From positions 64,001 to 128,000 of the forward strand of contig JAUVXV010000007.1 of the NCBI GenBank assembly GCA_030603365.1: 64,000 nucleotides of DNA. Reading direction: 5' to 3'. The position numbers and the translations under genes are program-made. How positions within the stretch are numbered: the first letter of the stretch is position 1; each line of letters starts with the position of its first letter. Source of the DNA: Candidatus Heimdallarchaeota archaeon (GTDB lineage Archaea; Asgardarchaeota; Heimdallarchaeia; Heimdallarchaeales; Heimdallarchaeaceae). A model generated the notes under the pieces. It worked only from the letters and a program-made list of their open reading frames with translations, was not told where the DNA came from and searched no databases. Below are positions 1 to 64,000 of the stretch, piece after piece.

Positions 1-2
1 AT

Positions 3-1286
3 GAATTCTCTCAAAGCATCACTTATGGTGATGATTTTCTGCTTAATATCACCCTAAATGATGATCTAAACAGTACATCTCAAGAAATAACGGAAATAAT
101 AATCAATGGGCAGAATCTTGATACTGAAAGTTTTGTCCAACAAATATATTCAGCAATTGATAACTCTGTTCTAATTATAATTTCTGCTCAAAACATAAAT
201 ATCTATCCTACGACAAAAGGCAGTCTTTCATTACAAATCTATGCTGCTTCTGCTTACTATTTCGATGATTTGAATAGCTCAGATGAGATAAATCTTGAGG
301 TTAACCCTATTATTGTTAATCTACAAATTTATGTTTCAAATTATTCAATCATTGAAAATAATAATGTAATATTTGATGTTTATCTTTCTGAACCAAATGG
401 GGATCCATTGGTTAATGCTAGAATTTTAATTTATATTGAAATCACTTTTGTAGATGTAATAGATACTTCGTTGGTTTATGCACTTTCATATAATGATTCA
501 TATTTCACAAATGAAGCAGGATATGTAGGAATACCTTTTGAGATGACTGAAGACATCGATTTTATAACAGCAAGAATCGTTTATGAAGGTGATGATACTC
601 ACGATTTTATTGAACAAATAATAGCAGATCCAATCTATACTATCCCTCCACTAGGTCTTCCAAAATATATTATCTATATTATTATTGCTAGCTCTATTGG
701 TCTAGCTGTTATTGCTTCTTATATTGTATATCGTATTGTGAGAAAGAAATCTATTGAGAAAGCTATGGCTGAAATAGATGAACAAACTATTTTACAGAAT
801 TTAGATAGAATTAATCCTGGAGTAGTTTTATGTATTTTTGAACAAACAAGAGGTGCCATGCCCTTAGTTAGAGAAGATTCTTTAGAAACAGAATACTTAT
901 CTAGAATGACTATAGGCGTTGATAATTTCTTATTGAAGATTTCTGATCAAGCTTATTCGAGTTTGGGTTTTGGTGAGGCTGTTCATGAAAGTAGAAGAAT
1001 TGGAACTATAATCCTCCCAAAAGAGAAAATGGCTGGGTTTATTCATGGTCTCCAACTTGAAATCGAATCAGCAAGAGGTGGACTTGAGAACTTAGTATTG
1101 GTAGTTCTTGTAGATGCCGATCATGATGAAATGATTTTGGCTAACAAACATCTTCTATATGATCTAATTGATGTCTTAAGAGAAATGCTACACGAGGAGA
1201 AAGCATTAAATGAAATTAGAGCACAGCTTGTAGAAATTCGAAAACAAACTGTTAGAATAATATTAGCTGCTCTTGAATTAGAATAA
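3..1286 (+). CDS. Single-pass membrane protein (5'-truncated by window): beta-rich ectodomain, TM helix, cytoplasmic uDENN/longin-like domain
   Basis: The frame is open from base 3 (EFSQSITYGDDFLLNITL...), so the TTG at 270 is not the real start. Ig-like beta-rich segment, then TM YIIYIIIASSIGLAVIASYIVY followed by RIVRKK. C-terminal motifs VVLCIFEQTRGAMPLV and ESARGGLENLVLVVLV. Confidence 0.75.
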   Translation, partial: EFSQSITYGDDFLLNITLNDDLNSTSQEITEIIINGQNLDTESFVQQIYSAIDNSVLIIISAQNINIYPTTKGSLSLQIYAASAYYFDDLNSSDEINLEVNPIIVNLQIYVSNYSIIENNNVIFDVYLSEPNGDPLVNARILIYIEITFVDVIDTSLVYALSYNDSYFTNEAGYVGIPFEMTEDIDFITARIVYEGDDTHDFIEQIIADPIYTIPPLGLPKYIIYIIIASSIGLAVIASYIVYRIVRKKSIEKAMAEIDEQTILQNLDRINPGVVLCIFEQTRGAMPLVREDSLETEYLSRMTIGVDNFLLKISDQAYSSLGFGEAVHESRRIGTIILPKEKMAGFIHGLQLEIESARGGLENLVLVVLVDADHDEMILANKHLLYDLIDVLREMLHEEKALNEIRAQLVEIRKQTVRIILAALELE

Positions 1287-1524
1287 AATTAGGTTAAGTA
1301 CTCTATATTTGTCTTCCAATATTTTGTTATATATGCAATAACACACAGTTTACACCGTCCTGAATATGGAAAAGAAACGCAGATAAGAAAAGTGGATAAC
1401 ATCCAACAAGTAGAATAAAATGAATAAAGTTAAAGAATTCGAAACAACGGGAATTTTTGCCAAATGTGACACATTTATTAACATGTATGAGTTAATAATA
1501 CATGAGTGATGTAACCTGACCGAT

Positions 1525-1944
1525 ATGACCAACGAGAAAAAGAAAGTAATTCGTTCAAAAGCGAGGCGTTTTGCGCTAGATCTATGGGATGCTCCGCTTG
1601 ATTCAGGTCTAGGTCTTTATCAATCAACTATCGGTGATTTATATGAAGGGTCATCACGAATCAGAATGTGCCTTAAGTGTGGTAAAATCAATTCTATTCA
1701 AGATCTAAAAAAAGAAACTCATTCTTGTGCCCTTTCCTTTAAAAGCTTTCCAGTCTTAGTTACCACAAGTTGGAAATTACTAGCAGACTTCTTTTTAACT
1801 TCTAAATATGTTGAAGCATTACAACAGCTCGGTGTTGAATTGGGTGTTCGTGAGAAAGCAACTATTACTGTTAAGGCTGAACTCAAAGTACCTATATCTA
1901 TTACTGAACAAGAATTAGCTGATGCATCTGTATCTAGTAGGTAG
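1525..1944 (+). CDS. Hypothetical protein, putative Zn-binding (CxxC...HxC)
   Basis: 139-aa ORF with CLKC and HSC, followed by a T-rich tract. Confidence 0.6.
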   Translation: MTNEKKKVIRSKARRFALDLWDAPLDSGLGLYQSTIGDLYEGSSRIRMCLKCGKINSIQDLKKETHSCALSFKSFPVLVTTSWKLLADFFLTSKYVEALQQLGVELGVREKATITVKAELKVPISITEQELADASVSSR

Positions 1945-2137
1945 AATTTAAATCAATTTCTTACTATTTTTTAGACTGTTTTTTGTAAAATTTTACTAAA
2001 AATATCTTTACCTTCTTGAAATTCTTCCGACATCTTCGGCCATATTTACCTCTATTTATTCTACAACTAACAATACCCGTATGTGTATTAAAACGCACTC
2101 TCGCACCAGATTAACCCTTATTTCCACCAAATAAAGA

Positions 2138-2207
2138 TGTCTGATTGTTTCAGACAATTCTTTCTTCTAAAAATGACTTTATAAAGGATGTCGGAGTTAT
2201 TCAGACA
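2138..2207 (+). promoter_or_regulatory. Two palindromic operators TGTCnGA-N5-TCAGACA flanking a TATA box
   Basis: TGTCTGA-ttgtt-TCAGACA at 2138-2156, TTTATAAA at 2178-2185, TGTCGGA-gttat-TCAGACA at 2189-2207. An extra half-site TCCGACA lies at 2026-2032. Confidence 0.65.
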
Positions 2208-2235
2208 TAGGAAAAAAAACCGAGGTAGAAAAAAA

Positions 2236-2415
2236 ATGGAAAACGAAATACGAAAACTGCTTGACCGCGATTACAGAAAACTCTGCGAAGATCTAAATCA
2301 ACTGTATAAGGTTCTTGCAACCAGATACCAGGAAAACCATAGCTATCTTCAACCAAAGATAGCATCTTCTTCCAGGTTTTCAGAACTAGAAATGAAAAGA
2401 AAATATTCAAGGTGA
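2236..2415 (+). CDS. Microprotein 1 (59 aa, helical)
   Basis: ATG at 2236 preceded by GAGGT SD; MENEIRKLLDRDYRKLCEDLNQLY... The track start at 2188 lies within the promoter/operator. Confidence 0.55.
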   Translation: MENEIRKLLDRDYRKLCEDLNQLYKVLATRYQENHSYLQPKIASSSRFSELEMKRKYSR

Positions 2416-2421
2416 ACAAAA

Positions 2422-2571
2422 ATGTCCCAACAAGAACTCTCCAGAACACTGGACCAAGAAATCAAGGCACTCCAAAAGGAGTTAAACGAGTTGAAAAAAG
2501 CTCGTCGCGCCCTTCGAGCAAAAGTACGCTCACAAAAGTTGTTAGTTCAGCGCATCCCCCTTGTGGGATGA
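2422..2571 (+). CDS. Microprotein 2 (49 aa, basic coiled coil)
   Basis: AGGTGA SD overlapping the previous stop; MSQQELSRTLDQEIKALQKELNELKKARRALRAKVRSQKLLVQRIPLVG with heptad pattern. Not in the ORF track. Confidence 0.6.
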   Translation: MSQQELSRTLDQEIKALQKELNELKKARRALRAKVRSQKLLVQRIPLVG

Positions 2572-2622
2572 ACTGAACAATCAATCCCTTTCATCAAAAT
2601 TGAAACGGAGGTGTAAAAGAAA

Positions 2623-2775
2623 ATGTTAAATCTTCCAAACTTTATCAACAAGCTAAAAGTAGAACAACCAAATGTCTATCTGTTTAGAATACTAAGAATA
2701 GTATTACCCCTTTTAGTAGCTGGAATAGTAGCAGTAGTTGGTTTAGCTCCTGAATTTGCCAGAATAGTTATTTAA
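2623..2775 (+). CDS. Microprotein 3 (50 aa, single TM helix)
   Basis: GGAGGTG SD; MLNLPNFINKLKVEQPNVYLFRILRIVLPLLVAGIVAVVGLAPEFARIVI, followed by a pyrimidine/T-rich tract. Not in the ORF track. Confidence 0.6.
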   Translation: MLNLPNFINKLKVEQPNVYLFRILRIVLPLLVAGIVAVVGLAPEFARIVI

Positions 2776-2848
2776 GAGTTAGAAAAGTGTCCCCCACTTT
2801 TCCTCTCCCTTTATTATTTTACGATTATCATCTCATCTAAGAACTCAC

Positions 2849-2966
2849 GCTGTTTGTATCTTGCTAAAACAGACAAACCAGCAGAGCTCACTATCTGCAA
2901 GGGATCAGGAAACAACAAACTCCTTAGAAAAGAGCTTGTGTGTGCCTTCCTAGTTTCCTGATCCTT
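2849..2966. other. Cluster of hairpins, possible structured RNA
   Basis: Perfect 12-bp inverted repeat GGATCAGGAAAC (2902-2913) / GTTTCCTGATCC (2953-2964) with inner pairing. Smaller stems GCTGTTTGT..ACAAACCAGC and GCAGA..TCTGC lie upstream. Confidence 0.4.
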
Positions 2967-3186
2967 CCCTCTTCTTTAAACAACTAATTTTTATTTGAAT
3001 GTTGGAATAATTTCTAAAGCAACTGTTTCCATCTTCGAATTTGTTCTTCCCAGTTGTTTCTCGGAAGGTTGATAATTCCAAAATCTAGTTGTTTATTCAT
3101 ATCTCACTTATTTCTAAGAAATTTATTAGCTTATTCTAGGGATGTTGGGCAATACTATTATAAACATCAAAAACAATTACTAGTTT

Positions 3187-5247
3187 GTGAATATTGAAAG
3201 ATTAATAGATCATTCTGAAATAACAGAAGCTCTCAAGCAAATAGAGGAACAGCTAGAGAATGATAAACTTACTGAAGAAGAGCAATTAGATCTACTAATT
3301 TTTAAGAGCGATGCTACATGTTTGAGTGGAAAATGTGAAAAAGGATTAGAACAGTCTATCGATTTAGTTAATAAAACACGAAGAATTGGCAACTCGTTGC
3401 TTGAAATAAAAGCTTCACTCCAAAGAGCAACTATATTGAACAGATTAAGAAGATATGATGAATCTAAAACTATTTTGGAGGAGACATTTTTACTTTTTCA
3501 GAATCTAGCAAACAAAGATGAGGAGGAATATAAAAAGAACTTAGCTAAATGGTATTCACTGAATGGTGTATACTTACATCTTCAGAAACAGTATAATGAT
3601 GGTTTAGAAGAATATGAAGAAAGTCTTCAAATACGAAGGGAAATTGATTATAAACATGGCATTGCTGAGATTTTAGTTGCTAAAGGACATTCTTATCTGA
3701 AAAAATTGGATTTTGAAAGATATCGAGAGCTTAATGAAGAAGCATATGAAATTTTCAAATCAGAAGACAATAAGAGGATGATGGGTGTTGCTTTGATAAA
3801 TATAGGAAATTCTCACATCTATAAAGGAGATATGCACACTGCAATCAAAATAAATCTAGAAGTATTAGAAATTCGAAAACAAATGGGAAAACAAACAAAT
3901 CTGTTTTATACTAATGATCGATTAGGATACCAGTACTGGAGGATTGGAGATCTAGATAAAGCATTTGAGCATTGGAAGGAAGGTTATGCTTTAACTAAGG
4001 ACATGAAGGATGAAAGAGGTATTTATAGTAGTTTTAAGAGCTTTGGGCTATATTACTATGAGTTGGGAAATCTCGAAAAGTCATTAGAGTATCAATATAA
4101 AGCACTAGAAAAGGCAAGAGAGATAAATATTAAACGTGATGTAACTTACGCTATTGCTGAAAGATTAACAGTAATTGGATATATTTATCTAAGAATGGGT
4201 GAATATGAAAAAGCTCTGGCAAGTATTGAGAAAGGAAAAACCAACATACCTGAGAAATATCATGATTTTATAAGAGCTGAGAACACTAAAGCTTTTGGTA
4301 TTTATTATACAACAGTTGGAGATTTTGAGAAGGCAGAAAAATTTCTTAATGAAGCTATGAAATTTTATGAAACAAGCCAACGACCTTATGATATCTATGA
4401 AGTATTACATTATCTAGGAATAGTATTTCATCAGAGAAATGAAACTAACAAGGCAATTTCTGTCTTGAAAAGAAGTTTAGAAATGAGTCTTCAAATGCAA
4501 GATAAAGTAACAATAGCAACAAATCTTCTAGAATTAACAAAGATATATACTCAGCAGTTCGATCTAGAGAATGCTAGATTTTACCAATTACAACTCTCTG
4601 AATTAAGCTCTAGTATTCAGTTAGCAACTATAAGTCTAAACAGTAAGATTGCTGAAGCAACAGTCCTGAAATTAAGTGAAAACCAGAGAGATAGAATAAA
4701 ATCAGAGACCATTTTTGAACAGATTATAGAAGAAAAAGCTTTATGGCATTCTCAGAAAATTTATGCAATACTATGTCTTTGTGAACTCTTTATTGAAGAC
4801 TTCTCTCATGAGGAGGACAAAGGAATTCTACTCAGAATTAAAGAACTCGTTGAGAAACTTCTCACCATCTCAAAAAGCCAGAATTCACCATCCTTAACGT
4901 GTGAAACATATTGGTTGCAATCTCAATTATCGATGTTCGATTTTGATTCTAAAACAGCAAGGGAATTATTAACAAATGCCTTAGAACTAGCACAAAAAAG
5001 AGGTTTAACCCTTCTAGAAGATAAATATAAATCTAAACTTGAAACATTAAGTAGTTTTGTCGCAAGCTGGAAAAACTTCACTTCTAAAACTGCTTCAGTT
5101 TCTGAAATAATAGAACAAACAGAACTAGATAGTACCATAAACGGAATGAAGAGAAATGGATCTCTATTCATGCAAGAACTACACAAACATACAAGCAATA
5201 GCAAAAAGATTTTTTCGACGGAATTAGAATTGAAACAGAGTCATTAA
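3187..5247 (+). CDS. Tetratricopeptide-repeat protein (Asgard-type long TPR)
   Basis: Repeated ~40-aa units of type LG..Y...GD.DKA......AL; C-terminal helical domain shared with 6607..8931. Confidence 0.85.
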   Translation: MNIERLIDHSEITEALKQIEEQLENDKLTEEEQLDLLIFKSDATCLSGKCEKGLEQSIDLVNKTRRIGNSLLEIKASLQRATILNRLRRYDESKTILEETFLLFQNLANKDEEEYKKNLAKWYSLNGVYLHLQKQYNDGLEEYEESLQIRREIDYKHGIAEILVAKGHSYLKKLDFERYRELNEEAYEIFKSEDNKRMMGVALINIGNSHIYKGDMHTAIKINLEVLEIRKQMGKQTNLFYTNDRLGYQYWRIGDLDKAFEHWKEGYALTKDMKDERGIYSSFKSFGLYYYELGNLEKSLEYQYKALEKAREINIKRDVTYAIAERLTVIGYIYLRMGEYEKALASIEKGKTNIPEKYHDFIRAENTKAFGIYYTTVGDFEKAEKFLNEAMKFYETSQRPYDIYEVLHYLGIVFHQRNETNKAISVLKRSLEMSLQMQDKVTIATNLLELTKIYTQQFDLENARFYQLQLSELSSSIQLATISLNSKIAEATVLKLSENQRDRIKSETIFEQIIEEKALWHSQKIYAILCLCELFIEDFSHEEDKGILLRIKELVEKLLTISKSQNSPSLTCETYWLQSQLSMFDFDSKTARELLTNALELAQKRGLTLLEDKYKSKLETLSSFVASWKNFTSKTASVSEIIEQTELDSTINGMKRNGSLFMQELHKHTSNSKKIFSTELELKQSH

Positions 5248-5250
5248 TAT

Positions 5251-6087
5251 TCACAAATCTTTCCAAACTCCATTAAAGACTATATATTTTCTTTTTAACA
5301 CAAAACCCAATGAATTAGCTATTCTAATACTTGCGATATTATCTTTTCTACAATGCCAATCAATTGTATAGATATTTTTATCTAAGCAATAGTCAATTGT
5401 AGCAGCTGTAAGAATTTTGGCTAAACCTTTTTTTCGATGTTTTTCAAATGTTACAACACCCAATTCACATTTTGTTCTCTTTTCATCTATATAATTACAA
5501 AAAACAACACTAGCAATTTCTTTATCATCATGAATAACACTAAAACCGAACCCTCGTTGCAGGTATTTCTCAGCTGTATCCCAAATAGATTGCATCCAAG
5601 AGGGGAGCAGACTATAATTTATCATATCGTTTCTCTTAACAAGTCTTTCATCAATTGGGACTATAGTATATCCTTCAGGAATACTTTTTTGCCAATCTAC
5701 GAATTCAGCTGATTTCAAGACGTAATAGTGATTTTGTTCTTCCTCCAGATCAGTGAATATTGTGAAGATTTTCTTCTTCCAATTCTGATCACAAATAACG
5801 CGAAATGATTTTCCGCCATATTTCTCAGAATATTTCTTAAGTAATATTTTAGAAATGAAATCCTTTAATTCTAAATTAAATTCATCATTCTTCTCATTTC
5901 CTGCAAGATAGAAGCATCTACAAGAAGTAAATAGCAAAGCAATTGTAGGTTTTTCTATATCATTTGCATAAAGTTCTCCAAACAAATTACCTTCAAAGAA
6001 AGAAACGACATTTAGATTAAAATTTTCAAGATATTCAAATAGGTAGCGTGCAGAACTAATCTTCTCTTTTTCTATTTGAAATATCAT
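5251..6087 (-). CDS. GNAT family N-acetyltransferase
   Basis: C-terminal GNAT motif ELGVVTFEKHRKKGLA and N.AS...A..LGF. Confidence 0.85.
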   Translation of the reverse strand: MIFQIEKEKISSARYLFEYLENFNLNVVSFFEGNLFGELYANDIEKPTIALLFTSCRCFYLAGNEKNDEFNLELKDFISKILLKKYSEKYGGKSFRVICDQNWKKKIFTIFTDLEEEQNHYYVLKSAEFVDWQKSIPEGYTIVPIDERLVKRNDMINYSLLPSWMQSIWDTAEKYLQRGFGFSVIHDDKEIASVVFCNYIDEKRTKCELGVVTFEKHRKKGLAKILTAATIDYCLDKNIYTIDWHCRKDNIASIRIANSLGFVLKRKYIVFNGVWKDL

Positions 6088-6182
6088 ATTAGAGCTCTCT
6101 ATTAAATGAATTTAAAGTTTATTCAAGATAATTCAGTTTTTTGAGAGAACTCTTTATAAATTTACACTACTAAGTACTGTTT

Positions 6183-6533
6183 ATGAGTGTCAATGAATTT
6201 TTCCTTGAGTTTCATGCTATAGATTCAAGAATTAAGAGTGGAAAGTATAAAAGTAGTGATAAACCTTACCAGGAATTTGCTCTGAATATGTTTAAACAAG
6301 CTGACTGCCAGTCCTTAACTTTAGATGATTCTATTAAAGCTGTTGAACTGCTCAATGATCTAAATGTCAAATTACACCAAGAATTCTTAGAATTAGGGGA
6401 AGGACATTGGTTATCTTCTGTTGCTGAGTATAAGACTCTACAAGATCAAGAGATATTGGTTTTTGTACTATATCCGATTGGAATCTCAGACTCAACTGAA
6501 GAACCGAAAATTTGTTTAGTAGAGATACCTTGA
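6183..6533 (+). CDS. Hypothetical protein
   Basis: 116-aa ATG ORF filling the gap, with a TTTATAAA box ~30 nt upstream. Confidence 0.6.
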   Translation: MSVNEFFLEFHAIDSRIKSGKYKSSDKPYQEFALNMFKQADCQSLTLDDSIKAVELLNDLNVKLHQEFLELGEGHWLSSVAEYKTLQDQEILVFVLYPIGISDSTEEPKICLVEIP

Positions 6534-6606
6534 GCACAAAAAACATCATATTAGCAACAAGTTTTATATTGATGATTGAAGTATCTTTTTTTTACGGGGT
6601 ATAAGA

Positions 6607-8931
6607 TTGTCAACTTCATATAGCAGTTTATTTTCTAAAGCACAACAGCTTTATCGTGAGGGTCTCTATGCTGAAGTTGATGTCCAGTTATCTAATCTTG
6701 AAAAACTTACCGAAATTACAGAAGAAGAAAATAAAAAGATAAGTTTACTGAAACTTAAAAATTTGATAAAACAAAAGAAAAATGAAAAAGCTTTGAATTA
6801 TGCAGACTCATTGATTTCTAATTATACAGATAAGGATACTGAATTGGAAAAAGTAAAGGTAATGCTTCACATAATTGAGGTTCAGATGAATTTAAGAGAA
6901 TGGGAAGAATCGACTATAATTATTATTTCAGCTGAAAAAACGCTAACTAAATACTCAAAATCACAGGAAGATGATGTTTTAGATCTTAATGCTAGATTGG
7001 AGTATGTTAAAGGTTGGGAATTTCTTGGAAAAAATCTTTATGACAGAGCACTTGACCATCTGGAAAAAAGTCTTGAAATGTACAGGGAATTGGGGGATAA
7101 ATATAAGATAGCTTTAGCAATGCGTTTAATCGCAACCAATTTATTCTATCTTGGTGAATTTGAGAGCTCAAGAAATTTTTATGATACATGTTTAGAGATT
7201 TTTAAGAGCTACAAATCAAGAATGGAAATTGCATCAGTTTATTTTGGCATTGCAGGTATTCACTATAGACGAGGAGAACTGAATCAAGCTTTGGAAATTG
7301 CAAGTAAATCATTAGCAATACGAGAACAAACAGATGATCAATATGAAATTGCTGGTTCTGTTCAAGGAATCGCTTACATCTATAGTCACATGGGAGATTT
7401 GGACAAAGGATTAGAATACCTTCGAAGATGCAAAATGATCTATGAAAAACTTGGATTTAAGCATGATGTAGCAAAATGTCTCATGGACATTCATGGTAAT
7501 TTTCGTCAAAAAGGTGAATACGATAGAGCTCTTGCAACTATTTTTGACTACTATAGTTTGAAAAAAGAACTTAATGATGAAAGATGTGTAGGTATTGCTT
7601 ACGGATACATTGGAACGATCTATGAAATAAAAGGTGAATTTGATGAAGCAATAATCAACTACCAGAAAGCTCTCAAGATGTTAACTAATTTTGATGTTGT
7701 TGATTCGATTTCAGATGTTCATTATAATTTGGGGAATATTCTTCATAAGAAAGGTGAAAATGAAGAATCTATTAAGCATCATCTTCAGGCTCTAGAAACT
7801 CGAAAGAAGGGCTATGGAGGTAGAAGTCAAGGAGTACTTATTGCAAAATCTCTGAAAAGTTTAATTCAGATAAATTTAGATTTAGAACTTCCGAAAACTG
7901 CTGAGAAGTATTTTGAAGAGCTTAAGGAAGTAGAAAGACAAGTAGAGAACAAAATAGTTTATTATCTTTACAGGCTTTCAGAGGGTCTCATTCTTAAGAA
8001 CAAACCATTGGATGAGAAAAAGGAGAGGGCAGGGATCATTTTTGAAGAGTTAAGTAAAGATACTATAATTGACTATACACTAACAGTTGAAGCTCTCTTA
8101 AATTTAGCAGATATTTTATTGTGGAAATTAAGTAAATCTGAAAGAGAGGATATCCTAAAGGAAGTTAAGGACATAATACTGAATCTAGAAACGATAGCTT
8201 CGGAAAAGAACTCATATGCTTTGTTGGCTGAGACTTATTTCTTACATGCTCAACTATCATTGATAGAACTGGAAACAGAGCAAACTCAGGAATTATTAAC
8301 AAATGCATTACAAATTGCAGATGATAAGGGTTTAAACAAATTAGCAATCAAAATTTCAAATGAATATGATAATCTACTTGATAAGCTAGATAGATGGGAA
8401 GATTTTACATTAAAATTACCATCAATTGCTGAAAAAATGGAACTAACTCACATTGAAAAACAACTTAACAATGTGATAAAAGGTAGGATGACTATAGATG
8501 TTGTCCAAGAAAATGAACAACCCATTCTTTTCTTCATGTTAGATCATAATGAAAGAATTCTATATTCCGAGCAATTTGATTCAGGTCTTACTCAAGAAAG
8601 AATAGACAAAATATTGATCGATGTACATAAAAAAATAAAAAAAGAAGCTATTCTTGGGAAACTACATCGAGCAAGAATTCAAGAACTAAATTGTGTAATC
8701 AGAAGTGAATTTGGTGTGATCTTGTGCTATTTCTTCATTGGGAAATCTTATTCAGGATTGAAGAAAATTGAAAACTTAGTTGAATTAATAGAAAACAACA
8801 AAGATGTCAAGGAAAAAGTAGAAATAATTTCTTGTTCAGATCAATCTCTTAGTGTCAATGATAGAATAAAACTAACAGAGCTGCTCGATGAGGTTCTTCT
8901 TGTAAAGAATGGGGAGATTCTTAGTAGTTAA
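6607..8931 (+). CDS. TPR protein with C-terminal longin/roadblock-like domain
   Basis: About 9 TPR units. C-terminal PILFFMLDHNERILYSEQF...VILCYFFIGKSY has a beta-beta-alpha-beta-beta-beta-alpha pattern. Confidence 0.8.
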   Translation: MSTSYSSLFSKAQQLYREGLYAEVDVQLSNLEKLTEITEEENKKISLLKLKNLIKQKKNEKALNYADSLISNYTDKDTELEKVKVMLHIIEVQMNLREWEESTIIIISAEKTLTKYSKSQEDDVLDLNARLEYVKGWEFLGKNLYDRALDHLEKSLEMYRELGDKYKIALAMRLIATNLFYLGEFESSRNFYDTCLEIFKSYKSRMEIASVYFGIAGIHYRRGELNQALEIASKSLAIREQTDDQYEIAGSVQGIAYIYSHMGDLDKGLEYLRRCKMIYEKLGFKHDVAKCLMDIHGNFRQKGEYDRALATIFDYYSLKKELNDERCVGIAYGYIGTIYEIKGEFDEAIINYQKALKMLTNFDVVDSISDVHYNLGNILHKKGENEESIKHHLQALETRKKGYGGRSQGVLIAKSLKSLIQINLDLELPKTAEKYFEELKEVERQVENKIVYYLYRLSEGLILKNKPLDEKKERAGIIFEELSKDTIIDYTLTVEALLNLADILLWKLSKSEREDILKEVKDIILNLETIASEKNSYALLAETYFLHAQLSLIELETEQTQELLTNALQIADDKGLNKLAIKISNEYDNLLDKLDRWEDFTLKLPSIAEKMELTHIEKQLNNVIKGRMTIDVVQENEQPILFFMLDHNERILYSEQFDSGLTQERIDKILIDVHKKIKKEAILGKLHRARIQELNCVIRSEFGVILCYFFIGKSYSGLKKIENLVELIENNKDVKEKVEIISCSDQSLSVNDRIKLTELLDEVLLVKNGEILSS

Positions 8932-9017
8932 TTACATTAAGAAATGTCTTAAAAAAATCTTGTTAATGTCTTGAGCAAATGTATTTAATAAGTGAAATTA
9001 TGTTATATTTGACAGAG

Positions 9018-10226
9018 ATGAGTAAGAAAATTAATCGTAATCTAATAATAACAGTGTCAATTATTACACTGATTTGTTCTATTTCTTTTTATCAGTTTCA
9101 AACAAATGGAAGTACTGAAACCACTAGTTTTACTACAGAAATAAAAGCATATACAGATCATGACCCTATTCAAATTCTATCGGATGAAAATTTTATAGAT
9201 TATGGTTTTGAAGGAGAAGGAACATATGATGAACCTTACTTAATTGAAAACTTAAGAATCATTAACTCCACACACAAAGGTATAGAGATAAATGAAACCT
9301 CAATGCATTTCATTATAAGAAATTGTTATATTGAAACTGATCAAAAAGGAATACTTGTAAGATTCGCTGCTAATTGGACAGTAAGAATTTACGATAATAT
9401 TCTAATTGATAACAATCTAGATGGAATAGTCGTTGCTAATACTCACCATTTCTCTATAGTGGGTAATGCAGGTACAGGGGATCACACCGCAATCAGAATC
9501 AATAATGTTTCTAATGGCTATATAGCTAATAATGAGCATATTGGTGGAGAAAACATAGACTTTCTTAGATCTGTAGGAACTCATCTAAGTAATACTAAAG
9601 ACACTGTTATTTACAATAACTACTTCGATAGTTTCAATAGAGGAATATACACAATTGAATGTAGCAACTTAACAATACAGCAAAATTATTGTGTGAACAG
9701 TAAAGAATATGCAGGATTGTATCTCTACTATTCTCATTTAAATCTAGTACTAAACAACACTTGCATATCTAATGTTGAAGCAGGAATTTTATTGTATAAG
9801 TCTAATTTTAACGTTATAAAATATAATAATATCTCGTTAAATGGAGTAATGGGTTTAGCTGCTACTCTTAGTGGATTAAATGTAATTTATCACAACGATT
9901 TTGTTGATAATGGATTTACTGGTAGTTATTCTTCCCAAGGATGGGATGATACTGGAGACAACCTTTGGTGTAATTTGGAATTAAAAGAGGGTAATTATTG
10001 GTCTGATTTAAACACAAATGTGTACCTTATTGATCCTGGATTCAATATAGATTTTTATCCTTTAGAATCACCAGTCTCTGGTGAAGTAATAGATCCAATA
10101 CTTGAACCTACAACACCCTATATTACAGAATATTCAACCTACATTCAAGTAATATTGCCTTTTGCTCTAATACTAGGTCTTGCAGTTTTTTACTCAAATA
10201 GAAGAAACAAGAAAAAAAATTATTGA
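9018..10226 (+). CDS. Membrane-anchored parallel beta-helix (NosD/PbH1-like) surface protein
   Basis: Signal-like N-terminus, HDPI.I.SD..F...G.GT..PY.IE motif, NN..N...GI repeats, GNYWSD, C-terminal TM plus basic tail. Likely start ATG 9018 (ORF open from 8979). Confidence 0.8.
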   Translation: MSKKINRNLIITVSIITLICSISFYQFQTNGSTETTSFTTEIKAYTDHDPIQILSDENFIDYGFEGEGTYDEPYLIENLRIINSTHKGIEINETSMHFIIRNCYIETDQKGILVRFAANWTVRIYDNILIDNNLDGIVVANTHHFSIVGNAGTGDHTAIRINNVSNGYIANNEHIGGENIDFLRSVGTHLSNTKDTVIYNNYFDSFNRGIYTIECSNLTIQQNYCVNSKEYAGLYLYYSHLNLVLNNTCISNVEAGILLYKSNFNVIKYNNISLNGVMGLAATLSGLNVIYHNDFVDNGFTGSYSSQGWDDTGDNLWCNLELKEGNYWSDLNTNVYLIDPGFNIDFYPLESPVSGEVIDPILEPTTPYITEYSTYIQVILPFALILGLAVFYSNRRNKKKNY

Positions 10227-10440
10227 GAGTCAGGAACAGCGTCAACTTTAGCTCCTTTCTCTTTTGCCATTTTTTTCCAACCTCTATTATTCGTCCAAGC
10301 TACAATTTTTGACATTGTTTTGGCGTTCCAGAAATCTGGAAGTATCGTCAATTATTTCCAAGTTCTTCTTCCATTATTTGTTGTAAAGACTCTAGATGAT
10401 TTTGGTTCCTCAAACTGCCATTGAAAATTATAACATCCAT
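10220..10440 (-). pseudogene. Internally deleted remnant of a flavodoxin / NADPH-dependent FMN reductase family gene
   Basis: ATG 10440 gives MDVIIFNGSLRNQNHLESLQQIMEEEL (NGS.R flavin-binding start), which stops after 30 codons. A second frame gives a C-terminus-like segment ...NNRGWKKMAKEKGAKVDAVPDSQ*. Confidence 0.45.
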
Positions 10441-10634
10441 AGTAAATCTTGCAAGGATTTTATATTTCATTTCTTTTATTAAACATTTTATAAACTATGT
10501 TGAGAATATTGACCTTTTACATTTTCAAGGAATAACATTTTTTTTGTCATATATTTTTCAATGTCAAGAACGATTGAGTTTTAAAGAGTTCTATCGTTTT
10601 GTTTTTCGTTAGAAAAAGTATTCTTGGGATTATA

Positions 10635-12341
10635 ATGACAAAGAAATTATTGATTGTTGGTGGAGTAGCTGGAGGTGCATCAACAGCTGCAAGATACAGA
10701 CGACTCAATGAATTCGCAGAAATCACTATTCTTGAAAGAGGGCCATATGTTTCTTTTGCGAATTGTGGATTACCCTACTATGTTGGTGGAGTAATAGAAG
10801 ATAAAGAGAATTTAGAATTAGTTACACCTCAAGTTTTTCTAGAAAGATTCAATATTGATGTTCGTATAAACAACGAAGCTATTTCAATTGATAGAGTGAC
10901 CAAAACAGTAAAGGTAAAAAATCTAGAAGATGATAATGAATTCAACCTAGAGTATGATACTTTAGTCTTGTCACCAGGAGCTGAACCTATTAAACCTCCT
11001 TTCAAAGGTATGGATAATATTCCTGTTTTTACTCTACGTACTATTCCTGATACACTGCAAATTGTTGAATATATTGAGACAAATAAACCTAAGAGAGCTA
11101 CAATTATTGGAGGAGGGTTCATTGGATTAGAGATGGCTGAAAACCTTCATGCAAAAGGTATAGAGATAACAATCATCGAATTGATGGATCAAGTAATGGT
11201 TACTCTAGATAGAGAAATGGCTCAATATGTACATTACGAATTGTATCGTAATGATGTTGAGTTAGTTCTAGGAGATGGTGTGAATTCATTTGAAAAGGAT
11301 GAGAGCGGACAAGTGTTTGTGATAACTCAGAGTGGCAGAAAAGTTTCCACTGATATAGTTGTTCTGGCGATAGGTGTCCGTCCGGAATCAAAATTAGCTA
11401 AAGAGTGTGGTCTTGAACTTGGCGAGAGAGGTCATATAGTAGTAAATAAATTCATGCAGACATCAGACCCTCATATCTATGCAGTAGGTGATGTAGTTCA
11501 GGTTTCAAACTATATAACTCAAGAAAAAATAGCTGTTCCTCTAGCTGGTCCAGCAAATAAACAAGGGAGGATAGCTGCTAACAATATTGCGGGAGAAACT
11601 GAAGAATATGAAGGTGTTCTTGCTGCAGCTGTTGTGAAGGTTTTTGATTTAACAGTCGCTCAAGTAGGATTAAATGAGAAGATGCTCAAAAACATGAACA
11701 TAGAATATGAAAAAGTATACCTTCACCCTATGAACCATTCTGGTTACTATCCTGGAGGAAATAAATTAGCACCTAAATTGCTTTTTGATAAGAAAAATGG
11801 CAAAATTTTAGGAGCTCAAGTGCTAGGAGGAGATGGAGCAGAAAAGAGAATTGATGTTATTTCTACAGTTATACACTTTGGTGGTACAGTTTTTGACTTA
11901 GAAAAATTAGAATTAACTTATGCTCCCCCATTTGGCTCTGCTAGAGATCCTGTAAACATGGCAGGTCATATAGCTGCAAATATGGTTAAAGGAAAGATGA
12001 AACCTTATCATTGGCATGATGTTGATGATCTAGTTGAGAAGGGTTCCTTTTTGATAGATGTAAGAAGAGACGATGAATTTGAAATAATCACGATTAAAGG
12101 TGCAATTCATATTTCAGAATTTGAGATGAGACAAAGATTAGACGAATTACCAAAAGATAAACCAATTTATGCTTTCTGTCAAGAAGGCTTTAGAGCTTAT
12201 ATTTCGCAAATGAATCTTCTGCAAAGGAACTTTGATGTTCAAAACCTAATTGGTGGAATCAAGACATATATTATAGCAACAGCTACACAAGAAGAATTGA
12301 AAAAAATGGCAAAGAACCCTCCCTATAGAATAATATTCTAA
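10635..12341 (+). CDS. cdr: CoA-disulfide / persulfide reductase with C-terminal rhodanese domain
   Basis: IVGGVAGG FAD motif, SFANCGLPY redox Cys, GGGFIGLE, YAPPF, rhodanese DVR...FCQEGFR. Start ATG 10635. Confidence 0.9.
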   Translation: MTKKLLIVGGVAGGASTAARYRRLNEFAEITILERGPYVSFANCGLPYYVGGVIEDKENLELVTPQVFLERFNIDVRINNEAISIDRVTKTVKVKNLEDDNEFNLEYDTLVLSPGAEPIKPPFKGMDNIPVFTLRTIPDTLQIVEYIETNKPKRATIIGGGFIGLEMAENLHAKGIEITIIELMDQVMVTLDREMAQYVHYELYRNDVELVLGDGVNSFEKDESGQVFVITQSGRKVSTDIVVLAIGVRPESKLAKECGLELGERGHIVVNKFMQTSDPHIYAVGDVVQVSNYITQEKIAVPLAGPANKQGRIAANNIAGETEEYEGVLAAAVVKVFDLTVAQVGLNEKMLKNMNIEYEKVYLHPMNHSGYYPGGNKLAPKLLFDKKNGKILGAQVLGGDGAEKRIDVISTVIHFGGTVFDLEKLELTYAPPFGSARDPVNMAGHIAANMVKGKMKPYHWHDVDDLVEKGSFLIDVRRDDEFEIITIKGAIHISEFEMRQRLDELPKDKPIYAFCQEGFRAYISQMNLLQRNFDVQNLIGGIKTYIIATATQEELKKMAKNPPYRIIF

Positions 12342-12345
12342 TCTA

Positions 12346-13485
12346 TCAATATAACTTGGGAATCATTTTGAATTTAGCAATATCACAGTAATCTTCCCAG
12401 AGTTTTCCGTATTTCTTCCGACATCTTTTATCATCTCTCCATGCTCGGTGAATAAGAAGAATTAACAAAGAACCAGGAAGTATCAAAGGTATTGCAGAGA
12501 TTAATCCTGTGGTTAATACAATTACTAAATAAGTAAGTATTTCACCAGTATAGTTCAGCTTTCTTCCAATTCCCCAAAACCCTGAGATTAGAATTTTTCC
12601 TTCCAAAGATTTAGCCTGTTTAAACCATATTTTGGCTTTTGGGTTCTTTTTGAATCTGTACTTTTGAATATTTGAAGCCCTAAAAATCCAAAGAGAGATA
12701 AGATAAGCAACACATAAAAAGATTATAACAAAATTACTGAAAGCGATTTCTTGAGTAATAATGAACCATCCACCTATAGAATAGAAAAATGGCACATAAA
12801 CTGTATCTCCCCAAGCAAGCATAAATCCAAAATTCTCAGACATTACATCCCAAGTAGAGAGCATAAACTCTTCGAATATGTAATGTGTAAAAAGATACCC
12901 CCACCAAAATGCTTGGTATAACCACATCTGAGGAAGAACATACCCTAGATTATTCAGCTGAGTGAATAGAAAACTCCAGTTTAAGATTGACAAACCTATC
13001 AATGAGGGCTGATATGCAAACATTTTCAGATCTACTCCCCACCATGTAGGATTCAATTCAGAACCAAACCAGATGTCATGGAGAATGCCCTTCAAACCTT
13101 TTCTTCTATCCTTTCCTTGTTTTCTTCTTCCTAAGAAGAATAGTAAAATTGTCCACAATACAGCATAACAATTAGCCACAATTAGAAGCGACCAAAATCG
13201 TATAGTAATATACTCAAGATTCCAAATGAAGGACGATACTTTCTCGTAGAGTACAAAAACAAGTAAAGCTACAAAAGTGAAAAGAAGAAATAAAATAAGA
13301 CCAGTAAGTTTATACTCTTTTTTGGTTCCATTTTTTAAGATTTCACCTATTCCTTTGATTCCAGGGAGAAATTTAGCTCCTAGAAACATTATAACAATAA
13401 ATATGGTAATCATTGCTAAAGCTGTTAGAAGGTTCCAAGGAGTAACAGGAAGCATTAATTCTAGAATACCAGCCATCTTATTCAC
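12346..13485 (-). CDS. ERG4/ERG24 family sterol reductase homologue (delta14-/delta7-reductase, LBR-like)
   Basis: Multi-TM protein with G.ELNP, DLKMF, GFMLAWGD..YVPF.Y, SGFWGIGRKLNYTGE and LLIHRA.RDD.RC..KYG..W..YC family motifs. Confidence 0.85.
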   Translation of the reverse strand: MNKMAGILELMLPVTPWNLLTALAMITIFIVIMFLGAKFLPGIKGIGEILKNGTKKEYKLTGLILFLLFTFVALLVFVLYEKVSSFIWNLEYITIRFWSLLIVANCYAVLWTILLFFLGRRKQGKDRRKGLKGILHDIWFGSELNPTWWGVDLKMFAYQPSLIGLSILNWSFLFTQLNNLGYVLPQMWLYQAFWWGYLFTHYIFEEFMLSTWDVMSENFGFMLAWGDTVYVPFFYSIGGWFIITQEIAFSNFVIIFLCVAYLISLWIFRASNIQKYRFKKNPKAKIWFKQAKSLEGKILISGFWGIGRKLNYTGEILTYLVIVLTTGLISAIPLILPGSLLILLIHRAWRDDKRCRKKYGKLWEDYCDIAKFKMIPKLY

Positions 13486-13800
13486 CTAATAGATAACTAA
13501 TCTTTCAGAGCTTGCTTAAAATTGTTATCCATGATATCTGTTCTTACTATTATAGCATTAACCTCAATTTCACTTATAAGAAACGAATGAGCTACTTTAT
13601 TACAAAGTCATGAAGTTTGTAAGCCAAAGAAGGGTGATAAAATAAAATTGGAAACTGCTCAAGAAGTTTGTTTAGAGATGAGAGAAGGAAAAGCTAAAGG
13701 GATATGGAAAATGCAATGCTACTTCTGCAATAAAATAGCTAAGAACAATCCCAAAAAATACTGTTATTACAATAAACCTAATTATTCTGGTTGTAACATC

Positions 13801-15233
13801 ATGATGAGTTATTGTCATCTTGTCATATTGACAAGAACAGTTAAATTTCTTTCTTAGAGGTCATCACATAGTACATGAGAGGTGTTCTATGCTCACTCTG
13901 AGGGGATACATCACGTATCCTCCTACCCCGTTCACACTCCTTTTAGGAAGCGCTTTCGGATCGCTTTTAACTAAAATGTTGTAAGCAGCATTCACATCAG
14001 CATTGATGAGGTGTCCTTGAGCAGATTTGAACAATCCCCGTTTGACTCTTTTTCCTGCATACTTCTTTCTAAATTGCGGGAATTCGTTATCAAGAAAACT
14101 ATTTTTAGAAGTGTATTGCTCAGGAATGAGTTCAACCTTTATCCCCCTCTCTGCTGCTTTATATTTCAGCATGTTGATAATCCGCATAAAGGGGATGGAA
14201 ACAAACATTTGGGTGATCTTTTTCCAGAAATGCACTCCTTGCTTCCACTTCTCGTTATAGCCGATGATCACCTCATGAAGCTCTCGTTCCACCCACAGTT
14301 CTACCAAGTAATGGCTGAGCTTATGGATAGCATCTTTGAGTTTCTTCCTCCACTTCTCTCGAAGCGTGTAGAAAACTGTTCCGTACTTCAATTTGTTCTT
14401 CGCTTTCAGCTGCTGTCTTTGCTGTTGCACATATTGTTCTCGTAATTGTGTTTGTTTTTTCAGATAATACTGGGTAATTGATTTTATTCCTTTCCCCTCG
14501 TCCTTGATAACAATCGGCTGATTCCCGAGGTTATCCACAAAGGTTACAAGGTTATGCATCCCTAAATCGATAGCTCCTTTTCTTCTAGGTCGTCTCCTTA
14601 GTTTGGGCATATTCTTCATATAAACTAGTTCGATGGTATATCCTACTCTTCTAGGAACTATTCTCACTTCCCGCAGTTTGGTACCAGCAGTTAATCTTGT
14701 TTTATAATGAAAACCTACTTTCTTAGGCAACACTAGCCAGCTATTCTTAATCCTTGCTTGTTGGTTGGTGAAGATTGCTACCACCTCCCCATCTTTGGTT
14801 TTGTAATTGGGTGGATGGGGCATGGCAAAAAATGCTGCAGGATTGTTTTTCCACTCCTTCAATGCTTGAAAGTACCCTTTCCAATTCCTAGATAGAAGTT
14901 TAAGCGTGTGTTGTGCAGTGTGAGCAGGAAGCACCTTGTAGCACTCTTCTCCTTTAAGGAGAGTGTTAAGGTCGGAGTAGAAGAGTAGTGTTTTTGTCTT
15001 CTTCAGAGAAGTTTTGATCAGAAAATTCGCTCGATTATAGAGATTTTTGACTCGATGACAGAGCTTGCTTAACGCAGGATGATAAGATACTTCTATACAC
15101 TCTACACGTAAAGCTTGCACCATCAGTCTTTTACCTAGAATTTCCTATAAAAACTCCAGTAATATCTCGTTCCAAAGTGTCTTTCAAAGTGATCTCTTGT
15201 ACACATAAGATGACAGGATGACAAAATTTCTTT
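13801..15233 (-). mobile_element. Non-autonomous IS200/IS605-type (IS1341-like) element carrying tnpB only
   Basis: GC-richer than flanks. On the minus strand TTTAT precedes the left end and the right end finishes ...TCAT. Right-end hairpin TCTTGTCA-tat-TGACAAGA at 13818-13836. No tnpA and no target duplication beyond an ambiguous AT. Confidence 0.75.
13864..15123 (-). CDS. tnpB: RNA-guided endonuclease TnpB
   Basis: KNLYN.AN N-terminus, RuvC-I AIDLG, VIIGYN..WKQ, EQYTSK.SFLD, RuvC-III NADVNAAYNI. Confidence 0.92.
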   Translation of the reverse strand: MVQALRVECIEVSYHPALSKLCHRVKNLYNRANFLIKTSLKKTKTLLFYSDLNTLLKGEECYKVLPAHTAQHTLKLLSRNWKGYFQALKEWKNNPAAFFAMPHPPNYKTKDGEVVAIFTNQQARIKNSWLVLPKKVGFHYKTRLTAGTKLREVRIVPRRVGYTIELVYMKNMPKLRRRPRRKGAIDLGMHNLVTFVDNLGNQPIVIKDEGKGIKSITQYYLKKQTQLREQYVQQQRQQLKAKNKLKYGTVFYTLREKWRKKLKDAIHKLSHYLVELWVERELHEVIIGYNEKWKQGVHFWKKITQMFVSIPFMRIINMLKYKAAERGIKVELIPEQYTSKNSFLDNEFPQFRKKYAGKRVKRGLFKSAQGHLINADVNAAYNILVKSDPKALPKRSVNGVGGYVMYPLRVSIEHLSCTM

Positions 15234-15352
15234 ATAAATAGTTATCTTAAAAACAGAAAGATTAGATTTGTTACAAGACAGAACAATATTTATAAATTCT
15301 CAGTAAAATGAGAATTAGATATTGTATTGATGAGAATAAATTAAAGGTTAGA

Positions 15353-16501
15353 ATGATGATAAAAAAAACTTCAATTATGCTTCTTCTAGTTTTCACATCT
15401 TTAGTGATTAATCAGAATTCAATTAGAGGAGAGATTGAGCTCGATTTAATTCCTATAGATTTTAAATTTGTTCATGCAACAAGATCGGATTTAGGAGATC
15501 AAGTTCATGTAGAATTTAATGATACGCTCATGCCAGATAACCAAGTTTATGGTCCTGATGATGAAGTTTGGTTCAGTTTTACTATGGATGTTGCCGAATT
15601 CAGGTTGGATCCTCAACAAGAAGTTGATTATAGCCAGGCAGATTATTGGTTCTTTGCCGAAGAAGACGAATTTGGTGTTTATAATGAGACTAGATTCCAA
15701 GGTGTTCTTAATTTATATCTAGATAGAAATGATTTTGGTTTATCAAATATTCATAACTTCGGTGGAACAATAAACACAACTCAGGATTTATTACAATTCT
15801 ATTTAACTCCTGGTTGGCATTTACTAACAGTTTTTGCAGCTGAATACGTTTCTGATCCAACAAGAACTGTAATGTATTGGCAAACATCAAAGGATGAGAA
15901 ATGGTTCTATATTTCTGCAGATACGACAAGTGAACCCCCTGTAAGAGAAAGCTCAGAAGACACTGTTACAGTTAAAGCTAATCCTCTTAATAACACTGAA
16001 TGGAATCCTTCATTTGATTGGAACTTTCTTAATATCTGGCCACGAGCTGAGAGAACAGATGGAACATCTATAGAACAAACATTAAATCAAGAAGGACAAG
16101 TTGCTAGAGTAGAAGCCAATTATAATGTAACTACAAGCTCATTATGGCTAAATGAAACAAATGAGGAAGGAAGACCACAGGCAGTTTATTATGATTCTAC
16201 ACATATGGGTGAGGGGGGCATTTTTTGGTGGATAAATGATGGACCTGTTACAAGTGAACTTGAAACAAGTTTCGAGCTCAACAAAGGTGTTAACTTCATT
16301 TACTTTGCAGCTGTAGGTTTTAGAGTTTACTTCACATTGGTCTATGATCCATTACTTCTACCTAGAGCAGATGTAGATAGTAATGTGTTTATTGTAGAGA
16401 ATAATATTCCACTTCCATCACCATTTGGATTCGAAAGTTTTGTATTAGCTTTAGCAGTTTTTGCAACAATTAGTCTCTATGTAAAGAGGAAAAGAAATTA
16501 A
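15353..16501 (+). CDS. Secreted, C-terminally anchored beta-rich surface protein
   Basis: Signal peptide MMIKKTSIMLLLVF; acidic beta-rich body; tail SPFGFESFVLALAVFATISLYVKRKRN resembles an archaeal CTERM sorting signal. Confidence 0.7.
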   Translation: MMIKKTSIMLLLVFTSLVINQNSIRGEIELDLIPIDFKFVHATRSDLGDQVHVEFNDTLMPDNQVYGPDDEVWFSFTMDVAEFRLDPQQEVDYSQADYWFFAEEDEFGVYNETRFQGVLNLYLDRNDFGLSNIHNFGGTINTTQDLLQFYLTPGWHLLTVFAAEYVSDPTRTVMYWQTSKDEKWFYISADTTSEPPVRESSEDTVTVKANPLNNTEWNPSFDWNFLNIWPRAERTDGTSIEQTLNQEGQVARVEANYNVTTSSLWLNETNEEGRPQAVYYDSTHMGEGGIFWWINDGPVTSELETSFELNKGVNFIYFAAVGFRVYFTLVYDPLLLPRADVDSNVFIVENNIPLPSPFGFESFVLALAVFATISLYVKRKRN

Positions 16502-16523
16502 AATCTTTTCTCTTCAAATTCTT

Positions 16524-16700
16524 TTATTTTTCGTTATTTTTCTTTTCAGATAATTGTAACCAGTTTCCTTCAATATCCTGAAATGTTGCGACAAGAGTTC
16601 GACTAACATCTCTTATTTTGTTTGAAGCATGTTGAAGCCGATTTAGATTACGACAAACCACCTGATGAAGCACCTTCCCTTTATGTTGAATAAATTTCAT
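16524..16700 (-). pseudogene. Probable remnant of a VOC/glyoxalase family gene (58-codon ORF)
   Basis: Ends in ATFQDIEGNWLQLSE, matching the VOC C-terminal F.DPDGN.lel pattern. Too short for a full domain. Confidence 0.4.
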
Positions 16701-16823
16701 CTCCTGAAACAGTACTCAAAACTGAGAATTATGATTAATTTATTCACCTTTTCTTTTTTTTGAAATATTAATCAAAAGAAAAGTCTTAATTATATATTCT
16801 TTTTATTGAGGTTGTGATCATAT

Positions 16824-17960
16824 TTGAAAATCATAGTTTTAGGTGCAGGTTTAGTAGGAAACATAATTGCTTTGGACTTAGCGGAAAATCCTGAAAACAG
16901 AGTTGCTGTTGCAGATATAAATCAAAATGCACTCAACCAACTGAGTGAAAAAGCTGACATCCAAACAGTATTTGCGGATTTATCAAATAAAGACATGATT
17001 AAAGACATAATAGAAGAGTATGACTTAGTAATTGGTGCGCTTCCAGGTTTTATGGGTTATGAAACACTAAAAACTGTAATTGAAGCTGGAAAGAACACTA
17101 TTGATATTTCCTTCTTTGAAGAAGATCCCTTTAGCTTAGATGAACTAGCCAAAGAGAATAATGTGACAGCTGTAGTTGATTGCGGTGTTGCTCCTGGATT
17201 AAGTAATATTGTTCTTGGTCATGTTGATAATCTCCTAGATACTACAGAGAATTTTTTATGCTATGTTGGTGGATTACCTCAAGTAAGAGAATGGCCATTC
17301 GAGTATAAAGCACCATTTTCCCCGACAGATATAATTGAAGAATATACACGGTTAGCTCGATATATAGAAGATAGAGAAGTCGTTATCAAACCAGCTCTTT
17401 CAGATCCTGAATTAATAGAATTTCCAGAAATTGGAACTCTTGAAGCTTTCAATACAGATGGATTAAGAACACTCTTGAGAACCATGGATATTCCTAATAT
17501 GAAAGAAAAAACTATGAGATATCCAGGACATATTGAAAAGATGAGAATGTTAAGAGAAACAGGATTTTTCGATAAAGAACCTATAGAAATCAATGGCAAG
17601 AAAATAATACCTTTAGAGTTGACTTCTAGGCTTCTTTTTAAAAGCTGGAAAATGGAGAAAGGAGATAAAGATCTTACAGTTATGAGAATCATAGTAGAAG
17701 GGACAAAAGATGACAAAAATCTAAGATATGTTTATGATATGTTAGATATGTACGATGAGGAAAAAGAAACAATTTCAATGGCCAGAACAACTGGTTATAC
17801 TTGTACAGCAACAGCTGAACTTGTTGGAAAAGGAGCTTTTAATAAAAAAGGCATAATTCCTCCTGAAATTGTAGGTAAGAATCTCGAAGCATATGAATCA
17901 ATAATAGATTATCTCAAGGAAAGAAAAGTAGTTCTCCATGAAAGAGTAGAAGAGATTTAA
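16824..17960 (+). CDS. Saccharopine dehydrogenase / lysine 6-dehydrogenase family protein
   Basis: GAGLVG Rossmann motif, DCGVAPGLSN, VGGLP, EAFNTDGLRTL, TMRYPGH, MARTTGY. Confidence 0.9.
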   Translation: MKIIVLGAGLVGNIIALDLAENPENRVAVADINQNALNQLSEKADIQTVFADLSNKDMIKDIIEEYDLVIGALPGFMGYETLKTVIEAGKNTIDISFFEEDPFSLDELAKENNVTAVVDCGVAPGLSNIVLGHVDNLLDTTENFLCYVGGLPQVREWPFEYKAPFSPTDIIEEYTRLARYIEDREVVIKPALSDPELIEFPEIGTLEAFNTDGLRTLLRTMDIPNMKEKTMRYPGHIEKMRMLRETGFFDKEPIEINGKKIIPLELTSRLLFKSWKMEKGDKDLTVMRIIVEGTKDDKNLRYVYDMLDMYDEEKETISMARTTGYTCTATAELVGKGAFNKKGIIPPEIVGKNLEAYESIIDYLKERKVVLHERVEEI

Positions 17961-18016
17961 TTACTTTTTTACCAAAAACATTTAACACTTTCCTTTTATT
18001 ATTATCTTAGTAGATA

Positions 18017-19075
18017 ATGAATTCAGTGTCAAATCCTTGTTCTATGGTTAAACAAGGTTTTCCCGCAGGTTCTTGTTTGGTTCAGACTAGTTCTTTAGAG
18101 AAAGGAAGAGCTTGTGATTTAACTTTAAGAATTAATGAAGAAGGGGGTTACGAGAGAGTGATAAAATCTATCCATCTTTCTAGACCTGAAGACTATCTCT
18201 CAATTTACCAAAGTGGATGTAATCATACATGCAAGAAATGCCATTCTCATGAGTTCAGTAAGCATGTTAATGGAGATTGGATGAGTAGTGATGATATTGC
18301 AAATAAAGCGATAGAATACGCAAGACATGTTACTGTTTATGAACCTAAAGAACGAGCAACCAGCTGGCATGCCCAACAGCTTTGTAAACATTGTGGATCA
18401 TGTGTCCTTACTGGTGAGTACTCTCCAAAGTGCCCAAGAAAACTAAAGAAGGAACAAATAGTGTTGAGCCCTCAAGGTTTTGGACCAGCAAGAAACATAA
18501 TTGCTTTTACTGGTGGAGACATAATGTGTAAACCAGAATTCTATACTCAAACAGCTGAAAAAATCAAAGCTGAAGAGGAGAATCTATTGATATTATTGGA
18601 GACTAATGGGTATGGTTTAACACCAAAGAATCTAGAGAAATTCGCTTCAGCTGGTATAGATTCCTTCTGGTTGGATATTAAAGCATATTCTGAAAGTATA
18701 TATCAAAATCTCTGCGGAACAACAAACAAACATATTTTAGAAAGTGTTCAAAATATCAAAGATTTAGGGTTTACACTCGAAATATTAACTCTTTTTATTC
18801 CTTCAATTGTAGAAACGGACGAACATAAGAAAATAGCTAAACTAATTGTTGATGTAGATGCAACTATTCCTACAACTTTACTTGCTTTCTTTCCTTGTTT
18901 TGAACTTAACAGTCCTTTATACAGGGGACCTAATGTTTCTGAAATGGCTAAAAGTTTTGAGATTATGAAAGAGATAGGAGTAAAAAACCTTCGAATGGGT
19001 AATTTAGGGGTTTTCATGAAGAATCAGAAAGATATGGATTTTCTCGAAACAAAATTTGGGAAAAATTTCTACTAA
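18017..19075 (+). CDS. Radical SAM protein (PFL-activase-like archaeal family)
   Basis: GCNHTCKKCH (CxxxCxxC), inserted CKHCGSC...C, AFTGGD, ETNGY, DIKA. Confidence 0.88.
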   Translation: MNSVSNPCSMVKQGFPAGSCLVQTSSLEKGRACDLTLRINEEGGYERVIKSIHLSRPEDYLSIYQSGCNHTCKKCHSHEFSKHVNGDWMSSDDIANKAIEYARHVTVYEPKERATSWHAQQLCKHCGSCVLTGEYSPKCPRKLKKEQIVLSPQGFGPARNIIAFTGGDIMCKPEFYTQTAEKIKAEEENLLILLETNGYGLTPKNLEKFASAGIDSFWLDIKAYSESIYQNLCGTTNKHILESVQNIKDLGFTLEILTLFIPSIVETDEHKKIAKLIVDVDATIPTTLLAFFPCFELNSPLYRGPNVSEMAKSFEIMKEIGVKNLRMGNLGVFMKNQKDMDFLETKFGKNFY

Positions 19076-19132
19076 ATTGTAAAACAAATTGACAAAACAT
19101 ATAAATTCTTAATGAACTCTTCATTGAGTAGC

Positions 19133-20509
19133 ATGATTAAGCCATTAACAGCGATTCTTATTGGGGCTGGAGAGAGGGGGGCTGATGTTTTTGGAGAATA
19201 CGCTTTGAGAAACCCAGACGAAATAAGATTTATTGCAGTAGCAGAACCGCTGGATAAACGAAGAAATTCTTTTTCATCAAAACATTTTATCGAACAAAAA
19301 AATTGTTTTAAAAGTTGGGAACAATTATTTGAAAAGGACAAGTTTGCAGATGTTGTCATAGTAACAACACAAGATCAACTACATTTTCAACCAGCTATTT
19401 TAGCAATGAAAAAAGGATATGATGTTCTCTTAGAAAAACCAATGGCCACTACTTTAGAGGAATGTAAGGAATTGGTAAATGTTTCTGAAAAGACTAGTCA
19501 AATTCTGCAAATAGGTCATGTTTTACGATATACTCCTTTTTTCTCTTCTATCAACAACCTGATAGTTTCAGGGAAGATTGGTGATTTAGTAAATATTTCT
19601 CTCAGAGAAAATGTAGCTTCTTTCCACTATTCCCATTCTTTCGCTAGAGGTAACTGGCATAATAGAGATAAATCAAGTCCCATGATCCTAGCTAAATCTT
19701 GTCATGATCTAGATATTCTATTCTGGTATGCAAACTCCCGTGCAAGCAAAATAAGTTCTTTTGGCTCTCAAGCTCATTTTGGGAAGAGTAACATGCCTGA
19801 AGGAGCTCCAGAATTTTGTATTGAAGGATGTCCCATTTCTAAGAGTTGTCTATATCATGCACCTCGGATCTATCTAGATATAATTCCACTACTTCAGATT
19901 GCTAAACAAGGAAGTAAAGGATTTACAAGATTCATTGCTAAAGCAGTTTTGAGATTTCCTAGGTTGAAAAATATCCCCCCTTTCACCAAAATACGAGATT
20001 ATTCGGGTTGGCCTGTAAGTGCAATATCAGATGATTTGTCAGTTGAAGGAAAGAAGAAAGCATTGCAATCAAACAATTATGGTAGGTGTGTTTATAGAAT
20101 CACTGATCATGATACAGTAGATCATCAAGTTGTAAATGTAGAATTTGAAAACAAAGTAACGGCTACTTTCACTATGCAGGGTTTTTCTCATGAAGAAGGT
20201 AGAACATTAAGAATAGATGGAACAAAAGGCACAATAATTGGTGAATTTCTACATTCAGGAGATAAAATCACTTTCAATGATTCTTTGACTGGAAAGGAAG
20301 AAGTTATTCGTAAAACTGGAATGTCAGATGGTCATGGTGGTGGAGATGAAGGTATAATGAAAGCTTTCATTAGAAATGTTGGTGGGGAGGATAGAACAAA
20401 AGTTTTAACAGATGCAAGAGCATCTTTAGAATCTCATCTTATGGCGTTTGCAGCAGATATTTCAAGATTAGAAGAAAGGGTAGTTAAGATGGATGAAATG
20501 AGAAAATAA
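19133..20509 (+). CDS. Gfo/Idh/MocA family oxidoreductase
   Basis: IGAGERG, LLEKPMA, GHVLRY, KSCHDLD, GHGGGD. Confidence 0.9.
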   Translation: MIKPLTAILIGAGERGADVFGEYALRNPDEIRFIAVAEPLDKRRNSFSSKHFIEQKNCFKSWEQLFEKDKFADVVIVTTQDQLHFQPAILAMKKGYDVLLEKPMATTLEECKELVNVSEKTSQILQIGHVLRYTPFFSSINNLIVSGKIGDLVNISLRENVASFHYSHSFARGNWHNRDKSSPMILAKSCHDLDILFWYANSRASKISSFGSQAHFGKSNMPEGAPEFCIEGCPISKSCLYHAPRIYLDIIPLLQIAKQGSKGFTRFIAKAVLRFPRLKNIPPFTKIRDYSGWPVSAISDDLSVEGKKKALQSNNYGRCVYRITDHDTVDHQVVNVEFENKVTATFTMQGFSHEEGRTLRIDGTKGTIIGEFLHSGDKITFNDSLTGKEEVIRKTGMSDGHGGGDEGIMKAFIRNVGGEDRTKVLTDARASLESHLMAFAADISRLEERVVKMDEMRK

Positions 20510-20571
20510 AGGATTAGTTTGACGATAAATACAAATAACCAAAAGAAATTATAGTTATAAGGGAAGAATGC

Positions 20572-21183
20572 TTGATGATACAAAATATAATTATAACACA
20601 TCATAGTGGGCTACCTCTTTTTGGACGATCGTTAATGTGCCATATAGGAGTGCATTGTGCAGATTTATCAAAGGATAACACATTTACAGATGAAACTTTG
20701 TTGAATTCTGCTCTATTAAATGCAATGCTTATTTTTGATCAAGCAAATCCTAATGATTTCCATGAATTTGAAATGGAAAAAGCAAAAACGCTAACATTTC
20801 CCACAGAAAAAATTACTGTTATAATGTATGCAGATCCAGAAGACAATTTAGAACAATATAAGAACAGATTAAGATTGTTTGCTGACTTGTTTACAAAGCA
20901 ATATGGGTATCTTCTAGATGATTTCTCCGGAGATGTCAGCCCATTTGGAGATTTTCAGAATATTATTGTAAAGGAAGGCTTACTTGAAGAAGGAGAAAGA
21001 TTCAGGAAAAATTGTGTTGAGTGTACTTATGACAAACATTGTGCATTTAGAATCACTGTTGCCGCACCCAATAAAACATTTAAAGAGATTTTTGATTCTA
21101 TTTATCCAAGTAGCATCTTCAAGAAAATGTGGTTGATTCTTATTGGTATGTTTAAGCCAAAATATTTTCCATTATATTCTTAA
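20572..21183 (+). CDS. Longin-like domain protein with Cys/His clusters
   Basis: MIQNIIITHHSGLPLFGR start, LNSALLNAM helix, F...Y...L..FSGDVS.F..F; CHIGVHC insert and CVECTYDKHC. Confidence 0.6.
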   Translation: MMIQNIIITHHSGLPLFGRSLMCHIGVHCADLSKDNTFTDETLLNSALLNAMLIFDQANPNDFHEFEMEKAKTLTFPTEKITVIMYADPEDNLEQYKNRLRLFADLFTKQYGYLLDDFSGDVSPFGDFQNIIVKEGLLEEGERFRKNCVECTYDKHCAFRITVAAPNKTFKEIFDSIYPSSIFKKMWLILIGMFKPKYFPLYS

Positions 21184-22184
21184 TTAGCTTTATTCCTTTT
21201 GTTAGTTTTCTTATTCTTTCTATAATAAGGAGAACGAAATATAAGAAATAATTGTGCTAATGGACTAACCAAACCTATGAGGAATCTACGGAATTTTATA
21301 CGACTTTCGAACTCTTTTGCAAAGCCTTCCATCGTATATCTTTGATATTGTAAAATTCCTTGAGAATCGTCAGTATACAACCAGTCTGTGTGAAACCAAT
21401 CTTTATCATGTTGAGGTTCTTTAAAACATTCTCTGGGGATAGGACCAACTCCAAAAGATTTTAACAATCTTGTTATATATTCACCAGCAAGCATTTGACA
21501 TTTTTCTCCCCCTGCTAAATTCATTATTTTGTGATTGATATCTACATTAATTGCATTCACACATGCTAACCCAACATCCCAAGTATGAATAAATTCTAAT
21601 CGTTGATCGAAAGGTACTTCAAACATCAGAGAAGGTATTTTCATTGGCATTCTGAGTGAAGGAACAGCTGTTAATCGCAAAATTATCCAATCTAAGGAAC
21701 TTGCTTGAAGAATTTTTTCCATTTCCCATTTCTGAAAAGCATAAAGATCATGAGAGATAGGTACTATTTCATCTGTAACATATCTTGGGGGAGGCATATG
21801 CATTTTAGAGCCATAGATAGCTAAAGAACTAGTAAAGATGATTTTAGGTTTCTTCTCAAGTTTTTCAGCTGCATCAACAAGATTCTTCATACCCCCTGCA
21901 TTAACCTCGGTAGCATAATCTGGATTTTCATCAGCTTCGGGAGGAATAATTGCTGCTAGATGGATTACATAATCCACGTCTTGTACGATTCTTTCTACAT
22001 CTGTTTTGTTTCGAATATCTCCCCAAATAGTCTTAAAATTACCTTTCTTTGACATGATTTTTTGAATTTTTTTAGTATGTTTAGTCTTCTTATCAAAACA
22101 TCTAACATCATATCCACGTTCTAATAGAAGTCCTAGTGTACTCTCACCTACATTCCCAAATGGACCTGTTAATAAAATCTTCAT
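21180..22184 (-). CDS. Extended SDR, NAD-dependent epimerase/dehydratase (3-beta-HSD-like)
   Basis: TGPFGNVG, HLAA, TSS, YAFQK (YxxxK). Confidence 0.85.
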   Translation of the reverse strand: MKILLTGPFGNVGESTLGLLLERGYDVRCFDKKTKHTKKIQKIMSKKGNFKTIWGDIRNKTDVERIVQDVDYVIHLAAIIPPEADENPDYATEVNAGGMKNLVDAAEKLEKKPKIIFTSSLAIYGSKMHMPPPRYVTDEIVPISHDLYAFQKWEMEKILQASSLDWIILRLTAVPSLRMPMKIPSLMFEVPFDQRLEFIHTWDVGLACVNAINVDINHKIMNLAGGEKCQMLAGEYITRLLKSFGVGPIPRECFKEPQHDKDWFHTDWLYTDDSQGILQYQRYTMEGFAKEFESRIKFRRFLIGLVSPLAQLFLIFRSPYYRKNKKTNKRNKAN

Positions 22185-22480
22185 AAACTAATCCTCTGGC
22201 TAGGTTTCAGAGACAAAAGTTCTTTTATTTAATATTTGCTCTGAAATGATTTTGGTTTTTTAGAATTAGTATTCCAATAAAAGAAAAATGAAGGAAGAAT
22301 GAATACTCTAGTAGTGATGGTGTGATAGTTAAATTTCCTTTTTTCTTTTTTTTAGTTTTTTGTTAGACAGTCCCAAACACTTTAATCTCATCATTTTTAT
22401 CGGATTCCTTCTCCTGTGCAAAAGATTTAAATTCCATAAGTGTATAGTTTAACGATTCAATCATCTTGATAGGTTAGAAT

Positions 22481-23743
22481 ATGAAAAGGCAATCAAAACA
22501 ATCCAAAGTTTCAATTAGAAGATTTTTGTGTGTTTTATTTTTAATTTTAGGAATAAGTATATTCTCAAGTATGAGAGTAAATTCTACAACTATACCTTCT
22601 AACCCACCATCTTACTCCTCACTTACCCCACATGATCCTATATCCATTAGTTCTGATAGTTACTTTGCGATTTTTCCAGGAACAGGAACGAAAGAAGATC
22701 CTTATGTTATTGAAGGATATGAAATTATAACATCACAAAATAGAGGTATTTATATCACTGGCACAACGAAACATTTTACTGTTCGTAACTGCTATGTTGA
22801 AGCAAGATGGAGTGGCATTTATATCGGTACTGTAGCTGATGGAACTGCAACTGTCATCAACAACACTTGTAACAACAATGAAAACGGCATCAATCTTCAC
22901 TCTTCTGATTGTGTCGTTACTTACAATCTTGTACAAAAAAATATAGACTATGGAATCTGTCTATCTTCTTCTGCTGACAACAACATTATTCACCATAATA
23001 TTTTCGTAGATAATAACTTAGGAAGTTCTTCTCAAGCTATTGATAATGGAAAGAAAAACAAATGGTATGACACTGAGACAAAAGAAGGGAATTATTGGTC
23101 AGACTTGGGAGATGAATGTACATATAAAATTGATGGTGATGCTCATTCTAAAGATTTATATCCATTAAACAGAGCACAATCTTGCCTAAATCCTATTACT
23201 ATGACAATACTCACTATTGTCCTACCTTTACTAGTTGGAGTTGCTATTCTGGCGTTTGTAGTACCGAAGTATGCCATTCCCTATACTCGAAAAACCATCA
23301 TACCCTATTTTCGCAAAAGAAAAGCTGAAAGACAAGATCGAATAGCAAAATTGTTGTTCTGTCCTAACTGCAGGAATAGTGTTAAATTATCTTCAACATT
23401 CTGTGAAAACTGTGGAACAACTCTTCCAAAGAGAAAGAGATTCGTACTCAGCAGAAAAAGAATGTTACTCTATAAAAGTAAATTAATAGAAAGTTCTAAT
23501 GAAGAATTGATGAAACAGCTGATAATTAATATTGTCATAGCTATTCTTTTTGTATTGGTAATCTCTACTGAAATAGTTTTTGTGATAATTCTGGGGGGTT
23601 TTTTAGCTGCTCATGGTGGGCCTGGTTTTTTAATCGGAGGAATTATTTTAGCACCAATCTTGATAATGCCGCTCATCTTTTTCACCATTCCTAGATTTGC
23701 TGCTTTATTGTCAGAGAAAAAGACAAGGAGAAGAAAGAAATAG
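22481..23743 (+). CDS. PbH1/NosD-like ectodomain + TM + zinc ribbon + 2 TM protein
   Basis: HDPISI...GTGTKEDPYVIE, GNYWSD, TM ILTIVLPLLVGVAILAFVV, CPNC...CENC, two further TM helices. Confidence 0.75.
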   Translation: MKRQSKQSKVSIRRFLCVLFLILGISIFSSMRVNSTTIPSNPPSYSSLTPHDPISISSDSYFAIFPGTGTKEDPYVIEGYEIITSQNRGIYITGTTKHFTVRNCYVEARWSGIYIGTVADGTATVINNTCNNNENGINLHSSDCVVTYNLVQKNIDYGICLSSSADNNIIHHNIFVDNNLGSSSQAIDNGKKNKWYDTETKEGNYWSDLGDECTYKIDGDAHSKDLYPLNRAQSCLNPITMTILTIVLPLLVGVAILAFVVPKYAIPYTRKTIIPYFRKRKAERQDRIAKLLFCPNCRNSVKLSSTFCENCGTTLPKRKRFVLSRKRMLLYKSKLIESSNEELMKQLIINIVIAILFVLVISTEIVFVIILGGFLAAHGGPGFLIGGIILAPILIMPLIFFTIPRFAALLSEKKTRRRKK

Positions 23744-23874
23744 TTCCTTTGCTACTCACAATAAGTATCTCTCGAAAAAGACGAAAAATAGAATAAGAAA
23801 CTACCATTTCTTTTTTTCCCACTTTTTATTTTTCCTCATTGATTTTTCTTCTGATAAAATACATTAAATAAGAG

Positions 23875-25629
23875 TTAGAAAAGATACTTCACTTTCCACT
23901 CTTTTTTAGGAAACATGTAATTGAAAGTGAAAACAAGAAGAACTAAGCAGACAGCTTCACAAGTGAAAATTAGCCAATATCCAACAACAGCTGAAAAAAT
24001 AAACATAACCATCATTAAAGATATTAGAAGTATAATAAGAACATATTTAGAGAATTTATATTATCCTCTGATTTCTTCAACGACATATTTGTGCTTGAAC
24101 TTACCAAATAAACGAACTTTTAGTAGAAGTCCAGCTACACCAATTATCGGAAAAACAGGTAAGAAGGATAAGGTAAGATACAGTGTTCCAATGAAAATGG
24201 GTGTTTTAATCATTACTAGAAGAGACAGAAGCATACCAATTACTATTGTTCCGAAGAAATATGGAATTTTAGATTTCATCTTGTCTCTTTCGTTGATTGG
24301 TAGAGCTGCCATGATTGTTTCTCCTCCCGTTTCTATAGTTGTTGTACTAACAATCATGGCCATTGTATTTGTCAGTACATAAATCATCATGATAATAAAA
24401 TATGCAGTTACTGTCGTGTTTCCATAGATTACATGAAAGTCTTCAACATAACCAGTAAGTGCAGTATAAATTGGCATCATAATCGGTAATATGAGAACAA
24501 CAATTTGTTGCATTTCTCTTGTGACAATTGAAAGATCACGTTTCATAAAAGCCCTAACTGGAGGAAGATTTTTAGTAGAAATGTCTTCTACTTTTGTTTT
24601 TCTTCTTATGATTTCCTTTCTTTTTATTTCAGGAGATGAAATGTTTCTTAATATAGTAAGAGCTTTTCTAATTACTAAGAAAGTAATTAAACAATAGAAT
24701 AAAAATCCAATAACAGAACCAACTATTGTTAGTGGGGCTACACCGTTAAAATCTAAAACAAACATTGATAGTAGATATCCACTTGAGAAAGGATATGGAA
24801 CAAACGAAAGTATGTTACTAATTAAGGTTGAATCTTTAATAGATAATCCGTTCAAGCCATAAAAAGCATCTAAATTCTGTATACCAATATTTACTGCTCC
24901 TATAATAAACATTGACACAAAGAAATAAGCAAACATGGTTCCAATTCGAATAAAACTTGCTTTTTTTGATGCAAAATCATACTCTTCCATCACAATAGCT
25001 AGTTTTCGTGATAAGATAACCAATATACCAATGTTAAAACATGTGTTAACCAAAGAAAGAACTATACTTATTAGAAGAATAGCAACTATTTTCCAGATAC
25101 TAATATAAGGTCCAATTGTCAAGCTTATAACTACAGTCATTCCAATCGGTAAGACAAGTGTCATGGCAATTAGTTGAACATTGATACTTCTAACGAAAGT
25201 TAGTAAACCTATTTTTTCGATTTCCTTTCTGCTGAATGGGAGTGTGTGTATCCATTCGTAAGGTCCACCAGACATTATTCCCCAAGCTAGCATTAAAGCA
25301 AATACAACCAGAATTACAAGTTGAACAAAGAAGAAGGCACCATTAACAATACCACTAGCAAAATTAAGCCATTCAAATGAAGAACCTTCAGATAATTGTC
25401 GATACATTGAAGAGACTGAAACAATAGGGATAAAAGTTAGTGAAGCGATATATATTGTTGCTAGAAATTTATAGATTATATCTGGAGATCTTGCTATTCT
25501 ATCTTTTTCAATTCTTTCCAGATATCTCTGCTGATTACTTCCAGCAGATTGAAGTTGAGCGTGAAGCACCGCTTCTTTATAGACTCTTTTAGAAGCTTTG
25601 TACAGTTCTTTATTTCTCAGAAGAATCAC
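23875..25629 (-). CDS. ABC-2-type transporter permease with an in-frame TAA at 24061-24063 (possible pseudogene)
   Basis: Multi-TM ORF overlapping the ABC ATPase stop. After the TAA the same frame continues for 61 codons with two more TM helices (YKFSKYVLIILLISLMM...YMFPKKEWKVKYLF*). Confidence 0.75.
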
Positions 25630-26432
25630 TTCTTTTTATCATTATGAAACATCTTCCTAAGATTTTGAATAATATGATTCACTGACTCATCTTGTTGAGT
25701 TAGTTTAAGAAAAATCGTTTCCAGATCAGCACCTGCCTTATCTGCCAGTTCTGAGAGTTCTTTTACTGTACCTAAAGCAACAAGTTTACCTCTATCCAGG
25801 ATAGCTATTCTATCACACATATCCTCTGCAATTTCAAGAATGTGTGTAGAAAAAATAACTGATCCTCCTCTTTCACTATGAAGTTCTATAATCTCTTTTA
25901 CGACTTTGGCAGATTTCGCATCTAAACCTGTAAGTGGTTCATCTAGAATTAGTAAATCTGGATCATGAATTAAAGAGGCTATAACTTGCATCTTCTGTTT
26001 ATTTCCTCGAGAAAGTGTAGCTACAAGTTTTTCATAATATTCAACAGCCTCCAAACTCTCTAGATAATAACGAAGCTTTTCTGTGGTTTCAGCTTCATCT
26101 AAATTACGTATTGAAGTAATGAAATCAAATAACATTCGAGGTGTCATTGACTTATAGATTAGAGGATCTTCTGAAACATATCCTAGTCTTTTTTTAATCT
26201 CTATTTCTTCTTTCTCAGGATGGAGTCCGAAAACCTCAATATCACCTTGATCTAATTCCAGAAGCCCTAAAAGCAATTTCACAGTTGTAGTTTTACCTGC
26301 TCCATTGGGTCCTAACAACCCAAATATTTCTCCAGGTTTGACTTCAAAAGACAAATTATTTACAGCTACAACGTCACCAAAACTCTTAGTAATATTTTGT
26401 ACTTTAACCATTGGTTCTAATTCAACATTCAT
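25626..26432 (-). CDS. ABC transporter ATP-binding protein
   Basis: Walker A GPNGAGKTT, signature LSRGNKQK, Walker B LILDEP, H-loop STH. Confidence 0.95.
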   Translation of the reverse strand: MNVELEPMVKVQNITKSFGDVVAVNNLSFEVKPGEIFGLLGPNGAGKTTTVKLLLGLLELDQGDIEVFGLHPEKEEIEIKKRLGYVSEDPLIYKSMTPRMLFDFITSIRNLDEAETTEKLRYYLESLEAVEYYEKLVATLSRGNKQKMQVIASLIHDPDLLILDEPLTGLDAKSAKVVKEIIELHSERGGSVIFSTHILEIAEDMCDRIAILDRGKLVALGTVKELSELADKAGADLETIFLKLTQQDESVNHIIQNLRKMFHNDKKK

Positions 26433-26520
26433 CACAATCTTCCCACAAGACAAAAGAGGAACATCCCTCTACGATGATTTAGAGAAAGACACTTATTAAT
26501 ATTTACAATCAAAAGCCCAT

Positions 26521-27930
26521 TTAAATCAGCTTCATTAAAAGAGGATTACGCTTAAGTGCTAATCCTATTGCCTTATTTACAAAACTTTTAGGAAAACCTG
26601 AATGCTCGAATAAATTTTGAAAAAGTAATTCTGCTTGCTCTTGCGAATAAAGAGAGAATGAAGTGATAATATATGACATTGAAACTAGTTTTCTTAATTC
26701 ATTAAAGATTTCAATTGCAGTTTTATTAATATCTTTATCAATATTCTTCTCATATAATCCAAAAAAGTACTCACTTGCTTGATGACCTTTAACACTACCT
26801 TCAATGAGATTGATAACAACTATCTCACCAAGCTGATTTTTTGTTAGGATAAGTTTATCAAAGAGTTCTTTGTTCATCCCACATAATCCAACATCAAGTT
26901 CTGAAACAATATTAATTGCATCTTCTTCATTATCTACCCATCCTTTAACTTTTATTGCGAGGTGTTGGTTGAAAATTGAGAGTGTATCAATTGTTATCTT
27001 AACTGTTAATTTATCACCTACAACAATCACTTTTTTTCCTGTTGTTACGGAATACAATACTTGATCTAGATTTTTTAATATAGCATTTGAAAGATACGCT
27101 AATGATAATTCCTCAACATCGGTATGAGTAAAATGGTTCCCAGAATCTTCTATATTTTGAATAAGATCGAGAACATCTAACATTTCAAATCTATAATCTT
27201 GATCAGATAGAATACGCAGTTTCTCCTCAATCAAAGGAAACAATCTGAAAACTGTATGATCTAACTCTGGAGAAAACCTCAGTATTCCTACGTTTGTCCT
27301 CATTTCATCCTTCTCAATAACTAATAGTTCTGAAGTTTTTTTCTCAGGAACAAATAACAGAAGTCCTGTTAACTGATTTTCAAAATCATATTTGATTCTA
27401 TGGTTAATAATCATATCAAGTGTTTCTTTGGCTTCTACTTTTTTACCAACAGATTCAATTATTTCAGTGTCTGTTTCATCAAAATGAATCAAACTAAACA
27501 CCTTGGGTTCTGATTCTCGTAAAGGATTTTTAGAGAAGAATAGAGGTAAATTGTAGATATCATGCAAAATGTGTTCGAGTATTAGAGCTGCTTCTCCTTC
27601 AGAAATCAGATTTTCATCCCTATCTTCAAGCAAAGGACTTGCACTGAAATGAATTTGTTCCAGGATTTGTTCAAGATGTCGCTCTGAGAATAGAGTTTCT
27701 TCTACTTTAGTTTCAAGAATAAAAATAAAATCATAAACTTCAACAAAGGAGATGTTTTTGTCATGATAAGAAATTGATTGAAGTTCTTGACGGTGAACTT
27801 CTTTAGCGAAAGTGATAATTGCACTAATCAAACCTGAGGCTAAGATGTGCCTAGTATCATCAGCTGATTCGGGTTTAGTAGCTAACAACAATCCTGAACC
27901 TGAAACCAGTGAAAGTTGCAAGTTTCGCAT
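26521..27930 (-). CDS. Longin + cDENN/dDENN-like protein, paralogue B
   Basis: N-terminal SGLLLA...LASGLISAIITFAKEV longin motif; NLDQVLYSVTTGKKVIVVGDK..VK..ID.LSIF cDENN-like motif. Colinear with 28788..30194. Confidence 0.65.
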   Translation of the reverse strand: MRNLQLSLVSGSGLLLATKPESADDTRHILASGLISAIITFAKEVHRQELQSISYHDKNISFVEVYDFIFILETKVEETLFSERHLEQILEQIHFSASPLLEDRDENLISEGEAALILEHILHDIYNLPLFFSKNPLRESEPKVFSLIHFDETDTEIIESVGKKVEAKETLDMIINHRIKYDFENQLTGLLLFVPEKKTSELLVIEKDEMRTNVGILRFSPELDHTVFRLFPLIEEKLRILSDQDYRFEMLDVLDLIQNIEDSGNHFTHTDVEELSLAYLSNAILKNLDQVLYSVTTGKKVIVVGDKLTVKITIDTLSIFNQHLAIKVKGWVDNEEDAINIVSELDVGLCGMNKELFDKLILTKNQLGEIVVINLIEGSVKGHQASEYFFGLYEKNIDKDINKTAIEIFNELRKLVSMSYIITSFSLYSQEQAELLFQNLFEHSGFPKSFVNKAIGLALKRNPLLMKLI

Positions 27931-28024
27931 AGTTATTTCATTTAAAGTATCATTTAAGTAAATTTCTTTAGTGCTAATCCATTGAGAAAGATTTTTTTTT
28001 GGAAAGAAAATATCTTAATCCCGA

Positions 28025-28780
28025 ATGAAAACTAGCACTATCCTCTATCAAGAACTAGTTCATAATGCTTGGGCTGCAGAGCATAATGTTCTCTATAAAG
28101 GATGGATATTAAGACTATCAGAAGGGATTACACAAAGAGCAAATAGTGTTCTAACAATCAGATATCTGGGAAATGATGTAATAACTGATATTCGTAATAT
28201 AGAAAATATATTTCAGAGTAGAAATCTTCCGCCTATTTTTCAAGTAGCAGATTATTTTGAACCTTCTAATCTAATTAAAATTTTGATTGGTGAAGGATAT
28301 CATGCCAGAGATGAAACTATAGTTATGAGTAGAAGTACTGAAATATCACAGAATATTGAAAAAAATGAAAATTTGACTTATTTGATTGAGGAAGGAGTCC
28401 CAGATATATGGTTTAAATCATTAACTAAATTTAGTTCCTCATCTGAAATAAGGATTAAAGGTATCGAGAATATAATTAGCAGATCTTCTGCAGAGAAAAT
28501 AACATGTTTTGCTCAAGATGGTAATGAGATAACAGGAATAGTTTTAGGACTTAGGGAAGGAGATTATATTGGGATATATAATCTAACAGTGGATTCCCAA
28601 AGAAGAAGAGAAAGAATCGGTAAGAGCATAATGTTGAAACTAATGGATTGGGCACACAAAAGCAATATAGGGGTGGTTTATCTTGCTGTAGAAGATGACA
28701 ATGTAGGTGCTCGAAAATTATACCAAAAGCTGAATTTTGAAGAGAAATTCAAATACAGATATTTTGTTAGAGAAGAATAA
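28025..28780 (+). CDS. GNAT family N-acetyltransferase
   Basis: NAW.A...GW.LR...G.T.RANSV N-terminus; V....RR..IG and N.GA.KLY.KL.F motifs. Confidence 0.88.
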   Translation: MKTSTILYQELVHNAWAAEHNVLYKGWILRLSEGITQRANSVLTIRYLGNDVITDIRNIENIFQSRNLPPIFQVADYFEPSNLIKILIGEGYHARDETIVMSRSTEISQNIEKNENLTYLIEEGVPDIWFKSLTKFSSSSEIRIKGIENIISRSSAEKITCFAQDGNEITGIVLGLREGDYIGIYNLTVDSQRRRERIGKSIMLKLMDWAHKSNIGVVYLAVEDDNVGARKLYQKLNFEEKFKYRYFVREE

Positions 28781-28787
28781 ATGAATA

Positions 28788-30194
28788 TTAGAGCAGATAG
28801 TCCAAAAGAGGGTTTCTTCTTACTGCCATTTCTAATGCTTTCTTAATAAAAGTTGAAGAATATCCTGATTGAGAACTTATCTCTTTCAATTTCTGTTTAC
28901 CTTTTACTTCATCTACTAAACTAATTGATGTCATATCAAGAGAAAGTGCTACTAGTTTTTCCAGATCTAGAGCTATTTTTGTAACTATTTCTGCTATTGA
29001 TAGTTTCTTTATTGTATCAAATAATTTTTTGAAATGATGGCTTGATTTAGCTCCAGTAACTCGACTATTTACTAGATTGATGCATACATCTGTTTCCTTA
29101 ATTGTTTCACTACTTAGGAGCGCGTTATAAATTTCTGTAGACATTCCACACATTCTAGCCGAAAGATCACACTTTCCATTTTGAGAAAAATCGTCAGCAG
29201 ATATCCACAAATTGACAGAAGTTTGTAGGTGCTGTGTGAATATGGACATAGAATCAATAACAAGTTTTACTGTTGGTTTATCTCCTACAATGAAAATTGG
29301 TTCTCCAATAACTGCAGAATAAATTGCTTTATCAAGATTACGTCCTACAGTTCTAACTAAGAATGAAGGAGATAAATCCTCTAGATTTATTCTTGATAAT
29401 CGATTTCCTGGATCATCGATGTCTTTTAACGTGTTTAATATGCGTTCCATACTCAAAATTTCTTTGTCTTCTGACATTACTGAAAGCATTCTATCCATCA
29501 TAGTAAACAGCCTGAATAACACCAAATCTAATTCACGTGATATCTTTAAAATTCCTACACGAGAAGTTTTTCCATCTGTGTCAATAACAGTATATGTAGT
29601 ACTCTTTTCTTCAGGTATATGTGTTAGTATTCCTTTTAACCCATTAATACATTTTTCATTTGCTTTTAAGGTATCAAGCATCAATGCAATTGTTGGTATA
29701 AATGATCCGGAACCCACCTTATCTTTAATTTCCCAACCTTTGTCTGTATGAAATAATGTGAAATAAGCACTTTCTGACATTTTTAGAGGTTGTTCAGTGA
29801 TTGAATAATGTAATAATTGAACACCTTGTAGACATTTATCTAGAATTATAGCAGCTTCTCCTTCAGTTATTATATTTGGGTCAACTCCTTCTAGAATTGG
29901 TTCTGTACATTCTTTTAACTGTTGGAGTAATTGTCCAAGCTTTTGTTCAGAAAGTGTTGCTTCTTCATCAATAGTTTCCAAAATTAAGACGAATTCGTGT
30001 ACTCTTACAAATGAAACAGTACGATCATGATAAGAGATAGACTGTAATTCTCTATGATGTACTTCTTTAGAAAAAGAAATCAATGCTGTCATTAAGCCTG
30101 TTGCTAAAATCTGTCTTGTATCATCTACAGCTTCAGGTTTTGAAGCTAGAAGTATACCTGAAGAAGTAACAAGAGATATCTTAATGTTTAGCAT
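28788..30194 (-). CDS. Longin + cDENN/dDENN-like protein, paralogue A
   Basis: SGILLA...LATGLMTALISFSKEV longin motif; NLDKAIYSAVIGEPIFIVGDKPTVKLVIDSMSIF; CGM; helical C-terminus ending RNPLL. Confidence 0.65.
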   Translation of the reverse strand: MLNIKISLVTSSGILLASKPEAVDDTRQILATGLMTALISFSKEVHHRELQSISYHDRTVSFVRVHEFVLILETIDEEATLSEQKLGQLLQQLKECTEPILEGVDPNIITEGEAAIILDKCLQGVQLLHYSITEQPLKMSESAYFTLFHTDKGWEIKDKVGSGSFIPTIALMLDTLKANEKCINGLKGILTHIPEEKSTTYTVIDTDGKTSRVGILKISRELDLVLFRLFTMMDRMLSVMSEDKEILSMERILNTLKDIDDPGNRLSRINLEDLSPSFLVRTVGRNLDKAIYSAVIGEPIFIVGDKPTVKLVIDSMSIFTQHLQTSVNLWISADDFSQNGKCDLSARMCGMSTEIYNALLSSETIKETDVCINLVNSRVTGAKSSHHFKKLFDTIKKLSIAEIVTKIALDLEKLVALSLDMTSISLVDEVKGKQKLKEISSQSGYSSTFIKKALEMAVRRNPLLDYLL

Positions 30195-30299
30195 TAGGTG
30201 GTTTTAGAAATTAGTTATATAAATAAATTTACTTTAGACTAAGAGCAGAAAAATCAAGTTAGTATTAATAATAATTGAAGAAAAAGATAGAAAATAAAC

Positions 30300-30485
30300 T
30301 TATTTCATGTTCTTTTCTTGATTTCGTTTATCACGAATCTCATCTAGTACTTCAAGAGTGATGGTAGCTACACCTCTCTCCTTAGCTTGTTCTACTATTT
30401 GAGTCATAGCTTTTTTCAAGAAAACCCTAGTAATAGTGACTATTTTTGCGCAAGCTTTATCTGTCCAATAAACCTCGGAATCTAG
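30300..30485 (-). pseudogene. PCP_red-like (protochlorophyllide reductase C-terminal type) small domain with no in-frame start
   Basis: DSEVYWTDKACAKI...VFLKKAMTQIVEQAKERGVATITLEVLDEIR fits W..eA..........A.e.G...IT.e. Bounded upstream by TGA with no ATG/GTG/TTG. Confidence 0.45.
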
Positions 30486-30501
30486 TCACTTGTCAATATT
30501 A

Positions 30502-31335
30502 TCAGTTCTTAGTATTTTGTTGATATTGCATTTCAAACCAAGATTTCTTTCGTATCAACTTTCTGTACCAAGCTGGCATTACCCACCCAAGATACATTGC
30601 AACATAAGCTGTTGCATATGAGATTGCTCGAAAAGCTGAAATTGTAATCATCAAAGCTGGAATATTAGGAATACTACCATGCAAAGCTGAAAACAACCAC
30701 GCTAATAGATATAAAAACACTCCAACACTAATTGTTTGTAATCCTCTCTTTCTAATAGGGTGATCTGATTTTCTTGCAAGCCTAAAAGCTCTAAATCCTA
30801 TTCTACCTGTAACAAAAATTGAGACTACTATTTGGACTAAAAGGATGGGCCAAGTATATGAAATTGCAAATACATTCTTAGTGATGTAGGTTGGTTCAGA
30901 ATACAATGAATGTGTATATATATTATCATAAGCAATTACAGCAGTAACAATACCATAAACTACCATTATTACAGCAAAAATATAGGTTTTGATAATTTCA
31001 TTATCTTTTAAAATATGTCTACAGCCAAAGAAATAGAGAAATGCAAATGCAGGGAGGATAATTAATGGAGTTAAAGACCCTATCTGATAAATAGTATCAG
31101 TCATCACACCTTCATTGTAAATGAGCGAAATACGGTATGCAATACTAAAAGCTGATGCTAAAGAAAATAGGAAGTAGGATGAAAGTAACATGAATGTGCC
31201 TACAGTTTTCTTGCGAAAGAAGTTGACTAAGAGCGTGATAACTAGTGCTAGACTGAAAGCCATGTTTATTACAGATGTAATAATTATGAAAAATGATGCA
31301 GGTTCTATTGCTGAAAGATCTACCATCATCATCAC
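30502..31335 (-). CDS. Seven-transmembrane receptor-like protein
   Basis: Seven hydrophobic helices, basic loop RAFRLARKSDHPIRKRG between TM5 and TM6, YLGWVMPAWYRK after TM7. The start abuts the GTPase stop. Confidence 0.75.
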   Translation of the reverse strand: MMMMVDLSAIEPASFFIIITSVINMAFSLALVITLLVNFFRKKTVGTFMLLSSYFLFSLASAFSIAYRISLIYNEGVMTDTIYQIGSLTPLIILPAFAFLYFFGCRHILKDNEIIKTYIFAVIMVVYGIVTAVIAYDNIYTHSLYSEPTYITKNVFAISYTWPILLVQIVVSIFVTGRIGFRAFRLARKSDHPIRKRGLQTISVGVFLYLLAWLFSALHGSIPNIPALMITISAFRAISYATAYVAMYLGWVMPAWYRKLIRKKSWFEMQYQQNTKN

Positions 31336-31860
31336 CTAGACAAACTCATCAACAAACCATTTGAAGGCATTGAATATTCCTTCTCCTGTCTTTGCTGAGG
31401 TTTCAAAAACTGCCCATTTAAAAGGTAAATCCAACAACTTGAATTCTTCAATAAAGAGTGATTTTTCTATAACATCAGATTCATCACTCTTATTGAGTAA
31501 AATTAATATTATCAAATCTTGATCCAATTGTGCGTGAATGGTTTGTTCAAACACATCCTTTGCCTCATCAAATCTCATAATATTAGATCGATCAATAACG
31601 AATACAATTCCATCAGATTTTTCGTTGATATTGTGCCACATATTTCTGAAATCTTCCTGACCAGCTAAATCAAAAACGTTAATTTGTAAATTTGGTAAGT
31701 GTAAGGTTTCTCTATTCACACCCATAGTTGGAGTTGTTTCAACGAATTCACCAGTTTCTAGAAACTTTAGTATAGTTGTTTTACCAGCATCATCTAGACC
31801 ACAGATTGTTATATCTGCATGTTTTGTTCTGCTTCGAAATAGGTTTAGTAAGAACGACAT
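31336..31860 (-). CDS. Arf-family (ArfR-like) small GTPase
   Basis: Amphipathic N-terminus MSFLLNLFR, G1 GLDDAGKTT, G2 PTMG, G3 FDLAGQEDFRNMW, G4 NKSD, G5 ETSAK. Confidence 0.92.
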   Translation of the reverse strand: MSFLLNLFRSRTKHADITICGLDDAGKTTILKFLETGEFVETTPTMGVNRETLHLPNLQINVFDLAGQEDFRNMWHNINEKSDGIVFVIDRSNIMRFDEAKDVFEQTIHAQLDQDLIILILLNKSDESDVIEKSLFIEEFKLLDLPFKWAVFETSAKTGEGIFNAFKWFVDEFV

Positions 31861-31873
31861 ATTTTTCCCTCAA

Positions 31874-32368
31874 CTAATCCCACAAATCATCAGATAGCTT
31901 ATCTATCGCATTACCATTCTTGTCATTTCCTTGTTTTGGAAAATCAAATTTTATGGTTGACGTAGAAGTTATCTCTATTTTGAACTGTCCTTTGCTAAAT
32001 CCTTTGTAAAGTTTCGGTAAAATTCCTTCCAAAGTACTGGTTGCCAATAGATCTTTCTTTTCAAGTTCTGTTACTACCCAAGAGAACACTTGTTTAATAG
32101 AAGTAGCATCATAATCAGTCGTATTGAATACAGCAACTAATGAAGCAAGATTATCTCTTTGATCAGCAGTAGGTATGCGAAATATATAACTTGTCAAATT
32201 TAGATCATTAAAAGTCGTTGAAGCAAAATCCCCTGGGTTTGATCCCATCGGGATAGTTTTGTAAACAAGCTGACTCATTGAATCAGTAGGTATAACATCG
32301 GGGAAAGATTTGACTAACTCTAATCCCCTTGCGCCCATATTAATTAGACATAAACTTAATGGTTTCAC
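31874..32368 (-). CDS. Stand-alone uDENN/longin-like protein
   Basis: LCLINMGARGLELVKSFP (beta1-beta2), then YIFRIPTADQRDNLASLVAVF (beta4-loop-beta5), then helices. Ends 13 nt upstream of the GTPase. Confidence 0.55.
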   Translation of the reverse strand: MKPLSLCLINMGARGLELVKSFPDVIPTDSMSQLVYKTIPMGSNPGDFASTTFNDLNLTSYIFRIPTADQRDNLASLVAVFNTTDYDATSIKQVFSWVVTELEKKDLLATSTLEGILPKLYKGFSKGQFKIEITSTSTIKFDFPKQGNDKNGNAIDKLSDDLWD

Positions 32369-32476
32369 TCAAATCCCCTTACTATTACTCAAAACAGTTC
32401 ATCCGTTTAAATATCTTTTTAAAACTGCAAAACGCTATTTCTAAGGGGTTTATCCGCGATTTCAAGCATTTTCGAA

Positions 32477-32532
32477 TGTGCAGAGAAATGCACAATTGAC
32501 GTTTTATTGAACGATGTTCAGTCTAATGCACA
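32477..32532. promoter_or_regulatory. Two palindromic sites TGT(G/T)CA-N6-TGCACA in the divergent promoter region
   Basis: TGTGCA-gagaaa-TGCACA at 32477-32494 and TGTTCA-gtctaa-TGCACA at 32515-32532. Confidence 0.5.
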
Positions 32533-32806
32533 AATTTAATTTTATTGACTTTAAAAAAACAATAAAAAGAATAATGAAATAGCTAATATATTAGCAGATA
32601 GCACATTCATTTAATTGTTTAGTTAATTTTTTTAGGATTACAGAGCCCACATACTTACAAAATTCTTAGGTTTGAAGTAGTCTGCTGACAAAAAAAATTA
32701 GTGCAGTTTTCCTAAACAAACTCACGTTGATTGGATAGCTTTATAAATTTCTTAGGAAGAAATGTGTTTGGTTAAAGATTTAATTTTAACTGAATGGTGA
32801 AATTAA

Positions 32807-34225
32807 ATGGAAAAAGATTATGTTTTTGATCTATTAAACAAAGCAGTTGATCAAGGTCATAAACTTGGTGCAGACTTTTTAGAAGCTAGATATGATGATT
32901 TACAATTAACTACAATAAATTTAACAAATGATATCATTAAACAATCCTCTTCTATAAATAGAAAAGGTATTGGTGTTATGGCTTATTATCAAGGTACACC
33001 AGGTTATAGTTTTACTCCTGAATTAAGTTCAGAAGGTGTGGCAGAAGCTACAAAGAAAGCAGTAAAACTAGCAAAGTCAACTGATATAAGAAATAAGCTT
33101 AAGCTTGATTTTGATAAGATTAAACCAATCAAAGATCATATAGAAGTTAAAGCTAAAAAACATCCAAAAGACTATGAATTTGATGATAAACTCGCTATGC
33201 TAAAACGAGGAGTTTCAGCCATCAAAGAACAAGTAGATGCAACAAGTACTACTGGAATGTATGGAGAGATGTATGGTGAAAAGTTCTTCATTAATTCTGA
33301 AGGATCTGAGATTTATTGGGTTCCAATGATTGTTGACATGAGAATGGTTGCTGTTCTAATTAGTGAAGGACAACAAGCAATGGGTGCAGAAGGAATAGGA
33401 GCTTCTAAAGGTCTTGAGCACTTTGATGAAAAAGGACGTTCTCCAGAAGACTTCGGAACTATTGCAGGAAAAGACTGTAAAGATTCTTTGAACGCTGTTG
33501 CAGCTCCTACTGGCAAAACAACAACTCTTGTATCTCCTCAAATGGGAGGAGTAGTTGTTCATGAATCATTTGGTCATTTATCAGAAGCAGACTTTGTTGT
33601 TACTGGTCAATCTCCAATTGCAGATAGAGTGGGTGAACAACTTGGAAGTGAGCATGTTACAATTATCGATGAAGGCGTTCCTGAACAAGGAGGTTTGTTC
33701 TTTCCATATGATGATCAAGGAACTAAAACTGGAAAAACCGTTCTAGTTGAAGATGGAATTCTGAAAGGATATCTTCATAATAGAGGTACTGCTAAGAAAA
33801 TGAACTCTGAATTAACTGGAAACTGCAGGGCAATAAACTTCTTGTATAATCCTATAGTACGAATGAAAAATACTTACTTTGGAGCAGGAAATCTAACTTT
33901 TGAAGAAGCTCTAGAAGAAGTAGGTACAGGAATATATGCAGTAGATATGTCTGGAGGACAAGTTGGATTAGATGGAAACTTCATGTTCAATTGTCGCAAA
34001 GGATATCTCATCGAAAATGGAGAGATAACTAAACCCATAAAAAATTCCTCTTTATCTGGAAATATTTTAGAATTACTCAAATATATTAAAGGTGCAACCA
34101 AAGATATTGAAATTCGAACTGGTTATTTTGGTGGATGTGGTAAAAATGGTCAAAATGGTTTACCTGTTGGTTTAGGTGGTCCTAATGTAATTATGGATCA
34201 AGTTCTTGTTGGAGGTGCTCAATAA
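32807..34225 (+). CDS. tldD: TldD metalloprotease subunit, copy 1
   Basis: HESFGHLSEAD (HExxxH), YDDQG, RMKNTY, GGCGK..Q..PVG.GGP. Confidence 0.92.
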   Translation: MEKDYVFDLLNKAVDQGHKLGADFLEARYDDLQLTTINLTNDIIKQSSSINRKGIGVMAYYQGTPGYSFTPELSSEGVAEATKKAVKLAKSTDIRNKLKLDFDKIKPIKDHIEVKAKKHPKDYEFDDKLAMLKRGVSAIKEQVDATSTTGMYGEMYGEKFFINSEGSEIYWVPMIVDMRMVAVLISEGQQAMGAEGIGASKGLEHFDEKGRSPEDFGTIAGKDCKDSLNAVAAPTGKTTTLVSPQMGGVVVHESFGHLSEADFVVTGQSPIADRVGEQLGSEHVTIIDEGVPEQGGLFFPYDDQGTKTGKTVLVEDGILKGYLHNRGTAKKMNSELTGNCRAINFLYNPIVRMKNTYFGAGNLTFEEALEEVGTGIYAVDMSGGQVGLDGNFMFNCRKGYLIENGEITKPIKNSSLSGNILELLKYIKGATKDIEIRTGYFGGCGKNGQNGLPVGLGGPNVIMDQVLVGGAQ

Positions 34226-35601
34226 TGTCCTTAGATGATCTTAGAAATAAAATTTTGAATATTGCCGATACAACTATTAAACACTCTAGAGACTTAAATA
34301 TTCCCTCAACAGAAGTATTTGTTCTAGAACAATCTACAACAAACTTAACCGATAATAAAGGTAAAGTTGATAGTAGAGATGGATTAGTTCAAGGAATAGG
34401 TATCAGAGTAGCAGTAGGTAAGAAACTAGGATTTGCAAGTTGTACAGGATTTGATGAAGAAACAATTAAATCCACTCTTAAACAAGCTCACAGTATTGCC
34501 AATGTAAGTCCTGAAAATCCAATGTTCAATGGTTTTGTAGCTGAAACCAAAATGTCAAAAGAAGGTATTTTAGACCCAGATATCCCACATCTTGATGCAG
34601 ATGATCTAATCGAGAAATGCAATATTATGAATCAAGAAGTTGATCTAAGTGACAGAAGGATTATTTCAGGAAGTTTTGGTGCTAATATTGCATATCAGGG
34701 ATTTGCAATTGCAACTACTGAAGGATGCTTAGCTTCTTCTCTTCAAACAACATTTGGAGCTAATTCTTACTTTGTTGTTACTGATGCTGGAGACCGAAAA
34801 ACAGCTCAAGATTTTGTAGCAGCAAGGAAAGTAGAATCAGTTGAAGGAATTGCTCCTAAAGCACTCAATAAAGCAATTAGTTCCTTGGGATCCAAAGCTT
34901 TTGGAGGATCAGAAGTTCTACCAACCATTTGGGAACCTCGTGAATCTGCTCCATTTCTAGCATTTGCATTTTTCAATGTTTTCTCAGGATCTGCTTATGT
35001 AGAAAAAAGCAATCCATGGAAAGAAAAATTGAATGAAAAGGTGGCTGTAAAAGAATTGACTGTTATTGATGATGGTCAAAAACCTGATACTGAAGCTTGT
35101 CAATCTATTGATGCTGAAGGTACTCCAAAACAAACAACTGCTATCATAGAAGATGGAGTATTGAAGACTTTTCTATTTAATAAAATGTACGGAGATGCTG
35201 CTGGTTTTAGTACTACAGGAAATGCACAGCGAGGAGGAATCTTTGGTGGCACACCTTACGAAAATATACCTGTTGTAGGACCAAATCAGATGATGATTAA
35301 AGAAGTCGCAAAAAACCTTGAAGAACAGATCTCAGAAATAGATAAAGGAATTCTTATTACTGGAACACCAATTGGGTTGTTTACAGCTAATCCTGTTACA
35401 GGTGACTTCAGTGTTACATGCAATGATACATTTCTAATTGAAAAAGGAGAAAAAGTTCATCCTCTGAAATCTATAAGTATTGCAGGGAACTACTTTGAGA
35501 CCTTGAATAATATCCGTTTCATTGGAAATGACACAGAACAATCTGGATGGCCGATTGATGCTCCAAGTATGACCTTTCTGAACCATACAATCTCAGATTA
35601 A
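34225..35601 (+). CDS. tldE: TldE/PmbA subunit, copy 1
   Basis: GIGIRV, DAEG.P, TGNA.R, TGDFS, SIAGN; no HExxxH. Confidence 0.88.
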   Translation: MSLDDLRNKILNIADTTIKHSRDLNIPSTEVFVLEQSTTNLTDNKGKVDSRDGLVQGIGIRVAVGKKLGFASCTGFDEETIKSTLKQAHSIANVSPENPMFNGFVAETKMSKEGILDPDIPHLDADDLIEKCNIMNQEVDLSDRRIISGSFGANIAYQGFAIATTEGCLASSLQTTFGANSYFVVTDAGDRKTAQDFVAARKVESVEGIAPKALNKAISSLGSKAFGGSEVLPTIWEPRESAPFLAFAFFNVFSGSAYVEKSNPWKEKLNEKVAVKELTVIDDGQKPDTEACQSIDAEGTPKQTTAIIEDGVLKTFLFNKMYGDAAGFSTTGNAQRGGIFGGTPYENIPVVGPNQMMIKEVAKNLEEQISEIDKGILITGTPIGLFTANPVTGDFSVTCNDTFLIEKGEKVHPLKSISIAGNYFETLNNIRFIGNDTEQSGWPIDAPSMTFLNHTISD

Positions 35602-35785
35602 ATTCTTCTTTTCCTTTCTTTTTTTATTATTTAACCAATCGGTTTTGAATAATTTTATAAATATCCTAAGCATGAAAATTTCAATCCTAATCATGTTTAC
35701 AAATATTCTTAACATGATAATGTGACCGACTTGTGACCAGTTACTTAAAGTAAAGTGCTCAAACAAGTACTTATAGAAACACAAG

Positions 35786-37210
35786 GTGAAAATAGTGGAA
35801 AATGATTATGTTTTTGATCTATTACATAAAGCAGTTGATCAAGGTCATAAACTAGGTGCAGATTTTGTAGAGGCAAGGTACGATGATTTAACCTTAACAA
35901 CTATAAACTATACAAATGAAAAGGTTCGAGAATCTTCTACTAAACAACGTAGAGGAATAGGTGTTATGACATATGTCAAGGGTTCTCCCGGATATTCATT
36001 TACACCAGACATAACTTCAGAAGCAATTCAAGAAACCACAAAACGGTCTCTTGGGATAGCAAAAGCTACTGAACCTCTTTTAACTTTTAAGCACATTTAT
36101 GATGATCGATCTTCGATCAAAGATTCAATTGTAAAGAAAGTAAAAATTCATCCTAAGGAAGTTGAATTTGACGAAAAACTTGACATGCTTAAGCGTGGAA
36201 TAGCTAACGCTAAGGATCAGGTTGATGCTCAATCTACAACAGGTATGTGGGGAGAACTCTGGGGAGATAAATTATTTGTAAACTCTGAACAATCTGAGAT
36301 TTATTGGACCCCACTCTTGTTTGATCTACGTATAATGGCAGTTGCTATGACTGAAACTTCTCAAGCTCGTGGTTCTGATGGAGTAGGACAATCTCAAGGG
36401 ATGGAATATTTTGATATTGAAGCTCACAGCCCTGAAACTCTAGGAACCAATGCTGGTAAATGGTGCAAAGAGCAAATTGATGCTGTTTCTGCTCCACCAG
36501 GAAAACATAGAGCTTTAGTAGGACCAAGAATGGCAGGTGTTCTTGCACATGAAAGTTTTGGTCACCTCTCTGAAACTGATTTTGTTATTACTGGTATGTC
36601 TCCAATTTCAGATAGAGTAGGAGAACAACTTGGAACTGAGCATGCGACTATCATTGATGAAGGTATTACAAAAGAAGGTGGATTCTTCTTACCTTATGAT
36701 GATCAAGGAACTAAAACTGGAAAAACCGTTCTAATGGACAAGGGTATGCTACTGGGTTATCTACATGATAGAAGTACAGCTAATAAAATGAATACTGAAC
36801 CTACTGGAAATTCTAGAGCTATTACTTTTATGTTCCCATCGATACCAAGAATGAAAAATACTTATTTCAAGCCTGGAAACATAAGTTTTGATGAAGCTGT
36901 AGAACAAGTTGGAGATGGTCTCTATACAGCTGGAACTTCAGGAGGTCAAACAGACCTTGATGGTACATTTCTGTTCAAATGTAGTCGTGGATACCTGATT
37001 GAAAATGGCGAGATTACCAAACCTATCAAAGATGCTGCACTCTCAGGTCAAATTCTAGAATTCATTCAACAAATTAGTGGAGTTACAAATGAGATGGACA
37101 TATTTACTAGTTACTTTGGCGGATGCGGAAAAGGTGGTCAATATCCTCTTCCAGTTGGATTAGGTGGACCTAGTCTGGTTGTTGATGAGGTTTTAGTTGG
37201 TGGTGAATGA
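35786..37210 (+). CDS. tldD: TldD metalloprotease subunit, copy 2
   Basis: HESFGHLSETD, RMKNTY, GGCGKGGQ.PLPVG.GGP. Confidence 0.92.
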   Translation: MKIVENDYVFDLLHKAVDQGHKLGADFVEARYDDLTLTTINYTNEKVRESSTKQRRGIGVMTYVKGSPGYSFTPDITSEAIQETTKRSLGIAKATEPLLTFKHIYDDRSSIKDSIVKKVKIHPKEVEFDEKLDMLKRGIANAKDQVDAQSTTGMWGELWGDKLFVNSEQSEIYWTPLLFDLRIMAVAMTETSQARGSDGVGQSQGMEYFDIEAHSPETLGTNAGKWCKEQIDAVSAPPGKHRALVGPRMAGVLAHESFGHLSETDFVITGMSPISDRVGEQLGTEHATIIDEGITKEGGFFLPYDDQGTKTGKTVLMDKGMLLGYLHDRSTANKMNTEPTGNSRAITFMFPSIPRMKNTYFKPGNISFDEAVEQVGDGLYTAGTSGGQTDLDGTFLFKCSRGYLIENGEITKPIKDAALSGQILEFIQQISGVTNEMDIFTSYFGGCGKGGQYPLPVGLGGPSLVVDEVLVGGE

Positions 37211-37211
37211 A

Positions 37212-38579
37212 ATGGTTTTAGAAAAAATTCGTTCTGAACTCTTAGAAGTTGCTGATTTAGCTTTGAAATATTCTAAAGATCTAGCTGTACCTACAGCTGA
37301 AGCTTTCATCATTAAGAACTCACTTACTGAAATCAAATATTCTAAAGGTAAAACTGAATGCAGAGATGGTATGGTTCAAGGTATCGGTATTAGAGTAGCA
37401 GTTGGAAAGCAAGTAGGTTTCGCAACATGTGCTGGTTTTGCTTCTGAATCACTTAAAACAACAATTGAAAACGCACACAAAATTGCTAAGAATAGTCCAG
37501 AAGATCCTAGATTCTCAGGATTTGTAGCAGAGAGTAAACCTGGTAAAGAAGGTAATCTTGACGTAAACATAGTAAATCTAGAAACGGCTTCTCTAATTGG
37601 ACAAATGGCTGAATTAATCAAAGAAAGCAATATAGACGATCAAAGGTTGGTAGGAGCTGATTTAGAAATAGGTACTGAATGGGGAGGTTATGCAGTAGCA
37701 ACCACAGAAGGTTGTTTAGTCTCGTCCATGCATACTACTCATTATGGAACTGCATACGCAGTTACTATGGGACAAGATGAAAGATCCACCGCTTTTGGGT
37801 TTAAAGCTGGTCTAACTCTTCAAGATTTATCTGGAATTGGAACTTCTGCAATCGAGAAAGCTCTCAAGCATCTTGGCTCAAGTCCATTAGGAGAAACTGT
37901 TAAAATACCTACAATATGGGAACCAATTTCAGCATCTATGCTCTTGAGTACAACTTTTACTGTTGGATTAAACGGTGGTACAGTAGTCGAAAAAAGAAAT
38001 CCTTTGATGAGCAAACTTAATGAACAAATTGCCAATAAAGATTTTCAACTCTACGATGATGGTACTAATCCAGAAAAACTATCTTGTGAAGCAGTAGATG
38101 CTGAAGGATCTACAGTGAGAAAAACAGAAATCATAAAAGATGGAGTTCTGAAGAATTTCCTCTTCGACAATTTCTATGGCCCAGTCTTTGGTGCAGGTAG
38201 TACAGGTAATGCTAGACGCAATCCTCCAACTGAATATGAGAGTCTCCCTACTATAGGTCCTAATAAATTGGTAATTCAACCAGGTACAAAGAATCTTGAT
38301 GAGATAATAGCGGGTTTTGATGATGCTATATACATTGAAGGTTTCCCAATGGGTATGGGGCATAGTAACATGATCACTGGTGATTTTTCAGTAACAGCTA
38401 CAAACGCATATCTTGTAAAGAATGGAGAGATTGTACATCCTCTTAAACCAGTTAGTATAGCAGGTAATTTCTTCAAGTCTCTTAATGATTTAGAACATGT
38501 TGGATCAGATACTATTGACTTGCCATTCCCACTAGAAAGTTCAACTTTAGCAATTAATAACCACACTATAAGTGGTTAA
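37212..38579 (+). CDS. tldE: TldE/PmbA subunit, copy 2
   Basis: GIGIRV, DAEG, STGNARR, TGDFS, SIAGN. Start ATG 37212. Confidence 0.88.
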   Translation: MVLEKIRSELLEVADLALKYSKDLAVPTAEAFIIKNSLTEIKYSKGKTECRDGMVQGIGIRVAVGKQVGFATCAGFASESLKTTIENAHKIAKNSPEDPRFSGFVAESKPGKEGNLDVNIVNLETASLIGQMAELIKESNIDDQRLVGADLEIGTEWGGYAVATTEGCLVSSMHTTHYGTAYAVTMGQDERSTAFGFKAGLTLQDLSGIGTSAIEKALKHLGSSPLGETVKIPTIWEPISASMLLSTTFTVGLNGGTVVEKRNPLMSKLNEQIANKDFQLYDDGTNPEKLSCEAVDAEGSTVRKTEIIKDGVLKNFLFDNFYGPVFGAGSTGNARRNPPTEYESLPTIGPNKLVIQPGTKNLDEIIAGFDDAIYIEGFPMGMGHSNMITGDFSVTATNAYLVKNGEIVHPLKPVSIAGNFFKSLNDLEHVGSDTIDLPFPLESSTLAINNHTISG

Positions 38580-38668
38580 ATTTATCTTTTTTTTTCTTTT
38601 GTTTTAAAGAGCAACTAAAGAAAAGATTAAAATTACATAGTAAAACCAACTATTAAGTTTGGTAGGGG

Positions 38669-39583
38669 TTGCCAATGAGTCTTCAAACAGATTTACACAG
38701 AGAAACAATAAGTTACCTTTGCAATAATTGTGGAAAGAAAAGAATTGCACTTATACCTCCGACAATGAAAATTAACGTTGATTCAAGGGGTTTATGTGAA
38801 TTTGTTGATGTTCATCTATGTAAAGAAACAGAATTATCTGCAAACATTCTCTTTATTGATTCTAATAGAGCAGTTAGATCACAAGTACCAGTTGCTAGTG
38901 AAAGTAAACCAGCTGAGGATTTTGAGTTTTCTATACCAATGCCTGAAAAGATTTCTCATGCTAAATATGAAATAAAACCAAATGAAAGCTTTAAAGCACG
39001 AATTATTAGAGAAATGGAAATAAAAGATGAATTTAGGAACATAATCTATATTATAAACACAGATAAACCAAGAGAAAAATTGGAAGTTGAAACATCTTCC
39101 GAATTAGGTTTTATAAAAATAAGTGCTAACATAACACGAAACACAAATGAAGAAAAGGCTCAAGCTTGGTTACAAAAATTAGCAGACTTAGTCGAGAAAA
39201 CAGCAAATCTTGATGAAGGAATATTTTCGATACTGATGTATTTCTTAGATGAGAAGATGAAAGAAAACATGAATGATACAAATGCAAAAGCTTTGGACTG
39301 TATATTGCAATCCACTGTATCTTTACCATTTTCGAAGGATAATGCTCTTAATGACTTCAACCAGCTTAGGAACACTGTTTTCAAAAAACTAACCGTTGTT
39401 GAGGTGATTTATTACACCAATCTACTAAAAATATGTACAAATAATGAGAGTAAGACCTTACTAGATGTTTACTCCAATTTAGAACAAAAGTTACCTTTGT
39501 TCCTGTTCTTGAATGCTGTACATGACTTAATATATCACAATTTAATGGAAATAGAAAAATTAGAGTTCATATCTATTGATTAA
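38669..39583 (+). CDS. Hypothetical protein with N-terminal Zn-binding motif
   Basis: CNNCG...GLCEFVDVHLC; helical C-terminus, possibly a winged helix. Confidence 0.65.
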   Translation: MPMSLQTDLHRETISYLCNNCGKKRIALIPPTMKINVDSRGLCEFVDVHLCKETELSANILFIDSNRAVRSQVPVASESKPAEDFEFSIPMPEKISHAKYEIKPNESFKARIIREMEIKDEFRNIIYIINTDKPREKLEVETSSELGFIKISANITRNTNEEKAQAWLQKLADLVEKTANLDEGIFSILMYFLDEKMKENMNDTNAKALDCILQSTVSLPFSKDNALNDFNQLRNTVFKKLTVVEVIYYTNLLKICTNNESKTLLDVYSNLEQKLPLFLFLNAVHDLIYHNLMEIEKLEFISID

Positions 39584-39592
39584 TATTAAACT

Positions 39593-40786
39593 CTAAGTCT
39601 TATGTGATTTTCTTAATAACTTTGCTAGATTTTCTTGACAATTGGGACAGCGAGTATTTTTGTATAACCATTTTTCAATATGTTCTGAATGAGCATAAAT
39701 TCCGCAGCAAGGTAGTTTCATAACCTTTTCCTTCTCTTGAGGTTTTAAATCCAATAAACAGACTATACAAGTGGGTCTAGGTGCATCACACTTATCACAA
39801 AACTCTTCAGCTTGGTCAAAAGCATCTCCACAATTGTAACACTTCAATTCTTCAATTCTATCAGCATATTCTTCCAATTTATAGGAGGAGTGGAATATGA
39901 GATTCGTTAAGTCTAAAATGTCCTTAAGATTAACAGTTGATTTAAGTAAAGCAAAGAGCTGATCATCCTCATAATACAACCGTTTTATATCATCTGTAAT
40001 ATTAACTAATAATGATTTAACTTTCTTATCTTCAAGAATTTTAAATGCAGCATCAGGAATGGAGGAATGCAGTGAAAATTTTCCTTCTAAAATTGTGATT
40101 TCTTTAGTAACATCTGTTGGTTTTCTAATGTCCATAGCTACTGAAAGCTTGTTTTTGAAGAAAGCTACAAATAGCAAATCTTTATCCCTTGTGAAATTTA
40201 TTCCTGCCCCTCTAATGTTAAAATAAGTACTTTTTCTATTATAATCAAATACCAAACCTGGACTATGTTGAAAAGTCTCTATTTTTAGAGGATCAGTATC
40301 TGAAATAATTTTATACAATGAATCATTCAATTCAGCTATTTTTTCTGGATTTCTCTCAGTTGATAGAATTTCATAATACCTAGTCATTTTATTTCTTACT
40401 CTAGAACCTGAGGTAATTGAAGATAGAACAGCAGTTGAGGTTCTAGTACGTGATGAATAAGGTTTTTCAGTTATTACTTCATGAATTCCTGGAACTTCAT
40501 AAGGTACAGAGCTGGCAACATTACGTGTTGATTTCACACTCACTGGGTAATTTTGAGTTAGATGCTTCTGACTCTGTTTCTTAATATAATCATCTATTTT
40601 CTTTCCTTCAGCTATTTCTTCTACCGTAACAGCCCTTCTGAAACCAAGTTTGTTATAATATTTGTCTCCCCCAAATTTTTTCCTTACAAAATCTCGAGAT
40701 GACAACCATAGAAGTAATACAAGAATTGCCCCTGTTATTAAAATATAAAGTATAATTTCTCCGACTGTAACCATATTCTCCCACAA
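39593..40786 (-). CDS. Membrane-anchored zinc ribbon + RING-variant protein (putative E3 ligase), paralogue 1
   Basis: N-terminal TM; C-terminal CYNC..CDKC..PRPTCIVC...CC.IYAH..H...W......CPNC. Confidence 0.8.
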   Translation of the reverse strand: MWENMVTVGEIILYILITGAILVLLLWLSSRDFVRKKFGGDKYYNKLGFRRAVTVEEIAEGKKIDDYIKKQSQKHLTQNYPVSVKSTRNVASSVPYEVPGIHEVITEKPYSSRTRTSTAVLSSITSGSRVRNKMTRYYEILSTERNPEKIAELNDSLYKIISDTDPLKIETFQHSPGLVFDYNRKSTYFNIRGAGINFTRDKDLLFVAFFKNKLSVAMDIRKPTDVTKEITILEGKFSLHSSIPDAAFKILEDKKVKSLLVNITDDIKRLYYEDDQLFALLKSTVNLKDILDLTNLIFHSSYKLEEYADRIEELKCYNCGDAFDQAEEFCDKCDAPRPTCIVCLLDLKPQEKEKVMKLPCCGIYAHSEHIEKWLYKNTRCPNCQENLAKLLRKSHKT

Positions 40787-40820
40787 TAAAGTAAGATTAA
40801 GATATAATAAAACTATCCAA

Positions 40821-41891
40821 TCAAAAATTGCTCATTTTTTTCTGTTTCAGTGTTCTAAGCCAAAGGAATAAATCTTGTTTGCAATTTGGGCACTTTGCAT
40901 TTGTTTCTAGCCAACTTATTAAGTGTTCACGATGTGCATAAATTTCACAACATGGTGTTTGTATCACTTTCTTTTTTTCAGATGGCTTTAAATCTAGTAA
41001 ACAAACAACACATCTTGGTCTTGGAGCACCGCATTTATCACATTTGTCCTCGTTGGTTTGGAAGATGTCTTCACATTGGTAGCAAGACAAGTGTTCTATT
41101 TCTGCTGTCCCAAAATCCTTCAACATTAATTCGTCATGTATAAGAGTGAACAGCTCGAACATTGGTTCAATCATCAAATAATTTGAAATTAGTCCTATTA
41201 TGAATTTACCATTAATAGAAAAATTTAGCAGAGAGTCCTTATGATCTATAATCAAATCATTAAATTCTTTCTTAGTGAAAATCTCATCATATGCAATTTG
41301 ATGGCTAGAATGGAAAATGAAATATTTACTAGATTTAATTTGATCTTCAGAAGAGGAAGGTTGTTGCTGTTTTAGTCTTCTTTTAATACTTAATGCAATA
41401 GGATAATCCACTCTTAATATTGCACTAAATTTCATTTCTTCTAGATTTAGAATTTCAATCCCGATGTTGTGTAAAAAGCTATATTTGTGATCTTTGTGAA
41501 AATCAAAAGCAATTCGAGGTAAAGAACCTTCTACTTCTTTCATATTAATTGAACCCAATTTATAGAGTAGAGGTTTTATTTGATTTTTTAACAGATGTTC
41601 TTCTTCAGAAATTAGATCGTTTTGTCGTAACGCTTGAATTTCTCTAATTTTTCGAGGTGACTTTCTTTCTCTTTTTCTTTTGATTGACCAGTAAGTGTAA
41701 ATCACTATAACGGTTAAAATAAACAAACCAAAGATATATGCAAGAAACACAACTAAGTCAAATTCTCGCGTAGGACCCATTAAAGAGGCATTATACAGAC
41801 CAAAACCTATTCCAACTAGCACTAAAATAATTAATGTATCCCTAGCTAGTTTCTTCCACATACTTGTCAGAATATTAAGTAATCTGGTCAC
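40821..41891 (-). CDS. Membrane-anchored zinc ribbon + RING-variant protein (putative E3 ligase), paralogue 2
   Basis: Two N-terminal TMs; CYQC..CDKC..PRPRCVVC...CCEIYAHREH...W......CPNC. Confidence 0.8.
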   Translation of the reverse strand: MTRLLNILTSMWKKLARDTLIILVLVGIGFGLYNASLMGPTREFDLVVFLAYIFGLFILTVIVIYTYWSIKRKRERKSPRKIREIQALRQNDLISEEEHLLKNQIKPLLYKLGSINMKEVEGSLPRIAFDFHKDHKYSFLHNIGIEILNLEEMKFSAILRVDYPIALSIKRRLKQQQPSSSEDQIKSSKYFIFHSSHQIAYDEIFTKKEFNDLIIDHKDSLLNFSINGKFIIGLISNYLMIEPMFELFTLIHDELMLKDFGTAEIEHLSCYQCEDIFQTNEDKCDKCGAPRPRCVVCLLDLKPSEKKKVIQTPCCEIYAHREHLISWLETNAKCPNCKQDLFLWLRTLKQKKMSNF

Positions 41892-41949
41892 ATAAATACA
41901 TTTCTTAATCTTAGCAACTAGAAGAAATTTAATGAGAGGAATGTTCTTC

Positions 41950-42753
41950 TCATGAACAATATTTTTCTAGTTCAAAAGCACCTTCCATTAATTCTCCTAG
42001 TCTTCTCATGAATCTTACTGCAGGAGCACCATCTGTGATAATGTGGTCTATTCTTATAGATAAATTCAAGATTTCTCTATTTAATAATTTACCATCAATT
42101 AATCTTGGTTTGAATGAAATCCCACCAGTCACAATGTTTACAGGATGATGACCAAGATTTACACCCCAACCACTCATTCCTTTTCCAAACATACCTACAG
42201 TAGTAACTTGCACTGAACTATTGAGTTTCTTATGGAGTTTGGGGTTATTCATCACTCTGTTCCAGAAGAAAATTGTCCTGAAGATTTTTGGAATTTTTAG
42301 AAGAAGTTTTAACTGTTTGGTGGAAATATCACTAGAAATATCCTCCTTTGATTTAGGTCTCTGTACTTCTCGTATCTCGTTGTGAATTTGCATGACATCT
42401 TTCTCATGAGCTTTTCTAATATTATAGAGAGTTGGAAAAGGTTTACCATCTATTGTTTTTTCTATTGCAATCGAAACATCTACATCATCGAAGATATACA
42501 ACTTCTTTCTTTTTTTGAAAGCGTGAACTTGTGGATTGTCAGCAACAGCAACACTTACGCATCTAACAACCCAGGCAGTGAATGAAAGGGATTTACCATG
42601 TTTTTCTTTGTAACTTCTGAAAAACTCTCTAGCTTTTGTTATATCTAATTCTACAAGACCTTGCATGAAAAGCATGTGACGAGACATAGCAGTAACTTCA
42701 GCTTGAAGTTGTCTCTTGAAAGGAATTACTTTGTATTTTCCAATCTTATCCAT
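41950..42753 (-). CDS. 2-oxoacid dehydrogenase E2-type acyltransferase, catalytic domain only
   Basis: LSFTAWVV, VTTVGMFG, DHIITDGAPA catalytic motif; no lipoyl domain. Confidence 0.88.
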   Translation of the reverse strand: MDKIGKYKVIPFKRQLQAEVTAMSRHMLFMQGLVELDITKAREFFRSYKEKHGKSLSFTAWVVRCVSVAVADNPQVHAFKKRKKLYIFDDVDVSIAIEKTIDGKPFPTLYNIRKAHEKDVMQIHNEIREVQRPKSKEDISSDISTKQLKLLLKIPKIFRTIFFWNRVMNNPKLHKKLNSSVQVTTVGMFGKGMSGWGVNLGHHPVNIVTGGISFKPRLIDGKLLNREILNLSIRIDHIITDGAPAVRFMRRLGELMEGAFELEKYCS

Positions 42754-42831
42754 TATTACTCATGGAAAAACCAATTTAGGTTCTTTATTAATTTTATCTA
42801 TTATACAAAATAAAGACATAAATGGAAGAAT

Positions 42832-43167
42832 TTACCATTCTTCATCTGGTCTTCGTTCTGGAATCATTTCTAAAGGTGTTGTAAAATCGTACTTGGGGTC
42901 ATAAAATAATGCACAATAACATCGTCCATATTCTTCGATATCAGCTTGGGCATAATCACATGGACAGATTATATCCCTATCCATGGTTCTGTCTTCATTA
43001 GAATCACGGCAAGGGCAGTTAAAATAACCTATTCTATTGAAATAATCTTTCAAACCATCAACAAGTATCTCATAAGTTTCATCTCTACTTGGATCAAGAA
43101 TCCATTCCCTTTTATTTGCTACTTGTTTAGCGTATTTTTCAACATCTTTGTAAGTTTTTTCTGCCAT
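42832..43167 (-). CDS. Ferredoxin:thioredoxin reductase catalytic subunit family
   Basis: CPCR...CPC...CYCALF. Confidence 0.9.
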   Translation of the reverse strand: MAEKTYKDVEKYAKQVANKREWILDPSRDETYEILVDGLKDYFNRIGYFNCPCRDSNEDRTMDRDIICPCDYAQADIEEYGRCYCALFYDPKYDFTTPLEMIPERRPDEEW

Positions 43168-43176
43168 ATTATCAAC

Positions 43177-43491
43177 CTATTCTAACAATATTTCTTTCCA
43201 ATTATCGATGTTAAAACCAGCGTAAAATTTGTTATCATCAACTATTAAAAAAGGATATCTGACCATTGTATTGAAGGACTTACTAACTTCTCTTTTGAAT
43301 TCTCTTTTTTCGTCAATAGGTAATTTATCTACATCTACAAAGCGATAATGGTAATCATTGTCTTTTAACCATTGCTTTCCTTTCTTGCACCAATGGCATG
43401 TGCTTAGAGCTAACATAAAAATGGAGTTGGTTTTCTTAGTACCATCAACTTCAACAATCTCTCCAGGTATTTTAATATCTTCGAAACTCAT
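43177..43491 (-). CDS. Glutaredoxin-like protein
   Basis: LSTCHWCKK, YP cis-Pro, GF. Start ATG 43491; upstream of the FTR gene. Confidence 0.88.
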   Translation of the reverse strand: MSFEDIKIPGEIVEVDGTKKTNSIFMLALSTCHWCKKGKQWLKDNDYHYRFVDVDKLPIDEKREFKREVSKSFNTMVRYPFLIVDDNKFYAGFNIDNWKEILLE

Positions 43492-43609
43492 TATGTAATC
43501 GAGATACAGATAGAGAATTGAAATATAAAGTTGTTTTTCATACAACATTTCTAAAGATTAATTTTGGATAGATGTGATGGTTTTTATTCAAAAAAACATA
43601 TCTTAAATC

Positions 43610-44239
43610 ATGCAAATTACTAACTCTAAAGTAGAGAAGTACATGGAAACTCTCTTGGAAAATCGTTCTGAAATTTACAAAGAAATTGAGGAATATGCCC
43701 GTAATGTAGGTTTTCCTATTATCGAACCACTAGTTGGAGTTCTATTAAATCAATATGCTAGAATGATTAAAGCTAAACGGATTCTGGAATTAGGTTCAGG
43801 TTTTGGATATTCAGCTTTATGGTTCTCAGAAGGGATGGATGAAGAAACAGAAATAATCTGTACGGATTTTAAAGAAGAAAATAAAGAGCTTGCTAAAAAG
43901 TATTTCAAGAAAGCTGGAATTAGTACTAAGATTGATTTCAAGTTAGGAGATGCTATGCAAATATTAGAAGAAATTGAAGGGAAGTTTGATATCATCTTTA
44001 ATGATGTTGAGAAGGAAGATTATCCAGAAGTATTCAAAAAAGCTATTCCAAAACTCAAAGAGGGTGGGTTACTAATATCTGACAATACCTTGTGGTATGG
44101 GAAAGTAGCAGATGAGAATCAGAAGGATTATCAAACTGAAGGATCAAGAGAATATAACAGATTAGCTTTTACTGATACTAGGGTTTTATCAGTTATTTTG
44201 CCTTTGAGAGACGGAATAACAGTATCAATGAAGAAGTAA
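43610..44239 (+). CDS. Class I SAM-dependent O-methyltransferase
   Basis: ILELGSGFGYSALW, FDIIFND, GGLLISDN.LW.G, P.RDG. Confidence 0.9.
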   Translation: MQITNSKVEKYMETLLENRSEIYKEIEEYARNVGFPIIEPLVGVLLNQYARMIKAKRILELGSGFGYSALWFSEGMDEETEIICTDFKEENKELAKKYFKKAGISTKIDFKLGDAMQILEEIEGKFDIIFNDVEKEDYPEVFKKAIPKLKEGGLLISDNTLWYGKVADENQKDYQTEGSREYNRLAFTDTRVLSVILPLRDGITVSMKK

Positions 44240-44401
44240 ATACTAAATAATTCTGCAAAAAGTAATCTCAAATGAATAGGAAATTGATTCTTTCTAGTTG
44301 TTTTAATTTGAATAATACTGATAGGATTTTTTCCATCCTTAAATCCATAAACCTTTAAATAAATAGGAAACTAACCAATTTGAACAAATAGAGAGATACT
44401 T

Positions 44402-46081
44402 ATGTCAAGTGAGAAAAATATTTTTTGTTCCGAATGTGGTTCTGGAAATCCTGATACAGCTAAATTTTGTAGAGAATGTGGATTCAACCTTGAAAAAAGA
44501 AAAGCTCTTCCGTTGAAATCTTCACTCCTTGTTCAGAACTCTGAAGAAGAAACTGGAGAGGGCAGTGATGTTTTTATTAGTTATGAGTGTTTAAGTTGTA
44601 ATGCTTTAAATCCGTCAACAAATGAATATTGTTTTCACTGTGGAATATACGGATTTTACGAACAACTCTTGTGTTCAAAATGTCGTGATATTGTAAAAGA
44701 AGAAGAAACTACATGCGATAGCTGCAATTTACAATTCAGTAAGAGGGATACATCAGAATTAGGAATACTAGAGTTTGATAGGGAAGAAAAAGATAGATTC
44801 ATGGTTGAAATAATAAATGCCATTCAAAGAAGTGGATACAGCTTGGATTCATCTTTTTATGAAGGAAGAATGAGAAATTCTTTGAATCACTATACAACAA
44901 TCAAACTACTAATGTCACCAGAATGTCCTCAAAAATTATTAGACAAATATACCACACTTCCCACCAAAAAACAAGCGTCACTTAAAGCAGATTCTGCTGC
45001 TGTAGAGAAACTACAAAAAATTTCTGAATTGTATACCAAAACTTTAGCTCTAGCCCCTCTGGCCTTGAAATACTGGGAAAATAGTGTGAGTTTAGTTGCT
45101 TACTTTTGGTATTTCCTGAATGATGAGAAATCTCCAAGTAAAGAACAGGAAATGGTTTCATCAAATCTCATACAGTATTTGAAAAATTCCGATAAGTTAG
45201 TTGAATATTTGTTTGCTATAGCTTCAACAGATAAACAGACTTACATTGTAGCTCAGGAGAAACGACTCAATGATCATCTTTTGTTGAATCTTTTACCAAA
45301 ATACCAAAAGGAAGGAATGCCTTTGGCAATTGTAATAAATAGTTTGGGAACAATAGGTAACACTATTGATTCAGATTTCGGGTCTAAGGAAAAAAATAAA
45401 CTCGATGACTACTATAAATCAAAATCTCTAAAGTATTTTGAAGCAGCAGTTATACTTACGGCATGCACTACAAATTTTATGTGGAAGAATAAAATGGTAA
45501 AATTAATACCATTAGTAATGAATAATCAAATAAATCAGACACAAGAAAAAGGTGAGAAAATATCTGTTCGAACTCGTATGCAAATAAACGAGAAATTACT
45601 TAAAGCGGCTATAGATTCAACTAAAAAATCTCCTAAAATTTTGGATGAGGATTCAATTAAAACTATATTGTATTGTATAGGATTTCTGTATGCAAAAAGT
45701 AATTATCAAGAAATTAAGAAGGAAGGACAAAAAGTTTTGAAACTAATTGATGAATTATTTGAGGAAACTATTTCAAAAAGGATTAAAATCTTTATAGGAG
45801 ACTTCAATGCAATCTCAATAGGTTTAGCTTATATTTATGATAATAAAGTATCATTATATACAGATAGAATTTTAGTACTCGCAAAAACGCTAAAAGATTC
45901 AGAAGATAGAAACAATCTAATTTATAATGCAACGGAAGGCTTAGGATTTTTCTTCAGACAAACCAGACAAATTTGGTCACAAGAAGCTGCAGTCATACTG
46001 ATAAAGAAATTAGATAAAGAATTTGTTGCTAAAATTGCTGAAGAAGAAAGGAAGGATCAACGCGAAAAAATGAATAGGTAG
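44402..46081 (+). CDS. Multi zinc-ribbon protein with helical C-terminal region
   Basis: Six CxxC motifs in the first ~110 aa (FCSECG..N...AKFCRECG etc.). Confidence 0.75.
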   Translation: MSSEKNIFCSECGSGNPDTAKFCRECGFNLEKRKALPLKSSLLVQNSEEETGEGSDVFISYECLSCNALNPSTNEYCFHCGIYGFYEQLLCSKCRDIVKEEETTCDSCNLQFSKRDTSELGILEFDREEKDRFMVEIINAIQRSGYSLDSSFYEGRMRNSLNHYTTIKLLMSPECPQKLLDKYTTLPTKKQASLKADSAAVEKLQKISELYTKTLALAPLALKYWENSVSLVAYFWYFLNDEKSPSKEQEMVSSNLIQYLKNSDKLVEYLFAIASTDKQTYIVAQEKRLNDHLLLNLLPKYQKEGMPLAIVINSLGTIGNTIDSDFGSKEKNKLDDYYKSKSLKYFEAAVILTACTTNFMWKNKMVKLIPLVMNNQINQTQEKGEKISVRTRMQINEKLLKAAIDSTKKSPKILDEDSIKTILYCIGFLYAKSNYQEIKKEGQKVLKLIDELFEETISKRIKIFIGDFNAISIGLAYIYDNKVSLYTDRILVLAKTLKDSEDRNNLIYNATEGLGFFFRQTRQIWSQEAAVILIKKLDKEFVAKIAEEERKDQREKMNR

Positions 46082-46111
46082 AGTAACCTCTGATCAAGCT
46101 ATAAATTAGAA

Positions 46112-46729
46112 TTATATTGTAAGCAATGTTTTCTGTAGTTTCTTTATCACTACTTTCTTTTTCTTTTCGAGAAATTTTCCTGGAATTTCTGTCTTAGTTA
46201 CTTTCGAATATTTCTTAAGCAATACAATGTTTTGCAGCAGAGATAAATCTTCATCCGCTCTTTGATAAAGTTCTCCTAGAGCTTCTTTGAACAACTTCTG
46301 ATCAACTCCATTTTCCAAGTCTTCTTTTAGCATTTTATGAACAAATTCTGTAGATCTTTTTTGAAAATAAGCAATAATAACACTTAGGGTTATCATTAAT
46401 TTGAATTTTCTATCGCTTTTTTGATCATCTTCTAGGTTAGAAAGTTTATTTTCATAATTATCATAAATTTCTTTTGTTCTTATGTTAAATTTTGTTGCTA
46501 GTTGTTTGATGAATTGCTCATCATTCCCCTCATCGAAAGGAGTTATGTTCTGTCTAACTATATCAATTAATTCTTCTATAACTTCTCCACTACCCTTTAT
46601 TTTAATTTTCTTTACAGCTCTTCTATCAATGATAAAGTTGGGTTTTTCAAAGAATTGTTGAGAAAAGAGATAAGTGACAACTTCAAGGTATTCCCAGTTG
46701 TGATTTCTCCCAACTTCACTCCTTGCCAT
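46112..46729 (-). CDS. Hypothetical helical protein
   Basis: 205-aa ATG ORF with no recognisable motif. Confidence 0.65.
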   Translation of the reverse strand: MARSEVGRNHNWEYLEVVTYLFSQQFFEKPNFIIDRRAVKKIKIKGSGEVIEELIDIVRQNITPFDEGNDEQFIKQLATKFNIRTKEIYDNYENKLSNLEDDQKSDRKFKLMITLSVIIAYFQKRSTEFVHKMLKEDLENGVDQKLFKEALGELYQRADEDLSLLQNIVLLKKYSKVTKTEIPGKFLEKKKKVVIKKLQKTLLTI

Positions 46730-46793
46730 ACTAACCCATAGTATTGAGATGCATTGTATTTAAAAACTTTAGCCTTCACTTTTGAGATGAAAT

Positions 46794-48296
46794 TTAGCTC
46801 AAATTTTCTAGTATTAAGTCATCAATTTTACTTCTAGATGATGTATCTTTTCCGTTAAAAATCTCTTGAGCAATTTTACTTATCTCATCCTCTATTGATT
46901 TGCTAAACTTAGGAATTTTGATATTCGCCATTATACGTTGCGTATAAGAGATTCTATGTCCCCTTCTTGCTCCAGCAGATAAGTAATAATCTCTAAAGAA
47001 GTGACTATTAAGATACCCGAGCAAAAAGAAAGGATCCTTCTTCTGTGGAACAATAGTTAGAACATCACCTGAAGGGAACAGTGGTTTCGATATCAAACTA
47101 AACCTATTAGAAGTACTTCTATCTAAATTAGGGACGAAAATTTTGGGATCGTCTTTAAAGGTTTTAAGTTTCTCATAATTTCTGAGAGCCTGCCAATGGA
47201 ACCATTTCTTATTTTCAGGTAAATATCTTACACTCATACTCTCTTTATAATCAGCAATTTTCAAGTAAATTTGTGGACACTTCTCTTTAAGTTCCTTTTC
47301 AGTTAGAATCTTTTTGTCTAAAAGGACATATTCTGTATAACCTTCTGTCCAAAAACCTTTACAATTTCTAGCCTTGATACAATTTAATAGTAAATTCTTC
47401 TCTGTATTGTTTAAAGTCTTCTTGAAATCTTCAGATACAGTATAAGCCTTCTCAAACCCAGAAACTAAACCTACACCAATCCAAGCAACATTTTTAAGAA
47501 AATAATACTCTTTTAGAATTTTTTCTGGATAGGTGGTCCAAATCACGTTTTCTTCGGAAAACATATCATGCTCATGATAATCAAAATAGGAACTACTCTC
47601 GCTAGTTTCCAATGTTTTTAATGCTTCAGATTTTATTTTCTTTGCATTTAAATTACGATTTTTAATTCTTAAAATTCTTATTTGTGGATGGACTTTCTGC
47701 TGGGTTTTCACAAATTTAAAGATGATTGTTTCAGGATTTTCTCCCTCAAATAACCTAGATTCATCTAAATCAATTATAATCTCAATATATCCATTTTGTT
47801 TTATTTTGTCTCTGACCACTTTTGCATATGTATTGAAGAAGAAACCATATGGAACGATGTAAATTAGCTCTCCACCAGTTTTTAAAAGATCAATGGATTT
47901 CATGATAAAGGCGTAATAGATGTCAGACTCTTTGTTTCCAACAATATCTGCAACTTTTATTTTCATCTGTTTTGGTAAAGAGTTGAAGTGGCAATACGGA
48001 GGATTACCTATAATAATATCGTATTTTGAGTTTGTTATCCACTCGAGATAATCTAAGTTGTGGATATTCAGATTTGGAAATTTACTCTTTGTATAGTTAC
48101 ATAGATCATCATCCAACTCAATTCCTGAGATATTAGTGAAACCTACTTTTTTTAGCATCTCGATAAATATACCTTTACCTGAACCAGAATCTAGAATAGA
48201 AATTCTATCATTTGATTTCTTATTATCGCTAATTGAACCTATCATTAAGTTTACGATGGGTTCAGGGGTTTCAACAAAAGCTATAGGTCCAACCAT
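46794..48296 (-). CDS. N6-adenine DNA methyltransferase, gamma class (TaqI/Eco57I-like) with TRD
   Basis: Motif I ILDSGSGKGIF, motif IV IIGNPPY, DIYYAFI, LLK.GG.L.YIVP, C-terminal LLGYLNS. Confidence 0.88.
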   Translation of the reverse strand: MVGPIAFVETPEPIVNLMIGSISDNKKSNDRISILDSGSGKGIFIEMLKKVGFTNISGIELDDDLCNYTKSKFPNLNIHNLDYLEWITNSKYDIIIGNPPYCHFNSLPKQMKIKVADIVGNKESDIYYAFIMKSIDLLKTGGELIYIVPYGFFFNTYAKVVRDKIKQNGYIEIIIDLDESRLFEGENPETIIFKFVKTQQKVHPQIRILRIKNRNLNAKKIKSEALKTLETSESSSYFDYHEHDMFSEENVIWTTYPEKILKEYYFLKNVAWIGVGLVSGFEKAYTVSEDFKKTLNNTEKNLLLNCIKARNCKGFWTEGYTEYVLLDKKILTEKELKEKCPQIYLKIADYKESMSVRYLPENKKWFHWQALRNYEKLKTFKDDPKIFVPNLDRSTSNRFSLISKPLFPSGDVLTIVPQKKDPFFLLGYLNSHFFRDYYLSAGARRGHRISYTQRIMANIKIPKFSKSIEDEISKIAQEIFNGKDTSSRSKIDDLILENLS

Positions 48297-48355
48297 TGTC
48301 TAAGTACACTAAATGAAAAATATGTGTTCAACATATAAATTCTTGCTAGAAATCA

Positions 48356-50365
48356 TCAAAGATCTACTTGTTCTAAAAGGTCCTCGATTTTACTTGGAAC
48401 TGTTGAGACAAACTTAGTAACAACGGGAGGTATTTCTTTGATTCTATTTGCTAATGTCATTGACCACATTCTAATGTCCGAGCTTACTTCTGATGCAATA
48501 ACTGCTACTAAACCATTTTTAATCGCTTGTAATGTTATACAGAAATCTTCGTAGTTTACATCTTTCAGTCGTCCTATCTCATCCCCTTCTAGGATACTTT
48601 CAGCGAATTGTGTAATTGCCATCAAAAGTCCAGAGAGTAGTAGATCATTAGCTTTGAGTTTGTCTTTTAATTTGGAATAAATTGGTATTCCGCTGTCAGA
48701 GATTATTAACAATCCTAAAACCTCAACAGTTTTCTGCTTTGCCTGTGTAAGTTTAAGTGATAGAAGTGATTTAAATTGTGGTAGAATGAACTCGATAATA
48801 TTCTGACTTTGAATATCAAGTTGCCCTGTTTTGATTGCCTTGTTAATGCTTTCCTCAATAACATCAATATCATTCATTAAATCAAAAATATCAATATCTT
48901 TACTCAATTCACGAGCTTTCTCTAAATCTCTTTTTGAATCTTCATAATCCCCCGTTAATAAGCAAAGCACTGAACAAATCATTAAACTTGTAGCTAAGAT
49001 TTGTTTATGATTATTTTCTACAGCTAGTTGTCTAACTGTATCTATATACGACATGGCCAGATTAAGTGATTCTTTTTTCTCAAGTAAACGATAATACCAC
49101 AAATGAGCTATTGCAAGCTGTATATTGCAGAATAGAATCAATTCCATATCTTTTGTGTGTTTAGACTGTTCAAGAGATGATTCGAGATAAGCGAGAGCAT
49201 TGGATAGATTATGATTTAACATTTCGTAAAATCCTCTCAGATAATCAACACGAGCATTAATCGATGGAGTTTCTAATTCTTTGGCTAACCCTCTTAACTC
49301 CCTGAGATATTTCATAGCAGTTTTCAGATTCTCTACTCGTAAATAATAGTGAATAAGTTCATACATGATGAAAGCTTTGTGCATCGATTTTTCTTGTTTC
49401 TGAATTTCATAGGCATGTAAGAAAGACTCTTCAGCTCTTTGATCACCTAGAAGATAATAGATATTGCCAATTTCTGTCAAATATAGATATGGCCATTTTC
49501 CAGTTGATTCTTTATAGAGGGCTATTGCTCTCTCCATCATTTCTTTAGCTTTTTGTATTTGACCTAAAACAAGATGAACTTCAGCTAAATTTCCTATTGC
49601 AATTGATAATCTATAATCGTCTTTAAAATCCTCATGAAGAATTATCAATTTCTCAAAACTTTCCATTGCTTCAATATTATCTCCAATGAAGCTGTTTTTT
49701 CCTCCTTTAACATTTAAATAGCTGGTTTGTACTTTATAGAAATTGTATTTTTCTACAAAAGGTTCTATAAAATTAAACATTTCCTCAAAATTCACCTCAA
49801 CTCCCGAATGAAGATACCACCAGAGAGAATTCATATATGCTTCTTGCAATCCAAACTGTTCGACTAAATTATCAGTTTTTTGTATTCGTTTTTTCACATA
49901 CAAATGGATTTCTTTAATTTTGGCTATATCTCCTTGTTGACCATACATCCAGGAGCTTATCTCTGCTATATTCGCTTTCATTTCTTCTGAATATTCTGGG
50001 TGTTTTTCGAGCTTTTTAATGTTTGATTTCAGATTCTCGAATGATTCCTGATAATTTGTAGGGTTCTCCTCAAAATAAGTGATAAAAGCATCTATGTAAG
50101 GATGTTCTACCTTCTTTAGGAGATTTATGAAATCATCATCAGCTTTCATTTTTTGAGTAAGATAACAGCTGAAAGATGCTATTTCTAATTTATCTCCTTC
50201 GCTGTATTTATCAGGCTTCTCTAAAACTTCCTGTAATGCAATTGCTGCACCTTTTCTTATTCTTTCATTTGGATTTTTATCTTGTTGATCTTCAATCAAC
50301 TCCTTTAACATCATTTGAAGTGGATAAGAGAATCTGTTAACAAAAAACTCAAGAAATTCTTGCAT
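48356..50365 (-). CDS. TPR protein with C-terminal longin/roadblock-like domain
   Basis: TPR units (IGNLAEVHLVLGQIQKA); C-terminal LLIISDSGIPIYS...LLSGLLMAITQFAESIL. Confidence 0.8.
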   Translation of the reverse strand: MQEFLEFFVNRFSYPLQMMLKELIEDQQDKNPNERIRKGAAIALQEVLEKPDKYSEGDKLEIASFSCYLTQKMKADDDFINLLKKVEHPYIDAFITYFEENPTNYQESFENLKSNIKKLEKHPEYSEEMKANIAEISSWMYGQQGDIAKIKEIHLYVKKRIQKTDNLVEQFGLQEAYMNSLWWYLHSGVEVNFEEMFNFIEPFVEKYNFYKVQTSYLNVKGGKNSFIGDNIEAMESFEKLIILHEDFKDDYRLSIAIGNLAEVHLVLGQIQKAKEMMERAIALYKESTGKWPYLYLTEIGNIYYLLGDQRAEESFLHAYEIQKQEKSMHKAFIMYELIHYYLRVENLKTAMKYLRELRGLAKELETPSINARVDYLRGFYEMLNHNLSNALAYLESSLEQSKHTKDMELILFCNIQLAIAHLWYYRLLEKKESLNLAMSYIDTVRQLAVENNHKQILATSLMICSVLCLLTGDYEDSKRDLEKARELSKDIDIFDLMNDIDVIEESINKAIKTGQLDIQSQNIIEFILPQFKSLLSLKLTQAKQKTVEVLGLLIISDSGIPIYSKLKDKLKANDLLLSGLLMAITQFAESILEGDEIGRLKDVNYEDFCITLQAIKNGLVAVIASEVSSDIRMWSMTLANRIKEIPPVVTKFVSTVPSKIEDLLEQVDL

Positions 50366-50522
50366 AGAGAGATATTTTTATTGTTTTCATATAAATCTTA
50401 AGATTCTCCAAGTATAGAAGTCTCCTAGATTAGATTTTGTTTATTGTTGAAATTTGGTAGAAGAAAAAGGATTTAAATTAAAGCATAAAAAGCAGAATAA
50501 TAAGATTAACTGAGGAATTATT

Positions 50523-51569
50523 ATGTCAGTCGAGGATCACAGAAAAATAGCTAAGGAAAAAATGAGGGGGAAATGTGGAGTCTTTTCTATGTGTGATGGT
50601 GCTCCAAACAAAATTTGTCAAGGGAACAGTTATGGAAAACCTATTGGTTTTGGAGGGGTTGGATCAGGAGCTAGTTTTGTAAATAATGTTCAAGCATTAA
50701 AGAAATTAAATCTTAAGATGCGAGAAATTGGTGAGAATTATACACCTGACACCAAATATGATTTCTTTGGACACGAATTAACTATGCCAATAATGGGGGC
50801 TTCAATAACAGGTGTTAATTCTTTTGGTGGAGATAATGCTATAACTGAACCTGATTTTTGCAAAGCAACTGTTCTTGGAGCTAAAGAGGCTGGTACTATT
50901 GGTTGGAGAGGAGATACATACACTTATACTTTTGACTTCATGCCTTGCTATGATGCTATTTGTAATCACGCTGATGGGTGGGGAGTAAAGATTTCCAAAC
51001 CAAGAGATCAAGAAGTTCTGAAGAAGGTTTTCAAGATGTATGAAGAGGGAAATGCTATCGCTGTAGGAACCGATGTTGATGGCTGTGGAAGTACAATTAT
51101 GGCAGCTAACAATAAACCAGTTTTTCGCAAATCTCCTGAAGATATTAAAGAATTGGTAAATTACACCAAATTACCTGTAATAATAAAAGGAATTATGTCA
51201 GTTGAGGATGCAGTTGCTGCAACAGAAGCTGGTGCTAAAGCAATAGTGATTTCAAATCATGGTGGAAGAGTTTTAGATCATACACCAGGAACAGCTGATG
51301 TTCTTTTCCCAATAGTAGACGAATTAAAAGGTAAGGTTCGAATAATAATTGATGGTGGAATTAGGACTGGGTATGATGTTCTCAAAATGCTGGCAATTGG
51401 AGCTGAATCTGTTCTTATTGGTAGGGACATTGTGAGAGCAGCTGTTGGTGGCGGAACAGAAGGTGTAAATGTCTACTTTGAGTTCTTACAAAAAACACTT
51501 GTTAAAGCTATGTGGATGACAGGAGTAGCTACATTGGAAGACATTACACGTGATGTTATTTATAAGTAA
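50523..51569 (+). CDS. FMN-dependent alpha-hydroxy-acid oxidase/dehydrogenase family
   Basis: LPVIIKGI, ISNHGGR, DGGIRTG.DV.K.LA.GA..V.IGR. Confidence 0.9.
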   Translation: MSVEDHRKIAKEKMRGKCGVFSMCDGAPNKICQGNSYGKPIGFGGVGSGASFVNNVQALKKLNLKMREIGENYTPDTKYDFFGHELTMPIMGASITGVNSFGGDNAITEPDFCKATVLGAKEAGTIGWRGDTYTYTFDFMPCYDAICNHADGWGVKISKPRDQEVLKKVFKMYEEGNAIAVGTDVDGCGSTIMAANNKPVFRKSPEDIKELVNYTKLPVIIKGIMSVEDAVAATEAGAKAIVISNHGGRVLDHTPGTADVLFPIVDELKGKVRIIIDGGIRTGYDVLKMLAIGAESVLIGRDIVRAAVGGGTEGVNVYFEFLQKTLVKAMWMTGVATLEDITRDVIYK

Positions 51570-51576
51570 ATACTAT

Positions 51577-52659
51577 CTATTTAGATAGTAATTTTTTCAC
51601 TTTTTGAATTGATATTGCTTCTGATTTATTTTCATCTCGTCCTATAACAGTTTCAGCCGTTAATAAAGAGTTTAAAATTGATTCTTCAGTGGTTTCAACA
51701 ACAGCTCTTAGAAGATTTTTGAATAGTTTGGTTCTTTCATTAACAATTTTCAACTCAATTAATTCTTGCTTATTGTCATGATCAATAGTATTACTTGTTG
51801 AAAAAGCTATAACCACATCTCCTGAACCATGAGATCCAAAACTTCCAGTTCTAGAAATACCAAGAGGGGCTCGTTTAGCTAATCTGAGAAGTTGTCTTGA
51901 ATTTAGAGGTGCATCAGTAGCAATTATAATCATTATTGAACCTTTTACTCTCTCTTCTTCAATGTCATCTATTTCATCGAATTTATGACCCAAAATGCTT
52001 AGGTCATTCTTTCCCCCGAAGTTAGACAACACTAATGTACCTAAATGATAAGAAAGATTTCCTTCTTCAATCATTCTAGAAGAACTCCCAATTCCAGCTT
52101 TAAAGCCAAGAGCCGACATTCCTGTTCCAGCTCCTACTGATCCTTCTTCAAAAATCTCATTAGCATTTTCTATTGCTTCAAACACATGTTGTTGCTTGAC
52201 ATGCCTACCTTGAATATCGTTTAATTTTCCATCATGACATTCTCCCACAACAGTATTGATTGTAGTTGTTGATATACCAATATCCGGATTTTCTTTGAGG
52301 TGAAAATCAATTAGGGCATCAGCAACTTTCGGAACATTGAGAGTATTTGTTAAGGCAATGAAGGATTCTATACTTCCAAGCTCCTGAACTTGAACAAGAC
52401 CTATAGTTTTTCCGTATCCGTTGAAAACATATGAGCTCGCCCTTACTTTTTCTCTGTAAACATTTCCTGAATGTGGTTTGATGATAGTTACACCAGTTCG
52501 GATGGGTCCTTGTCCAGGAATGAGTTTACCTTCTCCCTCCGTAATAGTACAATGGCCCACCTTCAATCCAGGAACATCTGTAATAAGATTAAGTTTCCCA
52601 GTAGGTAAAATTCCTACTTGTAACCCTAAATCTCTCAATCTGCACCTTTTATCGCTCAT
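51577..52659 (-). CDS. dmpA: DmpA-like aminopeptidase (peptidase S58/P1)
   Basis: N.ITDVPG.KVGH, NGYGK..G, GSVGAGTGM, autocleavage site GSIMII.ATDAPL, SGD...AFST. Confidence 0.88.
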   Translation of the reverse strand: MSDKRCRLRDLGLQVGILPTGKLNLITDVPGLKVGHCTITEGEGKLIPGQGPIRTGVTIIKPHSGNVYREKVRASSYVFNGYGKTIGLVQVQELGSIESFIALTNTLNVPKVADALIDFHLKENPDIGISTTTINTVVGECHDGKLNDIQGRHVKQQHVFEAIENANEIFEEGSVGAGTGMSALGFKAGIGSSSRMIEEGNLSYHLGTLVLSNFGGKNDLSILGHKFDEIDDIEEERVKGSIMIIIATDAPLNSRQLLRLAKRAPLGISRTGSFGSHGSGDVVIAFSTSNTIDHDNKQELIELKIVNERTKLFKNLLRAVVETTEESILNSLLTAETVIGRDENKSEAISIQKVKKLLSK

Positions 52660-52705
52660 GATAAACAAGAAGAAAGGATCAAACAGTATTATATTTTTTT
52701 GGTTA

Positions 52706-54424
52706 TCAAGTATAATGAAATGTTTCTAAAACCAATCTTTCGTAAATTTCATCATACATAGCTACTATGGTCTCTTTAGCTATATCCTTTGAGAATTTTC
52801 GTGACACTCTATCTTCAGGCTTTCTTTTCTTCCAGATGTTAGAAATGAGTAAGTAGAAAAGTTTTGAAAAATAGTACAAACTTAAAGGAAGAGCTAGTAT
52901 AACTTTGAACAGAAAAAGAAAAATCTTCAAGATCATATTGAGTGATTCTTTAGCCTCGGCTTTTGCAGTTTCATCTAATTCTTCATGAGGTTCGTCGGCT
53001 AATAATAGTGAATTCAACCCTTTCTGAATCTCTATAAATTTTGAGCCGAGATAATTTCCTGATCTTTTGGTCCAGTTTCGTGAAAACATTAACTTGAATC
53101 TATTTACAATATGTTTACCATATGAGTAAAAAATCAGCGCAAACTCAACAAAGGGGACGATGAAACCATAAGAAACATTTCTAAGTTTAATTGCCATTCT
53201 CTTGAAAAACTTGTCCTTACCAAAATGATCTAGAATAAATCGATTGCCTCCTAAGGCTATTGAAAATGCTAACTGATTATATTCTAAATCGCTTATAGGC
53301 ATATCATATCTTTCTTCTACTTTGATAATACCCTTTAAGGCTCCATTAAGTAAGATAGAATTGAAAAACGGTTTGGATACAAACTCATCCTTTAGCTTGT
53401 CTGTAACAAAAACTAAGGTATCTTTTGCTTCCTTATAACTCATAGAATTTTCTTGTGCAAAAGCAGCTAATCCAGGTTCTTTTCTCCAAGGAAGAAGATG
53501 AGTTTCTTTTTGCCATAATAAGAGTGAAAAAACTCTAGAAAGAGAATCTTCAACTTTGTCCATATCGAGTCTGTCTTCGGTATCTGAAGATAGAAATTCC
53601 TCAAAAAGCTTCTTGGATTTTTCAGGTAGTGAAAAAGTTGAAACACTAAGGATATTTGTAAAACGTTTCTGAAGATTTTTTAGATCTCCAACTAAATCTA
53701 CTTTGAACTCCTCAAAAGTGGATGCATCCACAGGTGGTGCCTCAAAAAAGGAGAAACTTGCTTTTGAAGCTAAATAGGGTAGTGAAAAAAGATTTTCAAT
53801 TCTTTGATAGAATGACCCCCAACTATATGCTCCAAGTCTGATCATCCTTAAACTCGCATGATGGAATATAGAATAGATAGGACCAAAAATGGTTGCTACA
53901 AAGGATAACATACCCATTACAGTAGAGCAAACAACCCCAATAGCTGTTATTACCAACCAATGATACTGCTCAGGTACATCTGCTAAATAGGTTGTTTCTA
54001 TATATTCTAGCAAAACTTCAAAACTAGCAGTTTGGCTCTGAATAAGAAGAATAGATGCACCAATAATAACAAATATTATCAGAAGATGATCATATGTTTC
54101 TCCGACTCCACGTTGGATGGGATAAGCTTTGTTGATTCTATCTTCTTTCATAACGATTTCTTCAATTTCTTCCTCAATCTTCACCATTTCTATTTTCTCA
54201 TGACTAGAAAAAAGATTAGATGCATAAAGAAGATAACGTCGCCAAAGATTTAGGATGGGAACTAGTTCTCTCAAACCTCTAGGTATAATTAATTCATAAA
54301 TGAAAAAGAGAAATTTAGCAAATATGACCACAAAATAGAGCAAAACTCCAGATATCCATAGAAAAGGAGTTAATACAGTAGTGAGAATCTTGCTGAAACT
54401 TTTTTTCATTTGTACAAGTATCAA
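52706..54424 (-). CDS. Hypothetical multi-pass membrane protein
   Basis: 572-aa ORF with several hydrophobic segments separated by soluble regions. Confidence 0.65.
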   Translation of the reverse strand: MILVQMKKSFSKILTTVLTPFLWISGVLLYFVVIFAKFLFFIYELIIPRGLRELVPILNLWRRYLLYASNLFSSHEKIEMVKIEEEIEEIVMKEDRINKAYPIQRGVGETYDHLLIIFVIIGASILLIQSQTASFEVLLEYIETTYLADVPEQYHWLVITAIGVVCSTVMGMLSFVATIFGPIYSIFHHASLRMIRLGAYSWGSFYQRIENLFSLPYLASKASFSFFEAPPVDASTFEEFKVDLVGDLKNLQKRFTNILSVSTFSLPEKSKKLFEEFLSSDTEDRLDMDKVEDSLSRVFSLLLWQKETHLLPWRKEPGLAAFAQENSMSYKEAKDTLVFVTDKLKDEFVSKPFFNSILLNGALKGIIKVEERYDMPISDLEYNQLAFSIALGGNRFILDHFGKDKFFKRMAIKLRNVSYGFIVPFVEFALIFYSYGKHIVNRFKLMFSRNWTKRSGNYLGSKFIEIQKGLNSLLLADEPHEELDETAKAEAKESLNMILKIFLFLFKVILALPLSLYYFSKLFYLLISNIWKKRKPEDRVSRKFSKDIAKETIVAMYDEIYERLVLETFHYT

Positions 54425-54481
54425 TAATACTCATTGTGTTTTTAATTTTGTGATACTCTGAATGAAAAGGAAAAAGAGAAT

Positions 54482-55489
54482 TTAGTATTTAATTCTCGGA
54501 TCGATAAACACATACGTGATATCCGTAAGTAACCGCGCTACAAGGAAGAGGAATGGAAATATCGTATTCGTTGCCATCATCATAGGGTAGTCACGAAATA
54601 GTGCTCCTTCAAGGAAATAAGTTCCTAATCCTGGCCATCCAAAAACACTTTCAATCATTACTGAACCTGCTAGTAATCCTGGTAATGAATTTCCTACTAT
54701 GGTTACTATTGGTAATAATCCATTTCTGAATGCATGTTTGTAAATTACTCCTCTATTTGTAACTCCTTTCGCTTTCGCTGTCGTAATATAATCTTGTCTC
54801 AAAATCTCCAGTAGTTGTGATCTAATCAATCTAGCCATGAACACAAGATGACCTAAAGTTAGCGCTAGAGTTGGTAGTATTAGATATTTGTAGAAAGCCG
54901 GATTCAATAGAAGAGGTGTTATAAATGCGTCTTTATTTGTTACTCCTGTAAAATTAAATAATTGAAATGATACATACATTAGCAATTTTGCTATCCAGAA
55001 TAAAGGCATAGAATATCCCAGAAGCATTGCTACTGTTAAAGATCTATCCCAGAACGAATTTCTTCTTGTTGCTGATACTACACCTATAGCAGTTGACAGA
55101 ACTAGTGATAGCACAAATGAGATTATGTTTAGTATTAGCGTGTACGGCGCATGATCCGCTATTATTTTCGCGATAGGTATCCCTTGTCCCGCTTGCGTAT
55201 TATACCAGCTGTTTCCGAAATCGAAATGCAGTAAATCATTTACATAATCTAGATATCTTGTGAACCATGGTACTGTATAAAGATCAGCATTTAGCAGTCC
55301 CATTTCTATTGCTTCTCTGTTATATGCCGTGTTATAACACGTTGTGGATTCACAATGTATCAATCCAATTCTTACTACAACTGGATCTCCTGGACTTGCA
55401 TTGATTAAAGTAAAGTTCATCAAAGTTATTCCCAACATAACTGGAACAATATACAATACTCTTCTAACTATAAAACCTCTTAATGACAA
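54482..55489 (-). CDS. dppB: ABC peptide/nickel transporter permease (DppB/OppB family)
   Basis: PGDP, DFG.S, LILP..AL, EAA-like loop QDYITTAKAKG, ESVFGWPGLG, RDYP, DPRI. Confidence 0.9.
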   Translation of the reverse strand: MSLRGFIVRRVLYIVPVMLGITLMNFTLINASPGDPVVVRIGLIHCESTTCYNTAYNREAIEMGLLNADLYTVPWFTRYLDYVNDLLHFDFGNSWYNTQAGQGIPIAKIIADHAPYTLILNIISFVLSLVLSTAIGVVSATRRNSFWDRSLTVAMLLGYSMPLFWIAKLLMYVSFQLFNFTGVTNKDAFITPLLLNPAFYKYLILPTLALTLGHLVFMARLIRSQLLEILRQDYITTAKAKGVTNRGVIYKHAFRNGLLPIVTIVGNSLPGLLAGSVMIESVFGWPGLGTYFLEGALFRDYPMMMATNTIFPFLFLVARLLTDITYVFIDPRIKY

Positions 55490-55513
55490 ACCATCACTCT
55501 TACCTTTCTATGC

Positions 55514-55595
55514 TACAGAATTTCTGTACCTTTATGTTTCTTTCTATGCGTAGAAACCACTTTTTAAAAAGTAACTTCAATGAATAATTATTCAT
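55514..55595. promoter_or_regulatory. Run of palindromes in a divergent promoter, including perfect 16-bp ATGAATAATTATTCAT
   Basis: TACAGAA-t-TTCTGTA 55514-55528; TTTCTA-tgcg-TAGAAA 55541-55556; ACTTTTTAAAAAGT 55559-55572; ATGAATAATTATTCAT 55580-55595, just upstream of the DUF134 gene. Confidence 0.6.
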
Positions 55596-55632
55596 ACCTA
55601 AAGACTTATTAAATCAATTAGATAATCATATT

Positions 55633-55932
55633 TTGATGGTTCAACAAAGGAAAGTCCCACGAAATTGTATTAATTATGAAGGCCATATTTTCAAACCAGT
55701 ATCTATTCCCTTGAAAGATTTGGAACAGATTAAACTCACTAAGGAAGAGATTACAGCACTTCATTATGCTGATTTCAGTGGTTTTAAACAGCAGGAAGCA
55801 GCTCAAAAGATGGGTATTTCTCAAGCATCATTCAGTAGAGATCTTGCTTCTGCTCATCAAAAAGTTGCTAGTGCTTTTTTTGAGATTAAAGCGATACTGT
55901 TTGAAGAACCATCTGATAAAGAAGGTGTATAA
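55633..55932 (+). CDS. DUF134 family HTH protein
   Basis: FKP..IP...LE...L..EE..AL...D..G..Q.EAA.KMGISQ..F.R.L.SA..KVA.A. Confidence 0.88.
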   Translation: MMVQQRKVPRNCINYEGHIFKPVSIPLKDLEQIKLTKEEITALHYADFSGFKQQEAAQKMGISQASFSRDLASAHQKVASAFFEIKAILFEEPSDKEGV

Positions 55933-55933
55933 A

Positions 55934-56263
55934 ATGAAAATAGCAATTCCAAGTTCTTCTCAAGAAGAAGACGCTAAGATGTATGAACGATTCGGTAGAT
56001 GTAATTTTTTCTGTATTTTTAATTCAGAAAATGATACTTTTGATTTTGTGAGTAATCCAGCAATAAATGCACGTGGAGGTGCAGGATTTCAAGCAGTTGA
56101 ATTTCTCATTAATAATGAAGTTAACACTGTTATTGTACCTCGACTAGGACCAAACGCAGAAGGTGTTTTAAGACGAGCCAACATAGAAATTTTTCAAGGT
56201 GAGAATATTACTATAAAAGAGCTTGTTGAAAAGTGGAAGAACAATGCACTTTCGAAAATTTAG
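55934..56263 (+). CDS. NifB/NifX-like (FeMo-cofactor biosynthesis fold) protein
   Basis: MKIAIP..., RFGRC.FF, NPA....GGAG, GPNA. Real start ATG 55934. Confidence 0.88.
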   Translation: MKIAIPSSSQEEDAKMYERFGRCNFFCIFNSENDTFDFVSNPAINARGGAGFQAVEFLINNEVNTVIVPRLGPNAEGVLRRANIEIFQGENITIKELVEKWKNNALSKI

Positions 56264-56271
56264 GTGATTAA

Positions 56272-56619
56272 ATGAAATATGCAATACCATTAGATACAAA
56301 ACAAGATATGGATTCAGTAGTTGGACAACATTTTGGACATGTTCCATACTTTGGAATATGGGATGATGAAACAGAGAATCTTGAGATCATTGAAAACAGA
56401 AGTGATCACAAAGGCGGAAGAGGTTTGCCTATGGAATTTCTTGCTGACAAATGCGATGGAGTTCTCCTTAAAGGAGCTGGAGCTAGAGCAGTAATGCTGG
56501 GTAATCAGCTAGGTTTAAGAATATTCATGGGAGCAAATGGAACTTTGAAAGAAACAATATCTCGTTTCAAAGCAGGAAGTTTGCATGAAGCTACTAAGGA
56601 TGATGGATGTCAACACTGA
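56272..56619 (+). CDS. NifB/NifX-like protein
   Basis: MKYAIP, HFGH.PYF, G.G.RA, terminal CQH. Confidence 0.85.
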   Translation: MKYAIPLDTKQDMDSVVGQHFGHVPYFGIWDDETENLEIIENRSDHKGGRGLPMEFLADKCDGVLLKGAGARAVMLGNQLGLRIFMGANGTLKETISRFKAGSLHEATKDDGCQH

Positions 56620-56634
56620 TATGAAGGCTGAAAA

Positions 56635-57471
56635 ATGAAGGTCGCCATAGTATCAGGTAAAGGTGGAACTGGAAAAACTACAGTTGCTGTAAGTATAGCT
56701 CTAAGCCATAAAAAGGTACATCTTCTCGATGCCGATGTAGATGAACCTAATTGTTCTCTTTTCTTAAACATGAGTACTGAAGTGGTTGGAGTAGCAAAAA
56801 TTCCTATTCCTGTAATAGATAAAAACAAATGTACATTATGTGGTATTTGTAGCTCCAATTGTGAGTATAACGCACTAATGAAACTACCTGGAGAAATATT
56901 AGTACATGACAAAATGTGCCATGGATGTGGTTTATGTACCTATATTTGTCCTGAAGAAGCAATAACTGAATTACCAAGAGAGATTGGCAAAATCTATGAA
57001 GCTTCTAATGATAATCTACTTTTTCACTTTGGTGAAATAATTGTTGGAGAAGAGCTCTCTACTCCCGTAATAGGTAATTTGATGAAATATATATCACCAT
57101 CCAAGAGTCTGGTTATAGTAGATTCTCCTCCAGGATCAGCATGTCCAATGGTAGAAGTAGTCATAGATTCAGATTTTGTTATTGTGGTAAGTGAACCAAC
57201 TCCTTTTGGTTTGTCTGACATGAAAATTGTAATAGACACATTAAGAGTACTTGATAAGAAATTTGGAGTTGTAATTAACAAAGATGGTGTTGGAGATGAT
57301 GAGTTAGAAAGATTCTGCGAATCAGAACAAATACCTATACTCATGAAAATACCTTTCGATTTAAAAATTGCAAGAAACTACTCAAAGGGTATTCCTCTAG
57401 TTCAAGCTTTTCCCGAATATACTCAGTCTTTCCAAAATATGATAGGAAAAATCAAGGAGATAGTACAATGA
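56635..57471 (+). CDS. MinD-superfamily P-loop ATPase with inserted 2x[4Fe-4S] domain
   Basis: SGKGGTGKTT, DADVDEPN, CTLCGIC...C, CHGCGLC...CP, DSPPG..CP, EPTPFG. Confidence 0.9.
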   Translation: MKVAIVSGKGGTGKTTVAVSIALSHKKVHLLDADVDEPNCSLFLNMSTEVVGVAKIPIPVIDKNKCTLCGICSSNCEYNALMKLPGEILVHDKMCHGCGLCTYICPEEAITELPREIGKIYEASNDNLLFHFGEIIVGEELSTPVIGNLMKYISPSKSLVIVDSPPGSACPMVEVVIDSDFVIVVSEPTPFGLSDMKIVIDTLRVLDKKFGVVINKDGVGDDELERFCESEQIPILMKIPFDLKIARNYSKGIPLVQAFPEYTQSFQNMIGKIKEIVQ

Positions 57472-58367
57472 AAGCTGATGATGTAAAACAAGTAACCGTT
57501 ATATCTGGTAAAGGAGGAACAGGTAAGAGTTCAATTATCGCATCTCTAGCCAGACTGCTCCAAGACAGTATTATTCTAGCAGATGCTGATGTAGATGCAG
57601 CTGATCTTTATCTGATTTTTCCACCAAAAAAAACAGAATCCTTTGATTATTTTGGACTAAAAACTGCAGAAACTGATAAGGAGATATGTATAGATTGTGG
57701 AAAATGCAGGGACAGTTGCAGATTTGATGCTATTAATGAAGATTTTACAATAAATCCAATCAAATGTGAGGGTTGTTCATTCTGTTATCATGTATGTCCT
57801 GTTTCTGCGATAACAATGAAAGACACTTTATCTGGTCAGTATTTCATTTCTAGAACAAGAATTGGAGATATGGTTCATGCAAGGCTAAATCCTGGAGAAG
57901 AAAGTTCAGGATTACTGGTTGCTGAAGTTCGTAAGACAGCTAAGAGGGTAGCTGCAGAACAGGAAAGGAAACTGGTTCTCATAGATGGTTCGCCAGGAAT
58001 AGGTTGTCCTGTAATTAGCTCTCTAATTGGCACAGACTTTGCTCTTGTAATAGCAGAACCTACAGTTTCTGGACATCATGATCTGGACAGAATCTTGCAG
58101 TTGTTAAATGAGTTTAAAATACCTGGTTTCATTATAATTAACAGAAGCAATATCAATGATGATATTTCAAAGAAAATTGAGGAAGAATTTCAATCAACCT
58201 TCCCAGTAATAGGAAAAATCCCATATAATCCAATATTCGTTAAAGCTATGTTAGAGAAGAAATCAGTGGTAGAAATGGATTCTGATAATGAAGATGTTCT
58301 TGCAATTCAAAATACATTAGAAAAATTTAGTAATCTAATTTTAGAAAAACTAAAAATTAGCAAGTAA
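57468..58367 (+). CDS. MinD-superfamily P-loop ATPase with inserted 2x[4Fe-4S] domain, second subunit
   Basis: SGKGGTGKSS, DADVDAADL, CIDCGKC...C, CEGCSFC...CP, DGSPGIGCPVI. Confidence 0.9.
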   Translation: MKADDVKQVTVISGKGGTGKSSIIASLARLLQDSIILADADVDAADLYLIFPPKKTESFDYFGLKTAETDKEICIDCGKCRDSCRFDAINEDFTINPIKCEGCSFCYHVCPVSAITMKDTLSGQYFISRTRIGDMVHARLNPGEESSGLLVAEVRKTAKRVAAEQERKLVLIDGSPGIGCPVISSLIGTDFALVIAEPTVSGHHDLDRILQLLNEFKIPGFIIINRSNINDDISKKIEEEFQSTFPVIGKIPYNPIFVKAMLEKKSVVEMDSDNEDVLAIQNTLEKFSNLILEKLKISK

Positions 58368-58396
58368 ACTTATAGATTACTACATTATTTTTCTTT

Positions 58397-59227
58397 ATGG
58401 AACATAAGGAAGATTATTTTATTGGAGGAAAAAATTACAAGCTTTTCTACCAATCCTGGATACCCGTCAATCCAAAAGCCATTATACAAATCATCCATGG
58501 TGGTGTCGAACACGTTGGGAGATACAAACATCTTGTTGCGTACCTAACATCCAAAGGATTTGCGGTTTATGGAAATGATCATCGTGGTCACGGTAAAAGT
58601 GAAGGAAGAAGGAATCACATCAAAAGTTTAGATGAGTTTGTAGAAGATTGTTATCTTTTAACAAAAATAATTCAAGACAACCATAAGGGTGTTCTTATTT
58701 TTGTAATCGGTCACTCTATGGGATCATTAGTAGCACAAAGATTTGCTATTAAGTATCAGAATGAATTGAAGGGATTAGTTCTATCAGGATCAGGTACAAG
58801 AATACCTCCTTTACCTGCAATTTTAAATGTTTTTGCCCGAATAATGGCTAAAATTTGGCCAACATTTAAAGGTCCAGCAGGAATAATTCCAGAAGAAATA
58901 TCTTCGGACCCCGAATCTGTAGAGGATTATGTTAATGATCCTTTGATCAATTACAAACAAGCTACTGCGGTATATGGATTGAGTCTAATTGACCATTATA
59001 AAGATGTTAAAGATAAAATTAGTTCAATCAAAATTCCAGTTCTTATCCAAAAGGGAGAATTAGATACTATGGTAATAGATTTGGATGAATTAATTACCGA
59101 TTTGAAAGGAACAAAAACTACAGTTAAAATATACAAAGATTCTAAACATGAGATGTATACAGAAACAAAAGATAAGCGTGACGAAGCTTTTTCTGATTTA
59201 GTAGGATGGCTTAATTCTCTTATCTAA
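58397..59227 (+). CDS. Alpha/beta hydrolase, lysophospholipase / monoacylglycerol lipase family
   Basis: HG..EH.GRY, DHRGHGKS, GHSMG, catalytic HE. Confidence 0.9.
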   Translation: MEHKEDYFIGGKNYKLFYQSWIPVNPKAIIQIIHGGVEHVGRYKHLVAYLTSKGFAVYGNDHRGHGKSEGRRNHIKSLDEFVEDCYLLTKIIQDNHKGVLIFVIGHSMGSLVAQRFAIKYQNELKGLVLSGSGTRIPPLPAILNVFARIMAKIWPTFKGPAGIIPEEISSDPESVEDYVNDPLINYKQATAVYGLSLIDHYKDVKDKISSIKIPVLIQKGELDTMVIDLDELITDLKGTKTTVKIYKDSKHEMYTETKDKRDEAFSDLVGWLNSLI

Positions 59228-59234
59228 ATCCTTT

Positions 59235-60407
59235 CTATTCATCTTCAGGACTCGAATATTCTTTTATCAGGAGGCTATCTCCTACATTTATTTTTTCTTC
59301 GTCTTTAGGGAAGAAGAAATACTTACCTTTTTTCATTACAGCTAATATTTGGAAGAAATCATCGGTTTGTTCTGCTTCTTTTACAGATAATCCCACATAT
59401 GGTGAATCCTTTGTTACTGTGAAAGAATCTAAAGATTCAGAAGAGTCATCAACTACTTCTTCAAGTATAGCATATGGTTTATGTCTCATAGTTACATCAA
59501 AAGCTATCTTTATTGCTGCATCAGCTATTTCTTCAAAGGAGTCAGCCATTCTGAGATATGCCAGCAATGTTTTTTCTCCAATTAGATCTTGTTTATAGAG
59601 TCGCAAAACTTCTTGAATTATCTCAAATTGTAATTTGTCAACCTTATCTTCAGTTTGAATAATCAAGGTTTTTACTTCAGGTAAATCTTCAAGAGCATAC
59701 AAATAAGCCAGATCTACAACAAGCTCTGCTGATTCTTTCATAGTTACAAGCAAATCTTGATGGTACTTCAATTTCTCCTTTTTGTGACTTCCTTCATTGG
59801 TTATTATGATTTCCCTAGCTCTTTCAACAGATTCTATATTTCCATTTGCTAACTCGATAAATTGATTAACACTTTCTAATGGTCCGCGGAAAATAAGAAA
59901 ATCACCAGATTTCATAATTTCATCATAGTCCATTAAAAGACCTTCTGTTGGACGGATAATCGCTGCAACATCAATTCCAATCAAATCATGCAAATCAGCT
60001 GTAAGTTCTGAAGCTCCGCATAGCGGAGAACTTTCTTTTAGCTCTACTAAGTCTACTAGTTGATCCATGTGCTGTTGAACAAGTTTGATTTCATCTTCTA
60101 TGTTTATATCCATAAGCACTAAGGATGCCATATCAGCCGCACTGTCAGATATAAGATTGTTAGCCTCACCTATGATATAATAAATCCTGAGCTCTTCAGC
60201 TTGATTTAGGCTTTTAATAGACACAGAAAGTCGGTCAAGTAGATTTCTGTATAAACTATCTATCTTTTCTTCTAGCACTAGAACCTGTCTAGCGACAAGT
60301 TTATCGGAGTAAAGAAGAGATGCAAAGGCTAAATCTACACATATCTCAGAGAGCGTTTTCATCTCAATTAAAATATCTTTCACACTAGTTGGTTCACTAT
60401 CGCTCAT
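59235..60407 (-). CDS. Tandem PhoU + TrkA-C domain protein (ion/phosphate transport regulator)
   Basis: Two repeats of MK..SE..VDLA...L...E.K.D and E.I.DAA, each followed by an SP..G TrkA-C-like domain. Confidence 0.8.
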   Translation of the reverse strand: MSDSEPTSVKDILIEMKTLSEICVDLAFASLLYSDKLVARQVLVLEEKIDSLYRNLLDRLSVSIKSLNQAEELRIYYIIGEANNLISDSAADMASLVLMDINIEDEIKLVQQHMDQLVDLVELKESSPLCGASELTADLHDLIGIDVAAIIRPTEGLLMDYDEIMKSGDFLIFRGPLESVNQFIELANGNIESVERAREIIITNEGSHKKEKLKYHQDLLVTMKESAELVVDLAYLYALEDLPEVKTLIIQTEDKVDKLQFEIIQEVLRLYKQDLIGEKTLLAYLRMADSFEEIADAAIKIAFDVTMRHKPYAILEEVVDDSSESLDSFTVTKDSPYVGLSVKEAEQTDDFFQILAVMKKGKYFFFPKDEEKINVGDSLLIKEYSSPEDE

Positions 60408-60523
60408 TGCTGATCGAACACTCTTTCATAGAATCATAAAAACTAGATAATATCAAGTTTTCGCTTCTAATGAGAATTGAAGAAAATAGATAAAGTTTTT
60501 AAAACAAGGAAATCAGTTCGATT

Positions 60524-61879
60524 GTGGTTAATCAAGAAAATAAGAAAAAGAGATTTTACTTTGAAAGAAATGAGATTCTTTCACTTTTGGGAATTTTCTT
60601 TCTAGGATTTTCCACCGCAATGTTTTCACCTTATGCACCTATTTGGCTAGCGAGAATTTTCGACATAGATTCATACTTCATACTGGGATTTGCTGCTATT
60701 ATACCCAGTTTTGTTATTATTATTGGGACTACAGTTTGGGGAATATTTGCTGATAAATTTGGTAATAAACCATTTGTGCTTTTGGGTCTACTTGGATCAT
60801 CTTTGATGTATTTTACTCTTCTTTTTATTACTAATGCAGTATTCTTTTTGATAGTTCTCTTAATTGGTTATGTCTTTATTTCAGCTCAAACATCTAATTT
60901 TTATTCCTTTGCCACGATAACATCATCGAAGAAAAAAGAGGTCATATTAGGCGAGATTACTGCTACCTTCAGCTTAGCTTGGTTGATTTCAAGTCCTTTA
61001 GCAGCTTTTATTCATGATAATGCTTTTACATTTAGTTTACAATGGTATTCGAGTATTTCATTTGATCAATTAATAACTCATGGTTCTCTAAATCCGACGA
61101 ATGCAATAGCAGCATTTGCAACAAGTCTTTCTAAATTCTTCTCTCCTGAAATAGCAAATAACCCATCACAAGGAGTGCAACTATTTATTGCTGTTTTGAG
61201 TAGTTTGATTGCTTTCATAATTGTTCTTTTCACAAAAGACAAGAAACAAGAAAAGAAGGAGAAACAAGATGTTGAAGAAAGAAAGCAGAAAGGGAAAATC
61301 ACTGATTTTAAGTTAATATTTCTTATCATCATGGTCATAGCCTTTTTCCAACAAGCAACTTCTGGAGGTTTTTGGGCCTATGCATCATTATATTTTATAG
61401 ATACTTTACAAACACCTGCAACGCATTTTGGTTACTTTTTAATTGCTACAACGTCAATAGGAGTTGTACTTGCTCTAGCGTTGGGTAGGATTATAAAAGT
61501 ACATAGAGTAGTGTATAGTATTATTGCTTGTACAACTATTCAGTTAGTTATTTACACGATAATGGCCCTATTTCCAACTAATTCAACAATAGGATTAATA
61601 GTATATAGTTTCCCAATGTATGTCACTTCAAGTATCAGTCTATATAGTTTAGTTGGAACATTCTCGAATAAACTTAGAAGATCAACAGCCTATGGGGTTT
61701 ATAATACTCTAGGAATCACAGGATCGGTTTCAATAGTTCTTTTCATGGGATTATCTGCAGATAAACTCCCTCAAGGAATAATGATATTACCTACTTTTGC
61801 AATGATAACGTCTATTTTTCCGCTTCTATTAGCTATTGTTTTACTAATAATTTTGAAACGTAAGAAAGAATTAATCTGA
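60524..61879 (+). CDS. MFS transporter
   Basis: About 12 TM helices; motif A WGIFADKFGNK. Confidence 0.88.
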   Translation: MVNQENKKKRFYFERNEILSLLGIFFLGFSTAMFSPYAPIWLARIFDIDSYFILGFAAIIPSFVIIIGTTVWGIFADKFGNKPFVLLGLLGSSLMYFTLLFITNAVFFLIVLLIGYVFISAQTSNFYSFATITSSKKKEVILGEITATFSLAWLISSPLAAFIHDNAFTFSLQWYSSISFDQLITHGSLNPTNAIAAFATSLSKFFSPEIANNPSQGVQLFIAVLSSLIAFIIVLFTKDKKQEKKEKQDVEERKQKGKITDFKLIFLIIMVIAFFQQATSGGFWAYASLYFIDTLQTPATHFGYFLIATTSIGVVLALALGRIIKVHRVVYSIIACTTIQLVIYTIMALFPTNSTIGLIVYSFPMYVTSSISLYSLVGTFSNKLRRSTAYGVYNTLGITGSVSIVLFMGLSADKLPQGIMILPTFAMITSIFPLLLAIVLLIILKRKKELI

Positions 61880-61905
61880 AAAAGTTTAAGAAACATATAA
61901 ATAAG

Positions 61906-61944
61906 TGGTCAATAGTGACCAGCAGTTTAAAATTATGTGACCAA
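61906..61944. promoter_or_regulatory. Inverted repeat TGGTCA-N4-TGACCA plus an extra half-site
   Basis: 61906-61921, directly after a TATAAATA box; GTGACCA again at 61938-61944. Confidence 0.55.
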
Positions 61945-61982
61945 TCAAGATTATAATAGAACTAAACTAAGAGGTAAAAAAA

Positions 61983-62327
61983 ATGAACTTAGATAAACTC
62001 GGCGAAAAACTCGGTGAAGAAATCGAGAAAAAAGTTAAAGTTAAAAAAAGCAAAAGCAAGGACATAGACGATCCTGAAGAAATAAGAGAAATCTTAGGGG
62101 TGGTAGCTACTGAAGTTCCTGCCTTGATTAAGAATATATTCACTGCATTATATGATCCTGAAATAGCATCTAGCTATGGACAAGGAATTGTTGAATTGTA
62201 TGCACAGTTGAAAGACAAAGGTATGCCAGAAGATATGGTAAGAGAAATCGTCATGAATTTTTCTAAATCCTTTGATATAGTCGGTAATGCAATGAAGAAT
62301 ATTAAAGTCAGTACTGACGACGACTAG
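61983..62327 (+). CDS. Hypothetical acidic helical protein
   Basis: GAGGT SD; first gene of a three-gene operon. Confidence 0.75.
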   Translation: MNLDKLGEKLGEEIEKKVKVKKSKSKDIDDPEEIREILGVVATEVPALIKNIFTALYDPEIASSYGQGIVELYAQLKDKGMPEDMVREIVMNFSKSFDIVGNAMKNIKVSTDDD

Positions 62328-62352
62328 AGTTATCAATATAGAGGTGTAATAG

Positions 62353-62679
62353 TTGACAAGTAAATTCTGGAACATTCTAGTAGTAATGTATTACATCTCC
62401 TGTTTGATACTTCTATTACCTTTCTTTGGACTTTACATTCTTTTTGCTAATGTGTACAGAAAAGGTAGAAATAAAAGAAAAGTGAAAAGAATTCTCAGAC
62501 GAGGAGGATTACCTAAAGAACTTCGTAAAGGGGTCAGTCAATCTTATAAGAGTATGCTGAAGAGCTTTAGTATAAGAAGTGTTATGAAATCACAAGGTCT
62601 AACCGGTACTTCTGAAGAAGAAAAAGAGAAGTTTGGCTTTGTAAAAACTTTCAAATCGTTTACGGTTAAAGCTGGTTAA
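62353..62679 (+). CDS. Hypothetical single-TM protein
   Basis: GAGGTG SD; N-terminal TM followed by basic region LRRGGLPKEL. Confidence 0.7.
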   Translation: MTSKFWNILVVMYYISCLILLLPFFGLYILFANVYRKGRNKRKVKRILRRGGLPKELRKGVSQSYKSMLKSFSIRSVMKSQGLTGTSEEEKEKFGFVKTFKSFTVKAG

Positions 62680-62680
62680 T

Positions 62681-63148
62681 ATGCCTGAAGAGGAGCAGAA
62701 TCTAGAGGATCGAATGTCAGATTTAGAAGGCAAGATAAATTATGTCATCCTTCAGATAAATAATCTGCAACATAAGGTTTCCGACAGTAATCCAGAATTG
62801 AAACAAATGATGAATTTACTCCAGATTCTAACCTCGACTCTTCAAATTTCTAAGGCTCCTTTTTCAATCATTTCTCAAACTTTATCTCTAAAAGATAGGA
62901 TTTATGACAAGTTCCCTGATTTGAAGTTTGATGCTATTTCTAAAACCATTGTAAATGTATTAGACTCTAAAGGAAGACTCAATATTTCTCAATTGACAGA
63001 GCAGATTAGAAAGGAAAGAGGTTCTGCTTCACGTCGAATTGTAAGAGAGAGAGTAGACAAGTTAATTGAAACAGGTGTAATTCGAGAAGTTGACGATGGA
63101 TATGGAAGGCAAATTGAGCTGATAGAGATAGAAGAAGAAGAAAAATAA
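62681..63148 (+). CDS. Coiled-coil + winged-HTH transcriptional regulator
   Basis: LNISQLT..IR..RGSASRRIVRERV..L...GVI wHTH pattern. Confidence 0.75.
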   Translation: MPEEEQNLEDRMSDLEGKINYVILQINNLQHKVSDSNPELKQMMNLLQILTSTLQISKAPFSIISQTLSLKDRIYDKFPDLKFDAISKTIVNVLDSKGRLNISQLTEQIRKERGSASRRIVRERVDKLIETGVIREVDDGYGRQIELIEIEEEEK

Positions 63149-63151
63149 TTT

Positions 63152-64000
63152 CTATTCCCATACTTCTTTCATAACTCTAAGGAAGTTTTTATGAGTAATT
63201 TTATCCAAGTCCTCTTTACTATAACCATTTAATTCTAAATGTTCAACCAATATTGGAAAGTAGCTAACGTCTTTAACTACATCTGGTACGGTTGCTCCAT
63301 CGTAATCTGAACCGAAACTAATATGATTTACTCCCACAAGATCAACGATATAATCAATATGTTTTCTCATATCTTCTAATTGTATTTCTTCTGTTTTCTT
63401 TGTTGAATGTAGAAATGCTACACAGAAGTTTAAACCAATTGTTCCATTTTTCTCAGCAATTGCTTTGATCTGATCATCTTTCAAATTTCTAAAATGCTCA
63501 CAAACGGCATAAACATTACTGTGCGATGCTATTATGGGTTTATTGGTTTCTTCAATTACATCCCAAAACGAATTGTCATTCAAATGACTGACATCAATAA
63601 TAATTCCCAATTTGTTCATTTCATGGACTAATTCTTTACCTTCAGTAGTTAAACCTCTATCTAGATTATACCCTTCTCCTGTAAGATGGTTATAAGTCAC
63701 TCCAGTTGCAAACCTATTCACATTTGACCAACTCAATCCCATACTACGTAAACCTAATCTATAATAATTTCTTAAATTTATGAAATTTGAATCTAAACCT
63801 CCACACCCTTCAAAATGCAGAATTGCACCTATCTTGTCCTTCTCAAGACACTTTTTAAAATCACTAATATTTTTTATCTGCATCAGTTGATTCTTAGGTT
63901 CTTCTATTAGCTTGAACCATTGATCTACTCCTCTATAAATATCAAAATCACTACATCCAGGAAAAATTGCAAAGAATGCTGCGTCTACACCACCTTTTCT
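63152..64000 (-). CDS. Membrane dipeptidase (peptidase M19), 5' end outside the window
   Basis: Frame open to base 64000 (RKGGVDAAFFAIF...); EG, IIDVSHL, IASHSN, RNLKD, GSDYDG. Confidence 0.92.
   Translation of the reverse strand, partial: RKGGVDAAFFAIFPGCSDFDIYRGVDQWFKLIEEPKNQLMQIKNISDFKKCLEKDKIGAILHFEGCGGLDSNFINLRNYYRLGLRSMGLSWSNVNRFATGVTYNHLTGEGYNLDRGLTTEGKELVHEMNKLGIIIDVSHLNDNSFWDVIEETNKPIIASHSNVYAVCEHFRNLKDDQIKAIAEKNGTIGLNFCVAFLHSTKKTEEIQLEDMRKHIDYIVDLVGVNHISFGSDYDGATVPDVVKDVSYFPILVEHLELNGYSKEDLDKITHKNFLRVMKEVWE

What the first reader, a model, noticed from the sequence alone, without database searches (positions are those of the whole stretch)
12346..13485. Sterol reductase (ERG4/ERG24/LBR family) homologue in an archaeal context
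Seen: full-length gene with the family's C-terminal NADPH-binding motifs intact (GFWG..RK.NY.GE; HR..RDD..C..KYG..W..YC) and host-like AT content. Established: the family reduces sterol double bonds in eukaryotes and a few sterol-making bacteria, and archaea are not known to make sterols. No squalene epoxidase or cyclase lies in this window. Inference: modification of scavenged sterols or reduction of another isoprenoid; relevant to the origin of eukaryotic sterol pathways.
Basis: partly seen in the sequence, partly recalled or inferred. Interest (0 to 1): 0.7.

Follow-up and report, generated by a model that had tools for sequence, protein, structure and literature searches.

The report
Orphan sterol reductase in Heimdall archaea
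A sub-lineage of one genus of Heimdall-group (Asgard) archaea carries an intact membrane sterol-reductase gene, most likely taken once from bacteria, although these archaea have no genes for making sterols, so it bears little on where the eukaryotic sterol pathway came from.

Summary
Window 12346-13476(-) encodes a 376-aa ERG4/ERG24 protein (Pfam E 4.5e-61). All family-invariant residues and both C-terminal NADPH motifs are present. The AlphaFold model (pLDDT 95.6) matches the bacterial delta14-sterol reductase 4QUV (TM 0.83).

The contig is truly Asgard: it carries an Arf GTPase 18 kb away, and gene order is conserved in 10 related MAGs.

The evolutionary reading does not hold.
- Among 400 Asgard genomes (85 genera) the gene occurs in 11, all in one 100%-supported subclade of one genus.
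- A sister lineage has an empty site between the same flanking genes.
- The archaeal sequences form one clade inside a bacterial crown group (Myxococcota, cyanobacteria, Streptomyces; about 50% identity). A long branch separates this group from all eukaryotic delta14-reductases.
- Nested placement has 100/100 support, but an AU test does not formally exclude a position just outside the bacterial crown (p 0.06-0.33).

The gene is under purifying selection (dN/dS 0.03-0.16). The genome and genus have no real cyclase, and this genome has no epoxidase, P450, squalene synthase or ERG25/ERG3-type hydroxylase.

Best reading: a horizontally acquired orphan reductase acting on an exogenous sterol-like lipid. 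The substrate is inferred, not shown.

Earlier follow-ups in this scan, on other genomes of the genus, reached the same reading.

The parts
12346..13476 (-). CDS of the ERG4/ERG24-family (delta14-sterol-reductase-type) membrane reductase, 376 aa plus stop
   Evidence: ORF. PF01222 E 4.5e-61. 4quv_A E 8e-45. AF2 pLDDT 95.6, TM 0.83-0.84 to 4QUV over 375 columns. dN/dS 0.03-0.16 among carriers.
13477..13485 (-). In-frame extension up to a GTG, probably untranslated. It contains a GGTGA Shine-Dalgarno-like site just upstream of the conserved ATG.
   Evidence: Alignment of upstream regions of G000, G017 and G031. Homologues are 375-376 aa.
13486..13647 (-). Upstream (promoter) region. The proximal ~90 nt is conserved with relatives. 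Further upstream it is interrupted in this genome by a TnpB element.
12541..12582 (-). Signature motif 1, GFWGIGRKLNYTGE. Its N (residue 308 of the 376-aa protein) aligns with MaSR1 N359 / LBR N547, an NADPH-phosphate contact.
   Evidence: Residue roles are from PMC4951196.
12385..12450 (-). Signature motif 2, HRAWRDDKRCRKKYGKLWEDYC. Its first R (residue 344) aligns with MaSR1 R395 / LBR R583 in the NADPH pocket.
   Evidence: PMC4951196.
12619..12630 (-). IWFK. The F (residue 285) replaces a G that is invariant in 45 crown-group bacterial homologues. It is the one non-conservative lineage-specific change.
   Evidence: only 7 of 114 crown-conserved columns differ in the archaeal clade.
10599..12341 (+). 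Flank: CoA-disulfide-reductase-like gene (Pyr_redox_2 + rhodanese), convergent with the reductase and 4 nt from it. It is one side of the insertion site.
   Evidence: Pfam. Synteny in carriers. In non-carrier G010 it is followed after 143 bp by the other flank.
13864..15123 (-). TnpB (IS605 OrfB / Cas12f-like TNB) ORF of a mobile element inserted between the reductase and its divergent neighbour. It is specific to this genome at this position and not linked to the original acquisition.
   Evidence: Pfam. In G017 the TnpB homologue lies elsewhere and the intergenic gap is 176 bp.
15308..16501 (+). Flank: 397-aa ORF with no Pfam family, divergent neighbour in the G000/G017/G030/G031 group. It is the other side of the insertion site.

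Best explanation
This is a functional, bacterial-type delta14-sterol-reductase homologue of the short ~370-aa form of the ERG24/FACKEL/MaSR1 family. The ancestor of one sub-lineage of a single Heimdallarchaeial genus most likely acquired it once by horizontal transfer from a bacterium. It inserted between a CoA-disulfide-reductase gene and its neighbour, and it has since been inherited vertically under purifying selection. Shown: family membership, a complete 10-helix fold, an intact NADPH pocket, single gain, empty site, purifying selection, and absence of any other sterol-pathway gene. Inferred: it works like its relatives, as an integral-membrane enzyme that transfers hydride from NADPH to a C=C bond of a sterol-like polycyclic isoprenoid. 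Because the host cannot make squalene or cyclise it, it would be an 'orphan' enzyme acting on sterols or sterol intermediates taken up from the surroundings. The exact substrate is unknown.
For: Family and fold: PF01222 E 4.5e-61; 4QUV E 8e-45; AF2 pLDDT 95.6 and TM 0.83-0.84 over the full length. All 29 columns that are invariant across 68 archaeal, bacterial and eukaryotic homologues are present, including the N and R equivalent to MaSR1 N359/R395. Only 7 of 114 bacterial-crown-conserved columns differ in the archaeal clade. Selection: dN/dS 0.03-0.16 in 9 genomes. Distribution: 11 of 400 Asgard genomes, 1 of 85 genera. All 11 carriers fall in one 100*-supported subclade of the RpoB tree. 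Synteny is conserved, and the gene's divergence is similar to that of its neighbours. Non-carrier G010 has an empty site. Phylogeny: the archaeal clade is monophyletic. Inner bacteria plus archaea have 100/100 support, and the crown sits on a 0.82 branch with 100/100. Labels: crown = Moorea, Nostoc, Myxococcota, Polyangia, Streptomyces; outside = plant, Naegleria and amoebozoan reductases, then LBR and fungal ERG24. Donor-type context: in a Myxococcales MAG the 49%-identical homologue lies directly downstream of a cyclase. In a Streptomyces a cyclase lies about 6 kb away. In a sample of 251 Myxococcota genomes, 4 of 8 crown-type carriers have a cyclase, against 42 of 251 overall. Orphan status: no cyclase, SE, P450, SQS_PSY or FA_hydroxylase in the genome, and no real cyclase in the genus. 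GC3 is slightly high (96th percentile), consistent with a GC-richer source. Precedent for orphan sterol reductases: Coxiella CBU1206/Stmp1 (PMC8787468).
Against: No activity, substrate or expression data exist, and no RNA run holds the gene. The natural substrate of delta14-reductases, a delta8,14-diene made transiently after CYP51, is not an obvious environmental lipid. No conserved neighbour suggests uptake or lipid metabolism: the neighbours vary between sub-lineages (a glyoxalase-like ORF, an SBP_bac_5 protein, unknown ORFs). The AU test does not formally reject placing the archaeal clade just outside all crown bacteria (p 0.059; 0.33). Its closest sisters (P0053, P0071) are unlabelled metagenome proteins, so the donor phylum is not identified. 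Four of 8 Myxococcota carriers showed no cyclase, so the crown clade is not strictly tied to sterol synthesis.
Confidence: 0.62

Rival explanations
1. Same horizontal origin, but the enzyme has been recruited to an endogenous archaeal isoprenoid (for example a polyprenol/dolichol, quinone side chain or ether-lipid chain) rather than a sterol.
For: The host has no sterol pathway, yet the gene is kept under strong purifying selection. The wider clan includes polyprenol and steroid 5-alpha reductases, which are the next-best Foldseek hits (7bw1, 7c83) but are not significant (E 0.07-0.34). One invariant bacterial G is replaced by F in all archaeal copies.
Against: 107 of 114 positions conserved in the bacterial crown are unchanged, which gives no sign of a re-modelled pocket. 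The gene is dispensable for the rest of the genus and phylum, which make the same archaeal lipids without it.
Confidence: 0.2
2. One reading: an ancestral Asgard gene related by descent to eukaryotic ERG24/LBR/DHCR7, informative about the origin of eukaryotic sterol synthesis.
For: The gene is in the archaeal group closest to eukaryotes and belongs to the delta14-reductase branch of the family. The AU test does not strictly exclude attachment on the stem between crown bacteria and eukaryote-type sequences.
Against: It is found in 1 of 85 Asgard genera, and there only in one subclade. A sister lineage has an empty site. Identity is about 50% to bacteria against 27-36% to eukaryotic sequences. 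Support for inclusion inside the bacterial crown is 100/100, and the bacterial inner group was never monophyletic without the archaea in 200 bootstrap trees. Published trees place eukaryotic ERG24 with myxobacteria and report no sterol stage-2 genes in Asgard (PMC8237579).
Confidence: 0.03
3. Artefact: a bacterial or eukaryotic contig misbinned into an archaeal MAG.
For: The assembly has 3.4% estimated contamination. The family is otherwise unknown in archaea.
Against: The gene sits inside a 153-kb contig that also carries an Arf GTPase. The same flanking genes surround it in 10 MAGs, four of them under separate public records. Gene GC equals genome GC. Its tree matches the RpoB tree of the hosts.
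Confidence: 0.01
4. A passenger gene with no current function, on its way to loss.
For: One nested genome (G018) lacks it, and G030 shows a frameshifted copy.
Against: dN/dS is 0.03-0.16 with saturated dS between sub-lineages. There are intact ORFs in 9 genomes. All invariant residues are retained. In G030 the neighbouring gene is split as well, which points to assembly indels. G018 is 90% complete and lacks the adjacent CoADR paralogue too, so it has either a region-level gap or a deletion.
Confidence: 0.04

Closest known systems
Short-form (~360-375 aa) bacterial ERG4/ERG24 homologues of Myxococcota, Nostocales/Moorea cyanobacteria and Streptomyces, annotated 'delta14-sterol reductase' or 'DUF1295'. 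A C-14 reductase homologue is listed for Enhygromyxa salina, and another with a locus tag close to the C-14 demethylase and SdmA genes of Calothrix sp. NIES-4105 (PMC10202945 supplement).
   Same: Identity is 44-54% over the full length and the proteins have the same length. The archaeal clade falls inside this group with 100/100 support. 107 of 114 group-conserved positions are identical.
   Different: Some bacterial members lie next to, or near, an oxidosqualene/squalene cyclase. The archaeal gene has no sterol gene anywhere in the genome or genus. It has an archaeal codon composition and a G-to-F change at residue 285.
MaSR1, delta14-sterol reductase of Methylomicrobium alcaliphilum (PDB 4QUV)
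   Same: Same fold: TM 0.83-0.84, rmsd ~3 A over 375 columns. Sequence match E 8e-45. The NADPH-pocket residues N359 and R395 are conserved.
   Different: Identity is only about 30%. MaSR1 is 427 aa with a longer N-terminus and belongs to a sterol-producing methanotroph.
Eukaryotic delta14-sterol reductases: ERG24, plant FACKEL-type, TM7SF2 and the LBR C-terminal domain
   Same: Same Pfam family, motifs and invariant residues. The gene is on the delta14-reductase side of the family, not with the DHCR7-like rows; no named ERG4 sequence was in the trees.
   Different: Identity is 27-36%. They are separated by a 0.82 substitutions/site branch. The archaeal protein has no Tudor/LBR N-terminal domain, and the host has no pathway.
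Orphan sterol reductases of non-sterol-producing bacteria (Coxiella burnetii CBU1206/Stmp1 and CBU1158; Legionella drancourtii)
   Same: Same family and the same situation: a horizontally acquired reductase in an organism that lacks the rest of the pathway. It is thought to modify externally supplied sterols (PMC8787468).
   Different: Those are delta24- and delta7-type enzymes thought to come from amoebal hosts, in intracellular bacteria with an obvious sterol source. This one is delta14-type, most likely came from a bacterium, and sits in a free-living sediment archaeon with no known sterol source.

Membership tests
ERG4/ERG24 sterol reductase family (Pfam PF01222) | Profile match above the curated threshold over most of the domain | tested here: met
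   207 bits against a cut-off of 27, profile positions 71-432 of 432.
ERG4/ERG24 sterol reductase family (Pfam PF01222) | Ten-helix integral-membrane fold as in MaSR1 | tested here: met
   AF2 pLDDT 95.6, pTM 0.92. Foldseek TM 0.83-0.84 to 4QUV over 375 columns.
ERG4/ERG24 sterol reductase family (Pfam PF01222) | C-terminal NADPH-binding signature motifs and pocket residues (MaSR1 N359, R395 = LBR N547, R583) | tested here: met
   Both motifs are present. N308 and R344 align to N359 and R395. 29 family-invariant columns are retained.
ERG4/ERG24 sterol reductase family (Pfam PF01222) | NADPH-dependent reduction of a sterol C=C bond | not testable with these tools
   This needs an enzyme assay or yeast complementation.
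Delta14-sterol reductase orthogroup (ERG24/FACKEL/MaSR1), as opposed to ERG4 or DHCR7 | Phylogenetic placement with characterised or annotated delta14-reductases rather than delta7 or delta24(28) reductases | tested here: met
   The best PDB hits are both delta14-reductases. In the trees it groups with plant, Naegleria and bacterial delta14-type sequences, while the DHCR7-like rows (P0171/P0231) lie in the far clade. No named ERG4 sequence was in the trees. Substrate specificity itself was not tested.
Sterol biosynthetic pathway (functional membership) | Co-occurrence with squalene synthase, squalene epoxidase, oxidosqualene cyclase, CYP51 and the C-4 demethylation enzymes | tested here: not met
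   No PF13243, PF08491, PF00067, PF00494 or PF04116 hit in the 89%-complete genome. No real cyclase in 25 genomes of the genus. The bacterial SdmA/SdmB C-4 demethylation genes were not searched.
Asgard-derived eukaryotic signature gene (vertical link to eukaryotes) | Broad distribution in Asgard lineages | tested here: not met
   11 of 400 genomes, 1 of 85 genera, and one subclade of that genus.
Asgard-derived eukaryotic signature gene (vertical link to eukaryotes) | Sister relationship to the eukaryotic homologues | tested here: not met
   The ML tree places it inside a bacterial crown with 100/100 support. The AU test of a position outside the crown bacteria gives p 0.059 and 0.33, so a stem position is not formally excluded.

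The most novel reading that the evidence does not exclude
A lineage of free-living Asgard archaea takes up sterols or sterol intermediates from its surroundings (for instance from bacterial or eukaryotic neighbours in seep or sediment communities) and remodels them with a reductase most likely acquired from bacteria. This would be the first case of sterol metabolism, and possibly sterol use in the membrane, in an archaeon.
Probability: 0.3. Interest if true: 0.6.

Novelty: new member of a known kind. Interest (0 to 1): 0.35.

Why it matters
A sterol reductase in the archaeal group closest to eukaryotes could easily be over-read as a missing link for the eukaryotic sterol pathway. The evidence here points instead to a late, lineage-restricted import, most likely from bacteria, so it should not be used in eukaryogenesis arguments. 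What remains of interest is physiological. An archaeon with no sterol pathway keeps a delta14-type sterol reductase under strong selection. That suggests uptake and modification of foreign sterol-like lipids, and it is testable by expression in yeast or E. coli. I found no paper in the searched library that reports an ERG4/ERG24 gene in Asgard archaea. Published surveys state that Asgard archaea have only the early isoprenoid steps (PMC8237579) and that no cyclases are known in Archaea (PMC7306690).

Tried and rejected
I therefore could not fetch the contigs of the unlabelled sister proteins P0053 and P0071, and the donor phylum stays unidentified. The listing of cluster members gave them no names.
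- NCBIfam: no family for the protein.
- The search for homologous proteins with lengths='longer': no fused forms found. This is weak evidence.
- The search for related loci in genome contigs with the single protein returned only 4 archaeal and 2 bacterial loci.
- Rfam and tRNA scans of the window: nothing.
- Expression: no RNA holder was listed for the gene, and DNA holders had only small shares.
- AU tests of 'archaeal clade outside all crown bacteria' were not decisive (p 0.33 on the 88-row quick tree; p 0.059 on the 57-row careful tree).
- Gene neighbourhood gave no functional clue. The neighbours differ between sub-lineages and none is lipid-related.
- The second weak PF01222 hit in the genome (C13) is a PEMT/ICMT-type methyltransferase, not a reductase. 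The many weak C-terminal hits across the class are probably the same kind; only this one copy was checked.
- A link between the adjacent TnpB element and the acquisition was considered and rejected. The element is absent from this position in the relatives.
- A compositional artefact for the sister grouping was considered. P0053 and P0071 are not AT-rich, whereas P0122 is and has a long branch.

Full report
**1. Observation**

An ORF occupies exactly 12346..13485 on the minus strand: 379 aa from a GTG. Its upstream region was aligned with two relatives. The ATG at 13476 is conserved and is preceded by GGTGA, and the nearest homologues are 375-376 aa. The CDS is therefore most likely 12346-13476, 376 aa.

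The protein matches Pfam ERG4_ERG24 at E 4.5e-61 over profile positions 71-432. No NCBIfam model matches. The best solved-structure relatives are the delta14-sterol reductase MaSR1 (4quv, E 8e-45) and a 592-aa delta14-sterol reductase (9l5r, E 2e-32).

An AlphaFold2 model built on a 68-sequence alignment has pLDDT 95.6 and pTM 0.92. It superposes on 4QUV over its whole length, with TM 0.83-0.84. All 29 columns that are invariant across archaeal, bacterial and eukaryotic homologues are retained. These include the residues aligned to MaSR1 N359 and R395. Those residues correspond to LBR N547 and R583, whose mutation reduces NADPH binding and abolishes LBR function in cholesterol synthesis (PMC4951196).

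**2. Is the context archaeal?**

The window is G000:C11:64001-128000, on a 153-kb contig of a 3.65-Mb, 17-contig assembly that is 89% complete with 3.4% contamination.

- The assembly has an archaeal SSU rRNA.
- The window carries an Arf-family GTPase 18 kb from the gene (E 8e-41).
- Public records of the nearest relatives are titled Candidatus Heimdallarchaeota.
- In 10 related genomes the gene lies next to the same genes: a CoA-disulfide-reductase-like gene, convergent with it, and a saccharopine-dehydrogenase block. Amino-acid identity is 68-82% for the reductase and 68-84% for the neighbours.
- Gene GC (33.8%) equals genome GC (33.3%). GC3 is somewhat high, at the 96th percentile.

Misbinning is excluded.

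**3. Distribution**

With PF01222 as query, full-length matches occur in 11 of 83 genomes of the class, all in one genus. They occur in 11 of 400 genomes of the phylum, 1 of 85 genera. The other hits in the class are short C-terminal matches in 170-315-aa ORFs. The one checked in this genome is a PEMT/ICMT-type methyltransferase.

A codon-based RpoB tree of the family puts all 11 carriers in one subclade of 12 genomes (support 100*). One non-carrier, G018, is nested inside it. Two other subclades of the genus lack the gene.

In the non-carrier G010 the same gene order is present, but the CoADR gene and the next gene are 143 bp apart with no reductase between them. The simplest reading is one insertion in the ancestor of the carrier subclade, followed by vertical descent. 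The gene tree of the archaeal copies mirrors the RpoB tree.

**4. Phylogeny**

The nearest non-archaeal proteins are ~360-375-aa bacterial proteins at 44-54% identity. Those with names are from Moorea, Nostoc, Myxococcota, Polyangia, 'Deltaproteobacteria' and Streptomyces. Representatives from an exhaustive HMMER search (1707 clusters at E <= 1e-3) supplied more distant sequences. Cluster look-ups labelled these as:

- plant (Apium), Naegleria, Vermistella and Rigifila delta14-type reductases;
- newt and Priapulus LBR;
- fungal ERG24;
- DHCR7-like proteins;
- a 432-aa Myxococcales protein.

Three analyses were run: FastTree on 189 rows, IQ-TREE quick on 88 rows under LG+C20, and IQ-TREE careful on 57 rows. 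All of them recover:

- a monophyletic archaeal clade (98-100);
- that clade inside an 'inner' bacterial group of cyanobacteria and Myxococcota (100/100 in the careful tree);
- both inside a bacterial 'crown' that also holds the cyclase-linked Myxococcales and Streptomyces sequences. A branch of 0.82 substitutions per site (100/100) separates this crown from all eukaryote-type sequences.

The inner bacterial group was never monophyletic to the exclusion of the archaea in 200 bootstrap trees. The immediate sisters, P0053 and P0071 (92/65), are unnamed metagenome proteins. They are not AT-rich, so composition does not explain the grouping.

One caveat stands. An AU test of the best tree that holds all crown bacteria together without the archaea gives p 0.33 on the 88-row quick tree and p 0.059 on the 57-row careful tree. 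A position on the stem of the bacterial crown is therefore disfavoured but not formally rejected. Combined with the 1-in-85-genera distribution, either placement implies that this archaeal lineage was a recipient.

Published analyses agree with the backdrop. Asgard archaea have only the early isoprenoid steps, and eukaryotic ERG24 clusters with myxobacteria (PMC8237579). No triterpene cyclases are known in Archaea (PMC7306690).

**5. Is the gene functional, and in what pathway?**

Pairwise dN/dS among nine intact copies is 0.03-0.16. Only 7 of 114 columns conserved in the bacterial crown differ in the archaeal clade. Most of these changes are conservative. One is notable: G to F in IWGK/IWFK at residue 285. 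The split copy in G030 sits beside a neighbour that is also split, which suggests assembly indels. The G013 copy is cut by contig ends.

The genome has no squalene/phytoene synthase, squalene epoxidase, cyclase, P450 or ERG25/ERG3-type hydroxylase. In 25 genomes of the genus, the only 'cyclase' hits are 25-40-bit partial matches; the four over the cut-off lie in ~365-aa ORFs. The enzyme is therefore an orphan.

Some of its bacterial relatives are pathway enzymes by context.
- In a Myxococcales MAG the homologue is immediately downstream of a 681-aa cyclase.
- In a Streptomyces a cyclase lies about 6 kb away on the same contig.
- In a sample of 251 Myxococcota genomes, 8 have a crown-type homologue. 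Four of those 8 have an OSC-like cyclase, against 42 of 251 for any cyclase overall. The other four showed none. Related genomes are not independent, so no statistic is offered.
- The supplement of PMC10202945 lists C-14 reductase homologues for Enhygromyxa salina and for Calothrix sp. NIES-4105. The Calothrix locus tag is close to those of the C-14 demethylase and SdmA genes.

**6. Mechanism proposed**

By homology, the protein is an integral-membrane enzyme that binds NADPH in the pocket formed by its C-terminal helices and reduces a C=C bond of a sterol-like substrate. This is inferred, not shown. The host cannot make the substrate, so the substrate would have to come from outside. This parallels the orphan sterol reductases of Coxiella, for which CBU1206/Stmp1 is active on yeast sterols (PMC8787468).

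The main alternative is recruitment to an endogenous isoprenoid. The near-complete conservation of bacterial-crown positions argues against a re-modelled pocket but cannot exclude it. No neighbour gene gives a clue, and no RNA data were found.

**7. Verdict**

The gene is real and intact, and it lies in a genuine Asgard genome. To my knowledge, and in the searched literature, an ERG4/ERG24 gene has not been reported before in archaea. It is a lineage-restricted import, most likely from bacteria, not an ancestral Asgard gene. It is a new member of a known kind: an orphan sterol reductase. Earlier follow-ups in this scan, on other genomes of the same genus, reached the same reading. I tested their claims independently here.

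Noticed in passing
window 13648-15311 (ORF 13864-15123, minus strand): A TnpB-only element (OrfB_IS605 + Cas12f1-like TNB) is inserted in the divergent intergenic region between the reductase and the 397-aa ORF. In relative G017 that intergenic region is 176 bp, and a 71%-identical TnpB lies a few kb away instead.
   Followed up: partly
window 10599-12341 and related genomes: The CoA-disulfide-reductase/rhodanese gene has two paralogue types in the genus. One (76-84% identity) lies next to the reductase. The other (58-60% identity) lies in a different, C4-like context. G000 lacks the second type at the C4 site. G018 has only the second type.
   Followed up: partly
window 31336-31860 (minus strand): An Arf-family small GTPase (Pfam Arf E 8e-41), flanked by ORFs with no Pfam family. 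It was used here only as an Asgard marker for the contig.
   Followed up: no
G031:C1:84819-89246 (L069) and G031:C260 (L073): RpoB of G031 matches in two pieces within a single 1637-aa open frame, with an in-frame insert of about 500 aa, possibly an intein. The row has a very long branch in the RpoB tree. The same MAG has a second RpoB at 61% identity on another contig, which fits its 8% contamination estimate.
   Followed up: no
Class-wide, e.g. G057, G065 (genus g14): Genomes of another genus of the class carry up to 8 ORFs of 170-315 aa each that weakly match only the C-terminal ~90 positions of PF01222. These are probably PEMT/ICMT/DUF1295-type membrane proteins, like the one checked in G000 (L002:1177-2034).
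   Followed up: partly
window 8979-10226 and 22481-23743; L030/L032 tandem arrays: NosD/beta-helix proteins occur in the window. In relatives, three tandem 505-521-aa paralogues distantly related to the 22481-23743 ORF lie beside the CoADR gene.
   Followed up: no
window 3187-5247 and 6607-8931: Two large TPR / MalT-like repeat proteins (686 and 774 aa) lie upstream of the locus.
   Followed up: no
window 12346-13476: GC3 of the reductase gene (0.293) is at the 96th percentile of 1513 long ORFs of the genome (mean 0.236, sd 0.034), although its overall GC is at the median. This may be a faint residue of a GC-richer source.
   Followed up: yes

Follow-up and report, generated by a model that had tools for sequence, protein, structure and literature searches.

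Several described systems resemble parts of the locus reported here. GATOR1 (NPRL2-NPRL3-DEPDC5) acts on RagA and includes NPRL2 as a GAP subunit, as yeast SEACIT includes Npr2. The signal recognition particle receptor subunit SRβ, an Arf-related GTPase tied to the membrane, is bound by the longin-like SRX, and MglA-MglB and other prokaryotic pairs combine a Ras-superfamily GTPase with a roadblock GAP. Bacterial and archaeal histidine kinase sensors carry the HisKA_7TM module (PF16927). The longin-type Arf GAP C9orf72-SMCR8-WDR41 is brought to the membrane by the receptor-like multi-pass protein PQLC2 (PMC12290439; refs PMC7039192, PMC7923529), and the plant 7TM-RGS protein AtRGS1 controls its G protein via a tethered GAP, not as a GEF (PMC3718340, PMC5506085). 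For the Asgard archaea, an operon encoding a LAMTOR1-like roadblock protein, a Rab-like GTPase and a DENN protein has been described, as have FLCN-like proteins of Heimdallarchaea (bioRxiv 10.1101/2020.10.19.343400).

Here we examine five ORFs, all on the minus strand of a 64,000-nt stretch of DNA (the window) from a Heimdall-group archaeon, which encode a 164-aa protein, a 174-aa Arf-family GTPase, a 277-aa seven-helix membrane (7TM) protein and two paralogues of 468 and 469 aa (Table 1). The real unit is the first three genes, and the evidence supports longin, Arf GTPase and 7TM protein as a genuine functional unit. No published description of a longin-Arf-7TM operon was found in the literature.

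The likeness to GATOR1 lies in the longin: its predicted fold is closest to the N-terminal longin domain of NPRL2/Npr2, its own β4-β5 loop has an invariant Arg, and its gene adjoins that of a small GTPase whose catalytic Gln is intact. However, the longin stands alone, without the C-terminal part of NPRL2, an NPRL3-like partner or DEPDC5, and without a Pfam NPR2 match; the neighbouring GTPase is Arf-type, not Rag, and the acidic-LW tail and 7TM partner are features of this locus. SMCR8_C, Folliculin and C9orf72 all come up as leads for the 468-aa paralogues, but PQLC2 is a seven-helix PQ-loop transporter whereas the 7TM model matches GPCRs, and this locus lacks a WDR41-like propeller, has a longin of only one small domain and links its genes in an operon. 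With the LAMTOR1-like operon the locus shares a roadblock/longin-superfamily protein joined to a small GTPase, and Heimdall-specific FLCN/SMCR8-like proteins; the GTPase of that operon is Rab-like and no membrane protein accompanies it, in contrast to the ArfR and NPRL2-like longin found here, with a dedicated 7TM protein as invariant third member. MglA-MglB likewise encodes a small GTPase with a roadblock/longin-fold regulator, but it and SRβ-SRX have a different GTPase subfamily and no 7TM partner. Unlike in AtRGS1, the regulator is a longin on a separate polypeptide and not an RGS box.

Gene order at the locus and its conservation

Table 1. Features of the locus, numbered from the first nucleotide of the window
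Feature	Positions	Strand	Basis or remark
Upstream intergenic region	32369..32806	-	common to divergent TldD/PmbA genes
164-aa stand-alone longin protein, NPRL2-like (predicted)	31874..32368	-	AF2, Foldseek, VIA
174-aa Arf-family (ArfR-type) small GTPase	31336..31860	-	Pfam Arf
7TM membrane protein, 277 aa	30502..31335	-	hydropathy, AF2, Foldseek, VIA
Remnant of flavin-reductase-like gene	30312..30485	-	tblastn
468-aa paralogue A	28788..30194	-	sub-threshold Intu_longin_1; PF27109 on relatives; language-model leads
GNAT acetyltransferase	28025..28780	+	Pfam, synteny
469-aa paralogue B	26521..27930	-	BLASTP to paralogue A

In the upstream intergenic region, the presumed promoter has an A/T-rich box of TTTAAA type some 45 nt ahead of the start, and AGGGGA, read from the sequence, forms a Shine-Dalgarno-like site ahead of the longin gene; a sigma-70 promoter scan of the window is not applicable to archaea. 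The 13-nt gap between the longin stop codon (31874-31876) and the Arf start (31860), which holds a GAGGG Shine-Dalgarno-like site, is exactly as given in a first-pass annotation of the window. That annotation also had the 7TM gene begin 0 nt after the Arf stop, with AGGTGA as its ribosome-binding site. The Arf stop TAG (31338-31336) is indeed followed immediately by GTG ATG ATG ATG, but the likely start is ATG 31326, since the protein of the closest relative begins MVDLS in the alignment and AGGTGA sits 5 nt ahead of the third ATG; this would give 274 aa and a 9-nt gap. Coupling is tight with either start, the gap in relatives being -1 to 9 nt.

The five minus-strand ORFs had been taken as one cluster. 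They are all present but are not one operon, because a 307-nt gap with a gene remnant separates the 7TM gene from the first paralogue and a GNAT gene on the opposite strand lies between the two paralogues. The remnant comprises the last 58 codons of a 285-aa flavin-reductase-like gene (78-81% identical; tblastn E 2e-24 to 2e-26), which is intact at this position in relatives L004 and L006 and in a JGI contig. The GNAT acetyltransferase (Pfam Rv0428c_C 1.5e-16, Acetyltransf_1 1.6e-12), syntenic in the genus, is probably not part of the system.

The 7TM family and its neighbours were surveyed in 400 Asgard genomes. Full-length copies numbered 33, spread over 18 Heimdallarchaeia genomes; 32 have a longin homologue immediately upstream and the remaining one lies at a contig end. 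Between longin and 7TM, 24 of the 33 cassettes have an intact Arf gene and one an Arf fragment. The longin is kept, but the Arf gene missing, in seven cassettes and two distant pairs; thus it is the longin and not the GTPase that accompanies the 7TM protein throughout, and the GTPase may not always be the client. Only three longin-164-like genes are present in the genome itself, so the adjacency of longin and 7TM is not due to chance. Metagenomic contigs have the same arrangement, and distant 7TM relatives (E 6e-17 and 4e-12) are still paired with a longin (hhalign 99.1% and 98%). A genome may have up to five diverged cassettes, and paralogous cassettes sit in differing genomic contexts. The three proteins co-diverge (distance matrices, r = 0.82-0.91), with congruent nearest neighbours. 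That 7TM protein, GTPase and longin are encoded together is borne out by synteny that recurs in two families, paralogous cassettes and distant metagenomic relatives.

The paralogy of A and B, also claimed earlier, is clear (38% identity over the full length, BLASTP 2e-114). For the longin-cDENN architecture ascribed to them, the evidence is indirect and consists of precomputed PF27109 (SMCR8_C) matches on 15 of 47 relatives and on the L006 orthologue of B, together with language-model leads from A to Folliculin/C9orf72 (0.80-0.85); Intu_longin_1 is matched below threshold in 8 of 20 family members. Paralogue A possibly combines an N-terminal roadblock/longin-like domain with a C-terminal FLCN/SMCR8-type DENN-like fold, and B is a candidate heterodimer partner. 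An A/T-rich box before its ATG suggests that A probably has its own promoter, and the paralogues are probably transcribed separately from the triad.

Could all five genes nevertheless form one pathway, the paralogues serving as an FLCN-FNIP- or C9orf72-SMCR8-like heterodimeric GAP or GEF for the same ArfR? The paralogues are co-oriented with the triad and adjoin it throughout genus g1, and in another genus a diverged cassette whose upstream flank differs has a single 452-aa homologue 88 nt downstream of its 7TM gene. The PF27109 matches are consistent with this, as is the resemblance of the paralogue N-terminal domain to the roadblock-like proteins that partner distant 7TM relatives (hhalign 89.6% and 68.7%). 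However, no cassette of the second family includes the paralogues, and their family of about 50 proteins has named sources only in Heimdallarchaeota or Heimdallarchaeaceae. The flanking TldD/PmbA, GNAT and ABC transporter genes are equally syntenic, and therefore paralogue adjacency may be mere inherited gene order. In addition, the decayed gene and probable promoter set the paralogues apart, and no Arg is conserved at their finger loop. We regard a five-gene pathway as rather unlikely. The earlier placement of the paralogues within the same unit is not supported, their linkage being limited to one family where unrelated flanks are syntenic too.

The longin and its GTPase

The 164-aa protein had been described as uDENN/longin; the longin domain stands, but the best match is NPRL2-type and not DENN proper. 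Its AF2 model (pLDDT 82.7) has longin topology, with NPRL2 as best Foldseek match (E 2.2e-7, TM 0.72) and VIA scores of Z 15.4 for NPRL2 (rmsd 3.2, 150 residues aligned) and Z 14.1 for Npr2. DENND1A, Mon1-Ccz1 and SRX are also among the structural matches at Z 6.5-9, SRX and roadblock proteins matching at Z 6.5-7. The model predicts a longin domain on its own, most similar to that of NPRL2. Sequence searches of Pfam and PDB gave no match, and neither did comparison with the NPR2 and Folliculin models.

In an alignment of 26 longins, G15-L16-E17 at the start of β2 is invariant, so that the "GP" motif of GAP-type longins reads G-L, and R71 is invariant in the β4-β5 loop. NPRL2 carries its catalytic Arg78 in this loop, to which R71 may correspond. 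The acidic C-terminal tail is also invariant and ends DDLW(D). All 26 sequences terminate in [DE][DE]-[LVIM]-W(-x), an [LVIM]W(x) ending being found in only 0.5% of the genome's ORFs. The tail is retained by longins of cassettes without Arf; the L073 longin lacks the W tail despite its triad setting. Small roadblock-like neighbours of distant 7TM relatives likewise end SLW or ALW.

The neighbouring gene encodes an Arf-family GTPase, as annotated (Pfam Arf E 8e-41). Its best PDB sequence matches are 8oun_A ("GTP-binding protein", 3.5e-41), which we take to be an archaeal ArfR, and Arf1 (4.3e-41); a sub-threshold cross-match to Pfam G-alpha (E 3.6e-9) is usual for the Arf family. It has an N-terminal helix MSFLxxLF without Gly2, the P-loop CGLDxAGKTT, switch II DxxGQ(E/D)DFRxxW and NKxD, with the catalytic Gln68 invariant among 21 operon-linked homologues.

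The longin could instead act as a GEF or nucleotide-state-specific adaptor, with ArfR recruited for remodelling or trafficking and the 7TM protein a passive anchor or cargo, without sensing. Mon1-Ccz1, TRAPP, DENN, Ragulator and SRX-SRβ would be its models, and three of these types appear among the structural matches. The majority of longin and roadblock regulators are GEFs or platforms (PMC12290439), and ArfRs bind membranes in heterologous cells (bioRxiv 10.1101/2024.02.28.582541; PMC11914678). The GP motif that is not intact and the poorly conserved outer face of the 7TM protein also favor this reading. However, the GAP subunits NPRL2 and Npr2 score far above DENN and Mon1-Ccz1 (Z 9 at most), Arg71 in the loop does not vary and the catalytic Gln of the GTPase is retained; further, a passive anchor would have no need for a seven-helix bundle with a near-invariant buried Arg. 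On balance, we find a GEF or adaptor role doubtful.

The 7TM protein

Hydropathy gives seven segments, and the AlphaFold2 model (pLDDT 85.7, pTM 0.79) seven helices, oriented N-out/C-in by the positive-inside rule, with a β-hairpin in ECL2. The features that the first-pass annotation had read from the sequence were confirmed: the seven helices, a TM5-TM6 loop made basic by eight Arg/Lys in residues 178-197, a helix-8-like tail (two short helices after TM7) and the absence of a fused kinase or other output domain, none being found among 142 family matches, all of 57-398 aa. Against solved structures, the top 50 Foldseek and VIA matches are all GPCRs (Foldseek E 2.5e-4; Z 13-15.5), although for helical bundles Z values of 13-15 may mean no more than a common arrangement. 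The nearest ESM Atlas models are HisKA_7TM-like (TM 0.67-0.77, rmsd 3.0-3.5). The model thus supports a fold like that of GPCRs and not that of a transporter or enzyme. Sequence links were absent, both to any GPCR Pfam family (hmmscan) and to HisKA_7TM (no hmmscan match; hhalign probability 1.7%). HisKA_7TM is also a prokaryotic 7TM sensor module, but it comes fused to a kinase or cyclase output; members of the present family all stand alone, with their "output" encoded by the two upstream genes.

The conserved motifs are all cytoplasmic: KKTxGT (ICL1), YxFxxRHILxD (TM3 end and ICL2), RKRGLQ (ICL3) and YLGWxMPxW (TM7 end). Conservation is 0.63 on the cytoplasmic side vs 0.36 on the outer side (p 2e-16), with 25 of the 30 best-conserved positions on the cytoplasmic side. 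The outer face, the expected site for a ligand, varies most, with indels even within the genus, and the alignments revealed no conserved outer pocket apart from Arg236, a near-invariant residue buried in TM7.

These features raise the possibility of a proto GPCR/G-protein pair, in which the 7TM protein would be a ligand-gated GEF acting directly on ArfR and the longin the opposing GAP. Gα is thought to derive from the Arf family, to which the operon GTPase belongs. The GPCR-like bundle and helix-8-like tail, the conserved cytoplasmic face, where an invariant Arg marks the end of TM3 and an aromatic/Pro motif that of TM7, the abutting Arf gene, the G-alpha cross-match, and paralogue expansion with variable outer loops, as in receptor families, are all in line with it. 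A three-chain complex prediction of 7TM, GTPase and longin, with the 7TM as scored partner, gave an ipSAE of 0.34 vs 0.00 for the best control, dropping to 0.00 when Arf was replaced (runs agreeing in at least 73% of contacts, partner pLDDT at least 75), and listed no individual contacts. This counts as weak support: of 80 solved complexes 58 reach the mark, as do 2 of 110 mismatched pairs, but with a score of 0.60 or less only 7 of the 80 do so, along with both passing mismatches. That range is more often wrong than right, and the counts are only rough here given custom alignments and three chains. Against a GEF stand the Arf-less cassettes and pairs that keep longin and 7TM, the lack of sequence homology to GPCR families or of DRY and NPxxY, and the lack of a conserved outer pocket. 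The GTPase is plain Arf-type, without a helical domain or βγ subunits, and we know of no 7TM protein that is a GEF for an Arf-family GTPase. The earlier assignment as a ligand-gated GEF was pure inference, and we judge it improbable. That the genes adjoin by descent only, their proteins not working together, is hardly credible, given the longin adjoining the 7TM gene at 32 of 32 assessable loci, the differing contexts of paralogous cassettes, the co-divergence and the overlapping or abutting stop and start codons.

A possible membrane-anchored Arf switch

The reading we favor, to which we give about an even chance, is that the longin-ArfR-7TM operon encodes a membrane-anchored switch, in which a 7TM platform or receptor docks a longin regulator, likeliest a GAP, of ArfR. 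It starts from the observed gene linkage, folds and conservation pattern; we infer every contact between the proteins, the action as a GAP and whatever ligand there may be. The weak support from the three-chain prediction bears on this reading too. The cytoplasmic face of the 7TM protein (ICL1, TM3 end and ICL2, ICL3, TM7 end and helix 8) would hold the soluble longin, most likely via its flexible acidic tail with the invariant hydrophobic-Trp C-terminus. Built like the catalytic longin of NPRL2 and with the invariant loop Arg, the longin would act on ArfR, which in its GTP form would sit on the membrane through its N-terminal amphipathic helix. Many longins are GEFs, and GEF activity would be the less likely alternative. 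Where and when regulator meets GTPase would then depend on the condition of the 7TM protein, as set by a bound ligand, by lipid or by the state of the membrane, a scheme closer to a 7TM-coupled GAP than to a classical GPCR acting as a GEF. The 468-aa paralogues would probably be an accessory heterodimeric longin-type regulator confined to Heimdallarchaeaceae, the core working without them. The recurring operon makes a receptor-like membrane partner of the archaeal Arf switch directly testable.

Layout and distribution of the longin-Arf-7TM cassette

The triad of longin, Arf GTPase and 7TM genes is read from bases 64001-128000 of contig 11 in a genome of 3.65 Mb that is 89% complete, and an A/T-rich spacer of 438 nt separates this operon from three divergent TldD/PmbA genes. 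Reading the sequence reproduced the 13-nt gap between the longin and Arf genes that the first-pass annotation had described. Its further claim, that the 7TM start abuts the Arf stop with a 0-nt gap, is right as to the tight packing but not as to the distance. The Arf stop TAG is directly followed by GTG ATG ATG ATG, and we set the 7TM start at 31326, which leaves a gap of 9 nt, because the protein of the nearest relative begins with MVDLS and an AGGTGA is found 5 nt upstream of the third ATG. The alignment favours a true start at 31326-31335 or close by. In the public gene call (P0001) this protein has 253 aa, a length suggesting that it starts at an internal Met and so lacks most of TM1. A sigma-70 promoter scan was set aside, since the host is an archaeon, and terminator-like matches were left out as well. 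The short remnant that follows the 7TM gene corresponds to a 285-aa flavin-reductase-like gene, of which relatives have a complete copy between the 7TM gene and paralogue A; ~225 codons seem to have been lost through a deletion specific to this lineage.

Genes and gene remnants of the operon and its flanks, in coordinates of the window
Feature	Position	Strand	Basis
Longin, 164 aa	31874-32368	minus	ORF
Arf GTPase, 174 aa	31336-31860	minus	ORF
7TM protein, 277 aa	30502-31335	minus	ORF
Remnant of 285-aa flavin-reductase/PCP_red-like gene (C-terminal 58 codons)	30312-30485	minus	78-81% identical
Paralogue A, 468 aa	28788-30194	minus	ORF
GNAT gene, between paralogues A and B	28025-28780	plus	
Paralogue B, 469 aa	26521-27930	minus	ORF
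Three consecutive TldD/PmbA-family paralogues, divergent from the operon, syntenic in the genus	32807-37210	plus	

A profile of the 7TM protein was run against 400 Asgard genomes, and the flanking genes were read at each full-length copy. There were 33 such copies in 18 genomes, all within two families of one class (9 of 31 genomes in the family of the window, 9 of 12 in the second), with up to five copies per genome. The proposed gene-neighbourhood survey bore out the linkage: a homologue of the 164-aa longin lies directly upstream of the 7TM gene in 32 of the 33 copies, the remaining one being cut by the end of its contig. An intact Arf gene stands between the two in 24 copies and an Arf fragment in one, while seven have longin and 7TM genes with no Arf gene. 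The same triad occurs on independent metagenomic contigs. At two distant 7TM relatives (E 6e-17 and 4e-12), the gene before the 7TM gene likewise belongs to the longin family of the 164-aa protein (hhalign 99.1% and 98%). Homologues with a named source all carry the label Heimdallarchaeota or Heimdallarchaeaceae.

The genomic surroundings differ among cassettes. Since paralogues from the same genome group by cassette type and not by genome, the cassette has duplicated and diverged as a single unit. Over 21 cassettes, the pairwise distances of the three proteins are correlated (r = 0.82-0.91, a statistic that kinship inflates), and nearest neighbours are congruent. Chance adjacency can be excluded, because the genome of the window has only three longin-164-like genes in all and 43 matches to the Arf model. 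The two other longin-164-like genes, on contigs 13 and 16 of that genome, were considered as further cassettes and rejected, as their neighbours are neither Arf genes nor members of this 7TM family.

Some cassettes show decay or unusual company. At the locus L042 a 73-aa Arf fragment (L042:5115-5336) alone lies between the longin and 7TM genes, and the 7TM frame of L024/L052 (G084:C55:152444-153211) contains two in-frame TAA stops. A different small GTPase gene is found within ~2 kb of some Arf-less cassettes. For example, a longer small-GTPase-like gene of 228-250 aa is present ~2 kb away at L044:7558-8244, L053:6684-7374 and L047:1052-1804, and may encode an alternative client. In one cassette type, a gene for a 200-aa leucine-rich-repeat protein comes straight after the 7TM gene (L037:5060-5662 and L038:3240-3842). 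Genes for NAD-dependent epimerase/dehydratases lie a few kb from several paralogous triads (L055:342-1439, L037:5881-7838, L038:2-1533, L049:541-1530 and L073:6167-7123), and one is also present in the window at 21180-22184. As the family is common, this recurrence could be chance; it could also point to a connection with the metabolism of envelope sugars or lipids.

Folds and conserved features of the three proteins

For the 7TM protein, AF2 predicts seven helices, with the second outer loop forming a beta-hairpin (pLDDT 85.7, pTM 0.79). By the positive-inside rule the N-terminus is outside and the C-terminus inside. The model agrees with the first-pass annotation on the number of helices and on the helix-8-like tail, which appears as two short helices after TM7, helix 8 being basic. 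The absence of a fused output domain is also upheld: when 1.84 billion representatives were searched exhaustively with the family profile, only 142 relatives emerged, with lengths of 57-398 aa, and a domain scan of the three longest found no added domain.

All of the top 50 PDB matches, by Foldseek and by VIA alike, are GPCRs of class A, B2, C, F or T (best Foldseek E 2.5e-4; VIA Z 15.5-13.0, rmsd ~4 A over 214-250 residues); we read this as a GPCR-like fold and not as homology, because helical bundles can reach Z 13-15.5 through common packing. The closest predicted models, at TM 0.67-0.77, are HisKA_7TM sensor domains together with unnamed clusters from Promethearchaeota. The suggested comparison with the GPCR and HisKA_7TM folds gave structural similarity to both and a sequence relation to neither. 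Pfam 7tm families gave no match at E up to 1, and the DRY and NPxxY class motifs are absent; the conserved CRHILxD at the end of TM3 and YLGWxMPxW at the end of TM7 are reminiscent of GPCRs by position only. HisKA_7TM homology was rejected, with no hmmscan match and an hhalign probability of 1.7% against 12 Asgard HisKA_7TM domains, and PF16927 (HisKA_7TM) was not found in the genome of the window. Genuine HisKA_7TM histidine kinases of ~600-1144 aa do occur in some Asgard lineages, mostly in one genus of the same class (L061-L072). No Pfam family of any kind matched the 7TM protein. The one NCBIfam match, to the model 'MAB_1171c putative transporter', scored 22.6 bits, below the cut-off of 100, and was ascribed to composition or to the TM segments.

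Conservation in an alignment of 30 7TM sequences is concentrated on the cytoplasmic side: it averages 0.63 over the cytoplasmic loops, helix ends and tail and 0.50 over the middle parts of the helices, and falls to 0.36 on the outer side (Mann-Whitney p 2e-16). Of the 30 most conserved positions, 25 lie on the cytoplasmic side. The motifs concerned are KKTxGT (ICL1), YxFxxRHILxD (end of TM3 and ICL2), RKRGLQ (ICL3) and the YLGWxMPxW of TM7; a near-invariant Arg236 is buried in TM7. The outer face is variable and carries indels, which would fit either the lack of a ligand or a specificity that diversifies rapidly among paralogues.

The 164-aa protein folds confidently in its AF2 model, built from a 26-sequence alignment (pLDDT 82.7), as a predicted longin domain of the beta2-alpha-beta3-alpha2 type, to which an additional hairpin and a disordered tail are joined (E5-12, E15-22, H28-38, E48-53, E56-65, E73-81, H88-104 and H110-126). 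Longin domains dominate its structural matches. Its best solved match is NPRL2 in GATOR1 (Foldseek E 2.2e-7, TM 0.72; VIA Z 15.4, rmsd 3.2 A over 150 residues). Yeast Npr2 (VIA Z 14.1), a Lokiarchaeal roadblock-longin protein (12.9), FLCN (10.6), DENND10 (10.5) and C9orf72/SMCR8 (9.4-9.7) follow, and the longins of adaptors, SNAREs and TRAPP reach Z 9 or less. The label 'uDENN/longin protein' is thus correct as to the longin and only loosely so as to uDENN: NPRL2 is closest, DENND1A and DENND10 match at Z 9.1-10.5 by their uDENN part only, and the protein is a single longin domain with no tripartite uDENN-cDENN-dDENN architecture. At the level of sequence families, Pfam, NCBIfam and a profile comparison with PDB sequences gave nothing meaningful. 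PF06218 (NPR2) and PF11704 (Folliculin) did not match the protein or its 26 homologues at E up to 10, and whole-genome scans with the NPR2 and Folliculin profiles gave no match on the longin gene.

Three parts of the longin are invariant or nearly so. At the start of beta2, where GAP-type longins carry a GP motif (PMC12290439), there is an invariant G15-L16-E17, in which the Gly is kept and the Pro replaced by Leu. In and after the beta4-beta5 loop, R71 and N73 are invariant; R71, a candidate for the catalytic arginine finger of GAP-type longins, is present in 26 of 26 aligned longins and kept in those of L058, L060 and L073. The third is the extreme C-terminus: after a variable, low-confidence linker, all 26 sequences end in [DE][DE]-[LVIM]-W with at most one further residue. 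This acidic-LW tail is retained in the longins of Arf-less cassettes. Only 17 of the 3,427 ORFs in the genome of the window (0.5%) end in [LVIM]W(x), and the longin alone has the acidic context. We infer that the terminal hydrophobic-Trp peptide would be a docking motif for the cytoplasmic face of the 7TM protein.

Similar tails were seen in another setting. Distant 7TM relatives of ~250 aa, with partial matches at E 1e-4 to 1e-10, are scattered across the Asgard phylum. Small roadblock-like neighbours ending in SLW or ALW stand beside some of them (L027:409-822, L028:503-1078, L030:429-842 and L076:654-1112), and none was found at L025, L026, L029, L031, L034-L036, L074 or L075. Because only some have such a neighbour, we keep these proteins as a related but distinct family. 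The pattern suggests a wider theme in Asgard archaea of a 7TM protein paired with an LW-tailed roadblock or longin protein.

The 174-aa GTPase is by its sequence unambiguously a member of the Arf family (PF00025), as had been proposed (Pfam Arf E 8e-41, 139.8 bits against a cut-off of 22.3). Its best PDB sequence matches are 8oun_A, a 'GTP-binding protein' entry that we take to be an archaeal ArfR (Asgard Arf-related GTPase), and eukaryotic Arf1, both at ~4e-41. Across 21 operon-linked homologues, the GLDxAGKTT (P-loop), DxxGQ (switch II), NKxD and SAK motifs and the catalytic Gln68 are invariant, and an N-terminal MSFLxxLF helix is conserved in which residue 2 is Ser and not the myristoylatable Gly2. 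Gly2 is likewise absent from other Asgard ArfRs (bioRxiv 10.1101/2024.02.28.582541). The 43 Arf-model matches in the genome of the window (E 1e-5 or better) include about a dozen strong Arf-type ones, several in open frames of 310-340 aa that are possibly fusions with extra domains.

The two paralogues downstream of the triad

Paralogues A and B are 38% identical over their full length and belong to a narrow family of ~50 proteins, whose named members all bear the label Heimdallarchaeota or Heimdallarchaeaceae; a second homologue search did not widen it. Within the genus of the window both are found downstream of the triad. However, the TldD/PmbA, flavin-reductase-like, GNAT and ABC transporter genes are equally syntenic there, so the adjacency could be inherited gene order. 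Paralogue A is probably transcribed separately, since an A/T-rich box precedes it. In another genus, a single 452-aa homologue lies 88 nt after the 7TM gene of a diverged cassette with a different upstream flank, which lends some support to a link with the triad. No gene of the 468-aa type is present in any cassette of the second family.

Precomputed PF27109 (SMCR8_C) assignments are found on 15 of 47 relatives and on the L006 orthologue of paralogue B (E at most 1e-5), and Intu_longin_1 matches 8 of 20 family members below threshold. Language-model neighbours with Folliculin or C9orf72 domains (0.80-0.85) serve as leads only. PF11704 did not match the paralogues, and the family profile found nothing among PDB sequences. 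The N-terminal domain resembles the roadblock-like partners of the distant 7TM proteins (hhalign 89.6% and 68.7%), and homology between this domain and the 164-aa longin was not detected (hhalign 0.4%). The positive matches are indirect signs of a possible longin-DENN fold (FLCN/SMCR8-like), which the first-pass annotation had called longin-cDENN; alternatively, the paralogues may have a tri-longin architecture like that of Mon1/Ccz1. One metagenomic relative, P0078 (564 aa), carries Lactamase_B (PF00753) and is the sole fused form seen.

Possible roles of the cassette

Complex prediction was done with three chains, the 7TM protein being the scored partner, in three runs with three controls. 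The three-chain ipSAE was 0.34 (runs 0.36, 0.27 and 0.34) against 0.00 in all controls, including one in which only the Arf was replaced; the runs share at least 73% of contacts, with a partner pLDDT of at least 75. In calibration, the score mark is reached by 58 of 80 solved complexes and by 2 of 110 mismatched pairs; of the solved complexes only 7 do so at 0.60 or under, as do both passing mismatches. These counts apply approximately here, since the prediction took custom alignments and three chains. The verdict on the proposed complex is 'weak support'.

In the reading that we consider likeliest, with about even odds of being right, the 7TM protein would act as a membrane platform or receptor that holds the longin through its tail, with the longin regulating the ArfR. 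Of the possible modes of regulation, GAP activity is favoured, because the NPRL2/Npr2 matches lie well above those to GEF-type longins, the loop residue R71 is invariant, the catalytic Gln is retained in the ArfR, and Heimdallarchaeia have been proposed to contain GAP-type longins (PMC12290439). Less probable, and still to be taken seriously, is that the longin is a GEF or an adaptor, for which the missing Pro of the GP motif would speak. It is unlikely that the 7TM protein is a GPCR acting as GEF on the ArfR, as the first-pass annotation had it, since the invariant partner of the 7TM protein is the longin and not the GTPase. A 7TM-coupled GAP would fit better as a functional analogy, and two known systems could serve as analogues: plant AtRGS1, itself a 7TM-coupled GAP (PMC3718340, PMC5506085), and PQLC2, a receptor-like recruiter of the C9orf72-SMCR8 Arf GAP (PMC12290439).

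A bolder reading, which we regard as highly speculative and doubtful, is that a family of receptors with a GPCR fold signals in Heimdallarchaeia through an Arf-family GTPase. The acidic-LW C-terminus of the regulator would insert into the conserved cytoplasmic cavity of the receptor, in the way that the C-terminus of G-alpha enters GPCRs. If so, the cassette would be a living analogue, or possible relic, of a stage preceding heterotrimeric G proteins at which 7TM receptors first coupled to Arf-like switches, and the five diverged cassettes of some genomes would form a small archaeal 'receptor repertoire'.

Asgard ArfRs and GAP-type longins have each been described recently, and one paper asks whether the GAP-like longins of Heimdall archaea have ArfR or Rag GTPases as clients (PMC12290439). 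Two papers on Asgard ArfRs use neither 'operon' nor 'neighbour/neighbor' nor 'transmembrane'. Modules of this kind are already known: Liu et al. described a different Asgard operon, with a LAMTOR1-like protein, a Rab-like GTPase and a DENN protein (bioRxiv 10.1101/2020.10.19.343400). A 2026 preprint, in its accessible portion, lists GPCR-labelled and '7TM' Asgard-eukaryote structural clusters and gives no link between these and GTPases (bioRxiv 10.64898/2026.10.28.762692). Relative to the searchable literature, what appears new here is that an Asgard small-GTPase and longin module has a tail motif and a membrane partner of its own with a GPCR fold.

For one ArfR subfamily, the operon provides a concrete and repeatedly conserved pairing with an NPRL2-like longin, and its unexpected third member is a stand-alone GPCR-fold membrane protein. 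The three proteins are small and expressible, and the key residues are R71, the terminal LW, Q68 and the RHILxD and YLGWxMPxW motifs. The cassette bears on the localisation and regulation of an archaeal Arf switch at the membrane, on whether longin GAP activity is older than eukaryotes, and on whether 7TM receptors were coupled to Arf-like GTPases in the archaeal relatives of eukaryotes. Even if the 7TM protein acts just as an anchor, the cassette would still establish, for the first time, a membrane receptor dedicated to a small-GTPase module of Asgard archaea.

What the first reader, a model, noticed from the sequence alone, without database searches (positions are those of the whole stretch)
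26521..30194. Two diverged longin-cDENN paralogues: possible heterodimer resembling C9orf72-SMCR8 / FLCN-FNIP
Seen: 468- and 469-aa colinear paralogues with highly similar longin N-termini (DDTR.ILA.GL..A.I.F.KEVH..ELQSISYHD), diverged middles, and a motif A.YS...G..(I/V)..VGDK.TVK..ID..SIF. As I recall it, that motif resembles the SMCR8 cDENN segment (AVYSLLSGRTLVVLG...VRKLV.AL.IF). A GNAT gene on the opposite strand separates them. Neither has an obvious ARG finger. Inference: they dimerise via the longin domains, and the catalytic Arg may come in trans from a separate uDENN protein (a split DENN).
Basis: partly seen in the sequence, partly recalled or inferred. Interest (0 to 1): 0.72.

Follow-up and report, generated by a model that had tools for sequence, protein, structure and literature searches.

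The report
Paired archaeal longin-longin-DENN proteins
A Heimdall-group (Asgard) archaeon carries two adjacent sister genes whose proteins are predicted to fold like eukaryotic folliculin/SMCR8-type DENN regulators of small GTPases with one extra longin domain in front; proteins of this kind were already reported in these archaea, and the pairing is a recent local duplication, not an ancestor of the eukaryotic pairs.

Summary
ORFs 26521-27930 (A, 469 aa) and 28788-30194 (B, 468 aa) are colinear paralogues (38% identity, E 2e-109) split by an opposite-strand GNAT gene.

- longin 1 (residues 1-132);
- a second longin, the uDENN equivalent (141-242);
- a cDENN+dDENN module (about 249-468), which matches the folliculin C-terminal domain (Z 11.7, 173 of 199 residues), DENND1A and SMCR8.

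Neither longin has the GP motif or an invariant arginine at the GAP-finger loop, so a FLCN-type GAP is unlikely.

The heterodimer test gave weak support only (ipSAE 0.51, best control 0.00).

B then A is a same-strand tandem in 7 of 9 other same-genus genomes searched. Sister genera have one copy. The duplication is therefore lineage-specific and unrelated to the FLCN/FNIP or SMCR8/C9orf72 splits.

The 164-aa neighbour is an NPRL2-type longin (Z 15.6) with an invariant loop arginine. Its Arf block is only sometimes linked to A and B, so "split DENN" is not supported.

Liu et al. already reported FLCN-like longin-DENN proteins in Heimdallarchaea. This is a new architectural variant of a known kind.

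The parts
28788..30194 (-). Paralogue B, 468 aa, longin-longin-DENN protein (the slower-evolving copy)
   Evidence: ORF; AF2 model pLDDT 83.5, pTM 0.73; 35-member B clade
29799..30194 (-). B longin 1 (aa 1-132), beta-beta-alpha-beta-beta-beta-alpha-alpha
   Evidence: DSSP on the model; Sec22b 1ifq_B Z 13.7 rmsd 2.8 124 aligned; Fuzzy 7q3d_C Z 11.9; MON1A 9lol_A Z 11.5; sub-threshold Pfam Intu_longin_1 E 9.7e-4
29469..29774 (-). B longin 2 / uDENN equivalent (aa 141-242)
   Evidence: beta-beta-alpha-beta-beta-beta-alpha in the model; model 141-461 aligns to whole FLCN 6nzd_H, longin plus DENN, Z 11.9, 257 aligned, though rmsd 23.3 A reflects a different domain orientation
28791..29450 (-). B cDENN + dDENN (aa 249-468); holds the AIYS..G..I.VGDKPTVK..ID..SIF.QH motif at the first strand-loop-helix
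   Evidence: FLCN C-terminal domain 3v42_B Z 11.7 rmsd 3.1 173/199; DENND1A 6ekk_A Z 11.9 (chain 163-373); DENND1B 3tw8_C Z 11.6; SMCR8 6lt0_B Z 11.9; Atlas shape and feature hits
26521..27930 (-). Paralogue A, 469 aa, same three-domain layout by colinear alignment (the faster-evolving copy)
   Evidence: ORF; colinear alignment to B; 14-member A clade; partner pLDDT 79-80 in the complex runs
28025..28780 (+). GNAT acetyltransferase on the opposite strand between B and A; present in some genomes only
   Evidence: Pfam; present in L001/L002; absent in L003, where B and A are 56 bp apart; B-A gaps from 62 to about 860 bp across the genus
31874..32368 (-). 164-aa NPRL2-type longin with invariant Arg71 in the beta4-beta5 loop (neighbour; facultatively linked)
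   Evidence: Alignment A5; AF2 pLDDT 76; the 14 Foldseek matches at E <= 0.001 are all NPRL2/NPRL3/Npr2/Npr3; NPRL2 8fw5_B Z 15.6 rmsd 3.0 145 aligned
31336..31860 (-). Arf-family small GTPase, 174 aa (neighbour)
   Evidence: Pfam Arf 8.2e-41
30502..31335 (-). 277-aa multi-pass (about 7 TM) membrane protein directly after the Arf gene (neighbour)

Best explanation
A and B are tandem-duplicated members of a small Heimdallarchaeaceae-restricted subfamily of the DENN superfamily. Each has an extra N-terminal longin, a second longin in the uDENN position, and a cDENN+dDENN module nearest to folliculin, SMCR8, C9orf72 and DENND1. Shown: the paralogy, the fold, the narrow distribution and the tandem inheritance. 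Inferred: the two proteins associate. The likeliest contact is the unusually conserved longin 1 (63% identity in its core against about 32% elsewhere), by analogy with other longin platforms. The complex would then act on a small GTPase as an exchange factor or a non-catalytic platform, not as an arginine-finger GAP. In genomes where the longin-Arf-7TM block lies directly upstream, as here, the Arf-like GTPase is the obvious candidate client and the NPRL2-type small longin the candidate GAP. That link is facultative, so the client may differ between genomes. B keeps ancestral residues and A has diverged, as expected if one subunit degenerated after duplication.
For: Paralogy: 38% identity, E 2e-109. 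Fold: AF2 pLDDT 83.5 with a longin-longin-alpha/beta-helical layout. Foldseek top hits are DENND1B, C9orf72, DENND10, BLOC-3, MON1-CCZ1, FLCN, FNIP2 and SMCR8 at E 5e-7 to 1e-4. VIA gives FLCN C-terminal domain Z 11.7 (173/199, rmsd 3.1), DENND1A Z 11.9, SMCR8 Z 11.9 and whole FLCN over model 141-461. Atlas by shape: a Heimdall 380-aa cluster (23% carry Pfam Folliculin) at TM 0.51/0.61, then SMCR8 and DENND11. Atlas by features: the same cluster 0.92, C9orf72-like 0.88, Folliculin 0.86. Sequence hints: faint or weak SMCR8_C on B orthologues and Folliculin_C E 0.008 on a paralogue related to the A/B profile at E 1.6e-20. Pairing: ipSAE 0.51 (runs 0.54, 0.51, 0.49) against a best control of 0.00; the runs agree in at least 92% of contacts and the partner pLDDT is at least 78; the mark was reached by 58 of 80 solved complexes and 2 of 110 mismatches, but scores of 0.60 or less are graded weak. 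B and A are adjacent on the same strand in 7 of 9 other same-genus genomes, with gaps as small as 56-62 bp. The subclades of the A and B trees pair up by shared contig. Not a GAP: no GP motif and no invariant Arg at the finger loops. Arf link: longin-Arf-TM sits upstream of B-A in the window, L003, G097 and G148.
Against: There is no significant sequence-profile match to any DENN, Folliculin or SMCR8 family in the local Pfam, NCBIfam or PDB sequence searches, so homology rests on predicted structure plus sub-threshold hits. The complex score is in the range the tool calls more often wrong than right unless the pairing was likely beforehand, and close paralogues of a true partner also pass, so a homodimer is not excluded. 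Sister genera manage with one copy. In this window the two genes are on separate transcription units, split by the convergent/divergent GNAT. Five same-genus genomes have B-A without the Arf block, and the single-copy gene in a closed genome sits among housekeeping genes, so no GTPase client is established. No biochemical activity is known for any archaeal DENN protein in the papers found.
Confidence: 0.6

Rival explanations
1. One reading: A and B form a FLCN-FNIP or C9orf72-SMCR8-like GAP heterodimer through their longin domains, and the catalytic arginine is supplied in trans by the 164-aa longin (a 'split DENN').
For: The fold resembles FLCN/SMCR8/C9orf72. The small longin has an invariant Arg71 in the beta4-beta5 loop and is NPRL2-like. 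It lies 1.7 kb upstream of B here and in L003, G097 and G148. B keeps basic residues near the finger loops that A lacks: position 64 is R28/K6 in B against Gln in A, and position 212 is R16/K14 against Ile/Glu.
Against: A and B lack the GP motif that marks GAP longins. The B-specific basic residues exchange freely with Lys. A and B already contain a uDENN-equivalent longin, so nothing is split. The small longin is absent at E<=1e-10 from five same-genus genomes that have B-A. It is present without A/B in G086 and in six copies in G123.
Confidence: 0.1
2. Subfunctionalised paralogues that do not bind each other: each acts alone or as a homodimer, as the single-copy ancestor must have done, on different small GTPases.
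For: Single-copy genomes exist in sister genera, including closed ones. A and B differ by about 68% in longin 2 and DENN. They are separate transcription units in this window. The A copy in G142 carries an in-frame TAG, hinting that A can be dispensable. The complex test cannot separate hetero- from homodimers.
Against: The pair stays adjacent in 7 of 9 other same-genus genomes searched, sometimes 56-62 bp apart on one strand. Longin 1 is held at 63% core identity, as if one shared interface were conserved. The heterodimer test reached the mark with all controls at 0.00.
Confidence: 0.25
3. A tri-longin-type (Mon1-Ccz1, Fuzzy-Inturned, BLOC-3-like) exchange factor: the two longin-1 domains pair to form the catalytic GEF surface, and the DENN module is only a scaffold.
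For: Sub-threshold Pfam Intu_longin_1 hits on B and on four relatives (best 2.8e-4) and Fuz_longin_1 on one. Foldseek hits BLOC-3, MON1A-CCZ1 and Fuzzy-Inturned at E 3e-6 to 3e-4. Longin 1 against Fuzzy gives Z 11.9 and against MON1A Z 11.5. Those complexes are heterodimers of paralogues. Longin 1 is the most conserved domain.
Against: The third domain is DENN, not a longin. The longin-1 Z scores tie with Sec22, VAMP7 and adaptor sigma subunits, so they are not specific. All the Pfam hits are below the gathering score.
Confidence: 0.12

Closest known systems
Asgard longin-DENN (FLCN-like) proteins described by Liu et al. (bioRxiv 10.1101/2020.10.19.343400; later Nature 2021)
   Same: Heimdallarchaeial proteins combining longin and DENN domains, expanded as paralogue families, sometimes next to a Roadblock/longin protein and a small GTPase. 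The nearest Atlas cluster is a 380-aa Heimdall cluster partly annotated Folliculin. This genome also has 326- and 366-aa relatives of that shorter type.
   Different: A and B carry an additional N-terminal longin (three domains, about 468 aa). They occur as a conserved tandem pair. The neighbouring GTPase is Arf-like with an NPRL2-type longin and a 7TM protein, not the LAMTOR1-like plus Rab-like set of the operon described there. I could not see that paper's figure 5b, so I cannot say whether this exact architecture is drawn in it.
Eukaryotic FLCN-FNIP and C9orf72-SMCR8 longin-DENN heterodimers (GAPs for Rag and Arf GTPases)
   Same: Longin followed by cDENN/dDENN (FLCN 3v42_B Z 11.7; SMCR8 6lt0_B Z 11.9). 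Two diverged paralogues that may pair. One copy is more conserved than the other.
   Different: No GP motif and no invariant arginine finger. There is an extra N-terminal longin. The duplication arose inside one archaeal family, so it is a parallel, not an ancestor, of the eukaryotic pairs. No significant sequence-profile match.
DENND1A/B Rab35 exchange factors (canonical uDENN-cDENN-dDENN)
   Same: The tripartite DENN layout. Model 267-466 aligns to DENND1A 163-373 (Z 11.9) and DENND1B (Z 11.6); DENND1B is the top Foldseek hit, E 5.4e-7. DENND longins lack the GP motif according to PMC12290439, and so do the A/B longins.
   Different: About 8-12% identity, an extra longin, no Pfam DENN match, and the client GTPase is unknown.
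Tri-longin RabGEFs (Mon1-Ccz1, Fuzzy-Inturned, HPS1-HPS4)
   Same: Two consecutive N-terminal longins, a heterodimer of paralogues, weak Intu/Fuz longin-1 profile hits.
   Different: The third domain is DENN instead of a longin.

Membership tests
DENN superfamily (fold level) | Longin-like uDENN followed by an alpha/beta cDENN and a helical dDENN | tested here: met
   AF2 model of B: longin at 141-242, alpha/beta plus helical part at 249-468. FLCN C-terminal domain Z 11.7 (173/199, rmsd 3.1), DENND1A Z 11.9, DENND1B Z 11.6, SMCR8 Z 11.9, whole FLCN over 141-461. This rests on a predicted model, not on a solved structure.
DENN superfamily (sequence level: Pfam DENN, Folliculin, Folliculin_C, SMCR8_C) | A profile match above the curated threshold | tested here: inconclusive
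   No hit in the local Pfam for A, B, 28 relatives or the C-terminal halves. Only faint or weak precomputed SMCR8_C hits (PF27109, not in the local library), FNIP_C at 0.036 on one relative and Folliculin_C at 0.008 on a 326-aa paralogue.
Longin-type GAP subunits (FLCN, SMCR8, C9orf72, NPRL2) | GP motif just before strand 2 of the longin (definition from PMC12290439) | tested here: not met
   In longin 1, G13 is conserved but followed by I/L. The longin 2 loop is variable (B K-G-W, A T-D-I). No GP in 68 family members.
Longin-type GAP subunits (FLCN, SMCR8, C9orf72, NPRL2) | Invariant arginine finger in the longin loop next to the GP site (the beta4-beta5 loop) | tested here: not met
   The longin 1 turn is H/Y-D/E. 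The nearby position 64 is R28/K6 in B and Gln in A. Longin 2 position 212 is R16/K14 in B and I/E in A. None is invariant Arg. Assigning the finger to the beta4-beta5 loop rests on the NPRL2-like small longin model and on my own topological reasoning.
FLCN-FNIP / C9orf72-SMCR8-type heterodimer | The two paralogous subunits bind each other | tested here: inconclusive
   ipSAE 0.51 against a best control of 0.00, graded weak support; no interface was reported.
Tri-longin-domain RabGEFs (Mon1-Ccz1 type) | Three consecutive longin domains | tested here: not met
   Only two longins. The third domain aligns to the FLCN and DENND1 DENN modules over 173-188 residues.
NPRL2-type longin (for the 164-aa neighbour) | Longin fold closest to NPRL2/Npr2, with an arginine in the finger loop | tested here: met
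   NPRL2 8fw5_B Z 15.6 (145 aligned, rmsd 3.0) and Npr2 8adl_S Z 14.6, against 12.8 or less for other longins. The 14 Foldseek matches at E <= 0.001 are all GATOR1/SEACIT subunits. R71 is invariant in 20 sequences and lies in the beta4-beta5 loop. Residue-level equivalence to NPRL2 R78 was not shown. The strict GP dipeptide is replaced by G15-L16.
Arf family GTPase (for 31336-31860) | A Pfam Arf match above threshold | tested here: met
   PF00025, E 8.2e-41, 139.8 bits against a cutoff of 22.3.

The most novel reading that the evidence does not exclude
A and B form an independently evolved archaeal longin-DENN heterodimer that is the exchange factor for the neighbouring Arf-like GTPase. With the NPRL2-type longin as GAP and the 7TM protein as membrane partner, this 6-kb cluster would then encode a complete GTPase cycle (switch, GEF, GAP, receptor) in a prokaryote. 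It would also show that paralogue heterodimerisation of longin-DENN regulators arose more than once.
Probability: 0.15. Interest if true: 0.8.

Novelty: new variant of a known kind. Interest (0 to 1): 0.45.

Why it matters
DENN and longin regulators of small GTPases are central to eukaryotic membrane traffic and nutrient signalling. Their presence in Heimdallarchaeia is part of the case that this machinery predates eukaryotes. This locus offers a compact, expressible test set: two DENN paralogues, an NPRL2-like longin, an Arf-like GTPase and a 7TM protein. With it one could ask whether archaeal DENN proteins have GEF or GAP activity at all, and whether paired subunits arise readily by duplication. 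The pair itself is a recent, family-level duplication and says nothing direct about the origin of FLCN/FNIP or SMCR8/C9orf72.

Tried and rejected
1. My own idea that B Arg58 (35/35 Arg in B; 9 Lys and 5 Arg in A) is an arginine finger. Rejected: it lies in the beta3-beta4 turn, at the opposite end of the sheet from the GP and finger site. The NPRL2-like small longin has its Arg in the beta4-beta5 loop.
2. Profile searches of the A/B family and of the small-longin family against PDB sequences: only chance-level hits (MutS at 0.12; Tli4_C at 0.37).
3. Pfam on the C-terminal halves of ten diverse members, and NCBIfam on A, B and neighbours: nothing relevant.
4. PF27109 could not be queried because it is not in the local Pfam library.
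5. Subfamily assignment by structure: FLCN, SMCR8 and DENND1A/B tie at Z 11-12, so none can be preferred.
6. Expression: no RNA holder is listed for window 26521-32368.
7. A conserved GTPase neighbourhood for the family as a whole: not found. L001/L002 have TldD/PmbA genes next to B. L004 (= G003) and the closed genome G026 have unrelated or housekeeping neighbours.
8. 'Split DENN': rejected, see the first-reader verdict.
9. Homodimer against heterodimer comparison: not possible, because only one complex job was available.
Full report
**Observation**

The two ORFs are real and lie where stated: A = 26521-27930 (-), 469 aa; B = 28788-30194 (-), 468 aa. They align end to end with one single-residue gap, at 38% identity and 62% positives, E 2e-109. 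Identity is uneven. Longin 1 is 53% identical (63% over residues 1-75), the middle domain 32% and the C-terminal domain 33%. The gene between them, 28025-28780 (+), is a GNAT acetyltransferase (Rv0428c_C 1.5e-16). It converges on B's stop codon (7 bp away) and diverges from A's start codon (94 bp away).

**Organism and family size**

All homologues come from Heimdallarchaeota / Heimdallarchaeaceae / 'Asgard group' metagenome bins. An exhaustive phmmer search of 1.84 billion representative proteins found only 43 clusters at E <= 0.001. In a sample of 151 Asgard genomes, matches at E <= 1e-20 occur in 12 genomes including G000. These fall in family f1 (10 of 13) and f2 (1 of 4). None was found in the other 25 families searched.

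**Architecture**

An AlphaFold2 model of B built on 40 sequences is confident (mean pLDDT 83.5, pTM 0.73). It has three parts:
- **Residues 1-132** have the longin order of secondary structure (two strands, helix, three strands, two helices).
- **Residues 141-242** form a second longin (two strands, helix, three strands, helix).
- **Residues 249-468** form an alpha/beta domain with a helical C-terminal bundle.

Foldseek against the PDB ranks these hits at E 5e-7 to 1e-4: DENND1B-Rab35, C9orf72, DENND10, BLOC-3, MON1A-CCZ1, DENND1A, FLCN, FNIP2 and SMCR8. Whole-chain TM scores are low (0.32 or less) because the domain orientations differ.

Domain-level alignment resolves the picture:
- Longin 1 matches Sec22b (Z 13.7), VAMP7, Fuzzy (Z 11.9) and MON1A (Z 11.5).
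- Residues 273-461 match the crystal structure of the folliculin C-terminal DENN domain (3v42_B: Z 11.7, rmsd 3.1 A, 173 of 199 residues).
- Residues 267-466 match DENND1A 163-373, that is cDENN plus dDENN (Z 11.9).
- SMCR8 gives Z 11.9.
- Model 141-461 aligns to whole FLCN, longin plus DENN (257 residues).

The ESM Atlas agrees. By shape, the nearest cluster is a 380-aa Heimdallarchaeial cluster in which 23% of members carry Pfam Folliculin (TM 0.51/0.61 over residues 82-468), followed by SMCR8 and DENND11. By sequence features, the same cluster scores 0.92, followed by C9orf72-like, Folliculin and SMCR8 clusters.

**Sequence-level support is thin**

No Pfam, NCBIfam or PDB-sequence match reaches significance. 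Three hints exist:
- B orthologues carry faint or weak precomputed hits to PF27109, named SMCR8_C.
- One relative gives FNIP_C at 0.036.
- A 326-aa paralogue in this genome is related to the A/B profile at E 1.6e-20.

**GAP hallmarks are missing**

PMC12290439 defines a GP motif just before strand 2 of the GAP-type longins (FLCN, SMCR8, C9orf72, NPRL2). The motif lies next to the arginine finger and is absent from FNIP2, NPRL3 and DENND proteins.

Across the 68 family members examined, neither longin has GP. G13 is conserved but is followed by Ile or Leu. Neither beta4-beta5 loop has an invariant Arg. B does keep basic residues that A lacks: position 64 is R28/K6 against Gln, and position 212 is R16/K14 against Ile/Glu. 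Their free exchange with Lys argues against catalysis.

I first suspected Arg58 (invariant in B, mostly Lys in A). It sits in the beta3-beta4 turn at the wrong end of the sheet, so I rejected it.

**Heterodimer**

The single complex job used B and A with their own alignments. It gave ipSAE 0.54, 0.51 and 0.49 (median 0.51) against 0.00 for all three controls. The runs agree in at least 92% of contacts and the partner pLDDT is at least 78. The tool grades this 'weak support'. The mark was reached by 58 of 80 solved complexes and 2 of 110 mismatches, but only 7 of those 80 solved complexes, and both mismatches that passed, scored 0.60 or less. Close relatives of a true partner also pass, and like complexes have been solved. 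A homodimer is therefore not excluded.

Genomic evidence adds modest weight:
- Seven of the 9 other same-genus genomes searched carry both copies, always adjacent and on the same strand.
- The gaps are 62 bp (G148), 94 bp (G097), 222 bp (G068) and about 860 bp where the GNAT is inserted (G045, G127).
- In L003, A follows B after 56 bp.
- Subclades of the A and B trees pair up by shared contig: P0018/P0039, P0026/P0037, P0011/P0041, P0010/P0047 and P0017/P0042.

**Age of the duplication**

A quick maximum-likelihood tree of 68 proteins separates an A clade (14 rows, SH-aLRT 98) from a B clade (35 rows, SH-aLRT 90), with single-copy outgroups.
- The single copy of sister genus g2 (G003 = P0036) is the deepest B branch.
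- The single copy of g3 (closed genome G026) is P0051-like and falls outside both clades.

The duplication therefore happened within one archaeal family after g3 diverged. It is a parallel to the eukaryotic FLCN/FNIP, NPRL2/NPRL3 and SMCR8/C9orf72 duplications, not their source. Whether g2 lost A, or A is a fast-evolving later duplicate, is unresolved.

**Neighbours and the 'split DENN' idea**

Upstream on the same strand lie three genes:
- A 164-aa protein at 31874-32368.
- An Arf-family GTPase at 31336-31860 (Pfam Arf 8e-41).
- A 277-aa membrane protein with about seven helices at 30502-31335.

The 164-aa protein folds as a longin (pLDDT 76). The 14 Foldseek matches at E <= 0.001 are all NPRL2/NPRL3/Npr2/Npr3. 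VIA gives NPRL2 Z 15.6 (145 residues, rmsd 3.0) and Npr2 Z 14.6, against 12.8 or less for other longins. Arg71 is invariant in 20 homologues and lies in the beta4-beta5 loop. Model residues 2-146 align to NPRL2 6-162, which places Arg71 near NPRL2 Arg78. That position, and the surrounding NPRL2 sequence, are my recollection and were not shown at residue level. This protein is a plausible stand-alone GAP for the Arf-like GTPase, as earlier notes of this scan also proposed.

It is not a missing piece of A and B. They have their own uDENN longin, and the linkage is facultative:
- The block lies upstream of B-A in G000, G097, G148 and L003.
- Five same-genus genomes with B-A have no close orthologue of the small longin. 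L001/L002 have TldD/PmbA genes directly beside B.
- G086 has the small longin without A/B, and G123 has six copies of it without A/B.
- The single-copy gene in closed genome G026 sits between primase and alanyl-tRNA synthetase genes.

**Prior knowledge**

Liu et al. (bioRxiv 10.1101/2020.10.19.343400) reported DENN proteins across Asgard archaea and a conserved Roadblock + small GTPase + DENN operon. [quoted passage not shown] PMC12290439 described Heimdallarchaeial FLCN/SMCR8-type longins with a GP motif and an Arg finger. No paper in the searchable library treats a paired longin-longin-DENN subfamily or reports an activity for an archaeal DENN protein.

**Verdict**

- The longin-DENN reading is supported at fold level.
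- The heterodimer is plausible but only weakly supported.
- The trans-arginine 'split DENN' mechanism is not supported.

The most likely function is a GTPase-binding platform or exchange factor, probably a B:A heterodimer held together at least partly by the strongly conserved longin 1. The neighbouring Arf-like GTPase is a candidate client, not an established one. This is a new architectural variant (an extra longin and a tandem pair) of a kind already known in Asgard archaea.

Noticed in passing
window 48356-50365 (-): A 669-aa ORF with a long helical-repeat N-terminal part and a C-terminal domain that matches the longin-1 part of the A/B profile (E 2.8e-5; shared ...LLSGLLMAITQFAE... motif). 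The genome has at least seven other proteins with this longin type, some 440-730 aa long.
   Followed up: partly
window 31874-32368 (-): The collection's gene call for this window's small longin starts at Met11 (154 aa, P0089). The ten residues upstream (MKPLSLCLIN, GTG start) are conserved in 18 of 19 homologues, so the 164-aa form is the real one.
   Followed up: yes
window 30195-30501: The 307-bp gap between the 7TM gene and B holds only a 35-codon ORF (about 30300-30407, minus strand) and an AT-rich stretch just upstream of B's ATG. In L003 a 286-aa gene (faint Flavin_Reduct) occupies the same position, so a gene may have been lost here.
   Followed up: partly
B residues 24-48 (window about 30051-30125, minus strand): The most sequence-conserved segment of the whole family (helix 1 of longin 1, ...ILATGLMTALISFSKEVH...) is the only part of the AF2 model with pLDDT below 50. 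This would fit a segment that is ordered only on binding a partner.
   Followed up: no
G142:C101:22235-23632 (related genome): The A-type copy in this same-genus genome carries one in-frame TAG. It could be a pseudogene or an assembly error.
   Followed up: no
G123 (same class, another family), six loci: Six copies of the NPRL2-type small longin in one genome that has no A/B-family match at E<=1e-20.
   Followed up: no
window 24061-26453 (-): An ABC ATPase (drrA-like, 3.7e-58) and a 522-aa multi-pass permease lie directly downstream of A. The same pair (ABC ATPase + 12TM_1) follows A in L003 but not in L001.
   Followed up: partly
window 32807-38579 (+): Four consecutive ORFs of about 460-475 aa. 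By synteny with L001 they correspond to four tandem PmbA/TldD-family genes, which directly abut B in genomes lacking the Arf block. This suggests the longin-Arf-7TM block was inserted or deleted at this spot.
   Followed up: partly
L007:1417-2397 (-) = G000 contig 12: A 326-aa paralogue made of the longin-1 type domain joined directly to a DENN module, with no second longin. It has a sub-threshold Folliculin_C hit (E 0.008).
   Followed up: partly
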